This document shows, one piece after another, positions 1 through 64,000 of a stretch of 64,000 nt of DNA (positions are counted from its first letter, which is position 1; the number at the start of each line of letters is the position of its first letter). The translations under genes were made by a program, and so were the position numbers. Origin of the DNA: Nitrospirota bacterium (lineage in GTDB: Bacteria > Nitrospirota > JACRHL01); NCBI GenBank assembly GCA_029881725.1, contig JAOUMB010000001.1, forward strand, positions 17,321 to 81,320, written 5' to 3'. A model generated the notes under the pieces. It ran no database searches. It saw only the letters and a list, made by a program, of their open reading frames with translations, and was not told the origin of the DNA.

Positions 1-128
1 GGCGAGTGTGTAGGACACTCCCGGCGCCAGCACAAACAGCAGTGCCTGATACAACAAAAATGTGGCGATGGTGTTGGCCGCTCCCAGCAACACAAATCGG
101 GCGCCCTGGCCCGCAGTTTCCCGGTGTC

Positions 129-1079
129 TCACGAGCCGCTGTCGACCAGACGCTGGAACGTGGCGTAATCGCGCACGTAGTCCGCCTCATCGTAAGGTAG
201 GGACGCCAGCACCATCAACACCGCGTCACGGGTGAACTTGTATTGAATGCCCCACACCCGGGGAGGAATGTACACCCCCGCGTTTGGACTGGTAAGGCGC
301 ACCTCCCGCGAGTAGCTGCCGTCGTCCACCACCACGCTCAGTTCACCGCGCATGGCCAGCAGAAACTGGTGACACTCCAGATGCGCGTGCTCGCCACGTA
401 CCCGGTCGTTGGGCACGTCATATACCATGAACATGCGCTGCGGCATGAACGGCAACAGGGTGTTGAAATCCGCCACTCCCAGGCTGCCGCGCAGGTCGCG
501 GAACTGGGGCAGGTGGATCAGCACGCTGTCACCCACCCCCAGGGATTCCCGGTTACCGACCCGCTCAGGTGCGGAGGGGACCGCGCCACGGGCGCTGTCC
601 GCCGGGGAGTGGGCCGCATCCACATAGCTATTGATGCGTGCGGGATTGCCATACACAATGGCCTTGGGCGGCACATTGCGGGTCACCACCGCCCCGGCGC
701 CCACCATGGCACCCGCGCCAATGGTGATGCCCGGCAGAATGGTGGCACCGCCGCCGATGGACGCCCCCGCCTCCACCACGGTTTCGGCAAAGCGCTCCGG
801 ATACTGGCGGGAGCGGGGGAAGCGGTCGTTGGTGAAGGTCACGTTGGGGCCGACGAACACGTCGTTCCCCAGCCGCACGCCGTTCCACAACTGCACCCCG
901 CACTTGACCGTCACCCGGTCCCCCACCCGCACATCGTTCTCGACAAACACGTGGTCGCAGAGGTTGCAGTCCTCCCCGATCACCGCCCCCGGAAGCACGT
1001 GGGCGAACGCCCAGATGCGGGTGCCGCGACCGACGGATTCGGATTCACACAGGGCCTGGGGATGAAGAAATACGCTCAT
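129..1079 (-). CDS. Bifunctional sugar-nucleotide enzyme: N-terminal left-handed beta-helix (hexapeptide-repeat) N-acetyltransferase fused to a C-terminal FdtA/WxcM-like cupin dTDP-4-keto-6-deoxyhexose 3,4-ketoisomerase
   Basis: 316-aa ORF. N-terminal half has hexapeptide-type repeats (IGEDCNLCDHVFVENDVRVGDRVTVKCGVQLWNGVRLGNDVFVGPNVTF, GAGAMVGAGAVVTRNVP). C-terminal half (FRDLRGSLGVADFNTLLPFMPQRMFMVYDVPNDRVRGEHAHLECHQFLLAMRGELSVVVDDG) resembles the FdtA/WxcM cupin ketoisomerase fold. Adjacent to an aminotransferase and a GT2 in the same orientation. Confidence 0.7.
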   Translation of the reverse strand: MSVFLHPQALCESESVGRGTRIWAFAHVLPGAVIGEDCNLCDHVFVENDVRVGDRVTVKCGVQLWNGVRLGNDVFVGPNVTFTNDRFPRSRQYPERFAETVVEAGASIGGGATILPGITIGAGAMVGAGAVVTRNVPPKAIVYGNPARINSYVDAAHSPADSARGAVPSAPERVGNRESLGVGDSVLIHLPQFRDLRGSLGVADFNTLLPFMPQRMFMVYDVPNDRVRGEHAHLECHQFLLAMRGELSVVVDDGSYSREVRLTSPNAGVYIPPRVWGIQYKFTRDAVLMVLASLPYDEADYVRDYATFQRLVDSGS

Positions 1080-1086
1080 GGCAGGG

Positions 1087-2061
1087 TCACTCGGAATCGC
1101 GGGCCGGGTAGGTGGCGCTGAGGGCCACCAGACTTTGTGGACGGCGGCGGGTGTTTTCGGCGATGCGCCACAGGTAGCACCCGATAAAGCCCTGGGTGAA
1201 CAGAAGGGTGAAGCCGACGAACAGGATCACCAGCATGATCGGCGTATAGCCCGGGACCTCGATCACCCCCAGCAGCCACGACAGGTAAATCACCACCGCC
1301 AGCACCAGAGTCACAACACACCCGATGGTACCCACCCACAGCAGCGCCAGAATCGGGAAATCCGAAAACGAAAAAATGCTGTCCAGCATGTACTGGAAGC
1401 GTTTGCCGAAACTCCACGCGCTCTTGCCGTGTTCCCGCTCCCGTCGACGGTACGGGACGAAGGCGCGCCGGTACCCAACCCAGAACAGTTGGGCCACCAG
1501 CGAACTGTTGGTCTCCTCGATCTGAAGCAATGCCCCGCGCACCTGCTCATTGCAGGCAAACACATCCACCCCGCCCGCCGGCACGTCGCGGATCACCAGC
1601 TTGCGGTAGACATACCAGAAGGCGCTGGATAAGGATTTGGTGAACCACCCGTCAGCACGGCCGGTGCGACGGCCGAACGCCACGTCAGCCTCACCCGCAC
1701 GCAGGATGCGGAAAAACTCAGTGATCAGTTCCGGCGGCTCCTGAAGATCGGCGGCCAGCACTGCAAAAAAGCGCCCGCGCGCCAGCTCCAGACCGGTACG
1801 AATGGCCGGAAAAGCACCGAAGTTGCGCGATAGCCCCACCAGTTGCGACTGGAAGGGCATGGCTGGAAGGCGTTCCGCCAGCATGGTATATGAATTGTCC
1901 GGTGAGCCGTCCACCACGAACACCACCTCGAAACCCGTACCAATCTCCCCCGCCAGCGCAATGAGGGCCTCCAGCAGGGAGGGGATGTTTTCCTCGTTGC
2001 GGTACACAGGGATCACCAACGAACAATTGATGCCGTCCGCCGTGGCACCCGCTTTCTGCAT
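1087..2061 (-). CDS. GT2 polyprenyl-phosphate glycosyltransferase (GtrB/ArnC/WxcL-like) with two C-terminal TM helices
   Basis: Start set at internal ATG (MQKAGATADGINCSLVIPVYRNEENI...); the track ORF extends upstream into a low-complexity Arg/Gly region. GT-A motifs (VIPVYNE, VVFVVDGSPD, DLQ) and a C-terminal hydrophobic tail typical of Und-P glycosyltransferases. 8-bp gap to the upstream aminotransferase and 7 bp to the downstream bifunctional gene. Confidence 0.75.
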   Translation of the reverse strand: MQKAGATADGINCSLVIPVYRNEENIPSLLEALIALAGEIGTGFEVVFVVDGSPDNSYTMLAERLPAMPFQSQLVGLSRNFGAFPAIRTGLELARGRFFAVLAADLQEPPELITEFFRILRAGEADVAFGRRTGRADGWFTKSLSSAFWYVYRKLVIRDVPAGGVDVFACNEQVRGALLQIEETNSSLVAQLFWVGYRRAFVPYRRREREHGKSAWSFGKRFQYMLDSIFSFSDFPILALLWVGTIGCVVTLVLAVVIYLSWLLGVIEVPGYTPIMLVILFVGFTLLFTQGFIGCYLWRIAENTRRRPQSLVALSATYPARDSE

Positions 2062-2069
2062 TGCAGTGC

Positions 2070-3173
2070 TCACGGCGCGCCAATGGTCCCGCACACGGTG
2101 CCGATTTCCGCGTCCGTCATTTCCGCAAAACAGGGCAGGCTCAGGATCCGGCCGGTGGCGCGTGCACTGTGGGTGAGGTCGTTCCGCACATGGGTAACCG
2201 ACGCCATCATCGGCTGATCGGGATCCAGCACCGGGTAATGAATGTCGGTGGCCACGCCGTGGGCCTGCAACCGGGCGCGTACGTCGTCCCGCTGATCGAC
2301 CTGCACCACGCACAGGTGCCCGACACTCCCCGGCTGGTCGGCCCCGGCAAAGTGCCATCCGGAAGGGGCGGCATCCCGGTACCGTTCAATGATCTCGCGG
2401 CGGCGCGCATTCCAATCGTCCAGCCGTTTCAGCTTTACCCGCAGCACGGCCGCCTGCAATTCATCCAGGCGGCTGTTGCGCCCATTGGGGATGGCGCTGT
2501 GATACTTGCGGTCCCATCCATACTGTTTAAAGGCCTTCACGGCCTCCGCGTGCGCCTCCGACTGACATACCACCGCCCCTCCGTCGCCCAGAGCGCCCAA
2601 GTTCTTGGTGGGATAAAAGCTGAAAGTGGCCAATTCTCCCATGGAACCGGCGCGGCAATCATCCAGACGCGCGCCGTGGGCCTGGGCACAGTCTTCCAGA
2701 ATCAGCACGCCCGGGTGCCCGGCGGCATCCAGCCGGCTCCGCAGTTGCGGCACGTCCACCACCGAACCGTACAGATGGGTAGCCACCACCACACGGGTGT
2801 TCGGCCCCACGGCATCAAGCGCCGCTTCAATGCTCATCAGCAGAGTGTCCGGACTCACATCCACATACACTGGCCGGGCACCAACCAGATTGCATGCAAC
2901 GGTGGTATATCCGCCCGCATTGGCCACGGTAATCACTTCGCTGTCCGGGCCACACCCGGCCACCCGCAGGGCAATTTCCAGAGCGTCGGTGCCGTTGGCC
3001 ACACTCACGCAGTGGGCGACACCCAGGTAATGGGCAAAGTCTGCCTCAAAGCCGGAGGTCTCCGAACCCAGCAGGTACCAGCCACTCTCCAGCACGCGCT
3101 GCACCGCCGTGTCGATCCCGGCTTTCAGATCTGAATACTGCCGACCCGGCGCATTGAAGGGAATTTTATTCAT
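2070..3173 (-). CDS. DegT/DnrJ/EryC1/StrS-family sugar aminotransferase (dTDP-3-keto-6-deoxyhexose 3-aminotransferase-like, WxcK/FdtB/QdtB-type)
   Basis: Start set at MNKIPFNAPGRQYSDL. PLP aminotransferase motifs (GWYLLGSETSGFEADFA, SFYPTKNLGALGDGGAVV, LPCF). First gene of a three-gene minus-strand cluster. Confidence 0.8.
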   Translation of the reverse strand: MNKIPFNAPGRQYSDLKAGIDTAVQRVLESGWYLLGSETSGFEADFAHYLGVAHCVSVANGTDALEIALRVAGCGPDSEVITVANAGGYTTVACNLVGARPVYVDVSPDTLLMSIEAALDAVGPNTRVVVATHLYGSVVDVPQLRSRLDAAGHPGVLILEDCAQAHGARLDDCRAGSMGELATFSFYPTKNLGALGDGGAVVCQSEAHAEAVKAFKQYGWDRKYHSAIPNGRNSRLDELQAAVLRVKLKRLDDWNARRREIIERYRDAAPSGWHFAGADQPGSVGHLCVVQVDQRDDVRARLQAHGVATDIHYPVLDPDQPMMASVTHVRNDLTHSARATGRILSLPCFAEMTDAEIGTVCGTIGAP

Positions 3174-3452
3174 GTGCAGGTGAATTTTTTTGATTGAGCA
3201 CAACCGTTTGGTTTGCCTTGTCGGTCGTAACCAGATTCGAGTTGAGCCACCGGATTTTCCCGCACACGAGAGACAAAAGCACTTGAAACCATATCCCCAG
3301 CGCCACTACCCTCCCATTACCCGACGGCGGATATCCTGCTGCCGCGCATTCTACGTTTTTCTCCTGCCCCTCACAAGGAACAGGCTACCCACCCCCTCCG
3401 GCGAACACTGTCACTACCCATTAGCCTCCGGGGCATCTTTGGCAACTCCCCC

Positions 3453-5258
3453 ATGCTCACAACGATCTCATACATAATCCTGTCCACAAGGGCACCGTTT
3501 TATCTGTTTTTCACTTCCCTTTTAACACTCCTTTTTATTACCTACCTCCACCCTTCCGAAGCGTTTTATGATGTCCACGATTATCTGGATGCGTTTTTTG
3601 TCTTCCTGGCCCAACGGGCGGAAATTCCGGATTTGTTCTGGAATCTGAATGCCCGAATGGAACGTCCGCTGGGGGGGATTTCTCTGAATGCGGTCGGGAT
3701 AAACGACTTTGGAATCGGCCAGAACCTGTTTTTATGGTTCGACCCTTTCACCGCGCAGGCCATTGCGGAACTGACCTCACGTGTGATCGGATTTGTCGGC
3801 ACGTTCCTGTTTGTCAGCAGGCATGTGATCCCTCCGCATGCCCGTTCGGGATCAGTATTTATCGCATCCCTCAGCGCTCTCATGTTTGCCATTGCGCCCC
3901 ACTACCCGGCTTTTTATGCAACCGTCACAATGGTGCCTCTGCTCGCATTCGCGGTAGCCAATATCTGGTCCGGAAAGCATCGCCAGACGGACTTTGCCAT
4001 CATTGGTGCATACCCGTTTTTTTCCTACTTTATATTTGGCGGTTTTGCCGTCACCGGAGTGCTTCTTTGGGTCGCAACAATCGCCTTCGTACTGCGCAAC
4101 AAATCAGCACTGATACTGGCACTTACCGGACTTTATCTTCTGCTGGCATACTGTTTGATGGAATACCGCCTGATTGTCGACCTTCTTTTCTCCACAACCC
4201 CTTCGATCCGTTCCGAGTTTATCCACCCGGAGTATTCGGGACTGCCCGCGATCCTGTCGTCGGCATGGGGCGTATTTCTGCACGGGCAACGCCATTTCAA
4301 AGGGGTTCTTTACGGATTCTCGGCGTACTTCGTCTACACCACATCTATCTTTTTTTTCGCTGCCGCCCTGGCACGGCGGTACGGGGTGCGTTTTCTCCCC
4401 GAGCTTCCCAGTCGATCACTTCTCTGGGCTATCCTCTCCATCGGATTGGCCGCACTTTGTTCCATCGTTTACGCGATGGATAACAACGGTCTTTTCAACC
4501 TCAAATACGACATCGGTCTTCCGTTTCAGTTCAACCGCATCATCGTATGGGTGCCTTTCCTCTGGGCGGTTGCTTTTGCGTCCACGCTCTCCTTGGCTAC
4601 TAGCTGGTTTCCCGGGATTCGTGTTCTCCTGCTGGTTGGAATTGCGGTTCTTTCGCTACAGGGAACCTGGGCTCATATCGACGGAATCCATCCCAAGCTC
4701 GGACTGCTCTCCTGCCGCATGTCGGGTAACGGTGAGTGCTCCAAATGGCTCGACCCCATGCGCCCCGCAGCGCAGGTTTCCATTCGCGCCTATTTCCGGC
4801 AGAAAACCTATGAAAAACTGGCTGGAGCCATTGGAAAACCACAGGACCAGTACCGGGTAGTAAGCGTTGGACTCAGCCCAATGACCGCAGTTTTTAACGG
4901 GTTCTTCACGCTTGATGGATACCTAACCAACTATCCCCTTTCCCATAAGGCGGCCTTTCGCAAAATCATTTCCGGTGAGTTGGAAAAGGATGATCGCTTG
5001 ATGCGGTATTTCGACACGTGGGGCGGTCGCGCACGTTTGTTTATTGCAGATCCTGATTCCTGGGCCGGTTTTCGGTCCATTCAACGACCGAACGCCGGAC
5101 CGGTAGACCTGGCCATCGATACCTGCCAGATTTGGTTCATGGGGGGGGAATATATATTTTCCCGTTACCTTTTGGTCAATGCGGAAGAGCTGAACCTTGA
5201 CCTCAAGGGGATCCTCGATGACATTTTTCTGTACGAGATACGCCCGGATTCGTGCTGA
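3453..5258 (+). CDS. Polytopic integral membrane protein (about 11-13 predicted TM segments plus a roughly 200-aa C-terminal soluble domain); candidate GT-C-fold (ArnT/GtrC/YfhO-like) periplasmic glycosyltransferase
   Basis: 601-aa ORF with many hydrophobic segments followed by a hydrophilic C-terminus. Markedly lower GC and AT-rich codons compared with its neighbours. Divergent from the aminotransferase-GT2-isomerase/acetyltransferase cluster. The GT-C assignment is by architecture and context only. Confidence 0.5.
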   Translation: MLTTISYIILSTRAPFYLFFTSLLTLLFITYLHPSEAFYDVHDYLDAFFVFLAQRAEIPDLFWNLNARMERPLGGISLNAVGINDFGIGQNLFLWFDPFTAQAIAELTSRVIGFVGTFLFVSRHVIPPHARSGSVFIASLSALMFAIAPHYPAFYATVTMVPLLAFAVANIWSGKHRQTDFAIIGAYPFFSYFIFGGFAVTGVLLWVATIAFVLRNKSALILALTGLYLLLAYCLMEYRLIVDLLFSTTPSIRSEFIHPEYSGLPAILSSAWGVFLHGQRHFKGVLYGFSAYFVYTTSIFFFAAALARRYGVRFLPELPSRSLLWAILSIGLAALCSIVYAMDNNGLFNLKYDIGLPFQFNRIIVWVPFLWAVAFASTLSLATSWFPGIRVLLLVGIAVLSLQGTWAHIDGIHPKLGLLSCRMSGNGECSKWLDPMRPAAQVSIRAYFRQKTYEKLAGAIGKPQDQYRVVSVGLSPMTAVFNGFFTLDGYLTNYPLSHKAAFRKIISGELEKDDRLMRYFDTWGGRARLFIADPDSWAGFRSIQRPNAGPVDLAIDTCQIWFMGGEYIFSRYLLVNAEELNLDLKGILDDIFLYEIRPDSC

Positions 5259-6106
5259 GGAAAGTCCCCCAGGTGCCCCAAATACCCCGTACCATCCTCA
5301 TCACCGGCGCCTCCTCCGGTATTGGCCGCTGCGCGGCGCTGATGTTCCGGGACCGGGGCTGGCGGGTGTTCGCCACCGCCCGCAAGGACGAGGACCTGGA
5401 GGCGCTGGAGGCGGAAAACGTGACCCCCATCCGTCTGGAACTGGCGGACACCGCCTCGGTGCAGTCCACCGCCGCGCAGGTGCTGAACGCCACCGGCGGG
5501 CGGCTGGACGCCCTGTTCAACAACGGCGCCTACGGCCAGAGCGGCGCCATCGAGGACCTGTCCCGCAGGGCGCTGGAAGAGCAGTTCGCCACCAACCTGT
5601 TCGGCACCGTGGAACTGACCAATGCGGTGCTGCCCGCCATGCGCGCCAACGGGCACGGGCGCATCGTGATGAACAGCAGCGTGCTGGGACTGGTGTCCCT
5701 GGCCTATCGGGGGGCCTACAACGCCAGCAAATATGCCCTGGAGGGGGTTTGCGACACCCTGCGGCTGGAGCTGAAAGGCTCCGGCATCCACGTCTGTCTG
5801 GTGGAGCCGGGGCCGATCCTTTCGCGTTTCCGGGCCAACTCCTATCTGGCCTTTCAGCGCCATATCGACGCGGAGGCCAGTGTGCACCGCGATCGCTACC
5901 GGGCCATGCGCGAGCGGCTCAACACGAAGGGCGCCGCCGTGCCCTTCACCCTGCCGCCGGAAGCGGTGGTGAAAAAGGTCATCCACGCGGTGGAAAGCCG
6001 ATCCCCACGCCCGCGCTACTACGTGACCTTCCCCACCTATCTGTTCGGTTTGTTACGCCGGGTACTGTCCACCCGCATGCTGGACCGGCTGCTGGCCCGG
6101 GTCTAA
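5252..6106 (+). CDS. Short-chain dehydrogenase/reductase (SDR) family oxidoreductase
   Basis: TILITGASSGIG Rossmann motif and NASKYALEG catalytic region (YxxxK). Start is uncertain: GTG at 5252 overlaps the upstream stop; GTG at 5273 is also possible. Confidence 0.8.
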   Translation: MLRKVPQVPQIPRTILITGASSGIGRCAALMFRDRGWRVFATARKDEDLEALEAENVTPIRLELADTASVQSTAAQVLNATGGRLDALFNNGAYGQSGAIEDLSRRALEEQFATNLFGTVELTNAVLPAMRANGHGRIVMNSSVLGLVSLAYRGAYNASKYALEGVCDTLRLELKGSGIHVCLVEPGPILSRFRANSYLAFQRHIDAEASVHRDRYRAMRERLNTKGAAVPFTLPPEAVVKKVIHAVESRSPRPRYYVTFPTYLFGLLRRVLSTRMLDRLLARV

Positions 6107-6116
6107 TCGATCGGGG

Positions 6117-6277
6117 CTGAACGACCACCCCGGCGCCACCCCGCCCATCCGCAACTATGGCCGTGCGCCTGGCACTTCTCCAGAATTCCAGGTTGCCCGG
6201 GGCCAACCTCAAACGGCGCTGAACGACCACCCCGGTGTCACCCCGCCCATCCGCAACTATGGCCGTGCGCCTAGCAC
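6117..6277. repeat. Two copies of a roughly 60-bp direct repeat (6117-6176 and 6218-6277, about 4 mismatches) separated by 41 bp
   Basis: ctgaacgaccaccccggcgccaccccgcccatccgcaactatggccgtgcgcctggcact versus ctgaacgaccaccccggtgtcaccccgcccatccgcaactatggccgtgcgcctagcact. The second copy includes the stop codon and last codon of the minus-strand GGDEF gene. Confidence 0.7.
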
Positions 6278-7644
6278 TCGGCGTGGACCACGCGGTTGCG
6301 GCCTTTGGATTTGGCAACATACAGGGCCTTGTCCGCCTTGGCCACCAGCGGGTCGATGCCCGCCCCGTGATCCGGGTAGGCGGCCACCCCGGCGCTCACC
6401 GTCACCCGCAGGGCCACCTTGCCCAGGTCGGTCACCTCCCGCGCCATCCGTTCGCGAATGCGCTCCGCCACGCCGTGGGCGCCGCTCAGACCGGTGCCGG
6501 GCAGCAGCACGGCAAATTCCTCACCGCCCAGCCGCGCCGGACGGTCGATGGTACGCACCTCCTCGCGCAGCACTTCCGCCAGCAGTTTCAGCACCCGGTC
6601 GCCGGTCTGGTGGCCGTGGCGGTCGTTGACCTGCTTGAAATGGTCCAGGTCCAGGATGATCAGGCCGAACGGTTGCGTGAAGCGCTCCGCCCGCGCCAGT
6701 TCCTCCTCCACATAGCGATGGAATGCGCGCCGGTTGGGCAGGCCGGTCAGTTCGTCGTGCAGCGACAGATATTCCAGCCGCTCGTGGGTACGCGCCAGAT
6801 CCTCGCCCATGCGGTTGAAGGCCGCCGCCAGTTGCCCCAGTTCATCCTTGCGGTCCAGCGCCACCGGCACCGAAAAATCGCCAGTGGCATACCGCTCCGC
6901 CGCCTGCTGCAAGGCGCCCAACGGCAGCACGATGGAGCGGGTCAGGCTGTAGCCGATGATCGCCGCCAGCCCCAGCGCCCCCCACAGCAGCCCCATCACC
7001 ACCGACAGGTCGCGCCGCTGGGCTTCACGGGCCACCACCCACTCGTTGTGAATGCGCCCCTCGATCAATTCATACAGCCGTCCCAGAATCTGGATGGTGT
7101 GGCCGGTGTGGCGGTCGAACTTGTTCATGGTGGCGATGCGCACCGCCTGCGGCATCTCGTCCTCCCGGAACAGGCGCCGGGCGTCGTCGCGGGCGGTGCG
7201 CCATTCGGCCACCGCCACCGCCATCAGCTGCCGTTCCACCCGCAGCAGGGCATCGCGGGTTTCCTCGCGTACCTCCAGGCTCCCTTCCGGGGCCTCCATC
7301 ACCCCCTGTGGCGGCTGCTCCGGGTTGCCGCGCCGGGCATAGCGCTCGAACAGGCCGTCGATCTCCGCCGACACCCGCTCGAAGCCCTCCGGATAGACGG
7401 GGTCGGCCTCGACCAGAAAATCGTGCACCGGCTGGGCGGAGGAATACACCAGTTGTTGCAGGCGCGATACCGGCACCATGGAATCCAGCGCCCGGTTGAC
7501 GATCTGCTGGTAGGAACCGCCCACCATGCCCAGAAACAGGAACGCCCACGCGGACAGGCCGAACACGCCCAGCGCCATCACCATCAGGGTGGCAATGGCG
7601 CGCGCACGCATGGACTGCTGCAAATAGCGGAACAGGCGGATCAA
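6271..7644 (-). CDS. Membrane-anchored diguanylate cyclase (TM - periplasmic sensor region - TM - HAMP-like - GGDEF)
   Basis: Two hydrophobic segments, then a GGDEF domain with RLGGEEF active-site motif, RxxD-type region and DHFKQVNDRHGHQTGD. Start ATG overlaps the stop of the upstream histidine kinase (ATGA). Confidence 0.85.
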   Translation of the reverse strand: MIRLFRYLQQSMRARAIATLMVMALGVFGLSAWAFLFLGMVGGSYQQIVNRALDSMVPVSRLQQLVYSSAQPVHDFLVEADPVYPEGFERVSAEIDGLFERYARRGNPEQPPQGVMEAPEGSLEVREETRDALLRVERQLMAVAVAEWRTARDDARRLFREDEMPQAVRIATMNKFDRHTGHTIQILGRLYELIEGRIHNEWVVAREAQRRDLSVVMGLLWGALGLAAIIGYSLTRSIVLPLGALQQAAERYATGDFSVPVALDRKDELGQLAAAFNRMGEDLARTHERLEYLSLHDELTGLPNRRAFHRYVEEELARAERFTQPFGLIILDLDHFKQVNDRHGHQTGDRVLKLLAEVLREEVRTIDRPARLGGEEFAVLLPGTGLSGAHGVAERIRERMAREVTDLGKVALRVTVSAGVAAYPDHGAGIDPLVAKADKALYVAKSKGRNRVVHAEC

Positions 7645-8969
7645 GCAGTCGGCTCCGTCTCTCCCACCGGCGGGATGGTGACCCGCGCCAGAAAGCCGCC
7701 CAACTCCTCCGACCGGCCAAAGGTGAGGGTTCCGCCATAGGAGTCGGCCACGTCCCCCGCAATGGCCAGACCCAGCCCGTGACCGGGGGCCGCCTCGTCC
7801 AGACGCACGCCCCGGCGGGCAATGTTTTTCAGTTCCTCGTCGGGACAGCCGGGGCCGTCATCCTCCACCCGCACCTGCATGCCGGGAACCTCCTCCACGG
7901 TCAGCCGCACCCGCGCGGTTGCCCACTTGCAGGCATTGTCCAGAAGATTCCCAAATAATTCAAGGAGATCCTCCCGATCGGCCCCGCAGTCCTTGCCCTT
8001 GGGCACGCGCACGTCGATGGTGACCTCGCGCTCCCGGTGGGCGGCGGACACGGCGCGGGCCAGGGCGGTGAGTTCCCGTTCCAGATCCACCCGCTCGCCG
8101 GGGCGGGCCTGTCCGGCCAGCCGGGCACGGCCCAGTTCGCGCTCCACCAGCCCGGTGATGCGCTCCACCTGACCGACGATTTCGGCGCGCGCCCCGGCGC
8201 TGTCCAGGCCGTCGTTTTCGGTGGTCTGGCGGATCACGGAGAGGGGTGTCTTGAGGGCATGGGCCAGATTGCCCATGGCGGTGCGGGAGCGCCCCACGCG
8301 GCGCTGGAGGGAGTCCAGCAACTGGTTGAACCCGGCCACCAGCGGCACCATTTCATCCGGCACCTGTTCGGTGACCCGGGTGGCCTGTCCGCGCTCCAGC
8401 GCCTCCAGGTCCGCCCGCACCCGCTTCAGCGGCTTCAGGGTGTACCCCACGATGGCCCGCTGCAACACCACCAGAAGGCTCAAAAACCCAAGCGAGATCA
8501 ACCCCACCTGCACCTGCATGGCACGCACCGCATGGCTCACGTGGGACAGGTCCTCCCCCACCGAAATCACCACCTGCACACCGCGCCGCGTGTAGGAGCG
8601 GGTAACCACCAGCAACGGCTGCCCACGGGGTCCACGGGCGCGCTGAATGGGGTGTTTGGTGTCGGGAAATCCCTCATCCCACAGGGAGCGGGACAGAAAT
8701 TCACTGGGACCGGCCACCACCCGGAAGTAGTGGCCGGAGAACGGGCGGGAGAACACCGGCCCCACCTGCCGGAGGCCCAGCGTGACGCCTCCCAGGGGAC
8801 CGATGCGCAGGGCTCCGAGTAGCGCCTCGGCGTCGTGCTCCAGCCGCTCCACCATGCGATCTTCGTAAATGGCCGGGGCCATCAGGCCGATCACCACGAA
8901 CTGGAGTGCAAACAGCACCACCAGACTGGCGCTCAACCCCCAGCTCAGACGTGCCTTGAGCGAGTTCAC
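7641..8969 (-). CDS. Sensor histidine kinase (two TM segments, periplasmic domain, HisKA + HATPase_c)
   Basis: H-box (HALKTPLSVIRQ), N-box (GNLLDNACKWA) and G-boxes (DDGPGCPDEE, GHGLGLAIAGD). Overlaps the response regulator gene by 4 bp. Confidence 0.85.
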   Translation of the reverse strand: MNSLKARLSWGLSASLVVLFALQFVVIGLMAPAIYEDRMVERLEHDAEALLGALRIGPLGGVTLGLRQVGPVFSRPFSGHYFRVVAGPSEFLSRSLWDEGFPDTKHPIQRARGPRGQPLLVVTRSYTRRGVQVVISVGEDLSHVSHAVRAMQVQVGLISLGFLSLLVVLQRAIVGYTLKPLKRVRADLEALERGQATRVTEQVPDEMVPLVAGFNQLLDSLQRRVGRSRTAMGNLAHALKTPLSVIRQTTENDGLDSAGARAEIVGQVERITGLVERELGRARLAGQARPGERVDLERELTALARAVSAAHREREVTIDVRVPKGKDCGADREDLLELFGNLLDNACKWATARVRLTVEEVPGMQVRVEDDGPGCPDEELKNIARRGVRLDEAAPGHGLGLAIAGDVADSYGGTLTFGRSEELGGFLARVTIPPVGETEPTA

Positions 8970-9625
8970 TGGCCCCCGAACACGTAGCCCTGGCCGCGCC
9001 GGGTCTGGATCATCTCCTTGCCCACCTTGTCGCGCAGGCGCTTGATGTAGACCTCGATCACGTTGCTGCCGCGCTCCGCGTCCAGGTCGTAGACATGTTC
9101 CTCCAGCCGCTCCTTGGACAGCACCCGCCCCCGGTTGAGCATCAGGGCGCGCAGCAGGCGGAACTCCACCCCGGTCAGGCGGTGGACGGTGCCGTTTACG
9201 GTGACCTGCTGGGTCTCCTCGTCCAGTTCCACCCCCTCCACCGCCAGCGGTCCCTGGGTGCGGCCCTGGCTGCGGCGGATCAGCGCCCCCATGCGGGCGA
9301 TCAGTTCCTTCATGTAAAACGGCTTGGACAGGTAATCGTCGGCTCCGGCGTCGAAGCCGTCCACCTTTTCATGCCACTGGCCGCGGGCGGTGAGCACGAT
9401 CACCGGCGTGGTGTTGCCCCGCTTGCGCCATGCCCGGAGTACGTCCAGCCCCGGTTTTCCCGGCAGACCCAGGTCGAGAATCACCGCGTCGTAGGGAAAC
9501 TGGTTGCCATAGATTTCGGCGCTTTCGCCGTTGCCGGTGCCGTCCACGGCGTAGCCCGATTTGGAAAGGGCGTCCGACAACTGGCTGCGCAACGATTCGT
9601 CGTCTTCAACCACCAGCACGCGCAT
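8966..9625 (-). CDS. OmpR/PhoB-family response regulator (REC + winged-helix DNA-binding domain)
   Basis: MRVLVVEDDESLRSQL...DAVILDLGLPGKPGLDVL...VIVLTARG receiver motifs. C-terminal wHTH (RLTGVEFRLLRALMLNRGRVLSKERLEEHVY...VIEVYIKRLRDKV). Confidence 0.9.
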   Translation of the reverse strand: MRVLVVEDDESLRSQLSDALSKSGYAVDGTGNGESAEIYGNQFPYDAVILDLGLPGKPGLDVLRAWRKRGNTTPVIVLTARGQWHEKVDGFDAGADDYLSKPFYMKELIARMGALIRRSQGRTQGPLAVEGVELDEETQQVTVNGTVHRLTGVEFRLLRALMLNRGRVLSKERLEEHVYDLDAERGSNVIEVYIKRLRDKVGKEMIQTRRGQGYVFGGQ

Positions 9626-9627
9626 GC

Positions 9628-9957
9628 TCAGTCCTCCTGCTCGCTGTCCAGAAGCTCGCCGGTGCGGGCGTCAAAAAAGAACTCCCACACCTCGCCGTCC
9701 TCGGTGAGCAGTTCGATCTCGTACACCAGCCGGTCGTCCCGCTCCTCCAGCTCCGCCTCCAGCAGTTCCCCCTTGCGCTCCTGCTGGGCACGTTCCAGCA
9801 GTTCCGACAGGGGCCGGATTTCGCCGGACATGCGCAGCTTGCGCATCTCGTCATATTCCAGGTCGCCGGCCAGTGCCGGGGCGCCACACCAGGGCGCCAC
9901 CAGCAGGGCCAGCAAAAGCGCCAGAATATGCCTGTGATCAGTCACGTTTCCTTCCAA
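9628..9957 (-). CDS. Small periplasmic PepSY-domain protein (YkoI-like)
   Basis: Signal peptide followed by a charged PepSY-like region (ELLEAELEERDDRLVYEIELLTEDGEVWEFFFDARTGELL). Sits immediately upstream of and overlapping the response regulator, as in many PepSY-two-component-system operons. Confidence 0.7.
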   Translation of the reverse strand: MEGNVTDHRHILALLLALLVAPWCGAPALAGDLEYDEMRKLRMSGEIRPLSELLERAQQERKGELLEAELEERDDRLVYEIELLTEDGEVWEFFFDARTGELLDSEQED

Positions 9958-10483
9958 ACCCGGGAATCACCACGTCGTGCTCGTTATAGTAGCCCTCCGC
10001 GGCCCGGGTGTGGCAAGCATTGCAGTTGGCAATGGTCTTGACCTCCGGGTTGTCGGCCAGCTTGCGCCGGGGAATTTCATTGTGCTCGTGACGGATGAAC
10101 GGAATGTCCGAAATCCGCTGCGGGGCGTCGATGCCCTTTTTGGCCAGCGAGCGCATGATGCGGGCGGAGCGCTTGTTGTCCACCCGGTCGGCGGCGTTTT
10201 CGGCCAGATAGGCGGTAATTTCGGCCTGATCCCCGGGGGGCAGTTCCGCGTTGTCGCCAAAGTGATCCGCCAGCCCGCCCATCAGGTTGCGCCAGCTCTT
10301 TTCGGGCAGCAGGCCCGGTTGGTAGGCAAAGTGGCAGGCGCCGCACTCCTCCGCGTACAGGGGGTTGGTGACCACCCCCACGCTGGAGCCCTTTTTGCTG
10401 CCGCCATCCGCATAAACCAGCGACATGCTGCCCATGAAGATGGCCACCCCCAGTGCCGTTGCGATCCAGTGTCGTGTTTGCAT
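9938..10483 (-). CDS. Periplasmic diheme cytochrome c
   Basis: Two CxxCH heme motifs (CGACH, CNACH) after a signal peptide. Start placed at the second ATG (MQTRHW), which has a GAAGGAG Shine-Dalgarno sequence 5 nt upstream. Confidence 0.75.
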   Translation of the reverse strand: MQTRHWIATALGVAIFMGSMSLVYADGGSKKGSSVGVVTNPLYAEECGACHFAYQPGLLPEKSWRNLMGGLADHFGDNAELPPGDQAEITAYLAENAADRVDNKRSARIMRSLAKKGIDAPQRISDIPFIRHEHNEIPRRKLADNPEVKTIANCNACHTRAAEGYYNEHDVVIPGFGRKRD

Positions 10484-10508
10484 ATGAGCTCCTTCGGTTT
10501 GCATGGCC

Positions 10509-11521
10509 TTACTGGGCCTGAATGAACATCAGCACGTCGCCCTTTTCCTGGGGCGTGCATTCGCGGCCAAGGGTCTCCTTGCAGTTCCGCAGGAGCCATT
10601 TTTCGATCTTTTTCACATCGGTCAGCCGATCGGGCTGCACCGAGGGGGCAATGGGATCGATGGGTTTTCCGGTCTTCTTGTGCTTGCCGGGTTTGGTCAT
10701 GTCGGCGGTGTGGCAGTCGGCACACTGGGTCTTTTTGCCCTCGACCGTATAGGTTCCGTTCCACAGGGTGCGTCCGGCCTCCACGGTGAACGGCCCGGCC
10801 CCCTGGGCCCGGTAGGCGTCCAGCCGGTCCGGCACCATGGATTGCCCGGCCAGGCCCTGCCCGGCGGCGGCCAGCACCAGCAGCAACACCACCCCGGCGG
10901 CGGCCCGCCCCTTCCAGGCGCCAGCGGCCCCCGTTTCGTCGTCATCGGTATCCATGTGCACCTCTTTGCGGCCCGTGACCATGGCACGGATCAGGTTTTC
11001 ACGATGAACGAACGAACTGGCCAGAATCCCCGCCAGATGCAGGCCCACCAGGAACAGGGTAAACCCGGCGAGCACCTCGTGGGCCTCTTCCAGCGGGTCC
11101 TCCAGATCGTGGTAGGGAGCCATGACGGCGGCCATCGGCCCCTGCCCCTCGTCCGCCCCGTACAGCATCATACCGCTGACCCCGGTGAGGGTGAGCGACA
11201 CCAGCAGGGCGATGACCATCCACGCGGCGGCCGGGTTGTGGCCCACATAGGCCTTGCCCCGGAACAGGGCCAGATCCTTCAGATAGGCCAGCGCCGCGCC
11301 GGGGCTGCGCACGAAGCTGGTAAAGCGGGCATGGCGGGTGCCGATCACCCCCCACACCAGACGGAACGCGACCAGCCCCATGATGAGGTAACCGGCGGTG
11401 GTGTGCAGGTCGGCAAAATCGTCCTCGGCGGTGAGCCAGGCCACCGCGAATGCGGTTACCAGCGACCAGTGAAAGATTCGCACCAGCGGATCCCAGACCT
11501 TGACGGTTTTTCGCGGATTCA
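10509..11521 (-). CDS. Cytochrome b561-family membrane cytochrome with a fused C-terminal periplasmic monoheme c-type domain
   Basis: Start placed at MNPRKTVKVWDPLVRIFHWSLV (GGAGG 5 nt upstream). Four TM segments with conserved His residues typical of the b561/Ni-Fe-hydrogenase b-type cytochrome family. C-terminal about 110 aa contains CADCH and resembles small DUF1924-type cytochrome c proteins that are normally separate genes. Confidence 0.75.
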
Positions 11522-11643
11522 TACTGCCTCCATAACTTCCGCCGGGCGAATATCCGGCGCGGGCCAAAACGTGAAGGGCGGCAAAATCGCAGCTCCCGAA
11601 AAGGAGGAGACGGAGCCACGATCCGCCGCCCTTGGAACCAATA

Positions 11644-11722
11644 TGCCAGTCGAATCTGAACGGAGCCTGAACAGAATTCAGATTTGTGCGGCTCCAGCGC
11701 TCCAGCGCTCCGGTGCTGCGCA
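11644..11722. promoter_or_regulatory. Nested inverted repeats (CGGAGCC...GGCTCC flanking CTGAAcagaaTTCAG) followed by four degenerate 8-bp direct repeats (CTCCAGCG) and a T9 run, in the 505-bp divergent intergenic region
   Basis: Read directly: cgaatctgaacggagcctgaacagaattcagatttgtgcggctccagcgctccagcgctccggtgctgcgcactcggcgattttttttt. Lies 120-200 bp upstream of the b561 gene start and about 300 bp upstream of the plus-strand methyltransferase-like gene. Confidence 0.3.
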
Positions 11723-12026
11723 CTCGGCGATTTTTTTTTGGGGGAGGGTGGAGCGGGGGGATTGTTCAACAGCAGGTGGCGGATGGCGCCACACCCCCCG
11801 GTTATTCCGGGGGAGCGCCGTTTATATGAGCACATCCGGACCGGCAAAACCATTCCATTTGTGTTACCATGGCCGACAGTGGGTTGCACCTCACCCGATA
11901 TCCCATCGATTTCCCCCGCCATTTTTATGTTTATGCATCCGGGAACCGGCACGGATGTCACAGGCGTTCCCACGCGACTTTATTGCGCCACAAGGGCCAA
12001 ATTGCTACACACCACGGAGCGAATTC

Positions 12027-12890
12027 ATGTCGAACGAAGCTGTATTTGAGGAAATCAATGAGGTAAAGGCCGACATGGATTACATCTACAATCAGGCTGA
12101 TCCAAGATCTTATTTTCGTGAGTTGCAAAAGCTGAACTATGCGATTCCGGACAGCGCCAAACCGGTGCTTCAAAAGCTGATTGAACACATGCAAAAAAAC
12201 CGCCCCGACACCCTGCACGTGCTGGATCTCGGCTGTTCCTACGGCATCAACGCGGCCATTCTCAAGCACGATCTGTCCATGGACGATCTGTATGCGCACT
12301 GGGGGGATCTTGCCGACGCCACCACCCCGGAGCTGGTGGCCCATGACCAGCGCTATTTCGCCAGCCTTGATGATTCCCGGGACATCGAGGTGATCGGGCT
12401 CGACCAGGCCGATCAGGCGGTTGCGTTCGCCGAGGAGGTGGGCCTGCTGGGCGACAGCCTGGTGACCAACCTGGAAACCGATCCCCTGTCGGCCGCCGAG
12501 AAGGAAGAACTGGCGCCGGTGGATCTGATGATGTCCACCGGGTGCGTGGGCTACCTGACCGAAAAGAGCTTTGACCGCTTGCTCCCCGCCGTAACCGCGG
12601 GGCGGAAGCCGTGGATCGCCAACTTCGTGCTGCGCCTGTTCCCCTTCGATGCCATTGAGAAATCCATGGAAAAATGGGGATACGTCACCGAGAAACTGGC
12701 TGGAAGAACCTTCTTCCAGCGCCGTTTCGCCTCGGATCAGGAACAGGAGCAGGTGCTCCGCCAGTTGCGGGAGCGCGGCATCGACCCCACCGGCATGGAG
12801 GCCGAGGGGCACTTTCTGGCCGAGTTCTATCTGTCCCGTCCCAGGCAGGATGCGTTGGAGATGCCCATCGGGGATCTGCTTCCCGCCTGA
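12027..12890 (+). CDS. Class I SAM-dependent methyltransferase-like protein
   Basis: Motif I-like VLDLGCSYGINAA. Genuine 3' portion of an otherwise artefactual 795-aa ORF; start placed at MSNEAVFEEI. 287 aa. Function unknown. Confidence 0.6.
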   Translation: MSNEAVFEEINEVKADMDYIYNQADPRSYFRELQKLNYAIPDSAKPVLQKLIEHMQKNRPDTLHVLDLGCSYGINAAILKHDLSMDDLYAHWGDLADATTPELVAHDQRYFASLDDSRDIEVIGLDQADQAVAFAEEVGLLGDSLVTNLETDPLSAAEKEELAPVDLMMSTGCVGYLTEKSFDRLLPAVTAGRKPWIANFVLRLFPFDAIEKSMEKWGYVTEKLAGRTFFQRRFASDQEQEQVLRQLRERGIDPTGMEAEGHFLAEFYLSRPRQDALEMPIGDLLPA

Positions 12891-13106
12891 TCCAATCCGC
12901 CCTAACCGTCCGCACTCCGAAATCCCCCCACGGCAGACACCGCCGGAAAGGACTCGCCATCCATTCCGCATTGGCGATCATCGATGGACCATGCTTTTGG
13001 GGACGGTCTGGTGCGGGCTCGGCCGCGCAAATTGACTGGGCCGGATTTGCACCGGGCGGTCCGCTGGTGTAGAAATAGCTACCCTCGTGGCTCCAAGGAA
13101 TCCGAA

Positions 13107-13529
13107 ATGCTCTGGATCAAATCCTTACATATCATCTTTATGGTCAGCTGGTTCGCCGGGCTGTTTTACCTGCCCCGCATTTTCGTCTATCACGCCGGGC
13201 ACCCGTCCGGGCCGGTGCACGATCAATTCTGCGTGATGGAGCGCAAGCTGTACCGCTTCATCATGAACCCGGCCATGATCCTTACCGCCGTATTCGGCCT
13301 GTGGCTGGGGTGGATCGGCTGGGCCTGGCTGGCCCACAGCGGCTGGTTCTGGGCAAAAATGGCGCTGATCGTCGGGCTGATCGCCTACCACCTGTGGTGC
13401 GGGCGCATCGTGGACACCTTTGCCGCCGGGGAAAACACCCGTCCCCACACCTTCTACCGGGTGTTTAACGAACTGCCCACCCTGGTGCTGATCGCCGCGG
13501 TGATTCTGGCCGTGGTCAAACCGTTCTGA
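13107..13529 (+). CDS. hemJ: Protoporphyrinogen IX oxidase HemJ (UPF0093/CopD-like family)
   Basis: Start placed at MLWIKSLHIIFMVSWFAGLFYLPRIFVYHA (AAGGAA 7 nt upstream). 140-aa protein with four TM segments. The N-terminal motif is characteristic of HemJ. Confidence 0.75.
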   Translation: MLWIKSLHIIFMVSWFAGLFYLPRIFVYHAGHPSGPVHDQFCVMERKLYRFIMNPAMILTAVFGLWLGWIGWAWLAHSGWFWAKMALIVGLIAYHLWCGRIVDTFAAGENTRPHTFYRVFNELPTLVLIAAVILAVVKPF

Positions 13530-13542
13530 TCGCCTCTTTACC

Positions 13543-14550
13543 GTGACCCACGGCGACCCCCCCAAGAAAAAACTGCGCCGCGCGGTGCGCATGCACGGCC
13601 TGAAGTGGGGCATGACCCGCGTGCTGGGCGCGACCCTCATGACCCTGCTGGTGGCCGGTGCCGTGTCCCTGGAAGGGCAGCACGTTTGGCAGGAGTGGGA
13701 CCAGCACAACCATCCCCCCCCCGGCGTGCGGGTGGATGTGGGCGGCTACCACCTGCACGTGAACTGCATCGGCACCGGGGAGACGACCGTGGTGCTGGAA
13801 GGCGGCGCCGGAGAGTGGTCGATCCACTGGATGCCGGTAATGGCCCGCCTCGCCGCCCACACCCGCGTGTGCGCCTACGACCGGGGCGGCTACGGCTGGA
13901 GCGACCCCGGCCCGCGCCCGCGCAGCGCCATGCGGCTGGCCGAGGAACTGTCCATGGCCCTGCACGAACTGCGCGAGGACGGCCCGCTGGTGCTGGTGGC
14001 CCACGCCGAAGGGTTCGCCATCGCCTCCCACTTTGCCCGCCGCCACCCGGACCGGGTGACCTCGCTGGTGCTGGTGGACGCCATTCCACCCCCCTTGGCG
14101 CCGTTGCGCGAGCAGGCGGGAAAACGTCTGCTGGCACGCCTGGAATATTCCCTGCCGTGGGCCCATTTCGGCACCGGCCACCTGACCGGTCCGCCCGCAC
14201 GGCTGACCCGTCCACCGCAGGCGGATACCTGGCGGCGGCAGACCGCCTATCCCGGTTTTTATGAAACCTATGTGGCCGAGTTCACCCGGCTGCTGGAGCG
14301 GACCGCCACACCGGACCTGTCCCCGGCCCTGCCGCGGGTGGTGGTGTTCAGCCAGACCCCCGAAACCCGCGACCCGGCCCCGGAAATGACCGCCGCCGTG
14401 TACAACGAGGTGTGGAACACCCGCCAGCGCGATTATGTATACGGCATGCCGGAGCGGGCCTTTGCGGTGCCCGGAGGCAGCCACCTGCCGCTGGAACAGC
14501 CGGATGCGGTGGTGCGGGCGGTGGTGATGGCGCTGGGGGACGGCGCGTAG
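13543..14550 (+). CDS. Alpha/beta-hydrolase fold protein (probably membrane-anchored or secreted)
   Basis: Hydrophobic N-terminus, nucleophile-elbow-like region (VLVAHAEGFAIA), overall alpha/beta hydrolase pattern. GTG start; the alternative ATG at 13591 (MHGLKWGMTRVLG) is equally plausible. Confidence 0.7.
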   Translation: MTHGDPPKKKLRRAVRMHGLKWGMTRVLGATLMTLLVAGAVSLEGQHVWQEWDQHNHPPPGVRVDVGGYHLHVNCIGTGETTVVLEGGAGEWSIHWMPVMARLAAHTRVCAYDRGGYGWSDPGPRPRSAMRLAEELSMALHELREDGPLVLVAHAEGFAIASHFARRHPDRVTSLVLVDAIPPPLAPLREQAGKRLLARLEYSLPWAHFGTGHLTGPPARLTRPPQADTWRRQTAYPGFYETYVAEFTRLLERTATPDLSPALPRVVVFSQTPETRDPAPEMTAAVYNEVWNTRQRDYVYGMPERAFAVPGGSHLPLEQPDAVVRAVVMALGDGA

Positions 14551-14565
14551 CGTTCCGCCGGGCGG

Positions 14566-15438
14566 TCAGTTGCCGCCGTCGCTGACGACGGGGACCAGGG
14601 AGCGGGCCTCCAGCAGATCACGGACCCGCTCCGAGGTGGCAAACGCGATGAACTCTTTGGCCAGTCCTTGCGGCGGCCCGGTGGTGACCAGCGCAAGCTG
14701 GCGCGACAAGGGGAACCGGCCTTCCCGAACGGCGGCGGTGGAGGCCTGCACGCCGCCCACCCGCAGCAGGCGGATGGGCATCCCGGCATCCATTTGCTGC
14801 TCCGCGGCCCCCACCGACACATAGCCGATGGCCAATGGGTCCCCGGCCACGGCCCGGACCCCCTGGGCGTTGTCACGGGTGACCACCTGGGCGCGGATGT
14901 CGCCGTCCTTCAGGCCGTAATAATTCAGAAACAGTTCGTGGGCGGGGCGCCCGGCGGCCGCGTGCACCACCGTAATCGGCCCCGAAATCCCGCCCAGTTG
15001 CGACCAGTCGGTGACGGCGCCGGTATAAATGGCGATCACCTCCTCGTCGGAAAGGGGCAGCACCCGGTTGGCCGCGTGCACGATCAGGCCCACCGCATCC
15101 CGCGCCAGGGCAAAGCCGGTCAGGTCCTTTTCGCTGTCGTACAGGGGGCGCGCCACCATGCCGATGTGGGCCACTCCGGCGCGCAGGGCGTGAAGGCCGT
15201 TTCCGCCGCCATCGGTGCGCACCTCCACCCGCACGCCGGGGTAGACTTTCTCGAACCGATGGGCAATCTCCGCCGCCAGCGGCGCCACCGCGCCGGATCC
15301 GGTCAGCACCAGTTTCCCATCGTGCGCCGGGGCGCCCGCGCCGCCGGAGGCGTGCTCCTCCGCCACCGGCGCCTGGCTGCATGCCGCCGCCCACAGGCCA
15401 CAGGCAAGCGCCAGCGCGGCGCATAACCTCCGTGTCAT
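14566..15438 (-). CDS. PstS-family (PBP-like) phosphate/anion-binding lipoprotein, stand-alone
   Basis: Lipobox LAACS. Similarity to periplasmic phosphate-binding proteins (VLTGSGAVAPL, GYVSVGAA). No adjacent permease genes. Confidence 0.7.
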   Translation of the reverse strand: MTRRLCAALALACGLWAAACSQAPVAEEHASGGAGAPAHDGKLVLTGSGAVAPLAAEIAHRFEKVYPGVRVEVRTDGGGNGLHALRAGVAHIGMVARPLYDSEKDLTGFALARDAVGLIVHAANRVLPLSDEEVIAIYTGAVTDWSQLGGISGPITVVHAAAGRPAHELFLNYYGLKDGDIRAQVVTRDNAQGVRAVAGDPLAIGYVSVGAAEQQMDAGMPIRLLRVGGVQASTAAVREGRFPLSRQLALVTTGPPQGLAKEFIAFATSERVRDLLEARSLVPVVSDGGN

Positions 15439-15639
15439 GACGTCCCTTCCCTCTCCATATTCCCTCCGGCACGGACCGCGTGCGTCGGGGTTCCCGCAAG
15501 GGAGGGTACCCTACCCCGCGCTCCGGATAAAGCGCCGCACGCCTTCCAGTCGCTTTTTTGCCCCCCGGCGGACCGGTACTGGCGGCATCGCCGGGCAACC
15601 CGTTACCCTTGCACCTCCCCCTTCAGGAGATCCGCACCC

Positions 15640-16302
15640 ATGTCACGCAAGACCATCGGCCTGCCAGGCCCGTTGTATCGCTACCTGCTCGACAACTCCC
15701 TGCGGGAGCCGGAGGGGCTGCAATCCCTGCGTGCCGAAACCGCCACCCGGCCCGACGCCCGCATGCAGACCGCCCCGGAACAGGGCCAGTTCATGGCCAT
15801 GCTGGTGCGCCTGACCGGCGCCGTGAACGCGTTGGAAATCGGCGTGTACACCGGCTACTCCGCCGCCTGCGTGGCCCTGGCCCTGCCTCCGGAGGGGCGG
15901 CTGACGGCCATCGACGCGGACCCCGAAACCTCGGCTACGGCCCTTCGCCACTGGCGGGAACTGGGGGTGGCGGACAAAATCGACCTGCATGTGGGCGACG
16001 CCACCGCCGAACTGGACCGGCTGCTGGCCGCAGGGGCCCCGGACCGCTTCGACTTCGCCTTCATCGACGCGGACAAGGTCAACTACCCGGGATATTTCGA
16101 GCGGTGCCTGACCCTGGTGCGTCCCGGCGGGCTGATCTGCATCGACAACGTGCTGTGGTCCGGCCGGGTGGCCGACCCCGCCCACGACGACCCGTCCACC
16201 CGCGCCATCCGCGCATTCAACAAGGCGCTGCACACGGATGAGCGGGTGGACATCTCGCTGGTGCCCATCGCCGACGGCCTCACCCTGGCGCGCCGGAAAT
16301 GA
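15640..16302 (+). CDS. Class I SAM-dependent O-methyltransferase (caffeoyl-CoA OMT / YrrM-like)
   Basis: LEIGVYTGYSAACVALALPPEGRLTAIDAD and FDFAFIDADKVNYPGYFE motifs typical of cation-dependent O-methyltransferases. Confidence 0.8.
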   Translation: MSRKTIGLPGPLYRYLLDNSLREPEGLQSLRAETATRPDARMQTAPEQGQFMAMLVRLTGAVNALEIGVYTGYSAACVALALPPEGRLTAIDADPETSATALRHWRELGVADKIDLHVGDATAELDRLLAAGAPDRFDFAFIDADKVNYPGYFERCLTLVRPGGLICIDNVLWSGRVADPAHDDPSTRAIRAFNKALHTDERVDISLVPIADGLTLARRK

Positions 16303-17231
16303 CCGGAGCGCACCGCCTCGCCCGCTGGGCCGGATACGCCCAGGACGGATTTGTTATCTGGGTGGTGCTGGGCGCCGCGTGGGGGTATGCGTGGCCCGAG
16401 GCCGCCGCCCCCGGCAAGGGGTGGATTCCGGAGGCGCTGGCGGTGGTGATGCTTGGCATGGGCCTCACCCTGCGCCCGTCGGACGTGGCCGCCCTGCGCC
16501 ATGCGGGAAGGGCGGTACTGACCGGGATCGGCCTGCAATTTCTGGTCATGCCGCTGGCCGCCTGGGGGGTGGCGCGGACCCTGGGCCTGCCGCCGGAACT
16601 GGCGGTGGGCCTGCTGCTGGTGGGGGCCGCGCCCGGCGGCACCGCGTCCAACGTGGTGGCCTTTCTGGCCCGGGGCGACGTGGCCCTGTCGGTAACCATG
16701 ACCACCGCCTCCACCCTGCTGGCGCCGTTGCTCACCCCCCTGTGGGTGGGGGTGCTGGCCGCCACCTGGATCGACATCGATCCGCTGCTGCTGGCGCTTA
16801 CCGTGGCCAAAATCGTGCTGGCGCCGGTGGCCGCCGGGGTGTTGCTCCGGCGCTGGTGGACTCCCGCCCCCTGGCTGCCGGAACGCCTCCTGCCGCTGCT
16901 GTCCATGGCCGCCATTGTGTGGATTGTCGGCGTCATCACCGCCCTCAATCACGACCGGCTGGGGGTGGCTCCGCTGGTGCTGCTGGCGGTGGTGCTGGTC
17001 AACGCAACGGGGCTGGCACTGGGCTACGCCGGGGCCCGCGCCGCCGGGCTGCCGGAGCGCGCCCGGCGCACCGTGGCGCTGGAAGTGGGCATGCAGAACT
17101 CCGGGCTGGCGGTGGCGCTGGCAGTGGTCCACTTCGGGCCGCTGGCGGCAATTCCGGGGGCATTGTTCAGCATCTGGCACAACATCAGCGGACCGCTACT
17201 GGCCGTCGTCTGGCGACGGAATCCGCCATAG
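16299..17231 (+). CDS. Bile acid:sodium symporter (BASS) family transporter
   Basis: 310 aa, roughly 9-10 TM segments, GLQFLVMPL and AAPGGTASNVVAFLARGDVALSV motifs. 4-bp overlap (ATGA) with the upstream methyltransferase. Confidence 0.8.
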   Translation: MTGAHRLARWAGYAQDGFVIWVVLGAAWGYAWPEAAAPGKGWIPEALAVVMLGMGLTLRPSDVAALRHAGRAVLTGIGLQFLVMPLAAWGVARTLGLPPELAVGLLLVGAAPGGTASNVVAFLARGDVALSVTMTTASTLLAPLLTPLWVGVLAATWIDIDPLLLALTVAKIVLAPVAAGVLLRRWWTPAPWLPERLLPLLSMAAIVWIVGVITALNHDRLGVAPLVLLAVVLVNATGLALGYAGARAAGLPERARRTVALEVGMQNSGLAVALAVVHFGPLAAIPGALFSIWHNISGPLLAVVWRRNPP

Positions 17232-17335
17232 AGTGCCCATAGATTTTCCAGATATTTCGCGTCCCGAAGGTCGAATTCACTCAACACCCGTCCCCCGTGC
17301 ACCGATAAGGGGGGAAGTCTGTTTCGTGCCCCAGA

Positions 17336-19645
17336 ATGGGGTCCCAACTCACCGCAAGGCGAGGGAGATCGGTCATTTCGGACAAACACGCCAGCACCAC
17401 TGCGGCCCCCTCTACCCCCGCCGGTACCCCGACGGGCAGCAAGGGGTTCCGGCGCAAGGGGAAGGGCAAGCCCACCCCGCCCCCGAGCAACGGCAACGCC
17501 CCCAAGGGAAATGCCGTGCGCGTGCTGGTGGTGGACGATGACCGGGCCATGCGCGAACTGGCGGTGCGCTCGCTGGAGCTGTCCGGGTTTGCGGTCGCCT
17601 CCGCCGGCAACGGCCAGCAGGGCGCCCTGGTGTTCGCCGAATTCGTGCCCGATATCGTCCTGCTCGACGTGATGATGCCCGGCTGGGACGGCTTTGCCAC
17701 CTGCAAGGCCATGCGCGGTCTGCCCGAGGGCGGCAACACCCCCATCGTCATGGTCACTGCCCTGGACGATCTTTCATCCATTGAACGCGCCTATGAAGCG
17801 GGCGCCACCGATTTTGCCACCAAGCCGATCCAGTGGCCGGTGCTGGCCCAGCGCCTGCGCTACATGGCCCGCCAGAAGCAGGTGGCCGACAAACTGCGCG
17901 AAAGCGAAAAACGCCTGGCCAAGGCCCAGCGCATCGCCCGCCTGGGCAGTTGGGAGTGGGACATCGCACCCGACCGGCTGACCCTCACATCGGACCCCAA
18001 TTCCGCCCCGCTGGACTGCGGGGAAACGTTCGACGGCACCTTTCTCGGTTTTGTGCGCCTGCTGCATCCGGACGACGCGGGGCGCACCCTGGACGCCATC
18101 CACGCGGGCATCCGTTCCCGGTCCCCGTTCTCGGTGGAATACCGGCTGAACACCGCCGACGGCGCGGAACTGTTCATCCATCAGGAAGCGGAACCGGAGT
18201 TCGACGAGCAGGGCAACCTGGTGCGCCTGAGCGGCACCATCCAGGACATCACCACCCAGCGCGAAACCGAAGACCGCATCCAGTTTCTGACCCGCTACGA
18301 CGGCCTCACCTCCCTCCCCAACCGGCACATGCTGACCGAACAGATCGCGCGCACCATTCAGGGGGCGCAGCGTGGACGGCACATGGCCGCCATCCTGACC
18401 ATCGGCCTGGACCGCTTCGAGCGGATCAACCATGCCTTCGGCCACGATGTGGGCGACGAACTGCTGCGCGAAGCATCCTTGCGCCTGCGCGAATCGGTGG
18501 AACGCTTCGCGGGCCGCTCCCGCTCCGGCCAGCCGCCCATGGTGGCGCGCCTGGGGGGCGACGAATTCTGCGTGGTGTTCACCCACATCGAGGAGGCCAG
18601 CGAAGTGGCCCGCACCGCCCAGATGGTGCTCGATGAACTGACCGACCCGTTCCAGGTGGACGATCACGAGGTATACATCACCAGCAGCATCGGCGCGGCC
18701 CTCTATCCGGTGGACGGCACCTCGGTGGACGGCCTGCTCAAGAACGCCGCCGCCGCCCTCAAGGACGCCAAGGTCCAGGGCAAAAACAACTACCGCTTCT
18801 ATACCAGCACCATGAACTCCGACGCCATGCGCCGGGTGGCGCTGGAGGGCAAGCTGCAAAAGGCCATGGACAACGACGAGCTGGTGCTCTACTACCAGCC
18901 CAAGATCGATATCCGCACCGGCCGGATGATCGCCATGGAGGCGCTGATCCGCTGGCAGCACCCGGAACTGGGCATGGTCTCGCCCGCCGAATTCATCCCC
19001 CTGGCGGAGGAAACCGGGCTGATCGTGAACATCGGTGAATGGGTGCTGTCCGAAGCCTGCCGCCAGAACGTGGCCTGGCAGAAGCAGGGGCTGCACCCGG
19101 TGCAGGTGTCGGTCAACCTGTCGGCCCGCCAGTTCTGGCAGGACGATCTGGCCGAGCGTCTGGGAGGCCTGCTGGCGGAATCCGGCATGGACCCGCGCTG
19201 GCTGGAGCTGGAGATCACCGAGAGCACCTTCATGCACAACGCCGAGGAGACAGAACGCACCCTGCGCGACCTGAAGGCTCTGAACATCTCCCTCAGCGTG
19301 GACGACTTCGGCACCGGCTATTCATCCCTGGCCTATCTGCAACGCTTTCCCATCGACGCCCTGAAGGTGGACCGCTCCTTCATCACCGACGTGACCACCA
19401 GCGCCGACAGCGCCACCATCACCCGCACCATCATCTCCATGGGCCACAGCCTGGGCATGACGGTGATTGCCGAAGGGGTGGAAACTGCCGACCAGTTGCG
19501 CTTCGTGCGCGATCAGGGGTGCGACCAGATTCAGGGCTATCTGGTAAGTCCGCCGATCCCCGCCGAGTCCTTTTCCGAACTGCTGAAGGACGGGAACAAG
19601 CCGCATATCGATCTGTCGCTGCTTTCCGATTCTCCTTCGGAGTAA
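17336..19645 (+). CDS. Response-regulator-type c-di-GMP turnover protein: REC - PAS - GGDEF - EAL
   Basis: Receiver (VRVLVVDDD...DIVLLDVMMPGWDG...IVMVTA), PAS region, GGDEF (RLGGDEF) and EAL (ELVLYYQPK, EITES, DDFGTGYSSL, KVDRSF) all intact. N-terminal about 60 aa is low complexity; the true start may be internal. Confidence 0.85.
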   Translation: MGSQLTARRGRSVISDKHASTTAAPSTPAGTPTGSKGFRRKGKGKPTPPPSNGNAPKGNAVRVLVVDDDRAMRELAVRSLELSGFAVASAGNGQQGALVFAEFVPDIVLLDVMMPGWDGFATCKAMRGLPEGGNTPIVMVTALDDLSSIERAYEAGATDFATKPIQWPVLAQRLRYMARQKQVADKLRESEKRLAKAQRIARLGSWEWDIAPDRLTLTSDPNSAPLDCGETFDGTFLGFVRLLHPDDAGRTLDAIHAGIRSRSPFSVEYRLNTADGAELFIHQEAEPEFDEQGNLVRLSGTIQDITTQRETEDRIQFLTRYDGLTSLPNRHMLTEQIARTIQGAQRGRHMAAILTIGLDRFERINHAFGHDVGDELLREASLRLRESVERFAGRSRSGQPPMVARLGGDEFCVVFTHIEEASEVARTAQMVLDELTDPFQVDDHEVYITSSIGAALYPVDGTSVDGLLKNAAAALKDAKVQGKNNYRFYTSTMNSDAMRRVALEGKLQKAMDNDELVLYYQPKIDIRTGRMIAMEALIRWQHPELGMVSPAEFIPLAEETGLIVNIGEWVLSEACRQNVAWQKQGLHPVQVSVNLSARQFWQDDLAERLGGLLAESGMDPRWLELEITESTFMHNAEETERTLRDLKALNISLSVDDFGTGYSSLAYLQRFPIDALKVDRSFITDVTTSADSATITRTIISMGHSLGMTVIAEGVETADQLRFVRDQGCDQIQGYLVSPPIPAESFSELLKDGNKPHIDLSLLSDSPSE

Positions 19646-19811
19646 TCCAAAACCGCCCCATAAAGGCCAGTAAATTCAAGGGTATCGACAGAAGGTCCGA
19701 CAAGAGGAATGAATTTGCATGCCACCCTTCCGGCGGGGAAGGCGGCACATCGGTTTTACCGGCCGGACCGGGAGCGGATCCGGCCATCCAACTGGAGACG
19801 GGACCCTCACC

Positions 19812-21536
19812 ATGATCGTACGTTCCGGCGGAAACAAGCGCCGCAAGCCATTGGGTGAACGGCTGGTCGAATCCGGCCAGATCACCGCCCAGCAACTGCG
19901 CTTCGCCCTTCAGGAGCAGTCCCGCACCGGACGCCTGCTGGGGGAAATCCTCATCGCCAACAACTTCACCTCCGAGTCGGCCATCGCCTCCATGGTCACC
20001 ATGCAGGCCGGTGACTCCTACGACGACCTGACCGACATCGAAGTGCCGCGCGAGGTGCTGCAACTGCTCCCGGAAACCTTCATCCGCAAGCGCCATGTGC
20101 TGCCCCTGTGGACCGACAACGAAAGCATCCGCGTGGCCATGGTGGACACCTTCGACGTGGAGGCCATCGACGACGTGGCGCGGGTGACCAACCGGGACGT
20201 GGTGGTGGTGGGCTGCCCCCGCTCCGCATTCCTGGACCTGGTGCGCCGCCTGTTCGATTCCGCCGAGGCGCGCAGCAGCCGTTTCGAGGGCGCGGTGAAA
20301 AACGCCGCCCGCTCCATCAGCGATCTGGCCGAAGGCGACCAGACGGCCATCATTACCCTGGTCAACGAAATCATCACCCGCGGGGTGCTGATGGGCGCCA
20401 CCGACATCCACATTCAGCCCGAGGAAGCGGTGGTGCACATCCGCTACCGGGTGGACGGCGTGATGCGCGAAGGCGACACCATCCCGAAGGAGGTGCAGGC
20501 CGCCGTGGAAAGCCGTCTGAAGGTGATGGCGCGGCTGGATATCTCGGAAAAACGCATCCCCCAGGACGGCCGTATCGAGCAGCAGATCGAGGGACGCTGC
20601 ATCGACCTGCGCATCTCCACGGTGCCGGCCCTGGCCGGGGAAAACATCGTGCTGCGCCTGCTGGACCGTGCCAAGGTGGCGGTGCGGCTGGAGGAACTGG
20701 GCCTCACCCCGGCCCACCGCCAGATGTTCCGCGAGGCGGTGTCCCGCCCCCACGGCCTGATTCTGATGACCGGCCCCACCGGCTCCGGCAAGACCACCAC
20801 CCTGTACTCCGGCCTGATGGAAATCAACGCCCTGGAGCGCAACGTGATGACGCTGGAAGATCCGGTGGAGTATCGCATGAGCGTAATCCGCCAGACCCAG
20901 GTGAACGCCAAGGCGGGCTACACCTTCGCCACCGGGCTGCGCGCCCTGCTGCGTCAGGACCCGGACGTGATTCTGGTGGGCGAAATGCGCGACCCCGAAA
21001 CGTCGGACCTGGCCATTCGCGCCAGCATGACCGGCCATCTGGTGCTGTCCACCCTGCACACCAACGACGCATCATCGGCGCTGCCGCGCCTGATCGACAT
21101 GGGGGTCGCCCCCTATCTGCTGCCGTCCACCCTGATCGCGGTGGTGGCCCAGCGGCTGGTGCGCCGCCCGTGCAAACACTGCATGCGCCCCTACACGCCC
21201 GCGGTGGAGGAATTCGAATCCTTCAGCCGGGAGCCTCACGAAGGCAATTTCGTCACCGTGGAGGGGTGCAACCGGTGCTACGGAACCGGCTACTCCGGCC
21301 AGTTGCCGCTGGTGGAATTCCTGAACATGAATCAGGAGGTGGGTGAACTGGTGATGGCCCGCGCCAGCGCCGCCGATATCTATCAGGCGGCCATGGCCTC
21401 CGGCATGCGCGACCTGCGCATGGACGGTTATGAAAAAGCCGTCCAGGGACTCACCACCCTGGCCGAGGTCCAACGCGTGGCCGAACGCCGCCTGGCCGTC
21501 CGCACCGGGCACGCCCCGGAGCGAAATAAAGGGTAA
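19812..21536 (+). CDS. GspE/PilB/MshE-family secretion ATPase with N-terminal T2SSE_N domain and C-terminal tetracysteine motif
   Basis: Start at MIVRSG. N-domain (LGERLVESGQITAQQLRFALQEQ), Walker A (GPTGSGKTT), Asp/His boxes, CKHC...CNRCYGTG zinc-binding cysteines. No other secretion or pilus genes in the window. Confidence 0.85.
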   Translation: MIVRSGGNKRRKPLGERLVESGQITAQQLRFALQEQSRTGRLLGEILIANNFTSESAIASMVTMQAGDSYDDLTDIEVPREVLQLLPETFIRKRHVLPLWTDNESIRVAMVDTFDVEAIDDVARVTNRDVVVVGCPRSAFLDLVRRLFDSAEARSSRFEGAVKNAARSISDLAEGDQTAIITLVNEIITRGVLMGATDIHIQPEEAVVHIRYRVDGVMREGDTIPKEVQAAVESRLKVMARLDISEKRIPQDGRIEQQIEGRCIDLRISTVPALAGENIVLRLLDRAKVAVRLEELGLTPAHRQMFREAVSRPHGLILMTGPTGSGKTTTLYSGLMEINALERNVMTLEDPVEYRMSVIRQTQVNAKAGYTFATGLRALLRQDPDVILVGEMRDPETSDLAIRASMTGHLVLSTLHTNDASSALPRLIDMGVAPYLLPSTLIAVVAQRLVRRPCKHCMRPYTPAVEEFESFSREPHEGNFVTVEGCNRCYGTGYSGQLPLVEFLNMNQEVGELVMARASAADIYQAAMASGMRDLRMDGYEKAVQGLTTLAEVQRVAERRLAVRTGHAPERNKG

Positions 21537-21661
21537 CCGGCACCGGCGAGCATTAGGCCTCCACCCGGCGGCAAACGCGGGGATTCCCGCGGCACCCGTC
21601 AATCCGTGCGGGTTTACCGCCCCCCACCTGGCAGCGAATACGGCCCCGCGCCCGGCAGCGG

Positions 21662-21946
21662 TCAGGCTGAAATGGTTTCGGCGATCAGCTTGCCGTCCAG
21701 TTCGGCATACTGGATGCTTACCCGGGCATTCGGATGCACCGATTTTGCCTGCTCGGCGGTGATCTGAAACACCAGATGCCTGCCGGTCTGGGCATCCACC
21801 AGGGTGAGGGTGCCCGCGCTGGCGTCCACCGCCGCCACCACGCCCATGTGGGTCATCATTTCGTCCGGCCCGCAGGCCAGTGCCGGCGTGCTGACGGCCA
21901 ATCCCACGGCGATCGCCGCGACCATTGAAAAGCGTGCAATTCCCAT
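21662..21946 (-). CDS. Small secreted protein of unknown function (signal peptide + about 70-aa mature domain)
   Basis: Start placed at MGIARFSMVAAIAVGLAVSTPALA. 94 aa. The longer 176-aa track ORF has an implausible Arg-rich N-terminus. Confidence 0.45.
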   Translation of the reverse strand: MGIARFSMVAAIAVGLAVSTPALACGPDEMMTHMGVVAAVDASAGTLTLVDAQTGRHLVFQITAEQAKSVHPNARVSIQYAELDGKLIAETISA

Positions 21947-22140
21947 ATGGCTGCTCCTTGTATGCCGGGTTAAAACGTTCCACTCATTATACCTGCCGAC
22001 CGCCGGCCGGGCACACGGTGTGGTGTTGTACACCCCAGGATTGACGTACAATTGAACCATGGAGCGGAACGGCCGGACCCGCGGGCAACAGGGGGCGCCG
22101 ACAGGCTGGCATTCCGCGTGCCGCCTGAAAGGAGGCCGCC

Positions 22141-22965
22141 ATGCACATCCATTCTTTTCCCGTTCATTCCCGCGCCCTGACCGGCGCCGCACTGGTTCTG
22201 CTGATCGCTGGTTGCGCCGCGGTCGATACCGCCTATATTGGCACCGTGGGTGCGGTGGACCCGGACAAGTTGCGCCTCAAGCAGGAAACGAAATGGCTCA
22301 ACCCGCAGCCCAACCTGAGGTTGGTGGGGGAGAAGCAGATGGTGGTGATGTTGCGCGTGCGCGACAGTTCCGGCACCGGGATCGAAATCACCAATGACCT
22401 GCGCGATGCGCTGCTGGAGCGTGGCTACCGGGTTACCGGCAACCTGGACGATGCCCAATACGTGATGAACCTGGACCTGCGCTATTACGGTGAGAACGCC
22501 ACCGCCGACGGTGGCCGCGCCTCGATGGCCGCGGGTGTCGGCGGCGCCATCGCGGGAGGCGTGATCGGCCACCAGTCCCATCGCACCGGCAGCGGCGCCA
22601 TGGTCGGTGCCGTCGCCGCCAGCATGCTGTTCGACGTGGCCGCCCAGCGCAACAAGATCCGGGAATACGATGTGGTGATGGACGTCCGGGTTGGCGAGCG
22701 GGTCGAGGGCGGGGTGCACACCACCCGCACCACCGGGGAAGACACTTCCGTGCGCCACTCGGGCACCTTCAGGTCCGGCGGGATTGAATCGGGACGCGGG
22801 AGCGGAGGCAGCGGTGAAACCCAGGTATATGAAACCACCGAGGATTTTCTGTATCATCAGAATCGTCTGGTGGTATTCACCAGCCGCATGAACCTGTCCC
22901 CCGAGGAGGCCCAGCCGGTATTGCACCAGCGGTTGATCCGGGCACTCGCCAACACCCTTCCCTAG
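22141..22965 (+). CDS. traT: TraT-family outer-membrane lipoprotein (complement-resistance / surface-exclusion protein homologue)
   Basis: Lipobox LIAGCA. Similarity along the length to plasmid TraT (WLNPQP ~ WLEP; Gly/Ala-rich central region; [10 protein letters not shown] ~ DVQIAERTK; C-terminal [30 protein letters not shown] ~ [26 protein letters not shown]). Good SD (AAAGGAGG). Confidence 0.7.
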
Positions 22966-22987
22966 CGCTCGGAGATCCCTTCAACTT

Positions 22988-24073
22988 ATGGGCAGTTCAT
23001 TCGGCCAGCAGTTCCGCATTGCCACGTGGGGTGAATCCCACGGCGGCGGTGTGGGGGTTACCATCGACGGCTGCCCGGCGGGCATGGAACTGAGCGAGGC
23101 GGACATCCAGCCCGATCTGGACCGCCGCCGCCCCGGACAGAGCCGGGTGACCACCCCTCGCGACGAGGCCGACCGGTGCGAGATCCTGTCCGGCGTGTTC
23201 GAGGGGCGTACCCTGGGCACCTCCATCGCCATCCTGGTCCGCAACCAGGACCAGCGCTCCTCCGCCTATGAGGATTTCAAGCACATCTACCGCCCCGGCC
23301 ACGCGGATTACACCTATCAGGCCAAGTACGGCTACCGCACCTGGCAGGGGGGAGGCCGGGCCAGCGCGCGCGAGGCCATCGGCCGGGTGGCGGCGGGGGC
23401 CGTGGCCAAAAAGATTCTGGCGGAAAAATTCGGCACCCGTATCGTTGGCTGGGTACAGCAGGTGCACACCATCGCCGCCGAAACCGGCTGGGAGGGGGTC
23501 ACCCCCGAAGCGGTGGAGGCCAACATGGTGCGCTGCCCCGATCCGGCAACCGCCGAACGCATGATCGAACGCATCGATCAGGCCCGCAACGAGGGAGACT
23601 CGGTAGGCGGCATCGTCCGCTGCGTGGCCGAAAACGTGCCGCCGGGGCTCGGTGATCCGGTGTTCGACAAGCTGGACGCCGACATCGCCAAGGCGATGAT
23701 GAGCATCCCCGCCTGCAAGGGGGTGGAGATCGGCGATGGATTTTCGTCCATCGCCCTCACCGGCAAGGAACACAACGACGCCTTCTACATGGAAGGCGAC
23801 CGGGTGCGCACCCGAACCAACCACGCGGGCGGCATTCTGGGCGGTATCTCCGATGGAGAGCCGGTGCGGGTGTCGTGCGCCTTCAAGCCCACCGCCACCA
23901 TCGCCCACCCCCAGGAGTCGGTGGACGACCAGGGCAACGCGGTGACCCTCAAGGCCAAGGGGCGGCACGATCCGTGCGTGCTGCCACGCGCGGTGCCAAT
24001 TGTGGAGTCCATGCTGGCGCTGGTGCTGGCCGACCACTGGCTACGGCAGGCGGCGTACCGGATGGGTGAGTGA
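22988..24073 (+). CDS. aroC: Chorismate synthase
   Basis: Full-length match to the AroC family ([53 protein letters not shown]). Confidence 0.95.
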
Positions 24074-24215
24074 GGCCGTGGAAGGCCTGACCATCCGTCC
24101 GGAAGAGCCCCGCGATTATTCGCGGGTTGAAGAGATTATCCGCCAGGCCTTCGAAAACCACCCCAGCAACACTGGCGCGGTGGAGCATCATGAGGAATTT
24201 GCCCGGTTTCGATAA
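24067..24215 (+). pseudogene. Remnant of a YhbS-like GNAT N-acetyltransferase gene with a large internal in-frame deletion
   Basis: The roughly 45-codon ORF reads (V)EGLTIRPEEPRDYSRVEEIIRQAFENHPSNTGAVEHHEEFARFR. Its first about 24 aa resemble the N-terminus of YhbS-type GNATs (MLIRVEIPIDAPGIDALLRRSFE) and its last about 13 aa their C-terminus (GLVEYHEHFNRF). The roughly 120-aa acetyltransferase core is missing. Confidence 0.5.
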
Positions 24216-24224
24216 CCGGGCGGG

Positions 24225-24926
24225 CTACGCCACCAGTTCCCGTACCAACTGGGGCGTGAACTGCTCCATGTGGTCGATCACCCGGTCCGGGTTGGCGTCC
24301 TTCAACTCATCCGCCTTGTAGGAGTGGGTGATTGCCACGCAGCGCATGCCCGCCGCCTTGGCGGCCAGCACCCCGGCGATGGAATCCTCGATCACCACGC
24401 ACCGCTCCGGACCGATGCGGCGGCCAGCGGCGGCCAACTCCAGGTTATGCAGGGCCAGCGCCTTCAGATACCCCTCCGGGTGCGGCTTGCAGTGCACCGT
24501 TTCCTCCGCCGCCACCACCAGCCGGAAGGTGTCGTTGATGCCCGCGATCTCGCAGATCCGGGCAATCTCGCCGAACAGGGCACCGGACACCACCCCCACC
24601 GGAAACGCCTCCCCCTGCGCCCGCACACATTCCACCGCGCCGGGGAACAGCACCAGGTGCTCGGCGATGTGGTGGTCGTAATCGTGGCTCTTGCGCCGGA
24701 TCAGGTCGATCAGGTCGGCCTCGTCCAGGGGACGTCCGTTTTCCCGGTAGGCGTATTCAAAACAGCCCTTGTCATCGAAGCCCAGATAGACGTCGTGATA
24801 CTGCTGGTCGGTAACGGTAATCCCCTCCTCGGCCAGCACCTTTTGCAGCAGCATCTGATGCACCGGCTCGTCGTCGGCAATCACGCCATTGAAATCGAAA
24901 AGGACCAGAATATCGGCGTTGCTCAT
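24225..24926 (-). CDS. HAD-superfamily hydrolase (beta-phosphoglucomutase/phosphatase subfamily IA)
   Basis: DFNGVIADDE motif I, VVSGA motif II, KPHPEGYLKA motif III, IEDSIAGVLAAKAAG motif IV. Confidence 0.8.
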   Translation of the reverse strand: MSNADILVLFDFNGVIADDEPVHQMLLQKVLAEEGITVTDQQYHDVYLGFDDKGCFEYAYRENGRPLDEADLIDLIRRKSHDYDHHIAEHLVLFPGAVECVRAQGEAFPVGVVSGALFGEIARICEIAGINDTFRLVVAAEETVHCKPHPEGYLKALALHNLELAAAGRRIGPERCVVIEDSIAGVLAAKAAGMRCVAITHSYKADELKDANPDRVIDHMEQFTPQLVRELVA

Positions 24927-25094
24927 GCGCCCGGCTCTCCCATGCGGAGGGTTGGAATTCTGGCGAATGGTATCACAGCCCTCCCGTTCGGCAGGTGATG
25001 CCCGAAGGCTCTACAATAGAGGTATGGGTACACCGCTCCGGTGCGCGGCGGGTGGGGCATGGCATCGGATGGCTGATGAATTGGAGGCTAGGTC

Positions 25095-25649
25095 ATGGCA
25101 CGGGTATTGGTTCCGCTCGCGGAAGGATTCGAGGAGATCGAGGCGGTCACGGTGATCGACATCCTGCGCCGCGCGGGGATCGAAGTGGTCTCCGCCGGGC
25201 TTACCGACGGCCCGATCAAGGGGTCGCGGGGCATCACGGTGGTGCCGGATACCGGCGTGCACCGCATCCTGGAGGACGATTTCGACATGGTGGTGCTGCC
25301 CGGCGGGCTGCCGGGGACCATGAACCTGCGCCTCGACAAGCGCATTCACGACATCGTCAAACGGGTGCATGAGCGCAAGGGATACGTCACCGCCATCTGC
25401 GCCGCGCCGACCATCTATGCGGAAATGGGTTTTCTGGAAGGCAAGAAGGCCACCAGCCACCCTTCCACCGCCGACGAAGTGCGCGCCAAAACCGGCGAAT
25501 ACTCCGAGGACCGGGTGGTGGTGGACGGCCATTTCATTACCAGCCGCTCCCCCGGCACGGCCATGGAGTTCGCCATGAAGCTGGTGGAGGTGCTGGCCGG
25601 AAAGAAGATGGTCGCCAAGGTCAACGAAGGGGTGATGGCCACCCTCTAA
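25095..25649 (+). CDS. DJ-1/PfpI-family protein (YajL/ThiJ-like)
   Basis: MARVLVPLAEGFEEIEAVTVIDILRRAG and AICAAP (nucleophile Cys) motifs. Confidence 0.85.
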   Translation: MARVLVPLAEGFEEIEAVTVIDILRRAGIEVVSAGLTDGPIKGSRGITVVPDTGVHRILEDDFDMVVLPGGLPGTMNLRLDKRIHDIVKRVHERKGYVTAICAAPTIYAEMGFLEGKKATSHPSTADEVRAKTGEYSEDRVVVDGHFITSRSPGTAMEFAMKLVEVLAGKKMVAKVNEGVMATL

Positions 25650-25879
25650 GCCCACACCTTCCGCACCGCACAGTGACGGACCGCCCCCGCCCCGCCAGCA
25701 TGGTGGAGCGTGGGGCGGTTCGCTCTTTTGCGGATCCACCGTTAATTAACCAAACCCTGACCATTTCCCCACGCAATCCTCACATCCCACGACGATAATG
25801 GGGACAACAGCGGAGCAACGGACCCCGCAACGGTGCGGGCCATCCTCCATCCGCATTCTTCAGTTGGAAAGGAAATATA

Positions 25880-26076
25880 TGGCATCAATGAAAGAACCTC
25901 GGACATTCTGGGGCCTGTGCGCCCTGTTCGGTCGGGGAACCGGCACCCGGAAGCCCGCCGCTACGGCAGGCAGCGTGGCGCTCCCAGATGATCCCTACCG
26001 GATCACCCTGTGCCCGTCCCACGCGGGACGGGTCCTCACCGAAGAAGAGGGGCGCGACCTGTGGCGAACCGCATAG
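25880..26076 (+). CDS. Small hypothetical protein (65 aa)
   Basis: ATG preceded by GGAAAGGAAAT SD-like sequence. Followed about 25 bp downstream by a strong intrinsic-terminator-like hairpin. No recognisable motifs. Confidence 0.3.
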
Positions 26077-26102
26077 CCTCCATCCCACACTCCCCCCCGC
26101 AA

Positions 26103-26133
26103 GGGGCCGCGCTTCGTGCCCGGCCCCTTTTTT
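26103..26133 (+). terminator. Rho-independent terminator-like hairpin (GGGGCCG...CGGCCCC followed by TTTTTT)
   Basis: aaggggccgcgcttcgtgcccggccccttttttgtg read directly from the sequence. Confidence 0.5.
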
Positions 26134-26293
26134 GTGTCCGGGTTTTCTAACCGGATTCTCACACACCCCTCACAGTGCCCGCATATCGGCCTCCTATCCT
26201 TCCCCGCATTCAGTTGAAGGTTTTGCGCGGGCGGTGCCGTACACCTCCCGCAAGTGTCAGACAAAAATACAAGTGGACAGGAGATCGAATCCA

Positions 26294-27331
26294 ATGAACT
26301 GCAAGCAACTCGTGACCATCGCGGCCACCGTGGCCAGCTTTTGCGTGGCCACCACGGCCCATGCCTACAAGGTGGACGACACCCTGGAGATCAAGGCCAA
26401 GCTGTTTGCCAACTGGCAGACTTTCGAAGGCGACCCCAACGGCGGCGGCTTCCATCTGGGCCGTAACTATGTGGAAGTCCGCAAGCACATCAGCGACACC
26501 GACATGGTGCGCGTGACCCTGGATCAGAAGGGCGAGGCCGATTCCACCGGGACCTTCGTCACCGTCTCCGGTATTCCGGACACCACCGGCAAGGCCGTCA
26601 CCAAGAACGACGGCAAGATTTTCGTTAAATACGCCTACTGGCAGCACACCTTTCCGTTCAGCGCCAAGCTGAAGGTCGGTCAGCACCACACCCCGTTTGT
26701 GGACTACGACAACAACGATTTCTGGGGCTACCGCTTCGTGGCCAAGGCCTATACCGACGAGTGGGGCCTGCAAACCTCCTCCGACAGCGGCGTCAGCCTG
26801 CTGGGCACGGCGGCGGACAAGAAGGTGGAGTACTACTTCTCGGTGCTCAACGGCGAGGGCTACCAGCACACGGTGGACGGCCACGGCTACGCCTTTGCGG
26901 CGCGGGTGCAGGCCAACATCAACGGCATCCACGCCGGCGTGGTCACCCACGACGAGGGCAACCGCGGCGGCGCCTCCAACTACGACCCGACCCGGCGCCT
27001 GGTGTTCGCGTTCTTCGAGAACGACACCTTCCGCGTGGGCGGTCAGTACCTGGTGGATGCGGACGATGGCGCGGGCGCCAAGGACTTCGCCAAGGGCACC
27101 GGCTACAACGTGCAGGGTTCCGTCAAACTGCCGTTCGGCAACCACGCCAGCGCCTTCGCCCGCTTCGATTCCGTCGACAAGAAGGACACCGGCGTGGACG
27201 AGACCCTGACCATCGCGGGTGTGAGCTTCGAGGCGGCCAAGGGCGTCACCCTGGCCCCCAACATGCAGATCATGGACAACGGCGTGGACACCAACGCGGT
27301 GTACGGCATCAACGCCCAGTTCAAGTTTTAA
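26294..27331 (+). CDS. Outer-membrane beta-barrel porin (possibly anion/phosphate-selective, given its position upstream of pstSCAB)
   Basis: Start at MNCKQLVTIAATVASFCVATTAHA (signal peptide, AGGAG SD). Alternating amphipathic strands, aromatic-rich, C-terminal ...GINAQFKF ending in Phe as typical for OMPs. Confidence 0.7.
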   Translation: MNCKQLVTIAATVASFCVATTAHAYKVDDTLEIKAKLFANWQTFEGDPNGGGFHLGRNYVEVRKHISDTDMVRVTLDQKGEADSTGTFVTVSGIPDTTGKAVTKNDGKIFVKYAYWQHTFPFSAKLKVGQHHTPFVDYDNNDFWGYRFVAKAYTDEWGLQTSSDSGVSLLGTAADKKVEYYFSVLNGEGYQHTVDGHGYAFAARVQANINGIHAGVVTHDEGNRGGASNYDPTRRLVFAFFENDTFRVGGQYLVDADDGAGAKDFAKGTGYNVQGSVKLPFGNHASAFARFDSVDKKDTGVDETLTIAGVSFEAAKGVTLAPNMQIMDNGVDTNAVYGINAQFKF

Positions 27332-27342
27332 CGAAAAATACG

Positions 27343-27387
27343 GGGTGGGGGCGGAATTCACACAATCCTAACATTCCGCCCCTACCC
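27343..27387 (+). terminator. Inverted repeat (GGGGTGGGGGCGGAAT ... ATTCCGCCCCTACCC) immediately after the porin stop; possible attenuator/terminator without a clear U-tract
   Basis: Read directly from the sequence. Lies between the porin stop (27331) and the pstS SD (AGAGGAAC). Confidence 0.35.
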
Positions 27388-27422
27388 TTCCTCCTAACCT
27401 GACTTTTGAAAGAGGAACCACC

Positions 27423-28472
27423 ATGCGCAAGCAGACTGTTCTGACCCTATTGACCACCGGCGCACTGGCCTTGGCCGGTGTGGCATACGCGGGCACCACC
27501 ATCACCGGGGCCGGGGCCACCTTCCCGTACCCGATCTACTCCAAGTGGGCCCACGCCTACAACCAGGCCACCGGGGTGAAACTGAACTACCAGTCCATCG
27601 GCTCCGGCGGCGGCGTAAAGCAGATCAAGGCCAACACCGTGGACTTCGGCGCCTCCGACGCGCCGCTGAAGGCCAAGGACCTGCAGCAAGCCGGGCTGGT
27701 GCAGTTCCCGATGATCATGGGCGGCGTGGTGCCGGTGGTGAACCTGCTCGGCATTCCGTCCGGCAAGCTGCGCCTGACCGGCCCGGTGCTGGCCGACATC
27801 TATCTGGGCAAGATCAAGCGCTGGAACGACCCGGCCATCGCCAAAATCAATCCGGGCCTGACCCTGCCCGCCGCCGAAATCGCGGTGGTGCACCGGGCCG
27901 ACGGCTCCGGCACCACCTGGATCTTTACCAACTACCTGACCAAGGTGAGCCCGGCATGGGCGGACGAGATCGGCAACGCCAAGGCCGTGCAGTGGCCCGC
28001 GGGCATGGGCGGCAAGGGCAATGAGGGCGTGGCCGCCTTCGTGTCGAAGGTGAATGGCTCCATCGGATACGTGGAATACGCCTACGCCAAGCAGAACCAC
28101 ATGACCGTGGTGACCATGCAGAACCATGACGGCACCTTCGTGGCCCCCACTGCCGCCAACTTCCAGGCCGCCGCCGAAGGCGCCGACTGGAAGGGGACGC
28201 CGGGCTACTACGTGGTGCTCACCGATCAGCCGGGCAAGAACGCCTGGCCCATCACCGGCGCCTCGTTCATCCTGATGCACAAGAAACAGCGGGGCCCGGC
28301 GCAGGCCGCCGAAGTGCTCAAGTTCCTGAACTGGTCCTACGTCAACGGCAATCAGGCGGCGATGGACCTGGACTATGTGCCCATGCCCGCCTCGGTGGTC
28401 ACGCTGGTGCGCCAGACCTGGGCCGACGAGATCAAGGGCGCGGGCGGCGAAACCATCTGGCCGGCCAACTAG
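27423..28472 (+). CDS. pstS: Phosphate ABC transporter substrate-binding protein
   Basis: Signal peptide, then TGAGATFPYPIYSKWAHAY...SIGSGGGVKQI...GASDAPL, the canonical PstS sequence. Confidence 0.9.
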   Translation: MRKQTVLTLLTTGALALAGVAYAGTTITGAGATFPYPIYSKWAHAYNQATGVKLNYQSIGSGGGVKQIKANTVDFGASDAPLKAKDLQQAGLVQFPMIMGGVVPVVNLLGIPSGKLRLTGPVLADIYLGKIKRWNDPAIAKINPGLTLPAAEIAVVHRADGSGTTWIFTNYLTKVSPAWADEIGNAKAVQWPAGMGGKGNEGVAAFVSKVNGSIGYVEYAYAKQNHMTVVTMQNHDGTFVAPTAANFQAAAEGADWKGTPGYYVVLTDQPGKNAWPITGASFILMHKKQRGPAQAAEVLKFLNWSYVNGNQAAMDLDYVPMPASVVTLVRQTWADEIKGAGGETIWPAN

Positions 28473-28475
28473 TCC

Positions 28476-29441
28476 GTGTCCCGAACCGCTACCAGCGAAT
28501 CGCAGATCCCCGAAGCCACGGCCCCGCGCCGTGCCTTCGGGGACGTTGCGTTCAAGGCCATCACCACCGGTTTCGCGGTGGGTATCCTGCTGCTGCTGGG
28601 GGCCATGTTCTTCGTGCTGTGGCGGGAGTCGGCGCTGGCCATCGAGGCGTTCGGCCCCGGCTTTCTGACCAGCGCCAAGTGGAACCCGGTGACCGAAAAA
28701 TTCGGCGCCCTGGTGGCCATCACCGGCACCCTGGTGTCCACCGTCATCGCCCTGCTCGTGGCGGTGCCGGTAAGCATCGGCATCGCCCTGTTCCTGGCGG
28801 AACTGGCCCCGGAGAAAATCCGCACCCCGTTCGGCGTGGCCATCGAACTGCTGGCCGCCATTCCCAGCATCGTCTACGGCATGTGGGGACTGTTCGTGCT
28901 GGCGCCGCTCATGAGCGCCTATCTGCAACCGGCCCTGGGCGGCCTGTTCGGCTGGACCCCGTTCTTCTCCGGCCCCCAGATGGGCATCGGCATGCTCACC
29001 GCCGGGCTGGTGCTGGCGCTGATGATCATCCCGTTCATCGCCTCGGTCACCCGCGACGTATTCCGCATGGTGCCCGCCCAGCTCAAGGAATCGGCCTACG
29101 GCATGGGGGCCACCACCTGGGAGGTGGTCAAGGACATCATGATTCCCTACGGCCGCAAGGGCATCTACGGCGCCGTGTTCCTGGGGCTGGGCCGGGCGCT
29201 GGGGGAGACCATGGCGGTCACCTTCGTGATCGGCAACGCCCACCGGCTCAACTGGTCCCTGTTCGCCCCCGGCAACTCCATCGCCAGCACCCTGGCCAAC
29301 GAGTTCACCGAGGCCGACGGCGACCTGTACCTGTCTTCCCTGGTGGCCCTGGGGCTGGTGCTGTTTCTGATCACGTTTCTGATTCTGGGGTTCGCCCAGC
29401 TTTACCTGAAGCGCATGAGCGCGCCGGGCAGCAAGGGGTAG
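28476..29441 (+). CDS. pstC: Phosphate ABC transporter permease PstC
   Basis: GTG start 3 nt after the pstS stop. Six TM segments with PstC-type EAA loop region (SAYGMGATTWEV). Confidence 0.9.
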   Translation: MSRTATSESQIPEATAPRRAFGDVAFKAITTGFAVGILLLLGAMFFVLWRESALAIEAFGPGFLTSAKWNPVTEKFGALVAITGTLVSTVIALLVAVPVSIGIALFLAELAPEKIRTPFGVAIELLAAIPSIVYGMWGLFVLAPLMSAYLQPALGGLFGWTPFFSGPQMGIGMLTAGLVLALMIIPFIASVTRDVFRMVPAQLKESAYGMGATTWEVVKDIMIPYGRKGIYGAVFLGLGRALGETMAVTFVIGNAHRLNWSLFAPGNSIASTLANEFTEADGDLYLSSLVALGLVLFLITFLILGFAQLYLKRMSAPGSKG

Positions 29442-29445
29442 CACG

Positions 29446-30294
29446 ATGGCCGTCCACATCGATACCCGCCGCCGGGTGCTGATCAACAAGCTGGTCATGG
29501 GTGTCTCCACCGGCGCCGCCTTGGCGGGATTGACCATGCTGGTGTGGATTCTGGGTGACGTGGCCCTCAAGGGGCTGTCCGCCATCAACTGGGATTTCTT
29601 CACCAAGCTGCCCGCCCCTCCCGGCGAGGAAGGCGGCGGTCTGGCCAACGCCATTGTGGGCACCCTGATCCTGACCGTGGCGGCGGCGCTCATCGCGGTG
29701 CCGTTCGGTGTGCTGGCGGGCACCTATCTGGCCGAATTCGGAAAAACCGAAAAGCTGGGCGCGGCAGTGCGCTACGTGTCCGACATCCTGGTGAGCGCCC
29801 CGTCCATCGTGATCGGCGTGTTCGCCTATCTGGTCATCGTGATTCCCATGGGCAACTTCTCCGGCTGGGCCGGTGCGGTGGCGCTGGCCATCATCATGAT
29901 CCCGGTGGTCACCCGCACCACCGAGGAGATGCTGCGGCTGGTGCCCATCGAGATGCGCGAGGCCACCCTGGCCCTGGGCGCCCCCTACTGGAAGATGATG
30001 CTCGGCGTCATCTACCGGGCCGCCGCCACCGGCATGACCACCGGCATCCTGCTGGCGGTGGCGCGGGTGTCCGGCGAAACCGCGCCCCTTCTGTTCACCT
30101 CCCTCAACAGCCCCTACTGGCTGGAGAGCCTGAACGAGCCCATTGCCAACCTGACCGTGACCCTGTTCAACTATGCCATGAGCCCCTACGAGGACTGGCA
30201 GACCATGGCCTGGGGAGCGGCGTTTCTGATTACCTCCTCCGTGCTGGCACTTACCGTGTTTTCCCGTATCATTCTGATGAAGCGGATGCGATGA
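29446..30294 (+). CDS. pstA: Phosphate ABC transporter permease PstA
   Basis: PstA-type permease ([17 protein letters not shown]-like loop, ETAPLLFTS). Confidence 0.9.
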
Positions 30295-31193
30295 CGAGCA
30301 ATCTGGTGACCAAACCCAAACATACCGACCCCACCCCCCCCGAAGCGGACGCCGTCAGCGAGACCCCGCCACGGGATGCCGTCCGGCCGCCGCGCAAGCC
30401 ACACCTGGAGGCCTCGCGCAGAGGCGGCCGCAAGGTGGAAAAGGCCAAGGTATCGGTACGCGGCCTCAATTTCTTCTATGGCGAAAAGCAGGCGTTGATG
30501 GACAACACCCTGGACATCGCCGAGGGCAAGGTAACCGCCTTCATCGGCCCGTCCGGTTGCGGCAAGTCCACCCACATCCGCACCTACAACCGCATGTATG
30601 ACCTGTACAAGGGGCAACGCGCGGAAGGCGAAATTCTGATGGATGGCGTGAACATCCTCTCACCGGAAATCTCGTCGCTGGAATTGCGCCACCGCATCGG
30701 CATGATTTTTCAGAAACCGACCCCGTTCCCCATGAGCGTGTTCGACAACGTGGCCTATGGCCTGCGCCTGCGCGGCAACATGCCCAAAAGCGAACTGGAA
30801 GGCCGGGTGGAGCAGGCCCTCAAGGACGCCGCCCTGTGGGATCAGGTGCAGGATGATCTGCACAAGCCGGGCACCGACCTGTCCGGCGGGCAGCAGCAGC
30901 GTTTGTGCATTGCCCGCGCCATTGCGGTGGAGCCGGAGGTGATCCTGATGGACGAGCCGTGCTCCGCGCTGGACCCCATCGCCACCGGCAAGATCGAGGA
31001 ACTGATCGAGGAGTTCCGGGGCCGCTACACGGTGGTGATCGTGACCCACAACATGCAGCAGGCGGCCCGCGTGTCGGACTATACGGCCTTCTTTTACATC
31101 GGCAAGCTGGTGGAGTTCGGCGATACCGACACCATTTTCACCAACCCCCGTAAACAGCAGACGGAAGATTACATCACCGGTCGCTTCGGCTGA
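30291..31193 (+). CDS. pstB: Phosphate ABC transporter ATP-binding protein PstB (with a roughly 40-aa Pro/Arg-rich N-terminal extension if the ATGA-coupled start is used)
   Basis: [39 protein letters not shown] (Walker A), [14 protein letters not shown] signature, [11 protein letters not shown] Walker B. The 30291 start overlaps the pstA stop by 4 bp. Confidence 0.9.
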
Positions 31194-31212
31194 CCGGACC
31201 ACAAGGATCCCC

Positions 31213-31917
31213 ATGGCACCCAATCAGGCCCATACCAGCCGCAAATTCGACGAGGAGATGTCCGACCTGAAAAGCCGCGTCCTGTCCCTGGGCGGGCTGG
31301 TGGAAAAAGCCATCGACAGCGCCATGATGGCCCTGTTGAACACGGACAACGAGATGGCCGAGCTGACCATCGACCGCGACAAGGCCATCAACGCGCTGGA
31401 AGTGCAGTGCGACGACATGACCCGCTCCATTCTGGTGCGCCGTCAGCCGGCGGCGGGGGACCTGCGGTTCATCATTTCGGCCATCAAGGTGGTCACCGAC
31501 CTGGAACGCATGGGCGATCTGGCGGCGGGCATCGCCGAGGGTTCCCTGCGTCTGGGGGAAATGCCCGACGGCCCCAAGTCCAGCCTGTCGGCCATGAGTG
31601 ATCTGGTCAAGCAGCAGGTGTCCCGGGCGCTGGATGCCCTCTCCCGCGGCGACATCGATCTGGCCATGGAGGTGATCGAAAAGGACAACGCGGTGGACGA
31701 GATGTACCACGCCACCTACCGGGAACTGCTCACCTACATGATCGAAAATCCGCGCCGGATCAGCGCGTACATCATTCTGAGCAACATCGCCAAGAACCTG
31801 GAACGGATCGGCGATCACGCCACCAACCTGTGCGAGATGGTGATCTACATCATCCGTGCCCACGACATCCGCCACGTGGACCACGAGGCCGCCGCGGCCC
31901 TGCTCAAGGAGGAGTAG
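31213..31917 (+). CDS. phoU: Phosphate signalling complex protein PhoU
   Basis: Two PhoU repeats (DDMTRSILVRRQPAAGDLRFIISAIKVVTDLERMGD, DEMYHATYRELLTYM...ILSNIAKNLERIGDHATN). Confidence 0.9.
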   Translation: MAPNQAHTSRKFDEEMSDLKSRVLSLGGLVEKAIDSAMMALLNTDNEMAELTIDRDKAINALEVQCDDMTRSILVRRQPAAGDLRFIISAIKVVTDLERMGDLAAGIAEGSLRLGEMPDGPKSSLSAMSDLVKQQVSRALDALSRGDIDLAMEVIEKDNAVDEMYHATYRELLTYMIENPRRISAYIILSNIAKNLERIGDHATNLCEMVIYIIRAHDIRHVDHEAAAALLKEE

Positions 31918-31979
31918 CGTCCGGCGGCGCGAGTGCAACCCCCCCGTTTTCGGTTAAACCCGCCGGGGGAATGGAGCCG

Positions 31980-32963
31980 CTACATCTGCCGGGTGCCGCC
32001 GCTCCGGCTCGCCACGCGCATGCGGCTTTTGGGCGGCAGCGCGCCAAAGGAATGGCCGTCCTGTTGCAGCTTGGGGGGATCGGGAAACGGCTTGCTCGGC
32101 GGCAAGGGCGCGAACGACTCGCCGTTACGGGCGCGCATGTCGTAATACAGCACCACGATCAGCACCATGTACACGGGCATCATGCCCAGTTGCAGGGCCA
32201 TGGGCACCAGCCCCTTGACCACATCCGGCACCAGCCCGGAGGGCAGGAACAGCATGCCGACGGTCATGGCCAGGACCATCGCCATCATCAGCAACGCCAT
32301 CACCAGATAGACCCCGAAATTCCGCCAGCACCGCCCCCAGGCCAGTTCCACACTGCGCCGCAGGGCGCGGAGTGCCCACTTGCCTTCCGCCACCACCACG
32401 ACGGGTGCGAACAGCAGATTCATCATCAGCATCATGCCCAGCACCCAGGTTGCCAGGGCGCAGGCAAACGTCACCCCGCCGCCAAGTTGCATCCGGATCG
32501 CCAGTTGGCCCGGCAGCATGGTCACCCCAATCGCCACCGCGGCCAGCAGGCCGGTGGGAAACATCTTGAGTGCCGGGGCGCCAATGCCCGCGGCCAGGGC
32601 ATCCCCCAAGGAGGGACGACGCCCCTCACAGGCGGCGCACACCACGTGAATGGTGGCCACGTAGCTGACCACGCCGCCAAGAATCATCAGCAGCGCTCCG
32701 GCTGCCAGCAAGCCGATGGGCAGGGCCTGCATCAGCGGACCCAGGTCCGGCGGCGTGCCCGGCGACTGCCGGGAAATTTCAGAAAGTCCGGCCACCCATG
32801 CCGGGTTGGCCATGGTGGTCACCCCAAGCCACACAAGCACCCCCAGGGCCGGCAACAGCGGCACCGTTCCCACTGCGGTCAACACCAGCATATGGTCGAT
32901 GAACATCCCGAAGGTGGTGCGAATCACCTGACCCAATGTCATTCGTGAGCGGATCGGCTCCAT
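31980..32963 (-). CDS. Hypothetical integral membrane protein (about 6-7 TM; resembles DUF975 / GPDPase-membrane-domain-like proteins)
   Basis: Start placed at MEPIRSRMTLGQVIRTTFGMF. Highly hydrophobic, with a C-terminal Pro-rich tail. No catalytic motif recognised. Confidence 0.55.
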   Translation of the reverse strand: MEPIRSRMTLGQVIRTTFGMFIDHMLVLTAVGTVPLLPALGVLVWLGVTTMANPAWVAGLSEISRQSPGTPPDLGPLMQALPIGLLAAGALLMILGGVVSYVATIHVVCAACEGRRPSLGDALAAGIGAPALKMFPTGLLAAVAIGVTMLPGQLAIRMQLGGGVTFACALATWVLGMMLMMNLLFAPVVVVAEGKWALRALRRSVELAWGRCWRNFGVYLVMALLMMAMVLAMTVGMLFLPSGLVPDVVKGLVPMALQLGMMPVYMVLIVVLYYDMRARNGESFAPLPPSKPFPDPPKLQQDGHSFGALPPKSRMRVASRSGGTRQM

Positions 32964-33146
32964 GACAACCTCCCGGTCCGGGAGGTTATCCTGCAACGGA
33001 CATCCCCGGGCCACTGTAATTGGCCCGCCACGTCAGCGGGCATCGATGGCCGCAGCCACCTCCCCATTGCGCCATAACCCGCCGGGTCGCTATAACAGGG
33101 GCACTCAATTCACCCCTTTCACATTCGCCCCACGGAGGCATCCGGT

Positions 33147-34271
33147 ATGGCACCCTCTCTTTTCGTCCTGTTCGGTGTTTTCCTCAACCTTTTGTTTGCC
33201 GTTCCTCCTACATTTGCCGAAGGGCCGGAGCGGGCCCGTGACATGGGCATCATTTTTGAAGGAAAAACAGGTCGTTACAACGCCATCACCGATGTGAACG
33301 GGGTCACCGTTGGGCATGCCACGGTGGTATCGGCGGATACGGGGCCCAACGCCGCGCGCACCGGGGTAACCGTGGTGTTTCCGGGCGGCTCCGGCACCGA
33401 TGAACGGTACCCCGCCGCAACCCATGTGCTGAACGGCAATGGGGAGATGACCGGTACCGTTTGGGTTGCGGAATCGGGCTTTCTGGAGGGACCGGTGGTG
33501 CTCACCAACACCCACTCGGTGGGCACCGCCCATCAGGCCCTCATCGCCTGGGGCCAGCGGCGCTTTCCCGGCACCGAGGCCTACAGCCTGCCGGTGGTGG
33601 CCGAAACCTGGGACGGCTTTTTAAACGACATCAACGGCTTTCACGTCACCAGCGCCCATGTGGAGGCGGCCATCCAGGCGGCCGCCTCCGGCCCGGTGGC
33701 CGAAGGCAACGTGGGGGGCGGCACCGGCATGGTGGCCTACCGGTTCAAGGGCGGGATTGGCACCGCCAGCCGCGTGACGGACGGAACCGGATACACGGTG
33801 GGCGTGCTGGTGCAGGCCAATTACGGCCGCCGGGAGGACCTGATCATTTCCGGGGTGCCGGTGGGCAGGATGATCACCGACCGGATGCCGGCGCGGGGCA
33901 TCGACCGTCAGCGGCGCGAAGGCTCGATCGTCGCCGTGGTGGCCACGGATTCTCCACTGCTCCCGCACCAGTTGCAACGGCTGGCGCGGCGCGTGCCGCT
34001 GGCGCTGGGAAAACTGGGCAGCGTGGCCACCAACTCGTCGGGGGATCTGTTCGTGGCCTTTTCCACCGCGCTCCCGGACCTGAAGAAGGGGGTTGAACGG
34101 TGGCGCGCCGTTCCCAACGACGCCCTGGACCCGCTGTTCACCGCCGTCATCCAGGCCACCGAGGAGGCGGTGCTGAACGCCATGATCGCGGCGAAAACCA
34201 TGACCGGGCGCGACGGCAACACGGTATACGCCCTGCCCCACGAGCGGCTGCGGAAACTGCTGAAGCCGTAA
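33147..34271 (+). CDS. DmpA/ArgJ-fold (peptidase S58, P1 family) L-aminopeptidase/D-esterase-like protein, secreted
   Basis: Signal peptide. ITDVNGVTVGHAT, GGIGTASR, SIVAVVATD and LLP motifs typical of the DmpA/OAT family. GGAGG SD. Confidence 0.8.
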   Translation: MAPSLFVLFGVFLNLLFAVPPTFAEGPERARDMGIIFEGKTGRYNAITDVNGVTVGHATVVSADTGPNAARTGVTVVFPGGSGTDERYPAATHVLNGNGEMTGTVWVAESGFLEGPVVLTNTHSVGTAHQALIAWGQRRFPGTEAYSLPVVAETWDGFLNDINGFHVTSAHVEAAIQAAASGPVAEGNVGGGTGMVAYRFKGGIGTASRVTDGTGYTVGVLVQANYGRREDLIISGVPVGRMITDRMPARGIDRQRREGSIVAVVATDSPLLPHQLQRLARRVPLALGKLGSVATNSSGDLFVAFSTALPDLKKGVERWRAVPNDALDPLFTAVIQATEEAVLNAMIAAKTMTGRDGNTVYALPHERLRKLLKP

Positions 34272-34279
34272 GCTTCCCC

Positions 34280-35038
34280 CTAGCGGCGCGCCCCCAGCAC
34301 CCATCCCAGCGGCAGGTGCACGCTGCCTTCCGCGTGCAGGCCGAGGCGTCCTTGGCCCCGGTCGGTAAAAGCGACCTGTTCCAGGGCCACCCGGTGCCGT
34401 TTCAGGCTGTCGGGCAACGACGCCACCAGCCCCTCCGGGGCCGACTTGCGGATTTCCTTCTCGATCAGGTCGGACAGCAGTTGCTCCAGGTTGAAAATGC
34501 GCGTCAGCTTGCCCAGATTGCCGCGTGGCTCGGCGCGGGTGATGCGCACCTCCAGCCGCACCCGCTCGGTGCCCTCGATTACCGGGGTCGCCGCCGCGCC
34601 GATGTCCACGGTGCCGCTGAGCAGCAGGCGCGGGGCCTTGCCGAACAGGCATGCCCACTGCTCCAGTTGCATCACCCCGGTCACGCCGAGGCCCCCGTCC
34701 AGGGGAACCACGCGCATCTCGCTCAGGGACACCCGCTGGCCACACTCGTCATACTGCTTGGTGCCCCCCAGCGATTCGGTCAACCGCTCCTGCACCGCGC
34801 CCATGTCCGCGTCCAGCACCAGGGTGCCGCGCATCCCCTTGCCCTCCGGGGTCACCGTAAGGGTGGGCACAAAGCGCACCGGCACCGGCTTGCCGTCCAC
34901 CATCACCTGGCCGGACACCGGCTCCATGGGCACCTTTTGGGGGGTGGAGGCAAGGATGCTCGCAGGCCAGACCAGGAGCCCGATCAGGGCTCCCAGCATC
35001 AGCGATCGGGTTCGGTGAATCGAAAGGGAACGTTCCAT
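34280..35038 (-). CDS. Hypothetical secreted/periplasmic protein
   Basis: N-terminal signal peptide (LMLGALIGLLVWPASILA). No recognisable catalytic motifs. Convergent with the DmpA-like gene. Confidence 0.55.
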   Translation of the reverse strand: MERSLSIHRTRSLMLGALIGLLVWPASILASTPQKVPMEPVSGQVMVDGKPVPVRFVPTLTVTPEGKGMRGTLVLDADMGAVQERLTESLGGTKQYDECGQRVSLSEMRVVPLDGGLGVTGVMQLEQWACLFGKAPRLLLSGTVDIGAAATPVIEGTERVRLEVRITRAEPRGNLGKLTRIFNLEQLLSDLIEKEIRKSAPEGLVASLPDSLKRHRVALEQVAFTDRGQGRLGLHAEGSVHLPLGWVLGARR

Positions 35039-35379
35039 GGGGGCGACTCCAAAAGAAGTCTTATCGGCGAAATCGGCCTGATTCGCAATTCCAGTTTGGC
35101 CGCCAGGGGTATTCTCCGGCTGAGCGCTTCCCGCCCCGCGTCAGCTCGCGGCCCGGGGCGGCAATTTCACCTCTCCGGCAATGCCGTCGAAGTCGTACCC
35201 AAACATGTCGATGTCCTGCTTGAAGGCCTCGGCCACCTGGTAGACGTGAACAAACACAAATTTGAATGGAAAATCAGCATGGCCAGAAAGTCCTGAAACC
35301 GGCACTCCAACACAAGGTGAAATGGATCGGGGTCGCGTCGGGTAACGATACCACGCCCGCTCCACGCAAAAAAACCGGG

Positions 35380-36495
35380 CTAACGGGGGACTCCCGCCAG
35401 GGCCTCCAGCAGGTCCGCCCCCACCCGTTCCACGGAACAGAATTCCCGCACCCGCGCCACGCCCGCTTCGACCATTTTCCGATAGTGATCCGGCTCGTCG
35501 ATCAGGTGCGCGAATTTTTCCACAAACCCGGCTTCGTCGTCGTACAGGCACCAGGACAGTTCGCCGGTAAATAACTCATCGAACGGCCCCCACCGGTTGC
35601 ACAGCACCGGCAGGCCTGCCGCCATGGCGTCCACCACCACGTTGGGAAACACGTCCATTTCGGAACAGTAGACCAGCACGTCGGCCTCGCCCATGCGGCG
35701 CGGCAAGTCGTTCACGCGGCCGGGAAATTCGATGCGGCCCCGAAAGCGGCTGGCGCGCCACCGGTCGCGGCTCAGGCGGAAATAGCGCCCATCTCCGGCC
35801 AATGTCCAGTTCACTTCCGGGCGCGCGGCCATCACCGCCTCCATCAGGCCGTACAGGCGCAGCACCCCTTCGGTTTTGAGGCGGAACATGTACACCGTGG
35901 CGGTCAGCGCGCGCACCCCGCGCGCCGGGTCGGGCACGTAACCGGTGCGCACCCTGCCCACCGGCTTGGTGCTGCGCACCACCGCCATGGGGGTGCCTGG
36001 GAGCAGCTCTCGCGCCTTTTTTTGCAGATGCTCCGACATGGGCCACACGGCGTCGGCCACCGCCAGGTTGTGGAACCACACCCCGCGGTACCATTCGGCC
36101 TTGCCCCTGGTCCACCACCAGCGGGCAGCCACCACCTCGTCATACTCGCGCCAGGCATCGCCGCGCAGGCGCACCACGTAGCGGCACCCCAGCGCCTTGA
36201 TCCGGTCCACGAACCACGAATCCAGCAGCAACCGGTCGGTAAGCACGATCTTGTGCCTGTGCGGCAGCGCCGCGATGGCGTTCAGGGCGCGGCGGGAAAA
36301 CAGCTCCCCCACCCCCGGCACGCGCACGGTGATGGCCAGCGCGTGGCCGGGCAGAAAGTAGCGCTCGTAGGGCAGCGTTACCAGCGTGACCGGCAGCGCC
36401 TCCAGCGCCGCGCCAATCTCCGCGTAGCGCGGCGAGTGGATATAGATCAGGGCGGTGTCCTGCGGGGTCATGGCCTGTGCCGATCCGGCGGTCAT
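35380..36495 (-). CDS. GT4 (GT-B fold, RfaG/WbaZ-like) glycosyltransferase
   Basis: C-terminal GT-B donor-binding region (EADVLVYCSEMDVFPNVVVDAMAAGLPVL). Start ATG overlaps the stop of the upstream GT2 (ATGA). Confidence 0.8.
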   Translation of the reverse strand: MTAGSAQAMTPQDTALIYIHSPRYAEIGAALEALPVTLVTLPYERYFLPGHALAITVRVPGVGELFSRRALNAIAALPHRHKIVLTDRLLLDSWFVDRIKALGCRYVVRLRGDAWREYDEVVAARWWWTRGKAEWYRGVWFHNLAVADAVWPMSEHLQKKARELLPGTPMAVVRSTKPVGRVRTGYVPDPARGVRALTATVYMFRLKTEGVLRLYGLMEAVMAARPEVNWTLAGDGRYFRLSRDRWRASRFRGRIEFPGRVNDLPRRMGEADVLVYCSEMDVFPNVVVDAMAAGLPVLCNRWGPFDELFTGELSWCLYDDEAGFVEKFAHLIDEPDHYRKMVEAGVARVREFCSVERVGADLLEALAGVPR

Positions 36496-37418
36496 CCGCC
36501 CTTCAACCCCCGCATCACCCGCCACAGGAACCGCTGCAGCGGAACCCCGAACAGGGTGTCGACCAGCAGGACATACATCCCCAGCCGTTGAACCGGTGTT
36601 TCCAGAAACGCCCGCACCAGATAGCGCGATCCGTTGCGAAAATCCCGGTCGCGGAAATAGTGGTGCGCCACCTCCGACCAGCGGACGGCAAGCGCCTTGC
36701 GTTCGGTTCCGTGCCCGTATTTCGCAAAGCGGTCACCATGCTTGGACAGCAGGTGGCGGGTGGAGTTTTCCACGGACTCGCCGGTGGGGTTCCCGTCCCG
36801 GTACACCCGGGCCAGCGGCTTGGGGACCAGCACCAGTTCATACCGCTCCGCATAGCGCAGCAGCCAGTCCCAGTCGGTAAAGCGCGGCAGCGCGGTATCG
36901 TAATAGCCTACCTCGTCGAACACATCACGCCGAACCAGCAGCGTGGCGCCCGGAAACAAGCCGCACCCCATCAGCAGCAGCTTTTCCAGCGGGCGCGACA
37001 GGTGCGGAATCCTGGGGTAGGCCTCGCCGTCCGCCACCAGTTCGATGCCGCAGATGCAGCCGCGCACCGGGTCCGGGGCGCCTTCCAGCACTTCCAGTTG
37101 CGCGGCCAGCTTTCCGGGCAGCCATTCGTCGTCGGAATCCAGATAGGCCACATAGCGGCCGCGCGCGGCCCGCACGCCGGTATTCCGCCCCGCGGCCTCC
37201 CCGCCGTTGACCTCATGGCGGATCAGGCGCACGCGCGGGTCGTCCACGGACTCCACGGCGGCCACCGTCCCGTCCGTGGACCCATCGTCCACCACGACGA
37301 TCTCCAGATCAGGCACCGACTGCTCCAGCACGCTGCGGATGGCCCGCACGATGGTTTTCTCCCTGTTGAACGCGGGCATGACCACGCTTACCAGCGGAGT
37401 GGCGGAAGGTTCAAACAT
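36492..37418 (-). CDS. GT2 family glycosyltransferase
   Basis: VSVVMPAFNREKTIVRAIRSVLEQSVPDLEIVVVDDGSTDGT...YLDSDDEW GT-A/DXD motifs. Confidence 0.8.
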   Translation of the reverse strand: MFEPSATPLVSVVMPAFNREKTIVRAIRSVLEQSVPDLEIVVVDDGSTDGTVAAVESVDDPRVRLIRHEVNGGEAAGRNTGVRAARGRYVAYLDSDDEWLPGKLAAQLEVLEGAPDPVRGCICGIELVADGEAYPRIPHLSRPLEKLLLMGCGLFPGATLLVRRDVFDEVGYYDTALPRFTDWDWLLRYAERYELVLVPKPLARVYRDGNPTGESVENSTRHLLSKHGDRFAKYGHGTERKALAVRWSEVAHHYFRDRDFRNGSRYLVRAFLETPVQRLGMYVLLVDTLFGVPLQRFLWRVMRGLKGG

Positions 37419-38334
37419 ACATCTTCCCCAATCCGCGCCTGACGGCAGTGCCCAGGTTTCTCAGGAAGGCCAGTGGCCACAGCGGATTGAACCGCAAACC
37501 CCGCATCGCATACCCGATCGCCCGGAACAGGCGCAAGGAGCGCAACGCATGGTTGACCGCGTCAGACGCAAACCGGGAATGAGCCTTCTGGAGGACCCGG
37601 CGAAAGGACGCGGGGAAACCGGAGCCTTCAAGATACTTTTCCGCCAGACCCATGTCCTCCTCCAACCGGGGAAGGACGCTGCCAGAAGAGCGGTTGATAG
37701 AAATGGAGCCTCCGTGCAGCAGGTAGTGGTAAACATCCCCGTCGAGACACGCGTGATTCGGATTCAACAGGGCCGCCCGCAAGAGCAAATCCCGGTCGGA
37801 CGCGACTGGAAACGATGTGTCAAACCCGCCGACGGTGTCCAGAAAGGCGCGGCGGAAAAAGCGGGCATTGATGACCACCGCCCCCTGGGCCAGCATTTCC
37901 GGGGCCATGGCGAGGCGTTCCGCTCCCGCATAACGCAGCAGTTCCTTCTGGTGTGTACCTTGCTGCTCCCACACCACCGCCGCCCCCGACACCATGTCCA
38001 GGTTCGGTTGCCGGCTGAGATAATCGGCAACCAGCTTGAACGCACCGGACGCATACCGATCGTCGGTATTCAACAGGCCCACCCATTCTCCGGTGGCGCG
38101 CGCAATTCCCTTGTTGATGGCGTCGTACAGCCCGTCGTCCGGTTCGGATACCACCTTCAGATGCGGATATTTCGCCAGCACTTCCAGTGTGCCGTCGGTG
38201 GAGCCGCCGTCCATGACGATGTGCTCGAAATTGGGATAATCCTGGGCCAGCAGACTTTCAATAGCCTCGGCCACAAAGTCCCGCCGGTTCAGGCACGGGG
38301 TGACGATGCTGATGCGGGGCAGCGAGCCGCTCAT
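37411..38334 (-). CDS. GT2 family glycosyltransferase (paralogue A of a tandem pair)
   Basis: Start at [56 protein letters not shown] is near-identical to the same block in the next gene. Confidence 0.8.
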   Translation of the reverse strand: [307 protein letters not shown]

Positions 38335-39239
38335 GCGCCCGCCCCCAGCCGCCGGCGCACATTCCTGAGTACCCGTCCCGAAAAATAGAACGGCCACCAG
38401 GGGTCGCACCGCCAGCCCCTGGCCGCATAGGCGATTGCCCGTGCCGGGTGGCCGTCACGCAGGGCGGCAAACACCCCGTCGGTGGCCGCATGGCCGTGCC
38501 AGCGGCGGCAAGCGGCGCGCACCGGTCCCGGAGTGCCGGGTGCGCGCAGGTAGCGGCGCGGGATTTCCAGGTATTCCTCAATCAGCCGCCCCGCCACCGG
38601 CGTGCGCAGGGCGAAGGTCAGGGATCCCGCATGACGGCGGTAGCGGTACACGGTTTGATCCACCTGCTCCCCGCGCACCCCGGCCATGTACACGCGCAGC
38701 AGGAATTCCCGATCGGCGGCGATGCGGAAATCCGTGTCGTACAGCCCCACCCGCGCATACACCCCGGCGCGGAAAAAGCGCGCGTTGATCATCGGCTCCC
38801 CCACCGTCACATGGTGCAGGGTGAGCGGCCCGTAGACGGGACCGGAATATTCCGCCACGGTGCACGCGCCGTCCGGCCCGTCCTCGAATTCCAGTGCGCC
38901 GCCCGCCACCATGTCGGCCTGGGGGGATTCGGCAAACGCGCGCGCGATGCACGCAAAGGCGCCGGGCACATACAGGTCGTCGCTGTTCAGGTGGCCTAAA
39001 ATCTCCCCCGTGGCCATGCGGATGCCCTTGTTGATGGCATCGTACAACCCGTCGTCCGGTTCGGATACCACCTTCAGATGAGGATACTTCGCCAGCACAT
39101 CCAGGGTACCGTCGGTGGAGCCCCCGTCCACGATAATATGCTCGAAGTGGGGATACTCCTGAGCCAGCACGCTCTCCACCGCCTCAGCAATCATTTCGCG
39201 CCGGTTCAGGCAGGGGGTGATGATGGAAATCGTAGGCAT
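38331..39239 (-). CDS. GT2 family glycosyltransferase (paralogue B of a tandem pair)
   Basis: Start at [52 protein letters not shown]. 4-bp overlap with the downstream paralogue. Confidence 0.8.
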   Translation of the reverse strand: [302 protein letters not shown]

Positions 39240-39332
39240 GGAAGCTCTCAAATGATCCGGGATATTCCTTCGCAAACAGGTCCTGTATATCGTCGGATTC
39301 GTGTGGGCGATGCGGATACGAAAAGCGTCTGG

Positions 39333-40268
39333 CTACCAGTCGTCTTCCGTATAAAAATGAGCAGATATGCTTCCAGTTTTTTCCCGAATGCGCGCAATTT
39401 CCTCGTCAGTCAAACGTTTTTTCCAGGAATGGATCAGGTTGGAACTGTCCCTCCGAATCTCATGCTTCCCCTCGGTTTCCGAAGGATTTTCCGCCGATGT
39501 GTGGGCACGTATCACGTTCCGAACCTCGGGAGACAGAGATTCTCCAAGCGCCTGAAATACATCGCTGAAGCCACCCTCCGGATCCCGGGAAATGTCTTCG
39601 TGGCGAATAAATATCCAGTCTGGATGTCGATCGCGGTACCCGCGAATGGTCTCATGAATCAGATTCCACAGCAGGCAACCTTGGTCCACTATATTCATGT
39701 CCTGCGCAGCAAACTGCTCCAATTCACCCTTGAATTCACCTGCCATATCGCGCATGAACAAAGGCTGCCGGGTAAAATGGTCGAACGGGTGGGGCCATTC
39801 CGCCTTCTTCAGGCTGGAAACAAACGCCGCTGGATGCCGGATCATGGCGACAACCTGCATGTTGAACCGGCGCGCCAGCCATTCCGCTGAAAAAATGGCG
39901 ATCGGATCCTTTAGCAGCGGGCGGCGTCTCTCTCTTTTAAATAAACGGAACTCACGCCATTCCCAAAGTATTTTCATCATTTGCTTTGGACCCAGGCGTG
40001 GCGCCTGTCGCAGCCTTTCCATCGTGGAAAACGAAAACGTAACCGTGTCACAAAGCGCTTCATCAACCATTTCCGCATTGTCATCACAAATATAGGTGAA
40101 CCAAAGCGGAACATCGGCCCGGAACTGACCTCGGGAGTGGTTCACGTTAAACGGTTCGTGGATATACCCGAAGCGTGGGGATGCACAAAGCATCCGGCCC
40201 ACCCAGGTGGTTCCCGAACGATGTGATCCGGTTACCAGTACCGGTGAGTTTGTCCTGCCAGCGTTCAC
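39333..40268 (-). CDS. PAPS-dependent sulfotransferase family protein
   Basis: 5'-PSB-like P-loop VLVTGSHRSGTTW and downstream 3'-PB-like region (RHPAAFVSS). Lies in a lower-GC patch inside the glycosyltransferase operon. Confidence 0.75.
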   Translation of the reverse strand: MNAGRTNSPVLVTGSHRSGTTWVGRMLCASPRFGYIHEPFNVNHSRGQFRADVPLWFTYICDDNAEMVDEALCDTVTFSFSTMERLRQAPRLGPKQMMKILWEWREFRLFKRERRRPLLKDPIAIFSAEWLARRFNMQVVAMIRHPAAFVSSLKKAEWPHPFDHFTRQPLFMRDMAGEFKGELEQFAAQDMNIVDQGCLLWNLIHETIRGYRDRHPDWIFIRHEDISRDPEGGFSDVFQALGESLSPEVRNVIRAHTSAENPSETEGKHEIRRDSSNLIHSWKKRLTDEEIARIREKTGSISAHFYTEDDW

Positions 40269-40280
40269 TCCACATTCTCC

Positions 40281-40991
40281 TTACCCATTGGGAACTCCGG
40301 TTTCGGCTCCCGAGCGCTTCCCAAAGACCTTTCGAAACTGAGCAATGTCCTGAAAAGCAGGCGAAAGGGCCCTCAATTCCTCTTCCGGCAACTCCCACCA
40401 GCGGCTCTCCAGAAGAAAGCGGATATCGTCTTCCTCAAACCGGTATCGAATCAGCCGTGCCGGGTTGCCACCCACGATGGCGTACGGCGGCACATCCTTG
40501 GTAACCACTGCCCCGGCGGCCACCACGGCGCCTGTGCCAATGGTTACGCCACCGGGAATTATTGCCCGGTTGCCAATCCACACGTCGTGGCCGATCTCGG
40601 TGGGCAGCGGATCTTCGTCAAACCCCGGCCGGGTCACAAACGAGCAGCGGCAACCCGAGTTGTCCACCGAAAAAAAAGCCGGATAGGTGGACACGAAATC
40701 CCGCGCCGGGTGGCGGAACATGCCGATCTGCACCTCCTGCCCGATGGAGCAGAAGCGGCCCGCCCGCACATTGACCAGAATGGCCCCCTGCGCGGCATAC
40801 GAAAAATCCCCCAACCCGCTCCGAACCAGCCTGCTACGGTCGTGCGCCACCGAATGCCGCCCCAGGGTGCTCTCGATCACCCGCGCCCCGGCGGCCACCC
40901 GCACATTGCGCTCGGGCGTCGTCTGCCACATTTCCCTTCCGGTCAGCAGTCCCACGCCGCGACGCAGAATCCGCAACAGTCTCCGTATCAT
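40281..40991 (-). CDS. Hexapeptide-repeat O/N-acetyltransferase (xenobiotic acetyltransferase XAT / CatB-like subfamily)
   Basis: Start placed at MIRRLLRIL. Left-handed beta-helix repeats ([53 protein letters not shown]), which are XAT-like. Confidence 0.75.
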
Positions 40992-41004
40992 GGCGTCCTC
41001 CCCA

Positions 41005-42186
41005 TTATTTCGGGTCTCCGGCAATGCTCCGCCACAGTTTGCGAAACACGACCCGGATGACAAACCTGATGGCCGTGCGCGGCATGTATTTCGCGCAGAA
41101 TTCCTCGAACAGAAGGTGGTCGGACGGCGGTTTAAGGTTCGCGTCCCGCCGACACAGGATCAGGTCCTCCCCCTCAATCCCGTAGATGACGTTGGCAACC
41201 TCCGGTTTCATGCGCAACCCGAAACCCATCCGAGCAGTATTGCTCCTGCGTGTGGTCAGAACATATTCGGCGGCCACCTTGGAGAGGTCTTTCGAACCGT
41301 GCACGTCCACCGCATAGTCGTATCCCCGCAACCGGCCGGTGAGACGATTCAGCCGATCCGGGAGGATCTCGAAATGGGCGTCATACACCGCCACCGCCGA
41401 ATCCAGTGACTGAAACCGGAAAGGTGTTCCCTCCCGGGCCAGCGGCACCTGAAACATCAGGGTGGTCGACAGAAAGTGGGTCCCCGGTTCTCCTGTGTTG
41501 GTGGTCAGGCTTACTCGCGGAAAGACAAAATACCGGTCGCTCTCCACCATGTATTTGATAAAGCGCTTCAGCCACGAGCTGTCCGGCCAAGCGATGACCG
41601 AATCGGGCAACGGGTCGTCCTTGGATACCCCTTTTCCATCCCCATACCATTGCCGGAATGCGCTCCATTGGGTAGCGCTCCACGCCTGCCCCCAGGAGGA
41701 GGCAAACTGGATGAAAAACACGTCGCCCAGGTCGGGGACGGGGGAGAACGGCCTTGCCAGATAGGGAACCAGCGTGTGGCAATACAGCGAAATCCCGGCG
41801 ATGCGCGGGTCGTCACGGTAACTGTCCTGGGCATCCATCGTGTACCGGTAAAACGCGGGGGACACCAGCAGGTCATCCTCCAGGACGATAACCCCGCCGT
41901 ACTCCAGGGACAGGTCCCCACACGCGAGAATGTGCTCCCGCAGCCCCAGATTTTCCGGGTGTTCAATAATCCGTTTGGGGCCAAACCGCCAGTCAAACGC
42001 CCGTGCGGCCGTCGCCACCGCATCGGTATCGCTCTTGTCGATGCTGATGACCAGGGTCACCGGCTCCTCCGGATAGGCTGCCTGCGCCAGGGTACCCAGC
42101 AACCGGACGAGGGCGTCGGGGCGGTTATAGGCGGCCACCACAATGGCCGGGATTTTTCCGCTGTTCACGGTTTGTTGGTCGGTCAC
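41005..42186 (-). CDS. GT-A fold glycosyltransferase resembling eukaryotic-type N-acetylglucosaminyltransferase I (GnT-I / CAZy GT13-like)
   Basis: [22 protein letters not shown] ... [37 protein letters not shown] parallels the MGAT1 core (AVVVVACNRPEYL... VVEDDLEVAPDFFEYF...DPSLWCVSAW), including the EDD metal-binding motif. Assignment is from remembered family motifs, not a search. Confidence 0.6.
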
Positions 42187-42232
42187 GCGGCGCTCCCCCG
42201 GCGGCTGTGAATGGCTTGAATCCTCATGTCGA

Positions 42233-43159
42233 TTACCGGCCGATCAACATGGCAAGACGACCCACATAGTCCATCAATGGAGCGACTTCTTCGACCTGAT
42301 ACTGCTGCCAGTACGGATACCTTTCCCGATCTCTGAACCACACCTTGATCATGCCCTTGAAAACCAGTCTTCCTGCAGTCAGGAAAAACCGCCCAACCCA
42401 GTCTCGCCAACGCCAACCGTAATCTCCAAACAATACGTAACCTGACTTCCCGATCAGGTAACGAACCCTGAAATAATGGGGAACGGTCATTTTTCGGGGA
42501 GGCGCCAGGTGTTCCACCATCAATTCCGGATGGTAATACGCCTTTAACCCCGGTTTATATTCCCTGGCGTGGCGAATCAACAAGGTCTCCTCTCCAAACG
42601 CAAACGCATCCCCTTTTGGCCCGACCTCCGTATCAAACCCACCCAATTTATCAAGCAGGTCCTTCTGAAAAAACAGATTGGAGCCAGAAATATATTGTCT
42701 GTCATTCAGCCACCCCGGGGTATCCAGAACGCGGCGGATTTCATATTGGTCCTTAAACCACACAGGTCTGTTGGTCAGGTAAAACGGGTAGATCGATCCA
42801 CCGAAAATATCCGGCTCATGCTCGCGGATGATCTCAATCGCACGGCTGATCCAGTCGGGCATGGCACGGGCATCGTCATCCATGAACGCCACATAGGCGG
42901 CGCGCGCTTCGCGCCACCCTGCATTTCGGGCCACGCTGGCTCCCGGAACCGGCTCATCGATCACTTTGAAAAAAGGGTATTTAGCTGCATATTCCGCAGC
43001 AATTTCCGCAGTGTTATCGGTGCAATTGTTATTGACGATGATGACTTCATACTGGCCTTCGCATCCAACCTGCCGCACCAGCGAGTTAAAACAGCCGTCC
43101 AGAAGGTCCGCTCGATTATAGGTGGCCACCACCACGCTGATGATCGGGGTTCCACTCAT
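42233..43159 (-). CDS. GT2 family glycosyltransferase
   Basis: Start at MSGTPIISVVVATYNRADLL (ATG overlapping the upstream stop, ATGA). DXD-like FMDDDA. Lower-GC codon usage. Confidence 0.8.
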   Translation of the reverse strand: MSGTPIISVVVATYNRADLLDGCFNSLVRQVGCEGQYEVIIVNNNCTDNTAEIAAEYAAKYPFFKVIDEPVPGASVARNAGWREARAAYVAFMDDDARAMPDWISRAIEIIREHEPDIFGGSIYPFYLTNRPVWFKDQYEIRRVLDTPGWLNDRQYISGSNLFFQKDLLDKLGGFDTEVGPKGDAFAFGEETLLIRHAREYKPGLKAYYHPELMVEHLAPPRKMTVPHYFRVRYLIGKSGYVLFGDYGWRWRDWVGRFFLTAGRLVFKGMIKVWFRDRERYPYWQQYQVEEVAPLMDYVGRLAMLIGR

Positions 43160-44100
43160 TGGTTCCACAACTCCCTCTCAATCCATTTTCCCAGCCGGGC
43201 ACGAACCAGAGGAAACAGTCGGAATCCGGCCATGGAATCCAGAACCCCCGCAACGCTGGCCGGAGTACGGAAGGAGAAGAGGTCCAGTTTCATTGCCTTC
43301 AGAAAGTGGCTACGGGCTTCTGATATCTCACCCCCGGAATAAAGCTGTTCCGCACCGTGATAGTTGTGCCATGAGCGGATCCGACTCTCCTGACGCAACA
43401 CCCTCTGATCCCGGCACTGCCGAAAAAACCGTTCCAGAATCACCTCCCGTTCGCGCACAAACGGTATCCGGCTGCCACCGGTTTTGCTTTCATCATGCAG
43501 ACGAAACATCGCCAGGGGTTCATGCAGATACGCAAAATTAAAGGACAGGCTCGCCCGGTACCAGAAATCCACGTCCATCACGTAGTGAAGCGCCGGATCA
43601 AACGATTCCAGGGCATCCAAAACTCTGCGTCGGATAAACACGGTGGGTTGAAAGATAAAATTGCGGCACAATTGAACGGCCACATTAAATGGTCGGCTCT
43701 TCCACACCTGCTTTCGGCGCCCTTCTGCATCGATTACCGTCAAATCCGAATAAACCAGGTCCACTTCAGGGTGCTGCTCAAAATATTCCGCCACGCGCCA
43801 GAACGCGCCCGGCTCGTACAGGTCGTCCGAGTTCAGGTAGGCGACGATATCGCCGGTGCTCCTGCGCAACCCCTTGTTGATGGCGTCGGTCTGCCCGTTG
43901 TCCGGTTCGCTCACCCACCAGGCCAGCCGGTCCGCGTATTTTTCGATGACGTCGACGCTGTTGTCGGTGGAGCCGCCGTCCACCACCATGTATTCCAGAT
44001 TCGGATAATCCTGATCCAGCACCGAACGGATGGTTGCGTCCAGAAATTGTCCCTGGTTGAAGGACGGGGTGACGACGGAGATGCGGGGCATTTCAATCAT
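43156..44100 (-). CDS. GT2 family glycosyltransferase (third member of the ISxxTPxxN...VDGGSTD paralogue family)
   Basis: MIEMPRISVVTPSFNQGQFLDATIRSVLDQDYPNLEYMVVDGGSTDNSVDVIEKYADRL...YLNSDDLY shares the same block structure as the genes at 37411-39239. Confidence 0.8.
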   Translation of the reverse strand: MIEMPRISVVTPSFNQGQFLDATIRSVLDQDYPNLEYMVVDGGSTDNSVDVIEKYADRLAWWVSEPDNGQTDAINKGLRRSTGDIVAYLNSDDLYEPGAFWRVAEYFEQHPEVDLVYSDLTVIDAEGRRKQVWKSRPFNVAVQLCRNFIFQPTVFIRRRVLDALESFDPALHYVMDVDFWYRASLSFNFAYLHEPLAMFRLHDESKTGGSRIPFVREREVILERFFRQCRDQRVLRQESRIRSWHNYHGAEQLYSGGEISEARSHFLKAMKLDLFSFRTPASVAGVLDSMAGFRLFPLVRARLGKWIERELWNQ

Positions 44101-44106
44101 GCGGCG

Positions 44107-44988
44107 CTAGGAGAACAGGGAGTCGTAGTCGACCCGTTCAAACACATCCAGAAAACCGCCCTTGGTGGCGTTGTAAATACGAATTCCGTGCCGTTCGGCA
44201 TAGGTCCTTTGCCGGCGGTACCCTTCCCACATTCTGACCACGGCACTGGCCAGTTTGTCGTAGGGCCAGTCACCAACACCCGTATCTCCCGGTTGGGGGG
44301 GGAAGAAGTGCCGGTACCCTTCCTGGCCATATTTCAACCAATCATGGTCCATGCCGATCAGATAGATTTCACTGGCCCCCATGTACATCGCCAACTGGAT
44401 GCACATGACCGGCGTGGTTTGACACGAAGGCAGTGGACGGGTCAAGTCGAGTTCGAACCCTTCCACGGTGGGATCCACGTCCCCTCGCTGGTACAGATAA
44501 CGCAGATCCTTACCCGCAAACACGCCGCTTTCTTCCAGCGCCTGCCGGGCCTGCACCGGAACAAAATAGCTCTTTGCCCGCACCCGCTCGGATACACCGG
44601 AAACAAACTCCTGCACCCAGGGGTCGGACGCAATCTCCTTGATTTTCGGGTCCACCCCCACCCAATAGGTCGGGCTCCACCTGTCCAGCAGGGGTGAACG
44701 GTGGAACAGGTTGACCACAAAGGTGACTTCACCAAAAATGCGGGTCAGGTCGAGTTCGTTCAAGGAGGGTCCGTTGCCCAGAATAAAACAGCGCCGACCG
44801 TCCAGCGCCCCTTTGAGGTCGGCGTTGCGGCTCAGGGCTTTCCTTCCGCTGTCGCCAACCTCCTGGAGCCTCACTTCCTCCAGACGTTTCCGCTCCTGCG
44901 CTTGCAGCTTCCGATGGTGGGCCTCGACCAGGCCATGGGGCGTGATCCACCGGGCCATTCGGCGCATCGTTTGGGATATCCCTTTCAT
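44107..44988 (-). CDS. DUF115 / Maf (motility-accessory-factor)-like protein; candidate nonulosonic-acid (pseudaminic acid) transferase
   Basis: RCFILGNGPSLNELDL motif characteristic of the DUF115/MptE-like family, to which the Campylobacter Maf flagellin pseudaminyl-transferases belong. Start ATG overlaps the pseI stop (ATGA). Confidence 0.65.
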   Translation of the reverse strand: MKGISQTMRRMARWITPHGLVEAHHRKLQAQERKRLEEVRLQEVGDSGRKALSRNADLKGALDGRRCFILGNGPSLNELDLTRIFGEVTFVVNLFHRSPLLDRWSPTYWVGVDPKIKEIASDPWVQEFVSGVSERVRAKSYFVPVQARQALEESGVFAGKDLRYLYQRGDVDPTVEGFELDLTRPLPSCQTTPVMCIQLAMYMGASEIYLIGMDHDWLKYGQEGYRHFFPPQPGDTGVGDWPYDKLASAVVRMWEGYRRQRTYAERHGIRIYNATKGGFLDVFERVDYDSLFS

Positions 44989-46052
44989 TCAATCAGATCC
45001 CAGGATGCGGGGGTGCCGCGCCGAACACTACGGGTCACCCGCTTTCCCATCAATGTGCCAATGAACTTGGGGGGTAATCCATGTCCCGGTCGAATGGCAC
45101 GCAGGTTTTCCCCGGAAAAAGCCTCTCCCGCCTCCATATCCTTCACCACATAGAGAGAGCGTCGAAACCGGATGGAGGCCCGTTCTTTTTCGGTGGGGCC
45201 GTACGAAATGCTGCCCAATGCCTGCCAGGCCCGCTCACTTTCGACCACCAGCGCCTTCAGTTCACCCGGTTCCAGCGAAAAAGCGGAATCCACCCCGCCA
45301 TCGGCCCGCGCCAGGGTGAAGTGCTTTTCAAGGAGCGTGGCCCCCAACGCCACGCTGGCCACCGCCACCCCAACGCCCATCGTGTGGTCCGACAGCCCCA
45401 CCTGACAACCAAATAACTCCCGCATGTGGGGTATGGTGAGGATGTTGGTGTTTTCCGGGGTGGCCGGATAGCTGCTGGTGCATTTGAGCAGAATCAGGTC
45501 CCCGCAACCGGCCTCCCGCGCGGCGGTGACTGCTTCGTCCAGCTCGGCCACGGTGGCCATGCCGGTGGAGATGATCATCGGCTTTCCAGTGGCGGCCACC
45601 TTGCGGATCAAAGGCAGGTCGATATTCTCGAACGATGCGATCTTGTAAGCGGGAACGCCCAGTTCCTCCAGAAAATCCACGGCGGTTGCGTCGAACGGGG
45701 AACTGAACGCCACCAGCCCGCGCTCCTTGCACCGGTCCAGAATCGGCCGGTGCCATTCCCAGGGGGTATGTGCCTTCTGGTACAGGGCATACAGATTTTC
45801 TCCATGCCACAGGCTGGAGGGGTCATCGATGGCAAACTCCCCCTCCTTCAGGTCCAGGGTCATTGTGTCCGCGGTATAGGTCTGAAGCTTGAGCCCGTGC
45901 GCGCCCGCATCGGCGGCCGCATCGACAATCTCCAGCGCCCGCTCGAGGGACTGATTGTGGTTGCCGGACATCTCGGCAAGGACGAAGGGCGGATGAGCCG
46001 GCCCAACCGAAACCCCACCAACGGAGATGACTGTACTGTCTTTTTCCACCAT
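44985..46052 (-). CDS. pseI: Pseudaminic acid synthase (NeuB family)
   Basis: Start at MVEKDSTVISVGGVSVGP. FVLAEMSGNHNQSLERALEIVDAAADAGAHGLKLQTY, YKIASFE, LKCTSSYPA and GLSDHT motifs, plus a C-terminal SAF domain, closely parallel PseI/NeuB. Confidence 0.9.
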   Translation of the reverse strand: MVEKDSTVISVGGVSVGPAHPPFVLAEMSGNHNQSLERALEIVDAAADAGAHGLKLQTYTADTMTLDLKEGEFAIDDPSSLWHGENLYALYQKAHTPWEWHRPILDRCKERGLVAFSSPFDATAVDFLEELGVPAYKIASFENIDLPLIRKVAATGKPMIISTGMATVAELDEAVTAAREAGCGDLILLKCTSSYPATPENTNILTIPHMRELFGCQVGLSDHTMGVGVAVASVALGATLLEKHFTLARADGGVDSAFSLEPGELKALVVESERAWQALGSISYGPTEKERASIRFRRSLYVVKDMEAGEAFSGENLRAIRPGHGLPPKFIGTLMGKRVTRSVRRGTPASWDLIE

Positions 46053-46060
46053 TTCTCCTC

Positions 46061-46312
46061 TCACGCTCCGGATCGGGCTGGCACCACATGACGCATCAGA
46101 CAAAACGCTTCGGCAGCACCCGTGCCCACACTCGCTCCGCGCCAACGGGCCAAGTGTTCCACCGCTTCCCTGGAGCGAGCGTGTGGCCACGGTCTCATTT
46201 CCTCCTGGTAGCAATCCAGAGCCGCCAGCTTGATGGCCCCGCACGACGATACAACGTCAGCGAGAACCAGCGGAAAATCGGTAGCCACCACGTATGCCTG
46301 CTCGTCAGGCAT
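46061..46312 (-). CDS. Small hypothetical ORF (83 aa) filling the gap between pseG/H and pseI
   Basis: Start at MPDEQAYVVATDFPLVLADVV. Fills an otherwise unexplained 283-bp gap in a tightly packed operon. No motifs recognised; could be non-coding. Confidence 0.3.
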   Translation of the reverse strand: MPDEQAYVVATDFPLVLADVVSSCGAIKLAALDCYQEEMRPWPHARSREAVEHLARWRGASVGTGAAEAFCLMRHVVPARSGA

Positions 46313-46335
46313 CGTCTTTCGCTTTCCGCGGATGC

Positions 46336-47901
46336 TTAGCCCGCGGTTTCCGCAACAGGGTTTTGAACCCACAGCCCGTCTTTCCCCAACAGATATCCTT
46401 CACGTTCAAACAACATTCTGGAGCCCGTATTCTGATCCAGAATCTCCGCCTTGATCTCGGCGTACGGGACCAGTCTCCTGGCACACCGGATTGCTGCGCC
46501 TCCCACCCCCTGCCGCTGATGGTCCGGAGCTACAAGAAGGGAAACCTCGTACACGTCTCGGTTTTCTTCCCCCTCCAGGCTGTCGAGCCTTAATACCCCT
46601 GCTGGCTGCCGCTTATGTATCACAATATTCAGCAGGCACGACGGATCACTCAATCGAGACTTAAACCAGGACACATGCTCATCAAAAGACGGTACGCTCG
46701 GATTCCGGCAATGCGTCCGCATTCCCGGAGTGGACTGCCATTCAAATACCCGCTGAATATCCTCCGTTCGGGCCGGGCGCACCCACACCGGATTTTTATC
46801 GGTCGCGAACTCCGGAACCAGCCGCTGTCCCACACGCCCCGTCCCCAATCCGTCACACATCCTGGCCGCTTCCAGGGACATTCGGGTCAAGCGTTCTGGA
46901 TCTTCCGCAAGGTTCCTCAGTGAAGTCGCGATATGTTCCGGGTCCACACTCCGAAAATTCCCCAGGTTAACGGCTGCACCGGCGCGTTCCATGATGCCGG
47001 CGACCAGCATCTGGTTCTCTGCAATCACCAAAGTCATCGAAGGGAGCCCCATACAGCAACGTTCCCAGGAAGTGGTGCCAGCCGCCCCGATCCCGATGTC
47101 CGCGTGTGCCATCAACTCGGGTATGTTGCCCGGGCTCACATGTACGGCAACGTCCAGCGACGATTCCTCACACCAGTGTCGCACCACTTCCAGATGCGGT
47201 GCGCCATGCGCCAGAATGACATCCACGGTCCATTGAAATCCGCTTAAGGCGATCGCCTCGAGCACGGTTTTCGTCACGTTATCCGGATCCAAAGCCCCCA
47301 TGCCCACCAAGATGCGCGCAACGCCTTTACGTGATCGACGTCGGGCCAACGAAGTCGTCCGCACCTGATTGAACTCCGGCCGCAACAGTGCATACGCGCT
47401 ACCGGTCATCGTATGGGCGGATGGCGCCAAGGCCTGATAATCCCCCGGCAGACGCCCAAAGGTCTGATCCAGAAGCAAATCGCAATCGTGGTGCCGATCC
47501 GCCAGATCATCAATCACCATGATTCGCTCCACATGAGGACGCAAGACCCTCTCCCAATTGGCATCGATCGCGTAATGGTCCACGATCAGCCAGTCCGGAC
47601 GCACTGCCATTTCCCGGATAGCCCCCACCGTCTGCTCCGCGTCCATGGCCACGGAAGCACCCAGCCAGTGCGCATGCCCCTCCTGCCGGGCTTCCTCCTG
47701 GAAACCGTCGATTCCGGGCAGGCGGGAGACCGGATAGCTCCGTTCCCGCTCGACCCAATCACACAGGTTTCCCGGGTGTTCACGGAATATAAAATGAACC
47801 TGGTGCCCCTCCTCCCGAAGCCGGTCAGCCAGGGCCAGGCAGCGCATGACGTGGCCGGTACCAATCATCAGGGCGGCATCTGTGCGGAACACGAATTTCA
47901 T
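46336..47901 (-). CDS. pseG: Bifunctional PseG-PseH fusion: UDP-2,4-diacetamido-2,4,6-trideoxy-beta-L-altropyranose hydrolase (N-terminal, GT-B-like) fused to a GNAT N-acetyltransferase (C-terminal)
   Basis: N-terminus MKFVFRTDAALMIGTGHVMRCLALADRL is PseG-like. C-terminal about 150 aa has a GNAT fold with motif A QRQGVGGAAI. Confidence 0.8.
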   Translation of the reverse strand: MKFVFRTDAALMIGTGHVMRCLALADRLREEGHQVHFIFREHPGNLCDWVERERSYPVSRLPGIDGFQEEARQEGHAHWLGASVAMDAEQTVGAIREMAVRPDWLIVDHYAIDANWERVLRPHVERIMVIDDLADRHHDCDLLLDQTFGRLPGDYQALAPSAHTMTGSAYALLRPEFNQVRTTSLARRRSRKGVARILVGMGALDPDNVTKTVLEAIALSGFQWTVDVILAHGAPHLEVVRHWCEESSLDVAVHVSPGNIPELMAHADIGIGAAGTTSWERCCMGLPSMTLVIAENQMLVAGIMERAGAAVNLGNFRSVDPEHIATSLRNLAEDPERLTRMSLEAARMCDGLGTGRVGQRLVPEFATDKNPVWVRPARTEDIQRVFEWQSTPGMRTHCRNPSVPSFDEHVSWFKSRLSDPSCLLNIVIHKRQPAGVLRLDSLEGEENRDVYEVSLLVAPDHQRQGVGGAAIRCARRLVPYAEIKAEILDQNTGSRMLFEREGYLLGKDGLWVQNPVAETAG

Positions 47902-47994
47902 GCCTGCAACAAACGTCCTCTGTTCATCATTGTTCTAACTCCTGAATAGAGAGTGGATGTTTGCTCCAGCAAGGCACTCCCCTTGTGGTGCCCT

Positions 47995-48721
47995 TTAAAC
48001 GTGTTTTTGTCCCACATGGGCATTGATTTCCAACAGGGACGGACGGCTTCCAACCAGCCGCAATACGTCCGCATAGCCAAACCGCGGGTTATCCGGCCAC
48101 AGGGCCGCATAAACTTCCCGTATCAGGCGCAGGTCGTCCGGCTCGTCCACCGTCCAGCGCAGGTGGCTATGATCCTCCGAATCCACCAGGTGCCCCTGCG
48201 GAAAGCGCTCCGGGCGGCGCCAGATGAACGGGGTCACGTGTTCCCGCTCCCCCGGCTCCACGGCCTCCCGGCTGGCGGCTTCCAGCGCGTCCCGGCTGAA
48301 CACCTCCACATCCAGCCCGCGTGGAAACGTCCGCTGGTGACAGTTGGACACATAGGCCACCGCCGGGGCAGCAGCCGCATACGCCTCCACACACCGATCG
48401 ATCACCTGGGGATCGATCAACGGACAATCGGACGTGATCCGAACCACCACGCCAGCTTTCGCCGCCTGCGCGGCTCCCTGATACCTGGCCAGCACATCGT
48501 CCGTGCTGCCGCGCCATACCGAAACGCCCAATTGTTCGCACAGGGCCAGGATAGGTGCTTCCGTTCCATCGTCGGTGGTGGCGATCCACACCTGTTTCAA
48601 GCGGGAGGCGCGTCGCACCCGTTCCAGCACGTGCCACAGCAGCGGTTTTCCCTGCAGGTCCATCATCACCTTGCCGGGCAGCCGCGTGGAGGTCATGCGC
48701 GCCTGAATGATGGCGACCACT

Positions 48722-48729
<8 letters not shown>
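47995..48729 (-). CDS. pseF: Pseudaminic acid cytidylyltransferase (CMP-sugar synthetase family)
   Basis: VVAIIQARMTSTRLPGKV ... VRITSDCPLIDP motifs of the NeuA/PseF family. GTG start at 48729 (or 48720) adjacent to or overlapping the pseC stop. Confidence 0.8.
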
Positions 48730-52177
<3,448 letters not shown>

Positions 52178-52186
52178 GGTCCGCTA

Positions 52187-53023
52187 CTACACCAGATCCG
52201 CATAGGTGGCTTCCATGCGCCGGAACATGTACGCACCCAGCACCAGGAAAAACAGGGAAATCCCCACCGACCCGTACAGCGCCGGGTTGGGTGGCGTAAC
52301 CGTCGAAAACATGCTCCAGCGGGTCAGTTCGATCACCCCCACCACCGGGTTTAACCCGTACAGCCACTGCCATTTTTCCGGGATCATCGACAGTGGATAA
52401 ATGACTGGTGAGGCAAACATTCCCACCCGAACGATAAACGGCACCAGTTGCCCCACGTCCCGGTATTTGATGTTCAGCGCGGAAAAGCACAGCCCAACCC
52501 CCAGCGCCGAGACCCAAGCCCACACCAAGCCCAACGGCACCGCCCACAGGGCGTGCCAACTGGGCACCATGCCCTTCAACAGAGTGGCCGCCAGCAACAC
52601 CAGTATCGCCACCAGCGCATCCACCAGTGGCACCGCGGTGGCGGCCAGGGGCGTAATCACCCGTGGAAAATAGACCTTGGTCAGTAGCGCCCGCTGACTC
52701 ACGAGCGAGTTGGAGACATCCGCTAACGCCGAGGCGAAGAAGGTCCAGGGAATTATCCCGGCCAGGAAAAACAGCGGGTAGGGGATGTCTCCCGATGGCA
52801 TGCGCGCCCAGATGCCAAAGATGATCGAGAAGATGACCGCCATCAGAACCGGGTTCAGCACCGCCCACATCAGCCCCAGCGCGGTCTGCTTGTAGCGCAC
52901 CGACACGTCGCGCCACACCAGTTGCAGCAGCAGTTCACGGAACGACCACAATTCCGAAAAGCGGAACGGGTGGACTCCGGTGGCCGGGGAGATGACCGTT
53001 TCAGTGTCGGCTCTGGAGGTCAT
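52187..53023 (-). CDS. wzm: O-antigen/polysaccharide ABC exporter permease Wzm (ABC-2 type)
   Basis: Start placed at [11 protein letters not shown] (overlaps the fcl stop). Six TM segments. Motifs such as ELWSFRELLLQLVWRDVSVRYKQTALGLMWAVLNP are typical of ABC-2 permeases. Confidence 0.8.
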   Translation of the reverse strand: MTSRADTETVISPATGVHPFRFSELWSFRELLLQLVWRDVSVRYKQTALGLMWAVLNPVLMAVIFSIIFGIWARMPSGDIPYPLFFLAGIIPWTFFASALADVSNSLVSQRALLTKVYFPRVITPLAATAVPLVDALVAILVLLAATLLKGMVPSWHALWAVPLGLVWAWVSALGVGLCFSALNIKYRDVGQLVPFIVRVGMFASPVIYPLSMIPEKWQWLYGLNPVVGVIELTRWSMFSTVTPPNPALYGSVGISLFFLVLGAYMFRRMEATYADLV

Positions 53024-53988
53024 CCCCGCACCGTGCCCTTCTCCCGCTCCGCGTGAAAATCCGCCACCGACTGGCGCACGCCGTCTTCCAGGCCGATGGT
53101 TGGCGTCCAGCCCAGCGCGGTGAGCCTGGACGTATCCAGCAGCTTGCGCGGGGTGCCGTCGGGTTTCGTCGCATCCCACACGATGTCGCCGGTAAAACCG
53201 GTGAGCTTTTGCACCAGCTCCGCCAGTTCACGGATAGAGATGTCCTTGCCCCATCCGGCGTTGATGAGCGGCATGGCGTCCTTGTCCGCATGCACCCGAT
53301 CGGCCAGATACAGGCAGGCGTCGGCCAGGTCGTCCACGTGCAGAAACTCGCGGCGCGGGGTGCCGGATCCCCACAGGGTGACGGTAGCGTCGCCCCGCTC
53401 GGCAGCTTCGGTGAACTTGCGGATCATGGCCGGCAGCACGTGGGAGCCGTTCAGGTCGTAGTTGTCGCCAGGGCCGTACAGGTTGGTGGGCATCACCGCG
53501 ATGTAGTCGGTGCCGTATTGCCGGTTATAGGCCTCGCACATGGAGATTCCGGCAATCTTGGCCACCGCGTAGGGGGCGTTGGTGGGCTCCAGCGGGCCGG
53601 TCAGGAGGTGGTCCTCCTTCATGGGCTGGGGGCACTCGCGGGGGTAGATGCAGGAGGAGCCGAGAAAGACCAGCCGCTGCACCCCGGACTTCCACGCCTG
53701 ATGAATCACGTTGTCCTGAATGGCCAGATTGTCGCGGATGAACTCCGCGGGAAAGGTGTTGTTGGCCAGGATTCCGCCCACTTTGGCGGCGGCCAGAAAC
53801 ACCACCTGGGGCCGTTCGGCGGAAAAGAAGTCCGCCACGTCGGCCTGACAGGTCAGGTCCAGTTCGGCGCGGGTGCGGGTGATGATGGATTCAAAGCCCG
53901 CCGCCGCAAGGCGCCGCACCAGCGCGGCACCCACCATGCCGCGATGGCCCGCCACGAACACGCGGGCCGTTTTGGCCAGTTCGCTCAT
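53020..53988 (-). CDS. fcl: GDP-L-fucose synthase (GDP-4-keto-6-deoxy-D-mannose 3,5-epimerase/4-reductase)
   Basis: [22 protein letters not shown] and YAVAKIAG motifs. Full-length WcaG/Fcl similarity. Confidence 0.9.
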
Positions 53989-55064
53989 TCGTGATGGACC
54001 CGCGTATCAATGGTGTGCCCGGCTTTTTTGAGGGTGTTCTCCCGCTCGGCCAGATCCAGATCGTGATCCACCATCATCGCCACCAGCCCGTCGATGTCCA
54101 CCTTCGGGTCCCACCCCAGCACCTTTTTGCTCTTGGTGGGGTCGCCCAGCAGCAGTTCCACCTCGGCGGGACGGAAGTAGCGGGGATCGATCTCCACGAA
54201 CTGCTCCCAATCCAGTTCCAGCCGCCCGAATACCTTCTGCACGAATTCGCGCACCGAGTAGGTCTTGCCGGTGGCGATCACAAAATCGTCCGGGGTGTCC
54301 TGTTGCAGCATGCGCCACATGGCTTCCACATAATCGCCCGCAAAACCCCAGTCGCGCTTGGCGTCCATGTTGCCCAGATACAGCTTGTCCTGAAGCCCCA
54401 GCTTGATGCGGGTGGCGGCGCGGGTGATCTTGCGGGTCACAAAGGTTTCGCCGCGGCGGGGGGACTCGTGGTTGAACAGGATGCCGTTGGTGGCAAACAT
54501 GTCGTAGGCCTCCCGGTGGTTCACCGTCTGCCAGTAGCCGAATACCTTGGCCACCGCATAGGGGCTGCGCGGGTGGAACGGGGTGCTTTCGGTCTGCGGG
54601 GTTTCACGCACCTTGCCATACATCTCGGAGGAGCAGGCCTGATAAAAGCGCACCTCGTGCCCGGTGCGGTCCCGGTAGTCCCGCAGGGCCTCCAGCAGGC
54701 GCAGGGTGCCCACCGCCACCACGTCGGCGGTATACACCGCTTCGTCGAAGGACACCTTCACGTGGGACTGGGCGCCCAGGTTGTATACCTCGTCCGGCTT
54801 CACCTGCTCCACGATGTGACGCAGGTTGGCACCGTCGGCCAGATCACCGTAATGCAGAAACAGGCGCGCCCCCTTCTGGTGCGGATCCTGATAGATATGA
54901 TCGATGCGCTGGGTATTGAAGGTGGAGGCGCGGCGGATGATCCCGTGCACCTCGTACCCCTTGTCCAGCAGCAACTCGGCCAGATACGAGCCGTCCTGTC
55001 CGGTAATTCCGGTAATCAGTGCAACCTTGCGTTCACTCGACACGATGTCCTCCACACGCGACAA
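53985..55064 (-). CDS. gmd: GDP-mannose 4,6-dehydratase
   Basis: [50 protein letters not shown] and [10 protein letters not shown] are canonical Gmd. 4-bp overlap with fcl. Confidence 0.95.
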
Positions 55065-55154
55065 TCCACCGGTAATGCTCCGGCGCCCAACGCCGAATAT
55101 TCCTCATCGGAAGGTCAGACGCATCCGTTCACACATTCGACACGCCCGAATCAT

Positions 55155-55169
55155 TGTTCACCATGTGAA
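55155..55169. promoter_or_regulatory. Perfect 15-bp inverted repeat GTTCAC-cat-GTGAAC in the 284-bp gap upstream of gmd; candidate operator
   Basis: gttcaccatgtgaac read directly, about 90 bp upstream of the gmd start codon on the transcribed side. Confidence 0.3.
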
Positions 55170-55348
55170 CATAGTGCGAATTCGTGCTCCTGTCAACTCC
55201 CGCAAACGCCGGGAAGCGGGTGGTTGGGGCGTGCGGAAGAGAGCGGGCCGAGGCACGGGGTTAAGGGCCGTGCGGCCCTGCGGGCGGCGCCGGGGACAGA
55301 CAGCGGGAAGCGGCGGTGAAGGGGAACAAATGCGTCCGGGGACGCGGA

Positions 55349-55960
55349 TCAATCCCTGTGGATCAATTCCTTTTTGCGCAGGTAATCGGTGAGCTGCTGC
55401 ACACACTCCTCCGGAGAAAAGCGGTCGGTGTCGAGCACCACGTCCGGGTTGAGGGGTTCCTCATAGGGATCGGAGATGCCGGTGAAGTGGGCGATCTTGC
55501 CCGCCCGAACCTTTTTATAGATGCCCTTGGGGTCGCGGGATTCGCACACTTCGATGGGGCACTTGACGTACACCTCGTGAAAGTCGTCGGCGCCGATGGT
55601 CTGGCGGGCCAGATCCCGGTCCGAGCGGTAGGGGCTGATGAACGCGGTGAACACCACGATGCCCGCGTCGCAAAACAGCTTGGCCACCTCCGACACACGG
55701 CGCAGGTTTTCGGTACGCGCCTCGGCGGTAAAGCCCAGGTCCCGGTTCAGCCCGTGACGCACGTTGTCACCGTCCAGCACGTACACCCGCACCCGACTCT
55801 CAAACAGGGTCTTGTCCATGGCGTGGGCCAGCGTGCTTTTGCCGGAGGCCGAGTAGCCGGTCATCCATACCACGCCGCTTTTGTGGCCGTTGAAGCGGTT
55901 GCGGTCGGCGCGGTTGATGAGTCCTTCGTGCCAGGTCAGGTTGCGGTCGTCTTGTGACAT
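55349..55960 (-). CDS. cysC: Adenylyl-sulfate (APS) kinase
   Basis: Start placed at MSQDDRNLTWHEG. GVVWMTGYSASGKSTLA P-loop, LDGDNVRHGLNRDLGF and FISPYRSDRD are canonical CysC motifs. Same strand as, and directly upstream of, the gmd...GT4 operon. Confidence 0.9.
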   Translation of the reverse strand: MSQDDRNLTWHEGLINRADRNRFNGHKSGVVWMTGYSASGKSTLAHAMDKTLFESRVRVYVLDGDNVRHGLNRDLGFTAEARTENLRRVSEVAKLFCDAGIVVFTAFISPYRSDRDLARQTIGADDFHEVYVKCPIEVCESRDPKGIYKKVRAGKIAHFTGISDPYEEPLNPDVVLDTDRFSPEECVQQLTDYLRKKELIHRD

Positions 55961-56129
55961 GATGCCGGGATATCTGAGGTTAACAACAACAAAAAAAACG
56001 GGGATTCCGGACATTCACGGACACCCCGCCGCCCCACCCACCCCACCGAACGTTAGTGGAGCGGCAAAAAAGTGTCAACTACAGGCCGGCCGTGTCGGGT
56101 ACCCTGTTCGGCTGCGAGATCGTACCACG

Positions 56130-57302
56130 ATGCCAACCCACTCCCCCACCCCTTTCGACGCCGCCGTAGTCGGCGCCGGTCCCGCCGGATGCATGGCGGC
56201 GCGGCATCTGGCGGCGGCGGGGCTGAAGGTGGCGCTGATCGAACGGCAGCCCCTGCCACGCTATAAAACCTGCGGCGGCGGGCTGGTGGGGCGCGCCGTG
56301 CGCCTGCTGCCGGAGTCCGCCCTGAGGGCGGTGGAGTCCGATTGCCACCGGGCCGCGCTGCACTTGGCCGGTTCCGATCTGGCGTTTACCGCCGAACGCG
56401 CCCATCCCATCGTGCGCATGACCATGCGCGCCAACCTGGACGCCGCCCTGGCCGGGTGGGCGGTGGCCGCCGGAGCCACCCTGATGGATGCGACGCCGGT
56501 GACCGGCGTGGTGCCCGGCCCCGGCGGCGTCACCCTGCACACCGCGAGCGGTGCATTGACGGCCCCGGTGGTGATTGCCGCCGATGGCGCCGGGGGGCTG
56601 CTGTCGCGCACGGTACGCACCGCCCCCGCCCGCATGGGGCCCGCCGTGGAATGGGAAATCCACGTGCCCGATGCCGACCTGGGCCGCTTTCAGGACATCG
56701 CCCGCTTCGACGTGGGGATTGTGCCTCACGGCTATGGCTGGGTATTCCCCAAGGGCGACCACCTGTCGGTGGGGGTGTTCACCGGGCGGGCGGGGCGCAT
56801 GAACCTGCACCGGGCCACCACGGACTATCTGAACCGGATCGGCCTCACCCGCATCACCCACGCGGAGCGCCACGGCCACCGCATCCCCGTTCACCCCGGC
56901 AAGGGACCGTTCGCCGCCCACGGCATCCTGCTCACCGGCGACGCTGCGGGGTTTGCGGAACCGGTTACCGGCGAGGGCATTTCCGCCGCCCTCGAGTCCG
57001 GCCATCTGGCCGCCCGGTCGATCCTTGCTGCCCAGGGTGACCCCACGGGCGCCATGCGCCGGTACGTGGCCGACATCGAAGGAACCATACTGCCGGAACT
57101 GGCCGCCGCGCGCCGTCTGGCCTGGCTCCTGTATGCCTGGCCGCCGTTCACCCGCCAGGTGTTTGCGTATGGGGGGCAACGGCTGTGCGAGCGGGTGGCC
57201 GATGTAATGGCGGGCACCCTCACCTGGCGCCAACTGTTCCGGCATCCGTCAGGCTTTCGACTCCCCCCCGGCGCTGCCAAGCCGACAGTGTCGAAGGAAT
57301 GA
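56130..57302 (+). CDS. FAD-dependent oxidoreductase of the geranylgeranyl reductase family
   Basis: Start at MPTHSPTPFDAAVVGAGPAGCMAARHLAAAGLKVALIER (GxGxxG). Internal GDAAGF FAD motif. Confidence 0.75.
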   Translation: MPTHSPTPFDAAVVGAGPAGCMAARHLAAAGLKVALIERQPLPRYKTCGGGLVGRAVRLLPESALRAVESDCHRAALHLAGSDLAFTAERAHPIVRMTMRANLDAALAGWAVAAGATLMDATPVTGVVPGPGGVTLHTASGALTAPVVIAADGAGGLLSRTVRTAPARMGPAVEWEIHVPDADLGRFQDIARFDVGIVPHGYGWVFPKGDHLSVGVFTGRAGRMNLHRATTDYLNRIGLTRITHAERHGHRIPVHPGKGPFAAHGILLTGDAAGFAEPVTGEGISAALESGHLAARSILAAQGDPTGAMRRYVADIEGTILPELAAARRLAWLLYAWPPFTRQVFAYGGQRLCERVADVMAGTLTWRQLFRHPSGFRLPPGAAKPTVSKE

Positions 57303-57367
57303 TCCCGCTCCCGGCCGCACCGGGCCAGGCTGCTTTCCCCGAACGATTTGGCACCCCACGCCACGGA

Positions 57368-57494
57368 CGGTGTCGCGAAGCGATTTCTCTCCCGGTCGTA
57401 CCGGGCCGACGGTGTCGCGAAGCGATTTCGCTCCTGGCCGTGCCAGGCCGATGGTGTCGCGAAGCGATTTCGCTCTCGATCGCACCGGGCGGGT
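57368..57494. repeat. Three tandem copies of a 42-bp unit (plus a degenerate fourth copy at about 57303-57367), each with a 12-bp palindrome AGCGAttTCGCT and a second short hairpin
   Basis: Units begin GGTGTCGCGAAGCGATTTC(G/T)CTC. The second half reads CCGGTcgtACCGG in copy 1 and CTGGCcgtGCCAG in copy 2, i.e. the stem is preserved by compensatory changes. Located 80-200 bp upstream of cysS. Confidence 0.75.
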
Positions 57495-57571
57495 TTGCCA
57501 TGGGGGTGTGGGGGGGATTATCCTGTGCGGCTGATTTCCTCATTTTTATCGCAGTCCTGCAGGGAGCATAC

Positions 57572-59119
57572 ATGCGCGGTCGCCCGCTGAACCTGTTCAA
57601 CAGCATGGGTCGGGAACTGGAGCGATTCCAGCCGATCCGTGATACCGAGGCCCGGGTCTACTCCTGCGGTCCCACGGTTTACAACTATGCGCACCTGGGC
57701 AACCTGCGCGCCTATGTATTCACCGACACCCTGCGCCGCACCCTGATGCTCAAGGGGCTGGACGTGGTGCACGTGATGAACATCACCGACGTGGGCCACC
57801 TGACCTCCGACGCGGACGCCGGGGACGACAAGATGGAGTCCGCCGCCGCGCGCGAAAAGAAAACCGTGTGGGACATCGCCGCCTACTACACCGGCGCCTT
57901 CCACGCGGATGTGGAACGGCTCGGCATTCTGCCCCCCACCCAGGAGCCGAAGGCCACCGACTACATCGACAAGATGATCGCCTTCGCCCAGAAGCTGGAG
58001 AAGGACGGCCACACCTACACCATCGGCGACGGCCTGTACTTCGACACCACCACGGTGAGCGATTACGGACACCTGGGCTGCCTGGACCTGGAAGGGCAGG
58101 AGGCGGGCTCCCGCGTGGAGATGGCGGAAGGCAAACGGAACCCCACCGACTTCTGCCTGTGGAAGCGCACCCCGGCCGGCGTGAACCGCCTGATGGAATG
58201 GGACAGCCCGTGGGGCAAAGGCGCTCCCGGCTGGCACCTGGAGTGCTCGGTGATGAGCATCGACCTGCTCGGCGCCCCGTTCGACATCCACACCGGCGGC
58301 ATCGACCATCGCCAGGTGCATCATGTGAATGAAGTGGCCCAGAACCAGGGCTACACGGGCGACCGGCACAGCGGGGTCAACCACTGGTTGCACAACGAGT
58401 TCCTGGTGCTGGGCGAGGACAAGATGTCCAAGTCCAAGGGCGGCTTTTTGCGCCTGCAAACCTTGCTGGACCAGGGCATTCACCCGCTGGTGTACCGCTA
58501 TTTCTGCCTTCAGGCCCACTACCGCAAACCGCTGGTGTTCAGTTGGGACGCGCTGGTGGCGGCGCGGGCCGGATTGAAACGCCTGCTGATGCGGGTGGAA
58601 ACCCTGCGCCAGAAGGCCGAGAAGGAAGGCTTCGACGCCGCCAATCCGCCGGTGCTGGAACCGGGCTCCGAGAATGCCAGCCGCTCCCTGGGCACCCTGT
58701 CCGACGCCATTACCGAACCGCTTTCCAAGGCCGGGCGGGAGTGGGTGGACAAGCTGGACGAGGCCCTGTCCGACGATCTGAACACCCCGCAGGCGCTGGC
58801 CTGCCTGAACGAACTGGCGTCCGCCAAAAAGCTGCCCGCGGAGGATGCGTTGCGCCTGTTCGCGCTGTACGACCTGGTGCTGGGACTGCGGCTGTTGAAG
58901 CTCGACCCGGCGGAACTGGTGATCCGCCCCCGGGACGCGCCGCTGAGCGATGCGGAAATTCAGGAGCGGATCGCCGCACGGGTGGCCGCGCGCAAGGACA
59001 AGGATTTTGCCAAATCCGACGCCATTCGCGATGAACTGGAGGCCATGGGCATCGTGCTGATGGACGGTGCCGACGGGACCAGTTGGGAATGGCGGCCCAT
59101 GCTGGGCGCGCCATCCTGA
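57572..59119 (+). CDS. cysS: Cysteine--tRNA ligase
   Basis: Start at MRGRPLNLFNSMGRELERFQP (AGGGAG SD). HIGH-type CGPTVYNYAHLGNLRAY and KMSKS (KMSKSKGG) motifs. Longer C-terminal region than E. coli CysRS. Confidence 0.9.
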   Translation: MRGRPLNLFNSMGRELERFQPIRDTEARVYSCGPTVYNYAHLGNLRAYVFTDTLRRTLMLKGLDVVHVMNITDVGHLTSDADAGDDKMESAAAREKKTVWDIAAYYTGAFHADVERLGILPPTQEPKATDYIDKMIAFAQKLEKDGHTYTIGDGLYFDTTTVSDYGHLGCLDLEGQEAGSRVEMAEGKRNPTDFCLWKRTPAGVNRLMEWDSPWGKGAPGWHLECSVMSIDLLGAPFDIHTGGIDHRQVHHVNEVAQNQGYTGDRHSGVNHWLHNEFLVLGEDKMSKSKGGFLRLQTLLDQGIHPLVYRYFCLQAHYRKPLVFSWDALVAARAGLKRLLMRVETLRQKAEKEGFDAANPPVLEPGSENASRSLGTLSDAITEPLSKAGREWVDKLDEALSDDLNTPQALACLNELASAKKLPAEDALRLFALYDLVLGLRLLKLDPAELVIRPRDAPLSDAEIQERIAARVAARKDKDFAKSDAIRDELEAMGIVLMDGADGTSWEWRPMLGAPS

Positions 59120-59307
59120 TTGCGGACGGAGAGGGGAATCGGGGGATGACGCGTCCCCCCGCGACGGCTGCCACGGGCCACCCGCCGAAGGGCGCGCCCC
59201 GCCGCCTGCCGCCGGTAACGCGCGGTGCCCCCCACCCGACCCGCCCGATCCGCCCGACCTGGGGTGGGATGGACCACCCAGGACCATAAACCGGTTTACC
59301 GCGCCCG

Positions 59308-61299
59308 ATGCATTCCAAGCACCCCCACCTGATCCACCCCAAATACCGCCCGGACATCGACGGGCTGCGCGCGGTCGCCATTCTGTCGGTGATCCTGTTT
59401 CACCTTTTTCCCGGAAAAATGAAAGGCGGCTTCATCGGGGTCGACATCTTCTTCGTCATTTCGGGATTCCTGATTTCGACCATCGTCTTCTCCAGCCTGG
59501 AGCGTGACCGCTTCAGCATCGTCGAGTTTTACATCCGCCGCATCCGGCGCATCTTCCCCGCGTTGATCCTGGTGATGACCGTCGCGTTTGCGGCGGGCTG
59601 GTTCCTGTTGTTCAGCGGTGAATTCAAACAGCTCGGGAAGCACGTTGCGGGCGGGGCCGGGTTTGTGTCCAACTTTATCCTGAGGACCGAGAGCGGCTAT
59701 TTCGACGCCGCCGCCGAGACCAAACCCCTGCTCCATTTGTGGAGCCTGGCGATTGAAGAGCAGTTTTACGTGTTCTGGCCGCTGCTGCTCGCCTTTGTGT
59801 GGAAGCGGCACTGGAATTTCCTCAAAATCACCGCCGCCATTGCCATCGCCTCGTTCGCGGCCAACATCCACCTGATCAACACCAGTCCGGAGTCGGCTTT
59901 TTACCTGCCGTTTTCCCGGTTCTGGGAACTCATGGCCGGGGGCGTTCTGGCCTATATCGCCCTGCACCGCCCCCGGTTGAACAGCCGCTACCCGAATGGC
60001 CAGTCCCTGCTTGGTTTTGCCCTGCTAGCCACCGCGCTGCTGCTGTTGGACAAGCACAGCGCGTTTCCGGGATGGTGGGCGCTGCTGCCCGCGGCGGGCA
60101 CGTTCCTGGTGATCTCGGCCGGCCCCCAGGCGTGGCTGAACAAAACCTTTTTAGCCAACCGGGCCATGGTTCTGATCGGCCTGATCAGCTATCCGTTGTA
60201 CCTGTGGCACTGGGTGATTCTGGCCTACGTCAGAATCGAGGACAGCGCCCCGTCCAGACAGCTGAAAATCGCCGTTCTGACAGGTTCGATTCTGCTGGCC
60301 TGGTTCACCTATGTGGTGGTCGAAAACCCGCTTCGCACCGGCAGGAATCCCGGCACCAAAGCCACGGTACTGCTGTCCGCCATGGTGGTGCTGTTTGCCG
60401 CCGGATTCTTCACCTTCAGTCAGAACGGCCTGGAAAGCTGGCGGCATGACGGCGACCGGTACCGGTTTATGGGCCATTTCGAAAACAGCCTTCCCGAAAT
60501 GGCCTATTTCAAAAAAATCGGGGAACATGAAACGTCCCGGGAGGACTGCAATTTTTACGACGTGGAGCGGTACCGCAACGGAGCCAGCACCAAAGTCCCG
60601 GTAAAGCGGATCAGCGAGCGTTGCTATTTACGGGATACGGCGTTCAGCCGGTCGGTGTTCATCTGGGGGGATTCCCACGCCCAGCACCTTTATCATGGAA
60701 TCCGGAACAACCTTCCCGCTTCCGAATGGCAAGTCCTGATCGTGGCCAGTTGGGGAGCGCACCCGGACCCCCACGCGGATCACCCCTCAAAAACCGACTT
60801 CCGGCAGCAGTCCAACTGGTTTGCGCTGAAGGCCATTTCCGAGGCCAGGCCGGATGTGGTGGTTGTCGCCCAGGAGAGCGGCCACAGCCCCGCAGCCATG
60901 CGTGAGATTGCGGATACGCTGAAGGGCATGGGGGTGGGAACCGTCCTGTTTACCGGACCGGTGCCGCACTGGAAACCGTCCCTGCCACGCCTGATCGCCC
61001 GAAAATTGTGGAACAACACGCCCGAACGCACCCTGGTGGGAATCGACCGCCAGGTCATCGCCCGTGACCAAGCCCTGAAAGCCGGCTTCCCCCGCATGGA
61101 AGGCGCCCGGTATGTCAGCCTGATCGACTTTTTCTGCAACCGGGAGGGATGCCTGACCCGTTTTGGAGACGACCGGGTGGAGGGCATCACCACGTACGAC
61201 TATGGCCACCTCACCCCCGCGACGTCCGACCGCCTGGGCAGGGAACTGCTGGCGCCGATCATTTCCGGCGACCCCCGCCCGGAATCGAACGGTTGGTGA
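59308..61299 (+). CDS. Acyltransferase family 3 (OafA/YrhL-like) membrane O-acyltransferase with C-terminal SGNH hydrolase-fold domain
   Basis: RPDIDGLRAVAILSVILFHLFP N-terminal acyltransferase-3 signature, about 10 TM segments, then a roughly 280-aa soluble domain with GDSH-like block (IWGDSHAQHL). Confidence 0.85.
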   Translation: MHSKHPHLIHPKYRPDIDGLRAVAILSVILFHLFPGKMKGGFIGVDIFFVISGFLISTIVFSSLERDRFSIVEFYIRRIRRIFPALILVMTVAFAAGWFLLFSGEFKQLGKHVAGGAGFVSNFILRTESGYFDAAAETKPLLHLWSLAIEEQFYVFWPLLLAFVWKRHWNFLKITAAIAIASFAANIHLINTSPESAFYLPFSRFWELMAGGVLAYIALHRPRLNSRYPNGQSLLGFALLATALLLLDKHSAFPGWWALLPAAGTFLVISAGPQAWLNKTFLANRAMVLIGLISYPLYLWHWVILAYVRIEDSAPSRQLKIAVLTGSILLAWFTYVVVENPLRTGRNPGTKATVLLSAMVVLFAAGFFTFSQNGLESWRHDGDRYRFMGHFENSLPEMAYFKKIGEHETSREDCNFYDVERYRNGASTKVPVKRISERCYLRDTAFSRSVFIWGDSHAQHLYHGIRNNLPASEWQVLIVASWGAHPDPHADHPSKTDFRQQSNWFALKAISEARPDVVVVAQESGHSPAAMREIADTLKGMGVGTVLFTGPVPHWKPSLPRLIARKLWNNTPERTLVGIDRQVIARDQALKAGFPRMEGARYVSLIDFFCNREGCLTRFGDDRVEGITTYDYGHLTPATSDRLGRELLAPIISGDPRPESNGW

Positions 61300-61673
61300 G
61301 CGCGACGGGCTCGGCCATCGGGCCGCCTGCGCGACGATGCGCCTCCATCCGGGTGGGCAACCCCGGCGAATTCGGTAACCCATCCGTAAATTTCCCCGTT
61401 ATTAACCGTTAACGCACCGGTAACTTAGCCCGGTGCTAGGCCACAGGTGCTGCGTGCACGGCGATCGTGGCTGGTACGGTAATTTGGCCCTGCGTCGGGC
61501 AGCGCCTGGGGAGCCTCCCTTGAACCGCCACAACACTTTGCTTTTTAAAAAAACACCCTCCCCCAATCCAACCGTGAGGGAGCCAAAATTCCCGCTCCCC
61601 CGGCACCCCCCATCCACTGCAGGGGGGCGCTCCAACCGTCCCGATCGCCGTGCGCGCAGCCCCTCCACAAGGC

Positions 61674-61866
61674 CTCTTTTTTTCCACATTTTCAACGGGT
61701 TCTGAATTTTCGCCCAAAATTCCCCGGTTCATCCCCCTGGAATCGTGCTACCGGCCTTCAGAACCCATTGATATTCCGTTCCGAGGTCACCGTGAACATG
61801 CGAAATCCACGGTGCGAAACGCTTCCACAAAGCCATTTTTTTCCAACATTTTCAATTGGTTCTGAA
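61674..61866. repeat. Repeated motif TTTTTTCCA(A)CATTTTCAA(c/t)(g/t)GGTTCTGAA (copies at about 61674-61706 and 61841-61866, partial at 61937-61970) plus a perfect 10-bp inverted repeat GGGTTCTGAA (61697-61706) / TTCAGAACCC (61757-61766), inside a roughly 1.06-kb noncoding gap
   Basis: Read directly. This region has distinctly lower GC than the flanking genes and no credible ORF. Confidence 0.4.
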
Positions 61867-62358
61867 CGCGAAAACCGTTATTTTTCACCGTGTTTCACTT
61901 CGCAACCACAAACGCGAATTGGTCCAATAAAACAATCAGTTCTGACTTTCCAGCCAACATTTTGCGAAACAAATCCGCCGCGCCCACAAACGGCCAAAAA
62001 CACCACGTTGTCAGGGAGTTATGCCCGGTGGTTTGCCGTGGCCCACGGTTTAGCTTTGCCGTTTGCGAAGCGAAATCGCACGATTCGGCCTGGTCCACAC
62101 CCTCAGGCGGCGCCGGGCGCGGCCTAGGTTTCGCGTTATAACCCGTTGATGGTTCGAACCACGAAGCGATCTCCGGCGCCAGAAACGCGGCATACGCCGG
62201 AAACGCAGGGGGAGGTCAACCAGCGGCTGCCAGGCTGGGGCGTGTCACGGTGGTGTGGGCGCCGGGCCCGGAAATGCCGCCCGCGCCCGTGGGCCCCAAC
62301 GGCGGCCACCCGCCCCGGCACCTCCGGCCCACACCATCCCACACCGGGCCGGGACCGC

Positions 62359-63243
62359 TCAGGGAAGGGCGCCGCGGCTGTAGCACCAGAGGGGAAGGTC
62401 CGTGCCGGTGGGGGCGATGGCCACCTCACCCTCGGACTTGAGGGCTTCCAGTTCCTCCCGGGCGGAACGGTCGTCCACGCCGCAGGCCATGGCCACCTCC
62501 CGCGTGGCCGCGCAGCGGAACCGCTCCAGATAGGCGCGGGGATCCGGCGGGGCGGCGGCGGACAAATCGGGGTCCAGACGGGCGATGCCCTTGATGTAGT
62601 CGTCGAAGGTGCTGTCCCCGTCAAAGGCGGCCACCTCCCCTTTGTCGTTCATCATGATCAGGGTGGGAAAGCCGTAACGGCGGCTGCCGTCGGCCTCGGT
62701 CTTCACGTCGCGGGCGCCGGGCAGCGGCTGGCGGGTGGCCGCCAGATCGTCCGCAAAGTGCTCGCGGGCCAGGGGGCCGTCCACCTCCTCCGCAAAGCGC
62801 TCCACGTCCATGCCGGGCACCGCGGCCGCCAGGGAGACCAACTCCTTGACCCGGTCCACCGGTCGGCAGCCGGTGAAAAAGGCCTCGCGCACCCGGCGCA
62901 GGTACGGGTCGTCCAGCCCCTGCAACCCGGCGGCCTTCACGGCAATGCACGCGGGGTGGCTGGACAGGGGCGGATGCCGCTGCCACACGCTGCCGTCAAA
63001 CGGCATCCGGTGGTCGCGGCAAACTTCCTCCTGATGCAGGCGGTACTGACCCGGGTCTTCGCCGGACAGTCCGAACTCGGCATCGGCAAAGGACGCATTG
63101 CGCGCCGCCAGCAGGCCGCCCATGCGATGGTGAATGATCAACCCGTGGCCAAAGGTCCACACCAGCCGCCGATACAGCGGCTCGTTGCACCAGGACCACG
63201 AACAGAGGGGATCGGTGAAATAATCGGCAGCCAGGCGATTCAT
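62359..63243 (-). CDS. DsbA-family thioredoxin-fold protein (FrnE / 2-hydroxychromene-2-carboxylate isomerase-like) with a roughly 70-aa C-terminal extension
   Basis: Start placed at MNRLAADYFTDPLCSWSWCNEP (CxxC-type CSWSWC motif in the position of the DsbA active site). Confidence 0.7.
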   Translation of the reverse strand: MNRLAADYFTDPLCSWSWCNEPLYRRLVWTFGHGLIIHHRMGGLLAARNASFADAEFGLSGEDPGQYRLHQEEVCRDHRMPFDGSVWQRHPPLSSHPACIAVKAAGLQGLDDPYLRRVREAFFTGCRPVDRVKELVSLAAAVPGMDVERFAEEVDGPLAREHFADDLAATRQPLPGARDVKTEADGSRRYGFPTLIMMNDKGEVAAFDGDSTFDDYIKGIARLDPDLSAAAPPDPRAYLERFRCAATREVAMACGVDDRSAREELEALKSEGEVAIAPTGTDLPLWCYSRGALP

Positions 63244-63504
63244 GGCGTACGCACTCCCTTCCCTGAAAATCCTGCCATACAGGAGTGTGCTGCGCACTGT
63301 TTATATCGGGCACCCGACTGCTCGTTGGCACCGTTCCGGGTGCCCCCATGAAGGAAAATTGCCACCAATTATCGAAAGCGGTTATGACAAATGACACAGA
63401 CCGCGATGAATTCCATTTGTCGCCCCAATTGCAGTATCGTAATGCCCCGCCGGGCGTGGTGCGTTTCGTCCCGGAATCAGATAGTTTCGAACCCGAGGGG
63501 AAGC

Positions 63505-64000
63505 ATGCTTCTGTTCCGCCAACTGGCAGTCGCCGCCGTTTTTTCGGGCCTCCTGCTGACCGGGTGCGCCAGCACCGGTGGCGCGGAAGGCGCAGCCCGG
63601 GGCGGGCCGGACGTTCCTGCCGCCCTGCCGGGCATGAATCCGGCCGCTCCCGCCCCCACCATGGAACTGGGCGCCCTGCTGTGGGAAGCGGCGGCCCAGG
63701 GGGATCTGGACGCGGTGGAGGCGTTGCTGGACCAGGAGGCACCGCTGGAGACCCGCACCGACGGGCGGCGCACCCCCCTGTGGATGGCCGCCGCCAACGG
63801 ACACGTGGCGGTCACCCGGCGGCTGATCGAGGCCGGAGCCGATGTGAACGTGGTGGGACCGGTGGGCGCCACCCCGTTGCAGGAAGCCGCCATCAGCGGG
63901 CACACCGAGGTAATCGCCCTGCTGGCCGCCGCCGGGGCCAATCTGGACGCGCCCCACGTGCGCCTTGGCCCGGCGCTGATGCAGGCGGTGGTGCGCAACA
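63505..64000 (+). CDS. Ankyrin-repeat lipoprotein (3' partial, runs off the window)
   Basis: Lipobox LLTGCA. At least three ankyrin repeats (LWEAAAQGDLDAVEALL, TPLWMAAANGHVAVTRRLIEAGADVN, TPLQEAAISGHTEVIALLAAAGANLD). Confidence 0.75.
   Translation, partial: MLLFRQLAVAAVFSGLLLTGCASTGGAEGAARGGPDVPAALPGMNPAAPAPTMELGALLWEAAAQGDLDAVEALLDQEAPLETRTDGRRTPLWMAAANGHVAVTRRLIEAGADVNVVGPVGATPLQEAAISGHTEVIALLAAAGANLDAPHVRLGPALMQAVVRN

Follow-up and report, generated by a model that had tools for sequence, protein, structure and literature searches.

MIRUs are tandem units of 40-100 bp that lie between co-oriented genes and carry GC-rich internal inverted repeats (PMC3184786). Their ends overlap the adjacent ORFs, the homologous site in sister species is empty, and about 40-50 loci are present per genome, for which insertion by transposition is suspected (PMC3184786). 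REPs, which carry a conserved 5' GTAG at the foot of the hairpin, are reported to raise mRNA stability and to cause termination (PMC3479197). The arrays of type III antitoxins (ToxI, AntiQ and CptI) are made of direct tandem units of ~34-45 nt, in 2-6 copies, upstream of a gene; in these toxin-antitoxin loci the array is followed by a Rho-independent terminator and then by the endoribonuclease gene (PMC5086642).

We analyzed an array of 42-bp units between a geranylgeranyl reductase family gene and cysS of a Nitrospirota bacterium, within a window of 64,000 nucleotides (the whole stretch of DNA under analysis, from whose first letter all positions are counted). A preliminary description of this DNA had reported the array and proposed several functions for it. 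By its layout the array is closest in architecture to a minisatellite of the MIRU/VNTR type. The likeness consists of a tandem unit of 42 bp with GC-rich inverted repeats, set between co-oriented genes of the + strand, of an outermost unit (U0) that overlaps the end of the reductase ORF, and of a site that is empty in relatives. The differences from MIRUs are that the array is here one locus in 64 kb, locally duplicated in appearance, that the host belongs to another phylum (Nitrospirota), and that a coupled small ORF is unsupported, with flat GC by codon position and, in front of cysS, a Shine-Dalgarno-like sequence and a promoter-like block of its own.

With REPs the array shares a GC-rich extragenic stem-loop between genes of the same orientation, together with the action proposed for it below, that of a 3' stem-loop on mRNA stability or termination (PMC3479197). 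A REP-like element was among the suggestions of the preliminary description, and this assignment fails on GTAG, orientation and copy number in 64 kb: GTAG is absent from U0-U3 on both strands, all units are direct at a spacing of 42 bp with no REP/iREP pair, and the single locus in 64 kb is not high-copy. Were the density like that of E. coli, by our estimate one BIME in roughly 13 kb, the 64-kb window should contain about 5.

The unit size, the copy number and the same-strand position upstream of a gene recall type III antitoxins. The array differs from these in that no terminator follows it (0 sites in 56800-57900), in that the downstream gene is the housekeeping gene cysS and not an endoribonuclease gene of the ToxN, AbiQ, CptN or TenpN type, and in the conserved promoter-like block between array and gene. 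A phased array of operators, iterons or activator sites is similar in its dyad-bearing direct repeats, set integral helical turns apart and abutting a -35 element; it differs from the present array in that there are no other sites in the window, half of the unit is a variable hairpin, and the array is absent in relatives with the same promoter. Unlike a T-box or a known cysS leader, the array lies upstream of the promoter-like block and not between promoter and start codon. Rfam returned no match at the gathering score or at E<=10, in agreement with the earlier statement that the array corresponds to no known cysS leader.

The array and its flanking genes

The features of the region, all on the + strand, are as follows.

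56130-57302, + strand: geranylgeranyl reductase family FAD oxidoreductase gene, 390 aa (NCBIfam TIGR02032, 201 bits against a cut-off of 158.8)
57284-57326, + strand: unit U0, 43 nt, diverged, with the hairpin CCCGG-CCGCA-CCGGG at 57310-57324
57327-57365, + strand: spacer of 39 nt, possibly a decayed unit (CGAACGATTTGGCACC compared with CGAAGCGATTTCGCTCC), the similarity not being significant
57366-57407, + strand: unit U1, core AGCGATTTCTCT with one mismatch, 6-bp stem CCCGGT/ACCGGG at 57391-57405
57408-57449, + strand: unit U2, core AGCGATTTCGCT, stem CCTGGC/GCCAGG at 57433-57447 with two compensating pairs relative to U1
57450-57491, + strand: unit U3, core intact, stem degraded (CTCGAT/ACCGGG)
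57495-57524, + strand: promoter-like block, TTGCCA at 57495-57500, N18, TATCCT at 57519-57524
57562-57566, + strand: Shine-Dalgarno-like GGGAG, separated by 5 nt from the cysS ATG (the relative L004 likewise has AGGGAG)
57572-59119, + strand: cysS, cysteine--tRNA ligase, 515 aa (TIGR00435 equivalog, 416 bits against a cut-off of 340)

The array was the top-scoring tandem repeat of the 64-kb window in Tandem Repeats Finder (57366-57490, period 42, 3.0 copies, 84% matches, score 187), the runner-up scoring 64, and U2 and U3 were 86-88% identical to U1 in a repeat search. The 19-mer GGTGTCGCGAAGCGATTTC occurs three times in the 64-kb window, against 0.01 expected. The tandem hairpin-bearing units that had been placed between the oxidoreductase gene and cysS are real (3.0 x 42 bp), and the reported 42-bp spacing was reproduced as a period of exactly 42 bp, with units that abut. 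The spacing equals the unit length and no cas gene is present among the called neighbor genes, which bears out the view that the array is not CRISPR-like.

The same CysS was found in ENA ERZ27296367 and in Logan SRR7132271, which come from independent assembly pipelines, and 351 nt across the array are 100% identical in both; the array is therefore not an assembly artifact. The 390-aa call for the reductase gene is also found in contigs L002 and L003. CysS is 100% identical to the NCBI protein 'MAG: cysteine--tRNA ligase [Nitrospirota bacterium]', with the next relatives at 68-70%. One population is on record, represented by three identical assemblies, the CysS of the next relative being 70% identical. 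Strain variants of the array were sought through CysS and the acyltransferase, and these look-ups led back to the same two contigs alone; for the reductase and three other proteins of the window no record was found.

Each unit had been described as containing a 12-bp palindrome. This claim had to be revised, in that the core AGCGATTTCGCT is intact in only two of the three units, U1 carrying AGCGATTTCTCT with one mismatch, and in that the core is not a true 12-bp palindrome, being made of inverted arms of 5 nt that flank TT. The first 19-22 nt are invariant in the three units, whereas the hairpin half diverges by 24-47%; among U1-U3, the first part has 2 variable sites in 25 and the hairpin part has 8 in 17 (Fisher p=0.008).

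We scanned the window and several public collections for additional occurrences of the unit. Within the 64 kb, nhmmer recovered nothing outside this locus at E<1, and the 19-mer did not recur elsewhere with up to 3 mismatches. A scan of genome representatives with a core of 20 specified bases yielded one match, located in the CDS of an HTH protein and reading VSRSDFA, and a scan of metagenomes with the 19-mer yielded five single matches in unrelated contexts, one of them in a CRISPR spacer, which is about the chance number; the species itself is apparently absent from both of these large DNA collections. A viral scan gave 0 matches, and blastn against plasmids and phages gave no match. The search for the core and the 42-mer that the preliminary description had proposed as a check for a dispersed repeat ended with a single locus in the 64-kb window and with collections that were at chance level or empty. 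The CRISPR-spacer match (L013, positions 1430-1448 of JGI Ga0209697_10082945) places GGTGTCGCGAAGCGATTTC inside a spacer of an array with the repeat GTTTCAATCCACGCCCCCGCGTGGGGGGCGAC and stops at 19 nt; it is probably a coincidence, since the match count of the scan equals the chance prediction.

The genes called at ~36-62 kb include those for polysaccharide synthesis, an APS kinase and an acyltransferase, and no transposase (including Y1/RAYT) or regulator gene was found among them. The stretch 36000-56000 holds a large cluster of the polysaccharide/O-antigen type with many GT2 glycosyltransferases, a sulfotransferase and NeuB, together with CMP-sugar synthase-like, Wzm/Wzt ABC transporter and GDP-mannose dehydratase-like genes, and the GC content dips to 0.55-0.60 at 38-48 kb within this cluster. 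On the other side of cysS, 188 nt separate it from the acyltransferase gene, and this gap carries a 9-bp tandem repeat of 3.2 copies (CCCGCCCGA, 59231-59259). About 1 kb downstream of the acyltransferase gene (61300-62350) there is no convincing ORF and the GC content is lower; the ENA contig ends inside this region. Two copies of a 53-nt direct repeat, at 61654-61706 and at 61814-61866, are 79% identical here, with the core TTTTTTCCA(A)CATTTTCAAnnGGTTCTGAA, and the arms of a 23-nt inverted repeat, at 61445-61467 and at 61642-61664, are 91% complementary. The region also contains inverted copies of TTCAGAACCCATTGA and gave no Rfam match at E<=1.

Relatives, the probable cysS promoter and the unit at the gene end

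Four relatives (L004, L007, L017 and L018), with CysS proteins 61-70% identical to the one studied here, have the same order of FAD oxidoreductase gene and cysS. The gap between the two genes measures 73, 92, 59 and 83 nt in these relatives compared to 269 nt here, and neither the array nor any unit-like sequence was found in the gap in any of the four. The ~190 extra nt sit between the reductase stop codon and the conserved promoter-like block, which begins 3 nt past the end of the array. A search of 56800-57900 for sigma-70-like sites yielded TTGCCA-N18-TATCCT as the sole site (1 found compared to 0.1 expected). The two closest relatives, L004 and L007, share this block. L007 has the identical TTGCCA-N18-TATCCT followed by TGTGC..GGC as in the window; L004 has TTGATT-N17-TATCCT, which overlaps its stop codon, with TATCCT and the flank TGTGC..GGC again as in the window. 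On these sequence matches, TTGCCA-N18-TATCCT is probably the promoter of cysS. A sigma-54 promoter in the spacer was also considered (TGGCAC, 57349-57354) and was rejected by eye, the GG-to-GC spacing being 10 and not 12.

The two genes keep their order (55349-59119 of the window), and it is not apparent how the reductase and cysS would be connected in function. A divergently oriented APS kinase gene adjoins the oxidoreductase gene here as well as in L004 and L018, and is not among the called genes of L007 and L017.

In addition to the three clean units, one degenerate unit had been reported. A diverged fourth unit does exist, at 57284-57326, while the adjoining 57327-57365 is not significantly unit-like, its score being reached in 142 of 2000 shuffles and in 9% of background windows. 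U0 was recovered by nhmmer at E=0.005 with a profile built from U1-U3, and its global alignment score of 45 was reached by none of 2000 shuffles and none of 9088 background windows. It is composed of the final 19 nt of the reductase CDS, that is, part of the sixth codon from the end, the last five codons and the TGA stop at 57300-57302, followed by 24 nt with the hairpin. A possible older unit inside the CDS (57242-57283) was marginal only, with p ~0.05.

A unit that lies over the stop codon is what a duplication of "gene end plus hairpin" predicts, and the continuity of U0 with the gene end fits a local duplication and does not fit a foreign insertion. No terminal inverted repeats around the array were found in the repeat search. 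The reductase gene of L004 ends in a similar GC hairpin, CCGGG-CCGGA-CCCGG, with the common sequence CACCGGGCC; the hairpin half of U3 is followed by GGGTTTGCCA, and the L004 hairpin by GCAGTTTGATT. As far as the sequences can tell, the array is a lineage-specific local duplication of the gene end and its hairpin, located in the 3' region of the reductase gene.

Stem pairing, folding and coding potential

The stem-loop reads CCCGGT-CGT-ACCGGG in U1 and CCTGGC-CGT-GCCAGG in U2. The two units differ at five positions, four of which make two compensating pairs in the 6-bp GC-rich stem (C28-G38 to T-A, and T31-A35 to C-G). In a simulation, two compensating pairs arose from 5 random changes with P ~5e-5 when any substitution was allowed and ~5e-4 with transitions only. 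The compensation between stem arms noted in the preliminary description is therefore real between U1 and U2 (two pairs), but it does not extend to U3, where the stem is broken. The U3 stem CTCGAT/ACCGGG has one A.C mismatch and one G.U pair, with an energy of -2.0 kcal/mol compared to about -9 in U1 and U2 (-9.1 to -9.3 kcal/mol, 6 bp with a 3-nt loop); the value for U0 is -8.2 kcal/mol (5 bp). Altogether the stem is well paired in three of the four units (U0-U2; 5 or 6 of 6 pairs). Read as + strand RNA, a clean unit is predicted to form GUCGC-GAA-GCGAU and the 6-bp GC stem, at -15 to -17 kcal/mol per unit.

RNA structure and covariation had been suggested as a check. In the alignment of the four units, 93% of stem cells pair, compared to 27-36% with the partner columns slid, and two pairs are double-changed; the folding energy of the whole region is ordinary against shuffles, with z = -0.96 on the + strand and -0.16 on the - strand. 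The double-change count was equalled by 68 of 500 shuffles, a weak control with n=4 sequences.

The preliminary description took the compensation as a sign of selection for base-pairing, which is only one reading of it, given four copies, changes that are all transitions, the 68 of 500 shuffles and the possibility of template switching. Template-switch correction of quasi-palindromes can produce compensating changes in one event and without selection (PMC8794818). Among the variable sites of U1-U3, 8 of 10 are transitions, and all four compensating changes belong to this class. The changes at sites 27, 28, 30 and 38 are C to T or G to A within CCGG tetranucleotides, and two of them, C28T and G38A, are of the cytosine-deamination type and each affect the inner C of a CCGG site. 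In U0-U3, positions 31 and 34 occur in all four possible combinations, implying that mutations recurred or that the units exchanged sequence by conversion. Avoidance of CCGG restriction as the force behind the stem changes was rejected, the observed/expected ratio of CCGG being 1.02 in the window. Across the window, GCCGGC (observed/expected 0.30), CCCGGG (0.48) and CTAG (0.33) are in deficit against a maximal-order Markov model, and this may reflect restriction-site avoidance.

No intrinsic terminator was found in 56800-57900 (0 sites), and a U-tract is absent after every hairpin; the counts of terminator-like sites across the window are close to those in shuffles and are for this reason uninformative. 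None of the three + frames is interrupted across the array. The reductase stop codon shares bases with an ATG at 57299 (ATGA), the frame of which runs into cysS; the cysS frame is open over 57185-57571, through the array, and every unit contributes a TGT Cys codon to it. We found no coding signature in the array frame, where GC by codon position is flat at 0.61-0.71; the flanking genes have GC3 values of 0.80-0.87 and GC2 values of 0.42-0.57. An open frame of 91 codons has an estimated chance probability of ~0.12 at this GC content, and the frame started by ATGA is likely a chance product of GC-rich DNA. A coding repeat or an N-terminal extension of CysS was rejected on the flat GC by codon position.

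Proposed origin and competing explanations

The explanation that we favor, tentatively and with somewhat less than even confidence, is that the array is a locus-specific minisatellite of gene end plus hairpin, the stem-loops of which act in a REP-like manner if they act at all. The ancestral layout would have been that seen in the relatives, namely the gene end, a hairpin (in at least one relative) and the cysS promoter. A segment of 42-43 bp, comprising the last codons of the reductase gene, the stop codon and the GC-rich hairpin that follows, would have been duplicated in tandem and, between the stop codon and the -35 box, expanded to at least four units. The array would be non-coding and, if transcribed, would belong to the reductase mRNA as a 3' untranslated or intercistronic segment, in which serial 3' stem-loops may bar 3'-5' exonucleases or read-through and so insulate cysS; cysS itself would be driven from its own promoter downstream of the array. 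Either selection or a template-switch correction acting on the quasi-palindrome would have kept the stem paired in U0-U2. We infer both the transcription of the array and any effect on RNA ends. Since one hairpin would be enough for the proposed role, the expansion itself may be neutral. The stem-loop role does not account for the near-invariant first 25 nt as against the variable 17-nt hairpin part.

The array might also be a neutral VNTR, expanded by slipped-strand events or unequal recombination, with a stem compensation that stems from the mechanics of mutation and not from selection. We regard this as possible, if doubtful. It is consistent with an array that is lineage-specific and absent in 4 of 4 relatives, with the broken stem of U3 and the ordinary overall folding, with the predominance of transitions (8 of 10 variable sites) and the C to T or G to A changes in CCGG at 27, 28, 30 and 38, with the four combinations at positions 31 and 34, and with a pairing that one template-switch event could fix (PMC8794818). 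Uniform neutral decay, however, predicts something other than an invariant first half of 19-22 nt next to a hairpin divergence of 24-47%; CCGG is not depleted in the window, and 3 of 4 stems are still well paired. A dispersed mobile family (REP/BIME/REPIN, MITE or true MIRU) with a chance cluster at this locus would likewise explain an extragenic, GC-rich stem-loop between co-oriented genes and a homologous site without array in the relatives. Such a family is nevertheless very improbable, in view of the lack of a second copy in 64 kb at nhmmer E<1, of GTAG, of an inverted partner or terminal inverted repeats, and of a transposase/RAYT domain among the called genes at ~36-62 kb; furthermore, U0 is continuous with the gene end, and five public collections were at chance level or empty.

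In a protein-binding array, the invariant first half GGTGTCGCGAAGCGATTTCGC, in which half-sites alternate as TCGC-N3-GCGA-N2-TCGC, would serve as an operator or activator site that recurs every 42 bp (four helical turns) and regulates cysS. Such sites would be centered near -62, -104 and -146 relative to the predicted cysS start. In favor of this reading are a period of exactly 42 bp, an array whose end lies 3 nt short of the -35 hexamer, internal dyad symmetry in the core, and strong conservation of the first half relative to the second (Fisher p=0.008). We consider this explanation unlikely all the same. The relatives have the promoter without such a site, so the site was not part of ancestral cysS control; the core is found nowhere else in 64 kb, no regulator is present among the called genes at ~36-62 kb, the core of U1 is mutated, and binding does not predict the compensation in the adjacent stem. 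A regulon search with the dyad GCGAA-N5-TTCGC gave 6 matches compared to 3 expected, and the array itself contributed three of the six. A structured 5' leader controlling cysS was also among the earlier suggestions; such a riboswitch-like RNA, for example T-box-like or with a Cys-codon leader peptide, is the explanation to which we give the least credence. The position upstream of cysS on the same strand agrees with it, as do the TGT Cys codon per unit in the cysS frame and a frame open from the ATG at 57299. Against it stand the location of the array upstream of the conserved promoter-like block, the four relatives without an array, the empty Rfam search (E<=10) and the folding z of -0.96 and -0.16; moreover, the putative leader peptide would have no stop before cysS, its frame lacks a coding signature, and 91 open codons are expected by chance at the estimated ~0.12. 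No single hypothesis accounts alone for the constancy of the first half together with the variability of the hairpin half. A further reading is a young cis-regulatory module, with three phased invariant cores of 19-22 nt and adjacent structure-conserved hairpins read by a putative protein as DNA or as RNA of the reductase 3' UTR, and we judge it improbable, though well ahead of a leader RNA or a mobile family.

Overall, the feature is real and looks ordinary, a local tandem repeat and not a new regulatory system. As it stands, the array merely adds to the list of intergenic minisatellites, here from the MAG of an uncultured Nitrospirota bacterium, and is of little consequence. It provides a clean example of the birth of an array, with the fourth unit still on the stop codon and an empty site in the relatives, and it illustrates that, when only a few tandem copies are compared, compensating stem changes argue weakly for a functional RNA. 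Should the core turn out to be a binding site, the locus would represent a de novo regulatory array beside an essential tRNA-synthetase gene. If the cis-regulatory module were the true reading, the array would confer a lineage-specific control of cysS or of the reductase mRNA that is absent in the relatives, and a regulatory array would have been caught arising from the duplication of a gene end.

Follow-up and report, generated by a model that had tools for sequence, protein, structure and literature searches.

What fills a kilobase of DNA between two convergent genes when it holds no credible reading frame? The locus in question, 61300–62358, lies in a window of 64,000 nucleotides, by which we mean the whole stretch of DNA analysed. 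The initial annotation had described it as a non-coding gap of lower GC content than its surroundings, and both statements hold. The AT3/SGNH reading frame stops at 61299 on the + strand and the DsbA-like one at 62359 on the − strand (Table 1). In between, no frame displays codon-position GC periodicity, and the GC content is 0.47–0.56 at 61550–62150 compared to 0.63–0.74 in the flanks. The genes around the gap are cysS, AT3, dsbA-like, an ankyrin lipoprotein and an MCP. The AT3/SGNH gene, which lies outside the element described below, has a lower GC content and its closest homologues are proteobacterial (the best ones 58–63% identical, e.g. Ferriphaselus), suggesting horizontal acquisition. 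Relatives of the DsbA-like protein with 51–70% identity (loci L007, L010 and L011) have neither gap nor element downstream, and the element is also absent from L133, the locus of the best AT3 homologue. GTDB representative genomes gave no match, whether queried with the DsbA-like protein or with an invariant core word of 21 nt.

A dispersed family of non-coding elements

The initial annotation had proposed to search for its repeated motif elsewhere and would have counted its absence as a refutation; the outcome favours the annotation. A metagenome pattern scan with the extended motif gave further matches (five other contigs, one assembly), and the motif was found to belong to a ~0.85-kb element present at at least six other loci. 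By alignment of the copies we show that 61363–62209 is one member of a previously undescribed multi-copy, ~0.85-kb non-coding module. The family comprises at least seven diverged copies including that of the window, with L140 as the seventh; a possible eighth is visible only as a spurious ORF.

Five of the copies, again including the window's, trace to one NCBI MAG (locus tag OEY97, "Nitrospirota bacterium"). The accessions of the flanking proteins (MDH5525743/44, 5526079, 5526290/91, 5528017/18, 5528041/42) and the flanking locus tags OEY97_12010, _12125 and _12130 are consistent with a single MAG. The accession numbers of the flanking proteins are consecutive: the NCBI annotation is blank at every traced copy. 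The flanking genes of the seven sequenced copies are unrelated and their contexts differ, as for the dispersed copies of a MITE, while the internal order and orientation of the parts are identical in all seven assembled paralogues. In the three copies for which both neighbours are known and unambiguous, the element sits between convergent genes. Accessory surface genes stand beside the copies: two AT3 O-acyltransferases, a cadherin/Ig adhesin and an O-antigen cluster. A blastn search (word size 11) with 61360–62160 revealed no similarity to PLSDB plasmids or INPHARED phages, three invariant words scanned against IMG/VR found no match, and a literature search yielded papers on eukaryotic lncRNAs only.

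The element is non-coding. Substitutions in its core are spread over the codon positions as 55/52/49, and neither stops nor frames are conserved. A six-frame pseudo-protein query against a set of 5.8 billion proteins gave no match, and HMMER against 1.84 billion representative proteins returned two spurious ORFs on other copies and nothing else. The window copy has an open frame of 192 codons on the + strand, which does not stay open in three of the six copies and is without codon-position bias. We also considered a small conserved peptide, since none of the six copies compared interrupts a 35-codon frame on the − strand. The frame lacks a conserved start codon, and its third positions are invariant, which points to a constraint on the nucleotides, and we rejected the peptide. 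For the frameshifted pseudogene that, according to the initial annotation, might span the gap, we obtained neither a protein family match nor any codon structure.

Architecture, conservation and repeats

The window copy is modular: a left block is followed by a variable spacer, a 424-nt core, a hypervariable spacer of ~53 nt and a right block (Table 1). The element starts with GGTAACC... and finishes with ...CGCrGG.

Table 1. Coordinates of the element, its parts and the two flanking genes in the window.
Feature	Position	Strand	Basis or remark
AT3 + SGNH O-acyltransferase, left flanking gene	59308–61299	+	Pfam PF01757, PF19040; MDH5525743.1
Left block	61363–61440		Copy alignments; nhmmer left-block profile
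Left-block hairpin GCACCGG-9 nt-CCGGTGC	61414–61420 with 61430–61436
Variable spacer 1	61441–61661		GC 0.65; 231 nt in window copy, 231–387 nt in others
23-nt inverted repeat, 91%, "A-box" form GTGCTnCGCGCACGGCG	61445–61467 and 61642–61664		Brackets GC-rich spacer 1; missed in the initial annotation
CCCCCC/GGGGGG hairpin inside spacer 1	61606–61611 with 61622–61627
Repeat unit 1: CCACAAGGCC box, T-run, TCAACGGGTTCTGAA box	61654–61706	+	Repeat search
Conserved core, 424 nt	61662–62085		GC 0.44–0.51 (six copies first compared)
Inverted copy of TCAAnGGGTTCTGAA box	61754–61771	−	Complementary to units 1 and 2
Repeat unit 2	61814–61866	+	79% identical to unit 1 over 53 nt
Degenerate repeat unit 3: CCACAAACG ... 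CAGTTCTGA (also given CAATCAGTTCTGA) ... CCAACATTTT	~61906–61963	+	Repeat search, sequence
Two hairpins, GCCGTGG-cc-CACGGT and GCTTTGC-CGTTT-GCGAAGC	62035–62071		Invariant stems, loops variable between copies
GCACGATT	62078–62085		Sharp right limit of core conservation
Hypervariable spacer 2	62086–62136		GC 0.71–0.77; sequences unrelated between copies
Right block	62137–62209		TAACCCrTTGA, then GGCCAnA..CGCCAGAAtCGCC; alignments
DsbA-like Thioredoxin_5, right flanking gene, outside element	62359–63243	− (gene end at 62359)	Pfam PF13743; exact protein MDH5525744.1, "Nitrospirota bacterium"

The left-block profile was recovered by nhmmer with E values of 1e-13 to 1e-21 in the window, L063/L138, L108, L052, L134, L140 and L137. 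Its 25-mer CCGTTAACGCACCGGTAACTTAGCC (61406–61430) is identical in five versions and has one substitution in each of two others. The arms of the A-box bracket flank 174 nt, so that a segment lies between inverted repeats as in an inverton; the bracket also exists in L063 and L052, where one C-G pair is exchanged for G-C. The + strand of the core is C-rich (skew −0.17 to −0.28). Spacer 2 keeps a length of 52–54 nt in five of seven copies and measures 60 and 73 nt in the remaining two. Its fold z-scores of −2.0 to +1.3 are no different from those of shuffles, giving no sign of a conserved hairpin, and spacers compared as guides with other DNA of the same genome gave short matches at chance level only. 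In the right block, TAACCCrTTGA is an inverted copy of the TCAAnGGGTT box.

How strongly are these parts conserved? The core measures 423–424 nt in all seven copies and is 77–86% identical between them (BLAST, nhmmer); the left and right blocks align too. In the first comparison, of six copies, 266 of 426 core columns (62%) do not vary, and variable and invariant columns fall into strong clusters (runs test, z = −9.2). The variable core columns remain AT-rich (GC 0.46), while GC rises to 0.72–0.77 in the spacers. L039 and L064 are ~97% identical on the left and ~78% on the right, a difference that indicates gene conversion. From the alignments we can conclude that defined blocks of each copy are held by purifying selection. 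An element kept in this way has some function, whether that of an RNA or that of a DNA platform to which proteins bind. Against the degraded mobile element, which the initial annotation had listed among its candidates, stand the block-wise conservation and a core of invariant length, both of which indicate that the copies are maintained and not decaying.

The repeats that had first drawn attention to the gap were found again. The 24-nt motif (at most three mismatches) occurs twice in the whole window, both times in the gap (0/100 shuffles), and the two full copies and one partial copy reported initially correspond to units 1, 2 and 3. The perfect 10-bp inverted repeat with a 50-bp loop proved to be part of a longer pairing of TCAACGGGTTCTGAA (61692–61706) with TTCAGAACCCATTGA (61757–61771), which is 93% over 15 nt with 50 nt between the arms. 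The inverted arm 61754–61771 also matches unit 2 at 61852–61869. Both GC-clamped hairpins exist as well, a few bases away from where they had been placed. In the seven left blocks the 3' arm of the GCACCGG hairpin varies and the stem is partly kept: the outer GCA/TGC pairs form in all but one version, and the inner pairs are often G-T or mismatched. AATCGTGC (61741–61748), invariant in all copies, pairs with GCACGATT, the last 8 nt of the core (RNAalifold pairs 80–87/418–425), and this complementarity extends to 10–11 bp in L039, L108, L052 and L140. Altogether, the local repeats are sub-units of a far larger dispersed family, which the initial annotation had missed.

CCACAA boxes (61667, 61827, 61908, 61986) and GTTCTGA boxes (61698, 61858, 61937) recur with a periodicity of ~80 nt, a feature which, like the pairing of AATCGTGC with GCACGATT, the initial annotation had not noted, and boxes are present in both orientations; TCAATGGGTTCTGAA is a box of the element too. 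The iteron-like array suggested at the outset stands in the loose sense that two boxes recur at ~80 nt; a rep gene and the ~22-bp phasing are missing. An iteron-type origin was rejected: the 53-nt units are spaced 160, 81 and 78 nt, no rep gene accompanies any copy, and there is no plasmid or phage similarity. A CRISPR array was also discarded, the units being at most 79% alike and the intervening stretches conserved across paralogues. The TCAAnGGGTTCTGAA box contains TCAA-N4-TT, the heart of the IHF consensus, of which we observed four sites compared to 0.23 expected. Only this heart recurs and the window has no full IHF consensus, and so the IHF idea was dropped.

A possible RNA gene or DNA platform

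Our tentative preference is that the family consists of genes for a long non-coding RNA, probably encoded on the − strand. With low confidence, we expect each copy to give a transcript of ~0.45–0.85 kb, more likely read from the − strand, the G- and T-rich one. The invariant blocks would fold into local hairpins at 61787–61814, 62035–62049 and 62053–71, and long-range helices may join 61741–48 with 62078–85 and the TCAAnGGGTTCTGAA boxes with their inverted copies, leaving the GC-rich spacers as tolerated linkers. The two boxes recurring at ~80 nt might be repeated binding sites for a putative protein partner; with such sites, we propose, the RNA could serve as a scaffold or sponge for the protein. 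A Csr/Rsm-type GGA sponge was considered and rejected, because the 8–12 GGA per copy on the − strand are about what we estimate from base composition.

The − strand has an excess of G over C and of T over A in the variable columns and most spacers, which is gone in the flanks. RNAalifold gave −90 kcal/mol for the − strand versus −65 kcal/mol for the + strand, and the MFE z-scores are −2.05 and −0.92, respectively. On the − strand, four of 113 predicted pairs have double changes, and the covariation measures, which 19–44 of 500 shuffles reach, are marginally above the shuffles; on the + strand it is two of 80, with measures reached by 44–124 of 500. These shuffle counts are a control and not a probability, and covariation from six sequences is not significant. 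Together, thermodynamics and covariation lend weak support to the predicted structured RNA.

Several further observations lean toward an RNA: hairpins with invariant stems and variable loops, an insertion of variable length (spacer 1) whose closing bracket is complementary and has one compensatory exchange, and the siting of three copies between convergent genes, as for an independent unit. Others lean away from it. Wobble-compatible changes disagree on the strand, favouring + for the left-block hairpin and for the bracket of spacer 1 and − elsewhere; the left block keeps its primary sequence and has hardly any predicted structure; spacer 2 retains its length without sequence or fold, which is more typical of the spacing of protein sites on DNA; and the boxes stand in both orientations, as for binding sites.

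The Rfam scan at gathering threshold over the window and six loci with other copies gave no match, and at E ≤ 10 no family emerged in 61250–62400 (best 11.8–13.3 bits, E 7–10). ARAGORN found no tRNA or tmRNA gene and a consensus scan no sigma-70-like promoter; sigma-54 and ECF promoters were checked by eye, the resemblance being judged coincidental. Two terminator-like sites equal the chance expectation, and no intrinsic terminator is recognisable.

A close rival, which we regard as possible if doubtful, is a DNA-level nucleoprotein platform: the element would act in cis as a site active in recombination, or would be non-autonomous and moved or rearranged by a recombinase encoded elsewhere. 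Sequence-specific proteins would bind the boxes TCAAnGGGTTCTGAA, CCACAAAGCC, CACCGTG, ACCGTTA and GTGCTnCGCGCACGGCG; exact spacing would be needed for a folded complex, and exchange at the boxes would rearrange DNA beside surface-structure genes. This reading fits a core without indels in seven copies, a spacer 2 of 52–54 bp (~5 helical turns) under no constraint of sequence or fold, boxes in both orientations at ~80-bp intervals, and the 25-nt invariant left-block sequence without predicted structure. It leaves the strand asymmetry of the neutral positions unexplained.

Two contigs display junctions of exchange or rearrangement at conserved boxes. L137 carries an exact reverse complement of window 61360–61660 joined to a variant left block, and the join falls at a 19-nt shared A-box. 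The default smallest k-mer of the assembler is 21, longer than this 19-nt junction. L002 comes from the same sample and ends at 61660; L001 changes over from the L063 copy to the window copy within a 39-nt shared block; L039 and L064 (~97% left, ~78% right) point to gene conversion; and accessory surface genes neighbour the copies. On the other hand, L001 and L137 could be chimeric contigs. Along with the inverted segment, L137 has a second left block and an outer flank of its own, so that this is not a clean flip between inverted repeats; other assemblies have one orientation. Indeed, simple flipping is not seen among the seven assembled paralogues. No recombinase, transposase or rep gene adjoins any copy, the ends carry neither terminal inverted repeats nor target duplications, and the full IHF consensus is absent from the window. 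Similarities to Mu, Tn3, Tn402 and P1 parS sites were taken as coincidence.

Bacterial genomes often contain dispersed repeats, and an old MITE-like or IS-derived selfish repeat, now functionless and decaying, with copies kept similar by gene conversion, would also be multi-copy, intergenic and limited to a single lineage. Assemblies that break inside the element and visible conversion between copies agree with this. However, the variable positions are heavily diverged while 62% of the core columns are invariant in six copies and clustered at z = −9.2; conversion would yield pair-specific tracts and would not leave all copies with identical invariant blocks; there are no indels in the core; and the aligned ends of five complete copies reveal neither terminal inverted repeats nor target duplications. 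We thus consider a selfish repeat improbable.

A replication origin or DnaA-titrating cluster of the datA/DARS kind, with CCACA as DnaA boxes, the AT-rich core as unwinding element and IHF-like sites, is very improbable. Eight CCACA pentamers do lie in 61441–62095, TCAA-N4-TT is enriched, one TTTTCCACA box stands at 61680, and the cumulative GC skew drops across the window and flattens near its end, 2 kb away. But this TTTTCCACA box is the single one within one mismatch of TTATCCACA and is not conserved in the other copies, boxes with up to two mismatches are not enriched (2 here, where other parts of the window have as many as 5 per kb), every CCACA box lies on one strand, dnaA, dnaN and gid are not nearby, and at least seven copies exist, five of them in one genome. 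Finally, a prophage or integrative-element attachment scar, which the initial annotation had also proposed, or a frameshifted pseudogene is largely refuted and hardly conceivable, for beyond the AT3 neighbour with its lower GC and proteobacterial affinities and the 192-codon frame there is no tRNA by ARAGORN, no neighbour with an integrase domain and nothing similar among phages, plasmids or IMG/VR, and the frame is broken in half of the six copies with HMMER finding two spurious ORFs only.

Known systems and wider meaning

How does the element compare with described systems? REP/BIME, RIP/RIB of enterobacteria, ERIC and rhizobial RIME are likewise multi-copy, strictly intergenic, often placed between convergent genes, and mosaics of motifs in both orientations with variable linkers. 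RIP/RIB even include an IHF site, as the box of our element includes TCAA-N4-TT. These families, however, are 35–300 nt long with tens to hundreds of copies, compared to ~850 nt and fewer than ten known copies here. They also lack a length-invariant 424-nt core, and the element has no REP palindrome units, the sequence having been compared via Rfam only. MITEs and non-autonomous IS share with it the non-coding, dispersed, lineage-specific and assembly-breaking character. It differs from them in having no terminal inverted repeats, no target-site duplication and no indels, and its conservation is not focused on the ends.

Large RNAs such as HEARO/omega-RNA, GOLLD, ROOL and OLE, whose function is unknown or was recently found, are similarly hundreds of nt long, conserved block-wise and lineage-restricted, and HEARO is multi-copy as well. 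In contrast to them, the element has no Rfam match on either strand, no associated ORF (IscB, TnpB) and no prophage or tRNA context, and the covariation that defines them is not significant in its six compared copies. The invertible promoters of surface-polysaccharide loci in Bacteroides fragilis, governed by the single master invertase Mpi, and multi-site res/attP-type sites resemble it in having several paralogous non-coding regions with surface genes adjacent, conserved inverted repeats and strict spacing, to which the L137 segment of opposite orientation may be added. Unlike in those systems, no recombinase was identified and the seven paralogues share one orientation; the element is also far larger than the repeats plus promoter of known invertons. 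With oriC, datA, DARS and the DnaA-box clusters of Bacillus, of which there are about six, it has in common an AT-rich intergenic region of 0.3–1 kb, CCACA boxes and IHF-like sites. In contrast to these clusters, its boxes misfit TTATCCACA, lie on one strand and are ~80 nt apart, and its single good box is not conserved.

It is conceivable, though we hold it rather unlikely, that the family founds a new class of module: either a multi-copy, length-invariant RNA of ~0.5–0.85 kb with protein-binding units, or a dispersed multi-site recombination platform. The annotation of Nitrospirota and other uncultivated phyla is almost entirely by protein homology, and a module of ~850 nt under selection at six or more loci is either a large RNA family or a cis-acting DNA machine that has gone unrecognised. 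As an RNA, it would join the few big non-coding RNAs known from bacteria as a rare, large, multi-copy member. As a platform, to which the L001 and L137 junctions would point, boxes would be exchanged between copies and the genome reshuffled beside O-antigen, acyltransferase and adhesin genes, which would explain why assemblies break and DNA is rearranged next to surface-antigen genes in the San Francisco Bay sediment populations. Since public reads from the same samples exist, the element is a concrete and cheaply testable target.

A selectively maintained element in the gap and its family

The gap between the convergent AT3+SGNH and DsbA-like genes (1,059 nt) is largely taken up (~850 nt) by a member of an undescribed, multi-copy, non-coding family of ~0.85 kb, selectively maintained in an uncultivated Nitrospirota bacterium. 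The initial annotation had described this gap as non-coding and AT-rich, with direct and inverted motif copies and small GC-clamped hairpins. Indeed, third-position GC excess is strong in both flanking genes and absent from every frame within the gap, GC is 0.47–0.56 against 0.63–0.74 in the surroundings, and all repeats and hairpins are present. The observation is thus confirmed and matters more than was stated. The suggested search for known RNAs returned neither an Rfam family at the gathering threshold nor an ARAGORN gene in the window, and within the gap a permissive Rfam search gave chance-level matches only. Because relatives with a 51–70% identical DsbA have different genes immediately downstream and no gap of comparable kind, the gap is not a conserved syntenic spacer.

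Within the 64 kb, the 24-nt motif is confined to the gap (0/100 shuffles). A pattern scan of metagenome contigs gave mostly lone chance matches; on five contigs of the Ga0224496 assembly the motif's flanks also matched, and homology to these loci spans the whole middle of the gap (BLAST, MAFFT, nhmmer). The motif, which we had been advised to seek elsewhere in the genome, is therefore part of a dispersed element, whose layout is collected in the table. Neighbour genes are unrelated from copy to copy: AT3/DsbA in the window, MFS-TfoX/cadherin-Ig adhesin at loci L063/L138, YtfJ-DUF2953/periplasmic protein-methyltransferase at L039/L134, hypothetical proteins at L052, and an aldo-keto reductase at L108 together with a different AT3 gene, only 34% identical, in the equivalent position.

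Features of the gap and the element (window coordinates)
Feature	Position	Strand	Remarks
AT3+SGNH acyltransferase ORF	59308-61299	+	left flank of gap
Left block	61363-61440		25-mer CCGTTAACGCACCGGTAACTTAGCC identical in five versions, one substitution in two
Spacer 1	61441-61661		GC-rich; 231-387 nt among copies
Core	61662-62085		conserved; 423-424 nt in all copies
Spacer 2	62086-62136		52-54 nt in 5/7 copies; GC 0.71-0.77; sequence wholly unrelated among copies
Right block	62137-62209		conserved
DsbA-like Thioredoxin_5 gene	62359-63243	-	right flank of gap
53-nt direct repeat	61654-61706 / 61814-61866		79%
CCACAA(A/G)GCC box	61667, 61827, 61908, 61986
(TCAAnn)GGTTCTGA box	61698, 61858, 61937		degenerate fifth near 62012
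Inverted copies of (TCAAnn)GGTTCTGA box	61757-61771; 62139-62150		second in right block
AATCGTGC with GCACGATT	61741-48 with 62078-85		invariant complementary pair; latter is sharp right end of core
CACCGTG with CACGGTG			invariant complementary pair
Two hairpins	62035-62071		stems invariant, loops variable among copies

The window's DsbA-like protein is exactly MDH5525744.1, annotated "MAG: Nitrospirota bacterium", and occurs in San Francisco Bay-type sediment assemblies. Exact look-up of flanking proteins gave MDH5525743/44, 5526079, 5526290/91, 5528017/18 and 5528041/42 (locus tags OEY97_12010, _12125 and _12130). As the accessions span about 2,360 numbers, in keeping with the roughly 2,430 genes that the locus tags count, the traced copies probably all belong to one MAG, accession continuity falling short of proof. 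Since the flanking-protein accessions are consecutive at each traced copy, NCBI leaves all of these copies without annotation. A search of 1.84 billion representative proteins, with the window copy's open frame in translation as query, furnished a seventh copy (L140) as well as a variant, the eighth, whose only trace is a spurious 67-aa ORF; GTDB representatives, IMG/VR, plasmids and phages yielded no copy. On the + strand of the L063 copy, at L138:3736-4479, ENA gene calling gave a 247-aa ORF that lacks a Pfam hit; this spurious call results from the G-poor, stop-poor make-up of the strand. Such calls are a handle for finding more copies in protein databases.

Constraint and internal architecture

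Pairwise identity of the core is even (77–86%) and indels are essentially absent. Among the six copies first compared, 266/426 columns are invariant, and these and the variable columns each fall into strong clusters (112 runs versus 201 expected, z = -9.2). GC is 0.46 in variable core columns versus 0.72–0.77 in the spacers; the latter value approximates the third-codon-position GC of the host genome, from which we infer that the spacers are near neutral. Because substitutions are spread evenly over codon positions (55/52/49) and the long + strand open frame is interrupted in three of the six copies, constraint acts on nucleotides, not protein. Judged by sequence comparison, the copies are maintained by selection and are not decaying.

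Two boxes recur on one strand about every 80 nt, accompanied by the shorter words CACCGTG/CACGGTG, ACCGTTA, GCGAAA and GTGCTnCGCGCACGGCG. In the window a 23-nt inverted repeat brackets spacer 1; L063 and L052 have shorter equivalents, with one C-G to G-C exchange. An AT-rich hairpin with a 12-bp stem, CATTTCATTTAA-TTTGTCG-TTAAATGAAATG, is common to spacer 1 of L134 (8840-8885), L064 and L108, which also carry an extra repeat unit before the core, with box TCAATCCCTTCTG in place of TCAATGGGTTCTG; neither feature is present in the window or L063 copies. By eye, spacer 2 holds at least four GGG runs within about 50 nt in 5/7 copies (- strand in L063, L134, L052 and L140, + strand in L108), a pattern of potential G-quadruplex formation that is missing from the window copy.

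A proposed RNA gene or a possible DNA platform

A gene for a long non-coding RNA is our tentative preference. Across the whole element, variable columns included (skew -0.19 on the + strand), the - strand is rich in G and T; this extends to most of the spacers, and in the flanks the skew is close to zero. Folding is better on the - than on the + strand, and - strand covariation measures marginally exceed shuffles. Against an RNA gene count the covariation with six sequences, which is not significant, wobble-type changes that conflict over the strand, the lack of a promoter or terminator consensus in the element, a left block with almost no predicted structure, and a spacer 2 that is constant in length, not in sequence or fold.

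A close second, likewise tentative, is a non-autonomous element or a DNA platform active in recombination, which would account for exact spacings, boxes in both orientations and signs that copies have exchanged sequence. L039 and L064 share about 97% identity across the left ~400 nt, falling to about 78% further on. L001:3644-4160 (ENA ERZ27296342 k141_2166680; window 61570-61910) equals the L063 copy exactly to the left of a 39-nt common block (window 61871-61909) and the window copy exactly to its right; it is either a recombination product of two paralogues or a misassembled chimera. L137:4993-5473 (ENA ERZ27296367 k141_1293117; window 61300-61660) has the window's cysS-AT3 genes, followed by a left-block variant (93% identical), window 61360-61660 in exact reverse complement, and a different 26-nt flank before the contig ends. 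Its junction falls in the 19-nt common A-box GCTGCGCGCACGGCGATCG, part of the inverted-repeat arms, and L002, which comes from the same sample, ends at 61660. The L137 arrangement could reflect either a genuine rearrangement between the inverted arms or chimeric assembly; indeed, both L001 and L137 may be chimeras. However, neither a recombinase nor a transposase nor a rep gene adjoins any copy, and terminal inverted repeats and target duplications were not found.

The remaining readings fail. The annotation's prophage attachment scar lacks a tRNA, integrase and phage similarity, its iteron-like array has the wrong spacing for an origin and no rep gene, and the frameshifted pseudogene it had considered has no protein homologue. 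A DnaA cluster or origin is countered by a single acceptable, unconserved box and the multi-copy state, a CRISPR array by repeats too unlike one another, and a Csr-type sponge by a GGA frequency that is not elevated.

Genomic surroundings

The AT3/SGNH gene adjoining the gap has lowered GC (0.58–0.60), and its closest homologues are proteobacterial (58–63%; e.g. Ferriphaselus, Janthinobacterium, Methylococcales), which suggests that it may have been acquired horizontally. On the other side, a 260-nt divergent intergenic region of lowered GC (63244-63505, about 0.55) separates the DsbA-like gene from an ankyrin-repeat lipoprotein gene (start 63506, lipobox LTGC), a pair kept in the relatives L007 and L010. 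In L007 (DsbA 61% identical), two unusually long gaps, at 6958-8031 (about 1.07 kb) and 8375-8970 (about 0.6 kb), border small HTH_3/XRE genes directly upstream of this pair; nhmmer profiles of the element did not match either gap. The element lies at the edge of an accessory region, a long - strand surface-polysaccharide cluster (35380-55064; O-antigen and nonulosonic acid; lowered GC, 0.55–0.63) encoding many GT2/GT1 glycosyltransferases, a NeuB-like nonulosonic-acid synthase, a CMP-sugar cytidylyltransferase, a DegT aminotransferase, a sulfotransferase, a Wzm/Wzt ABC exporter and a GDP-mannose dehydratase.
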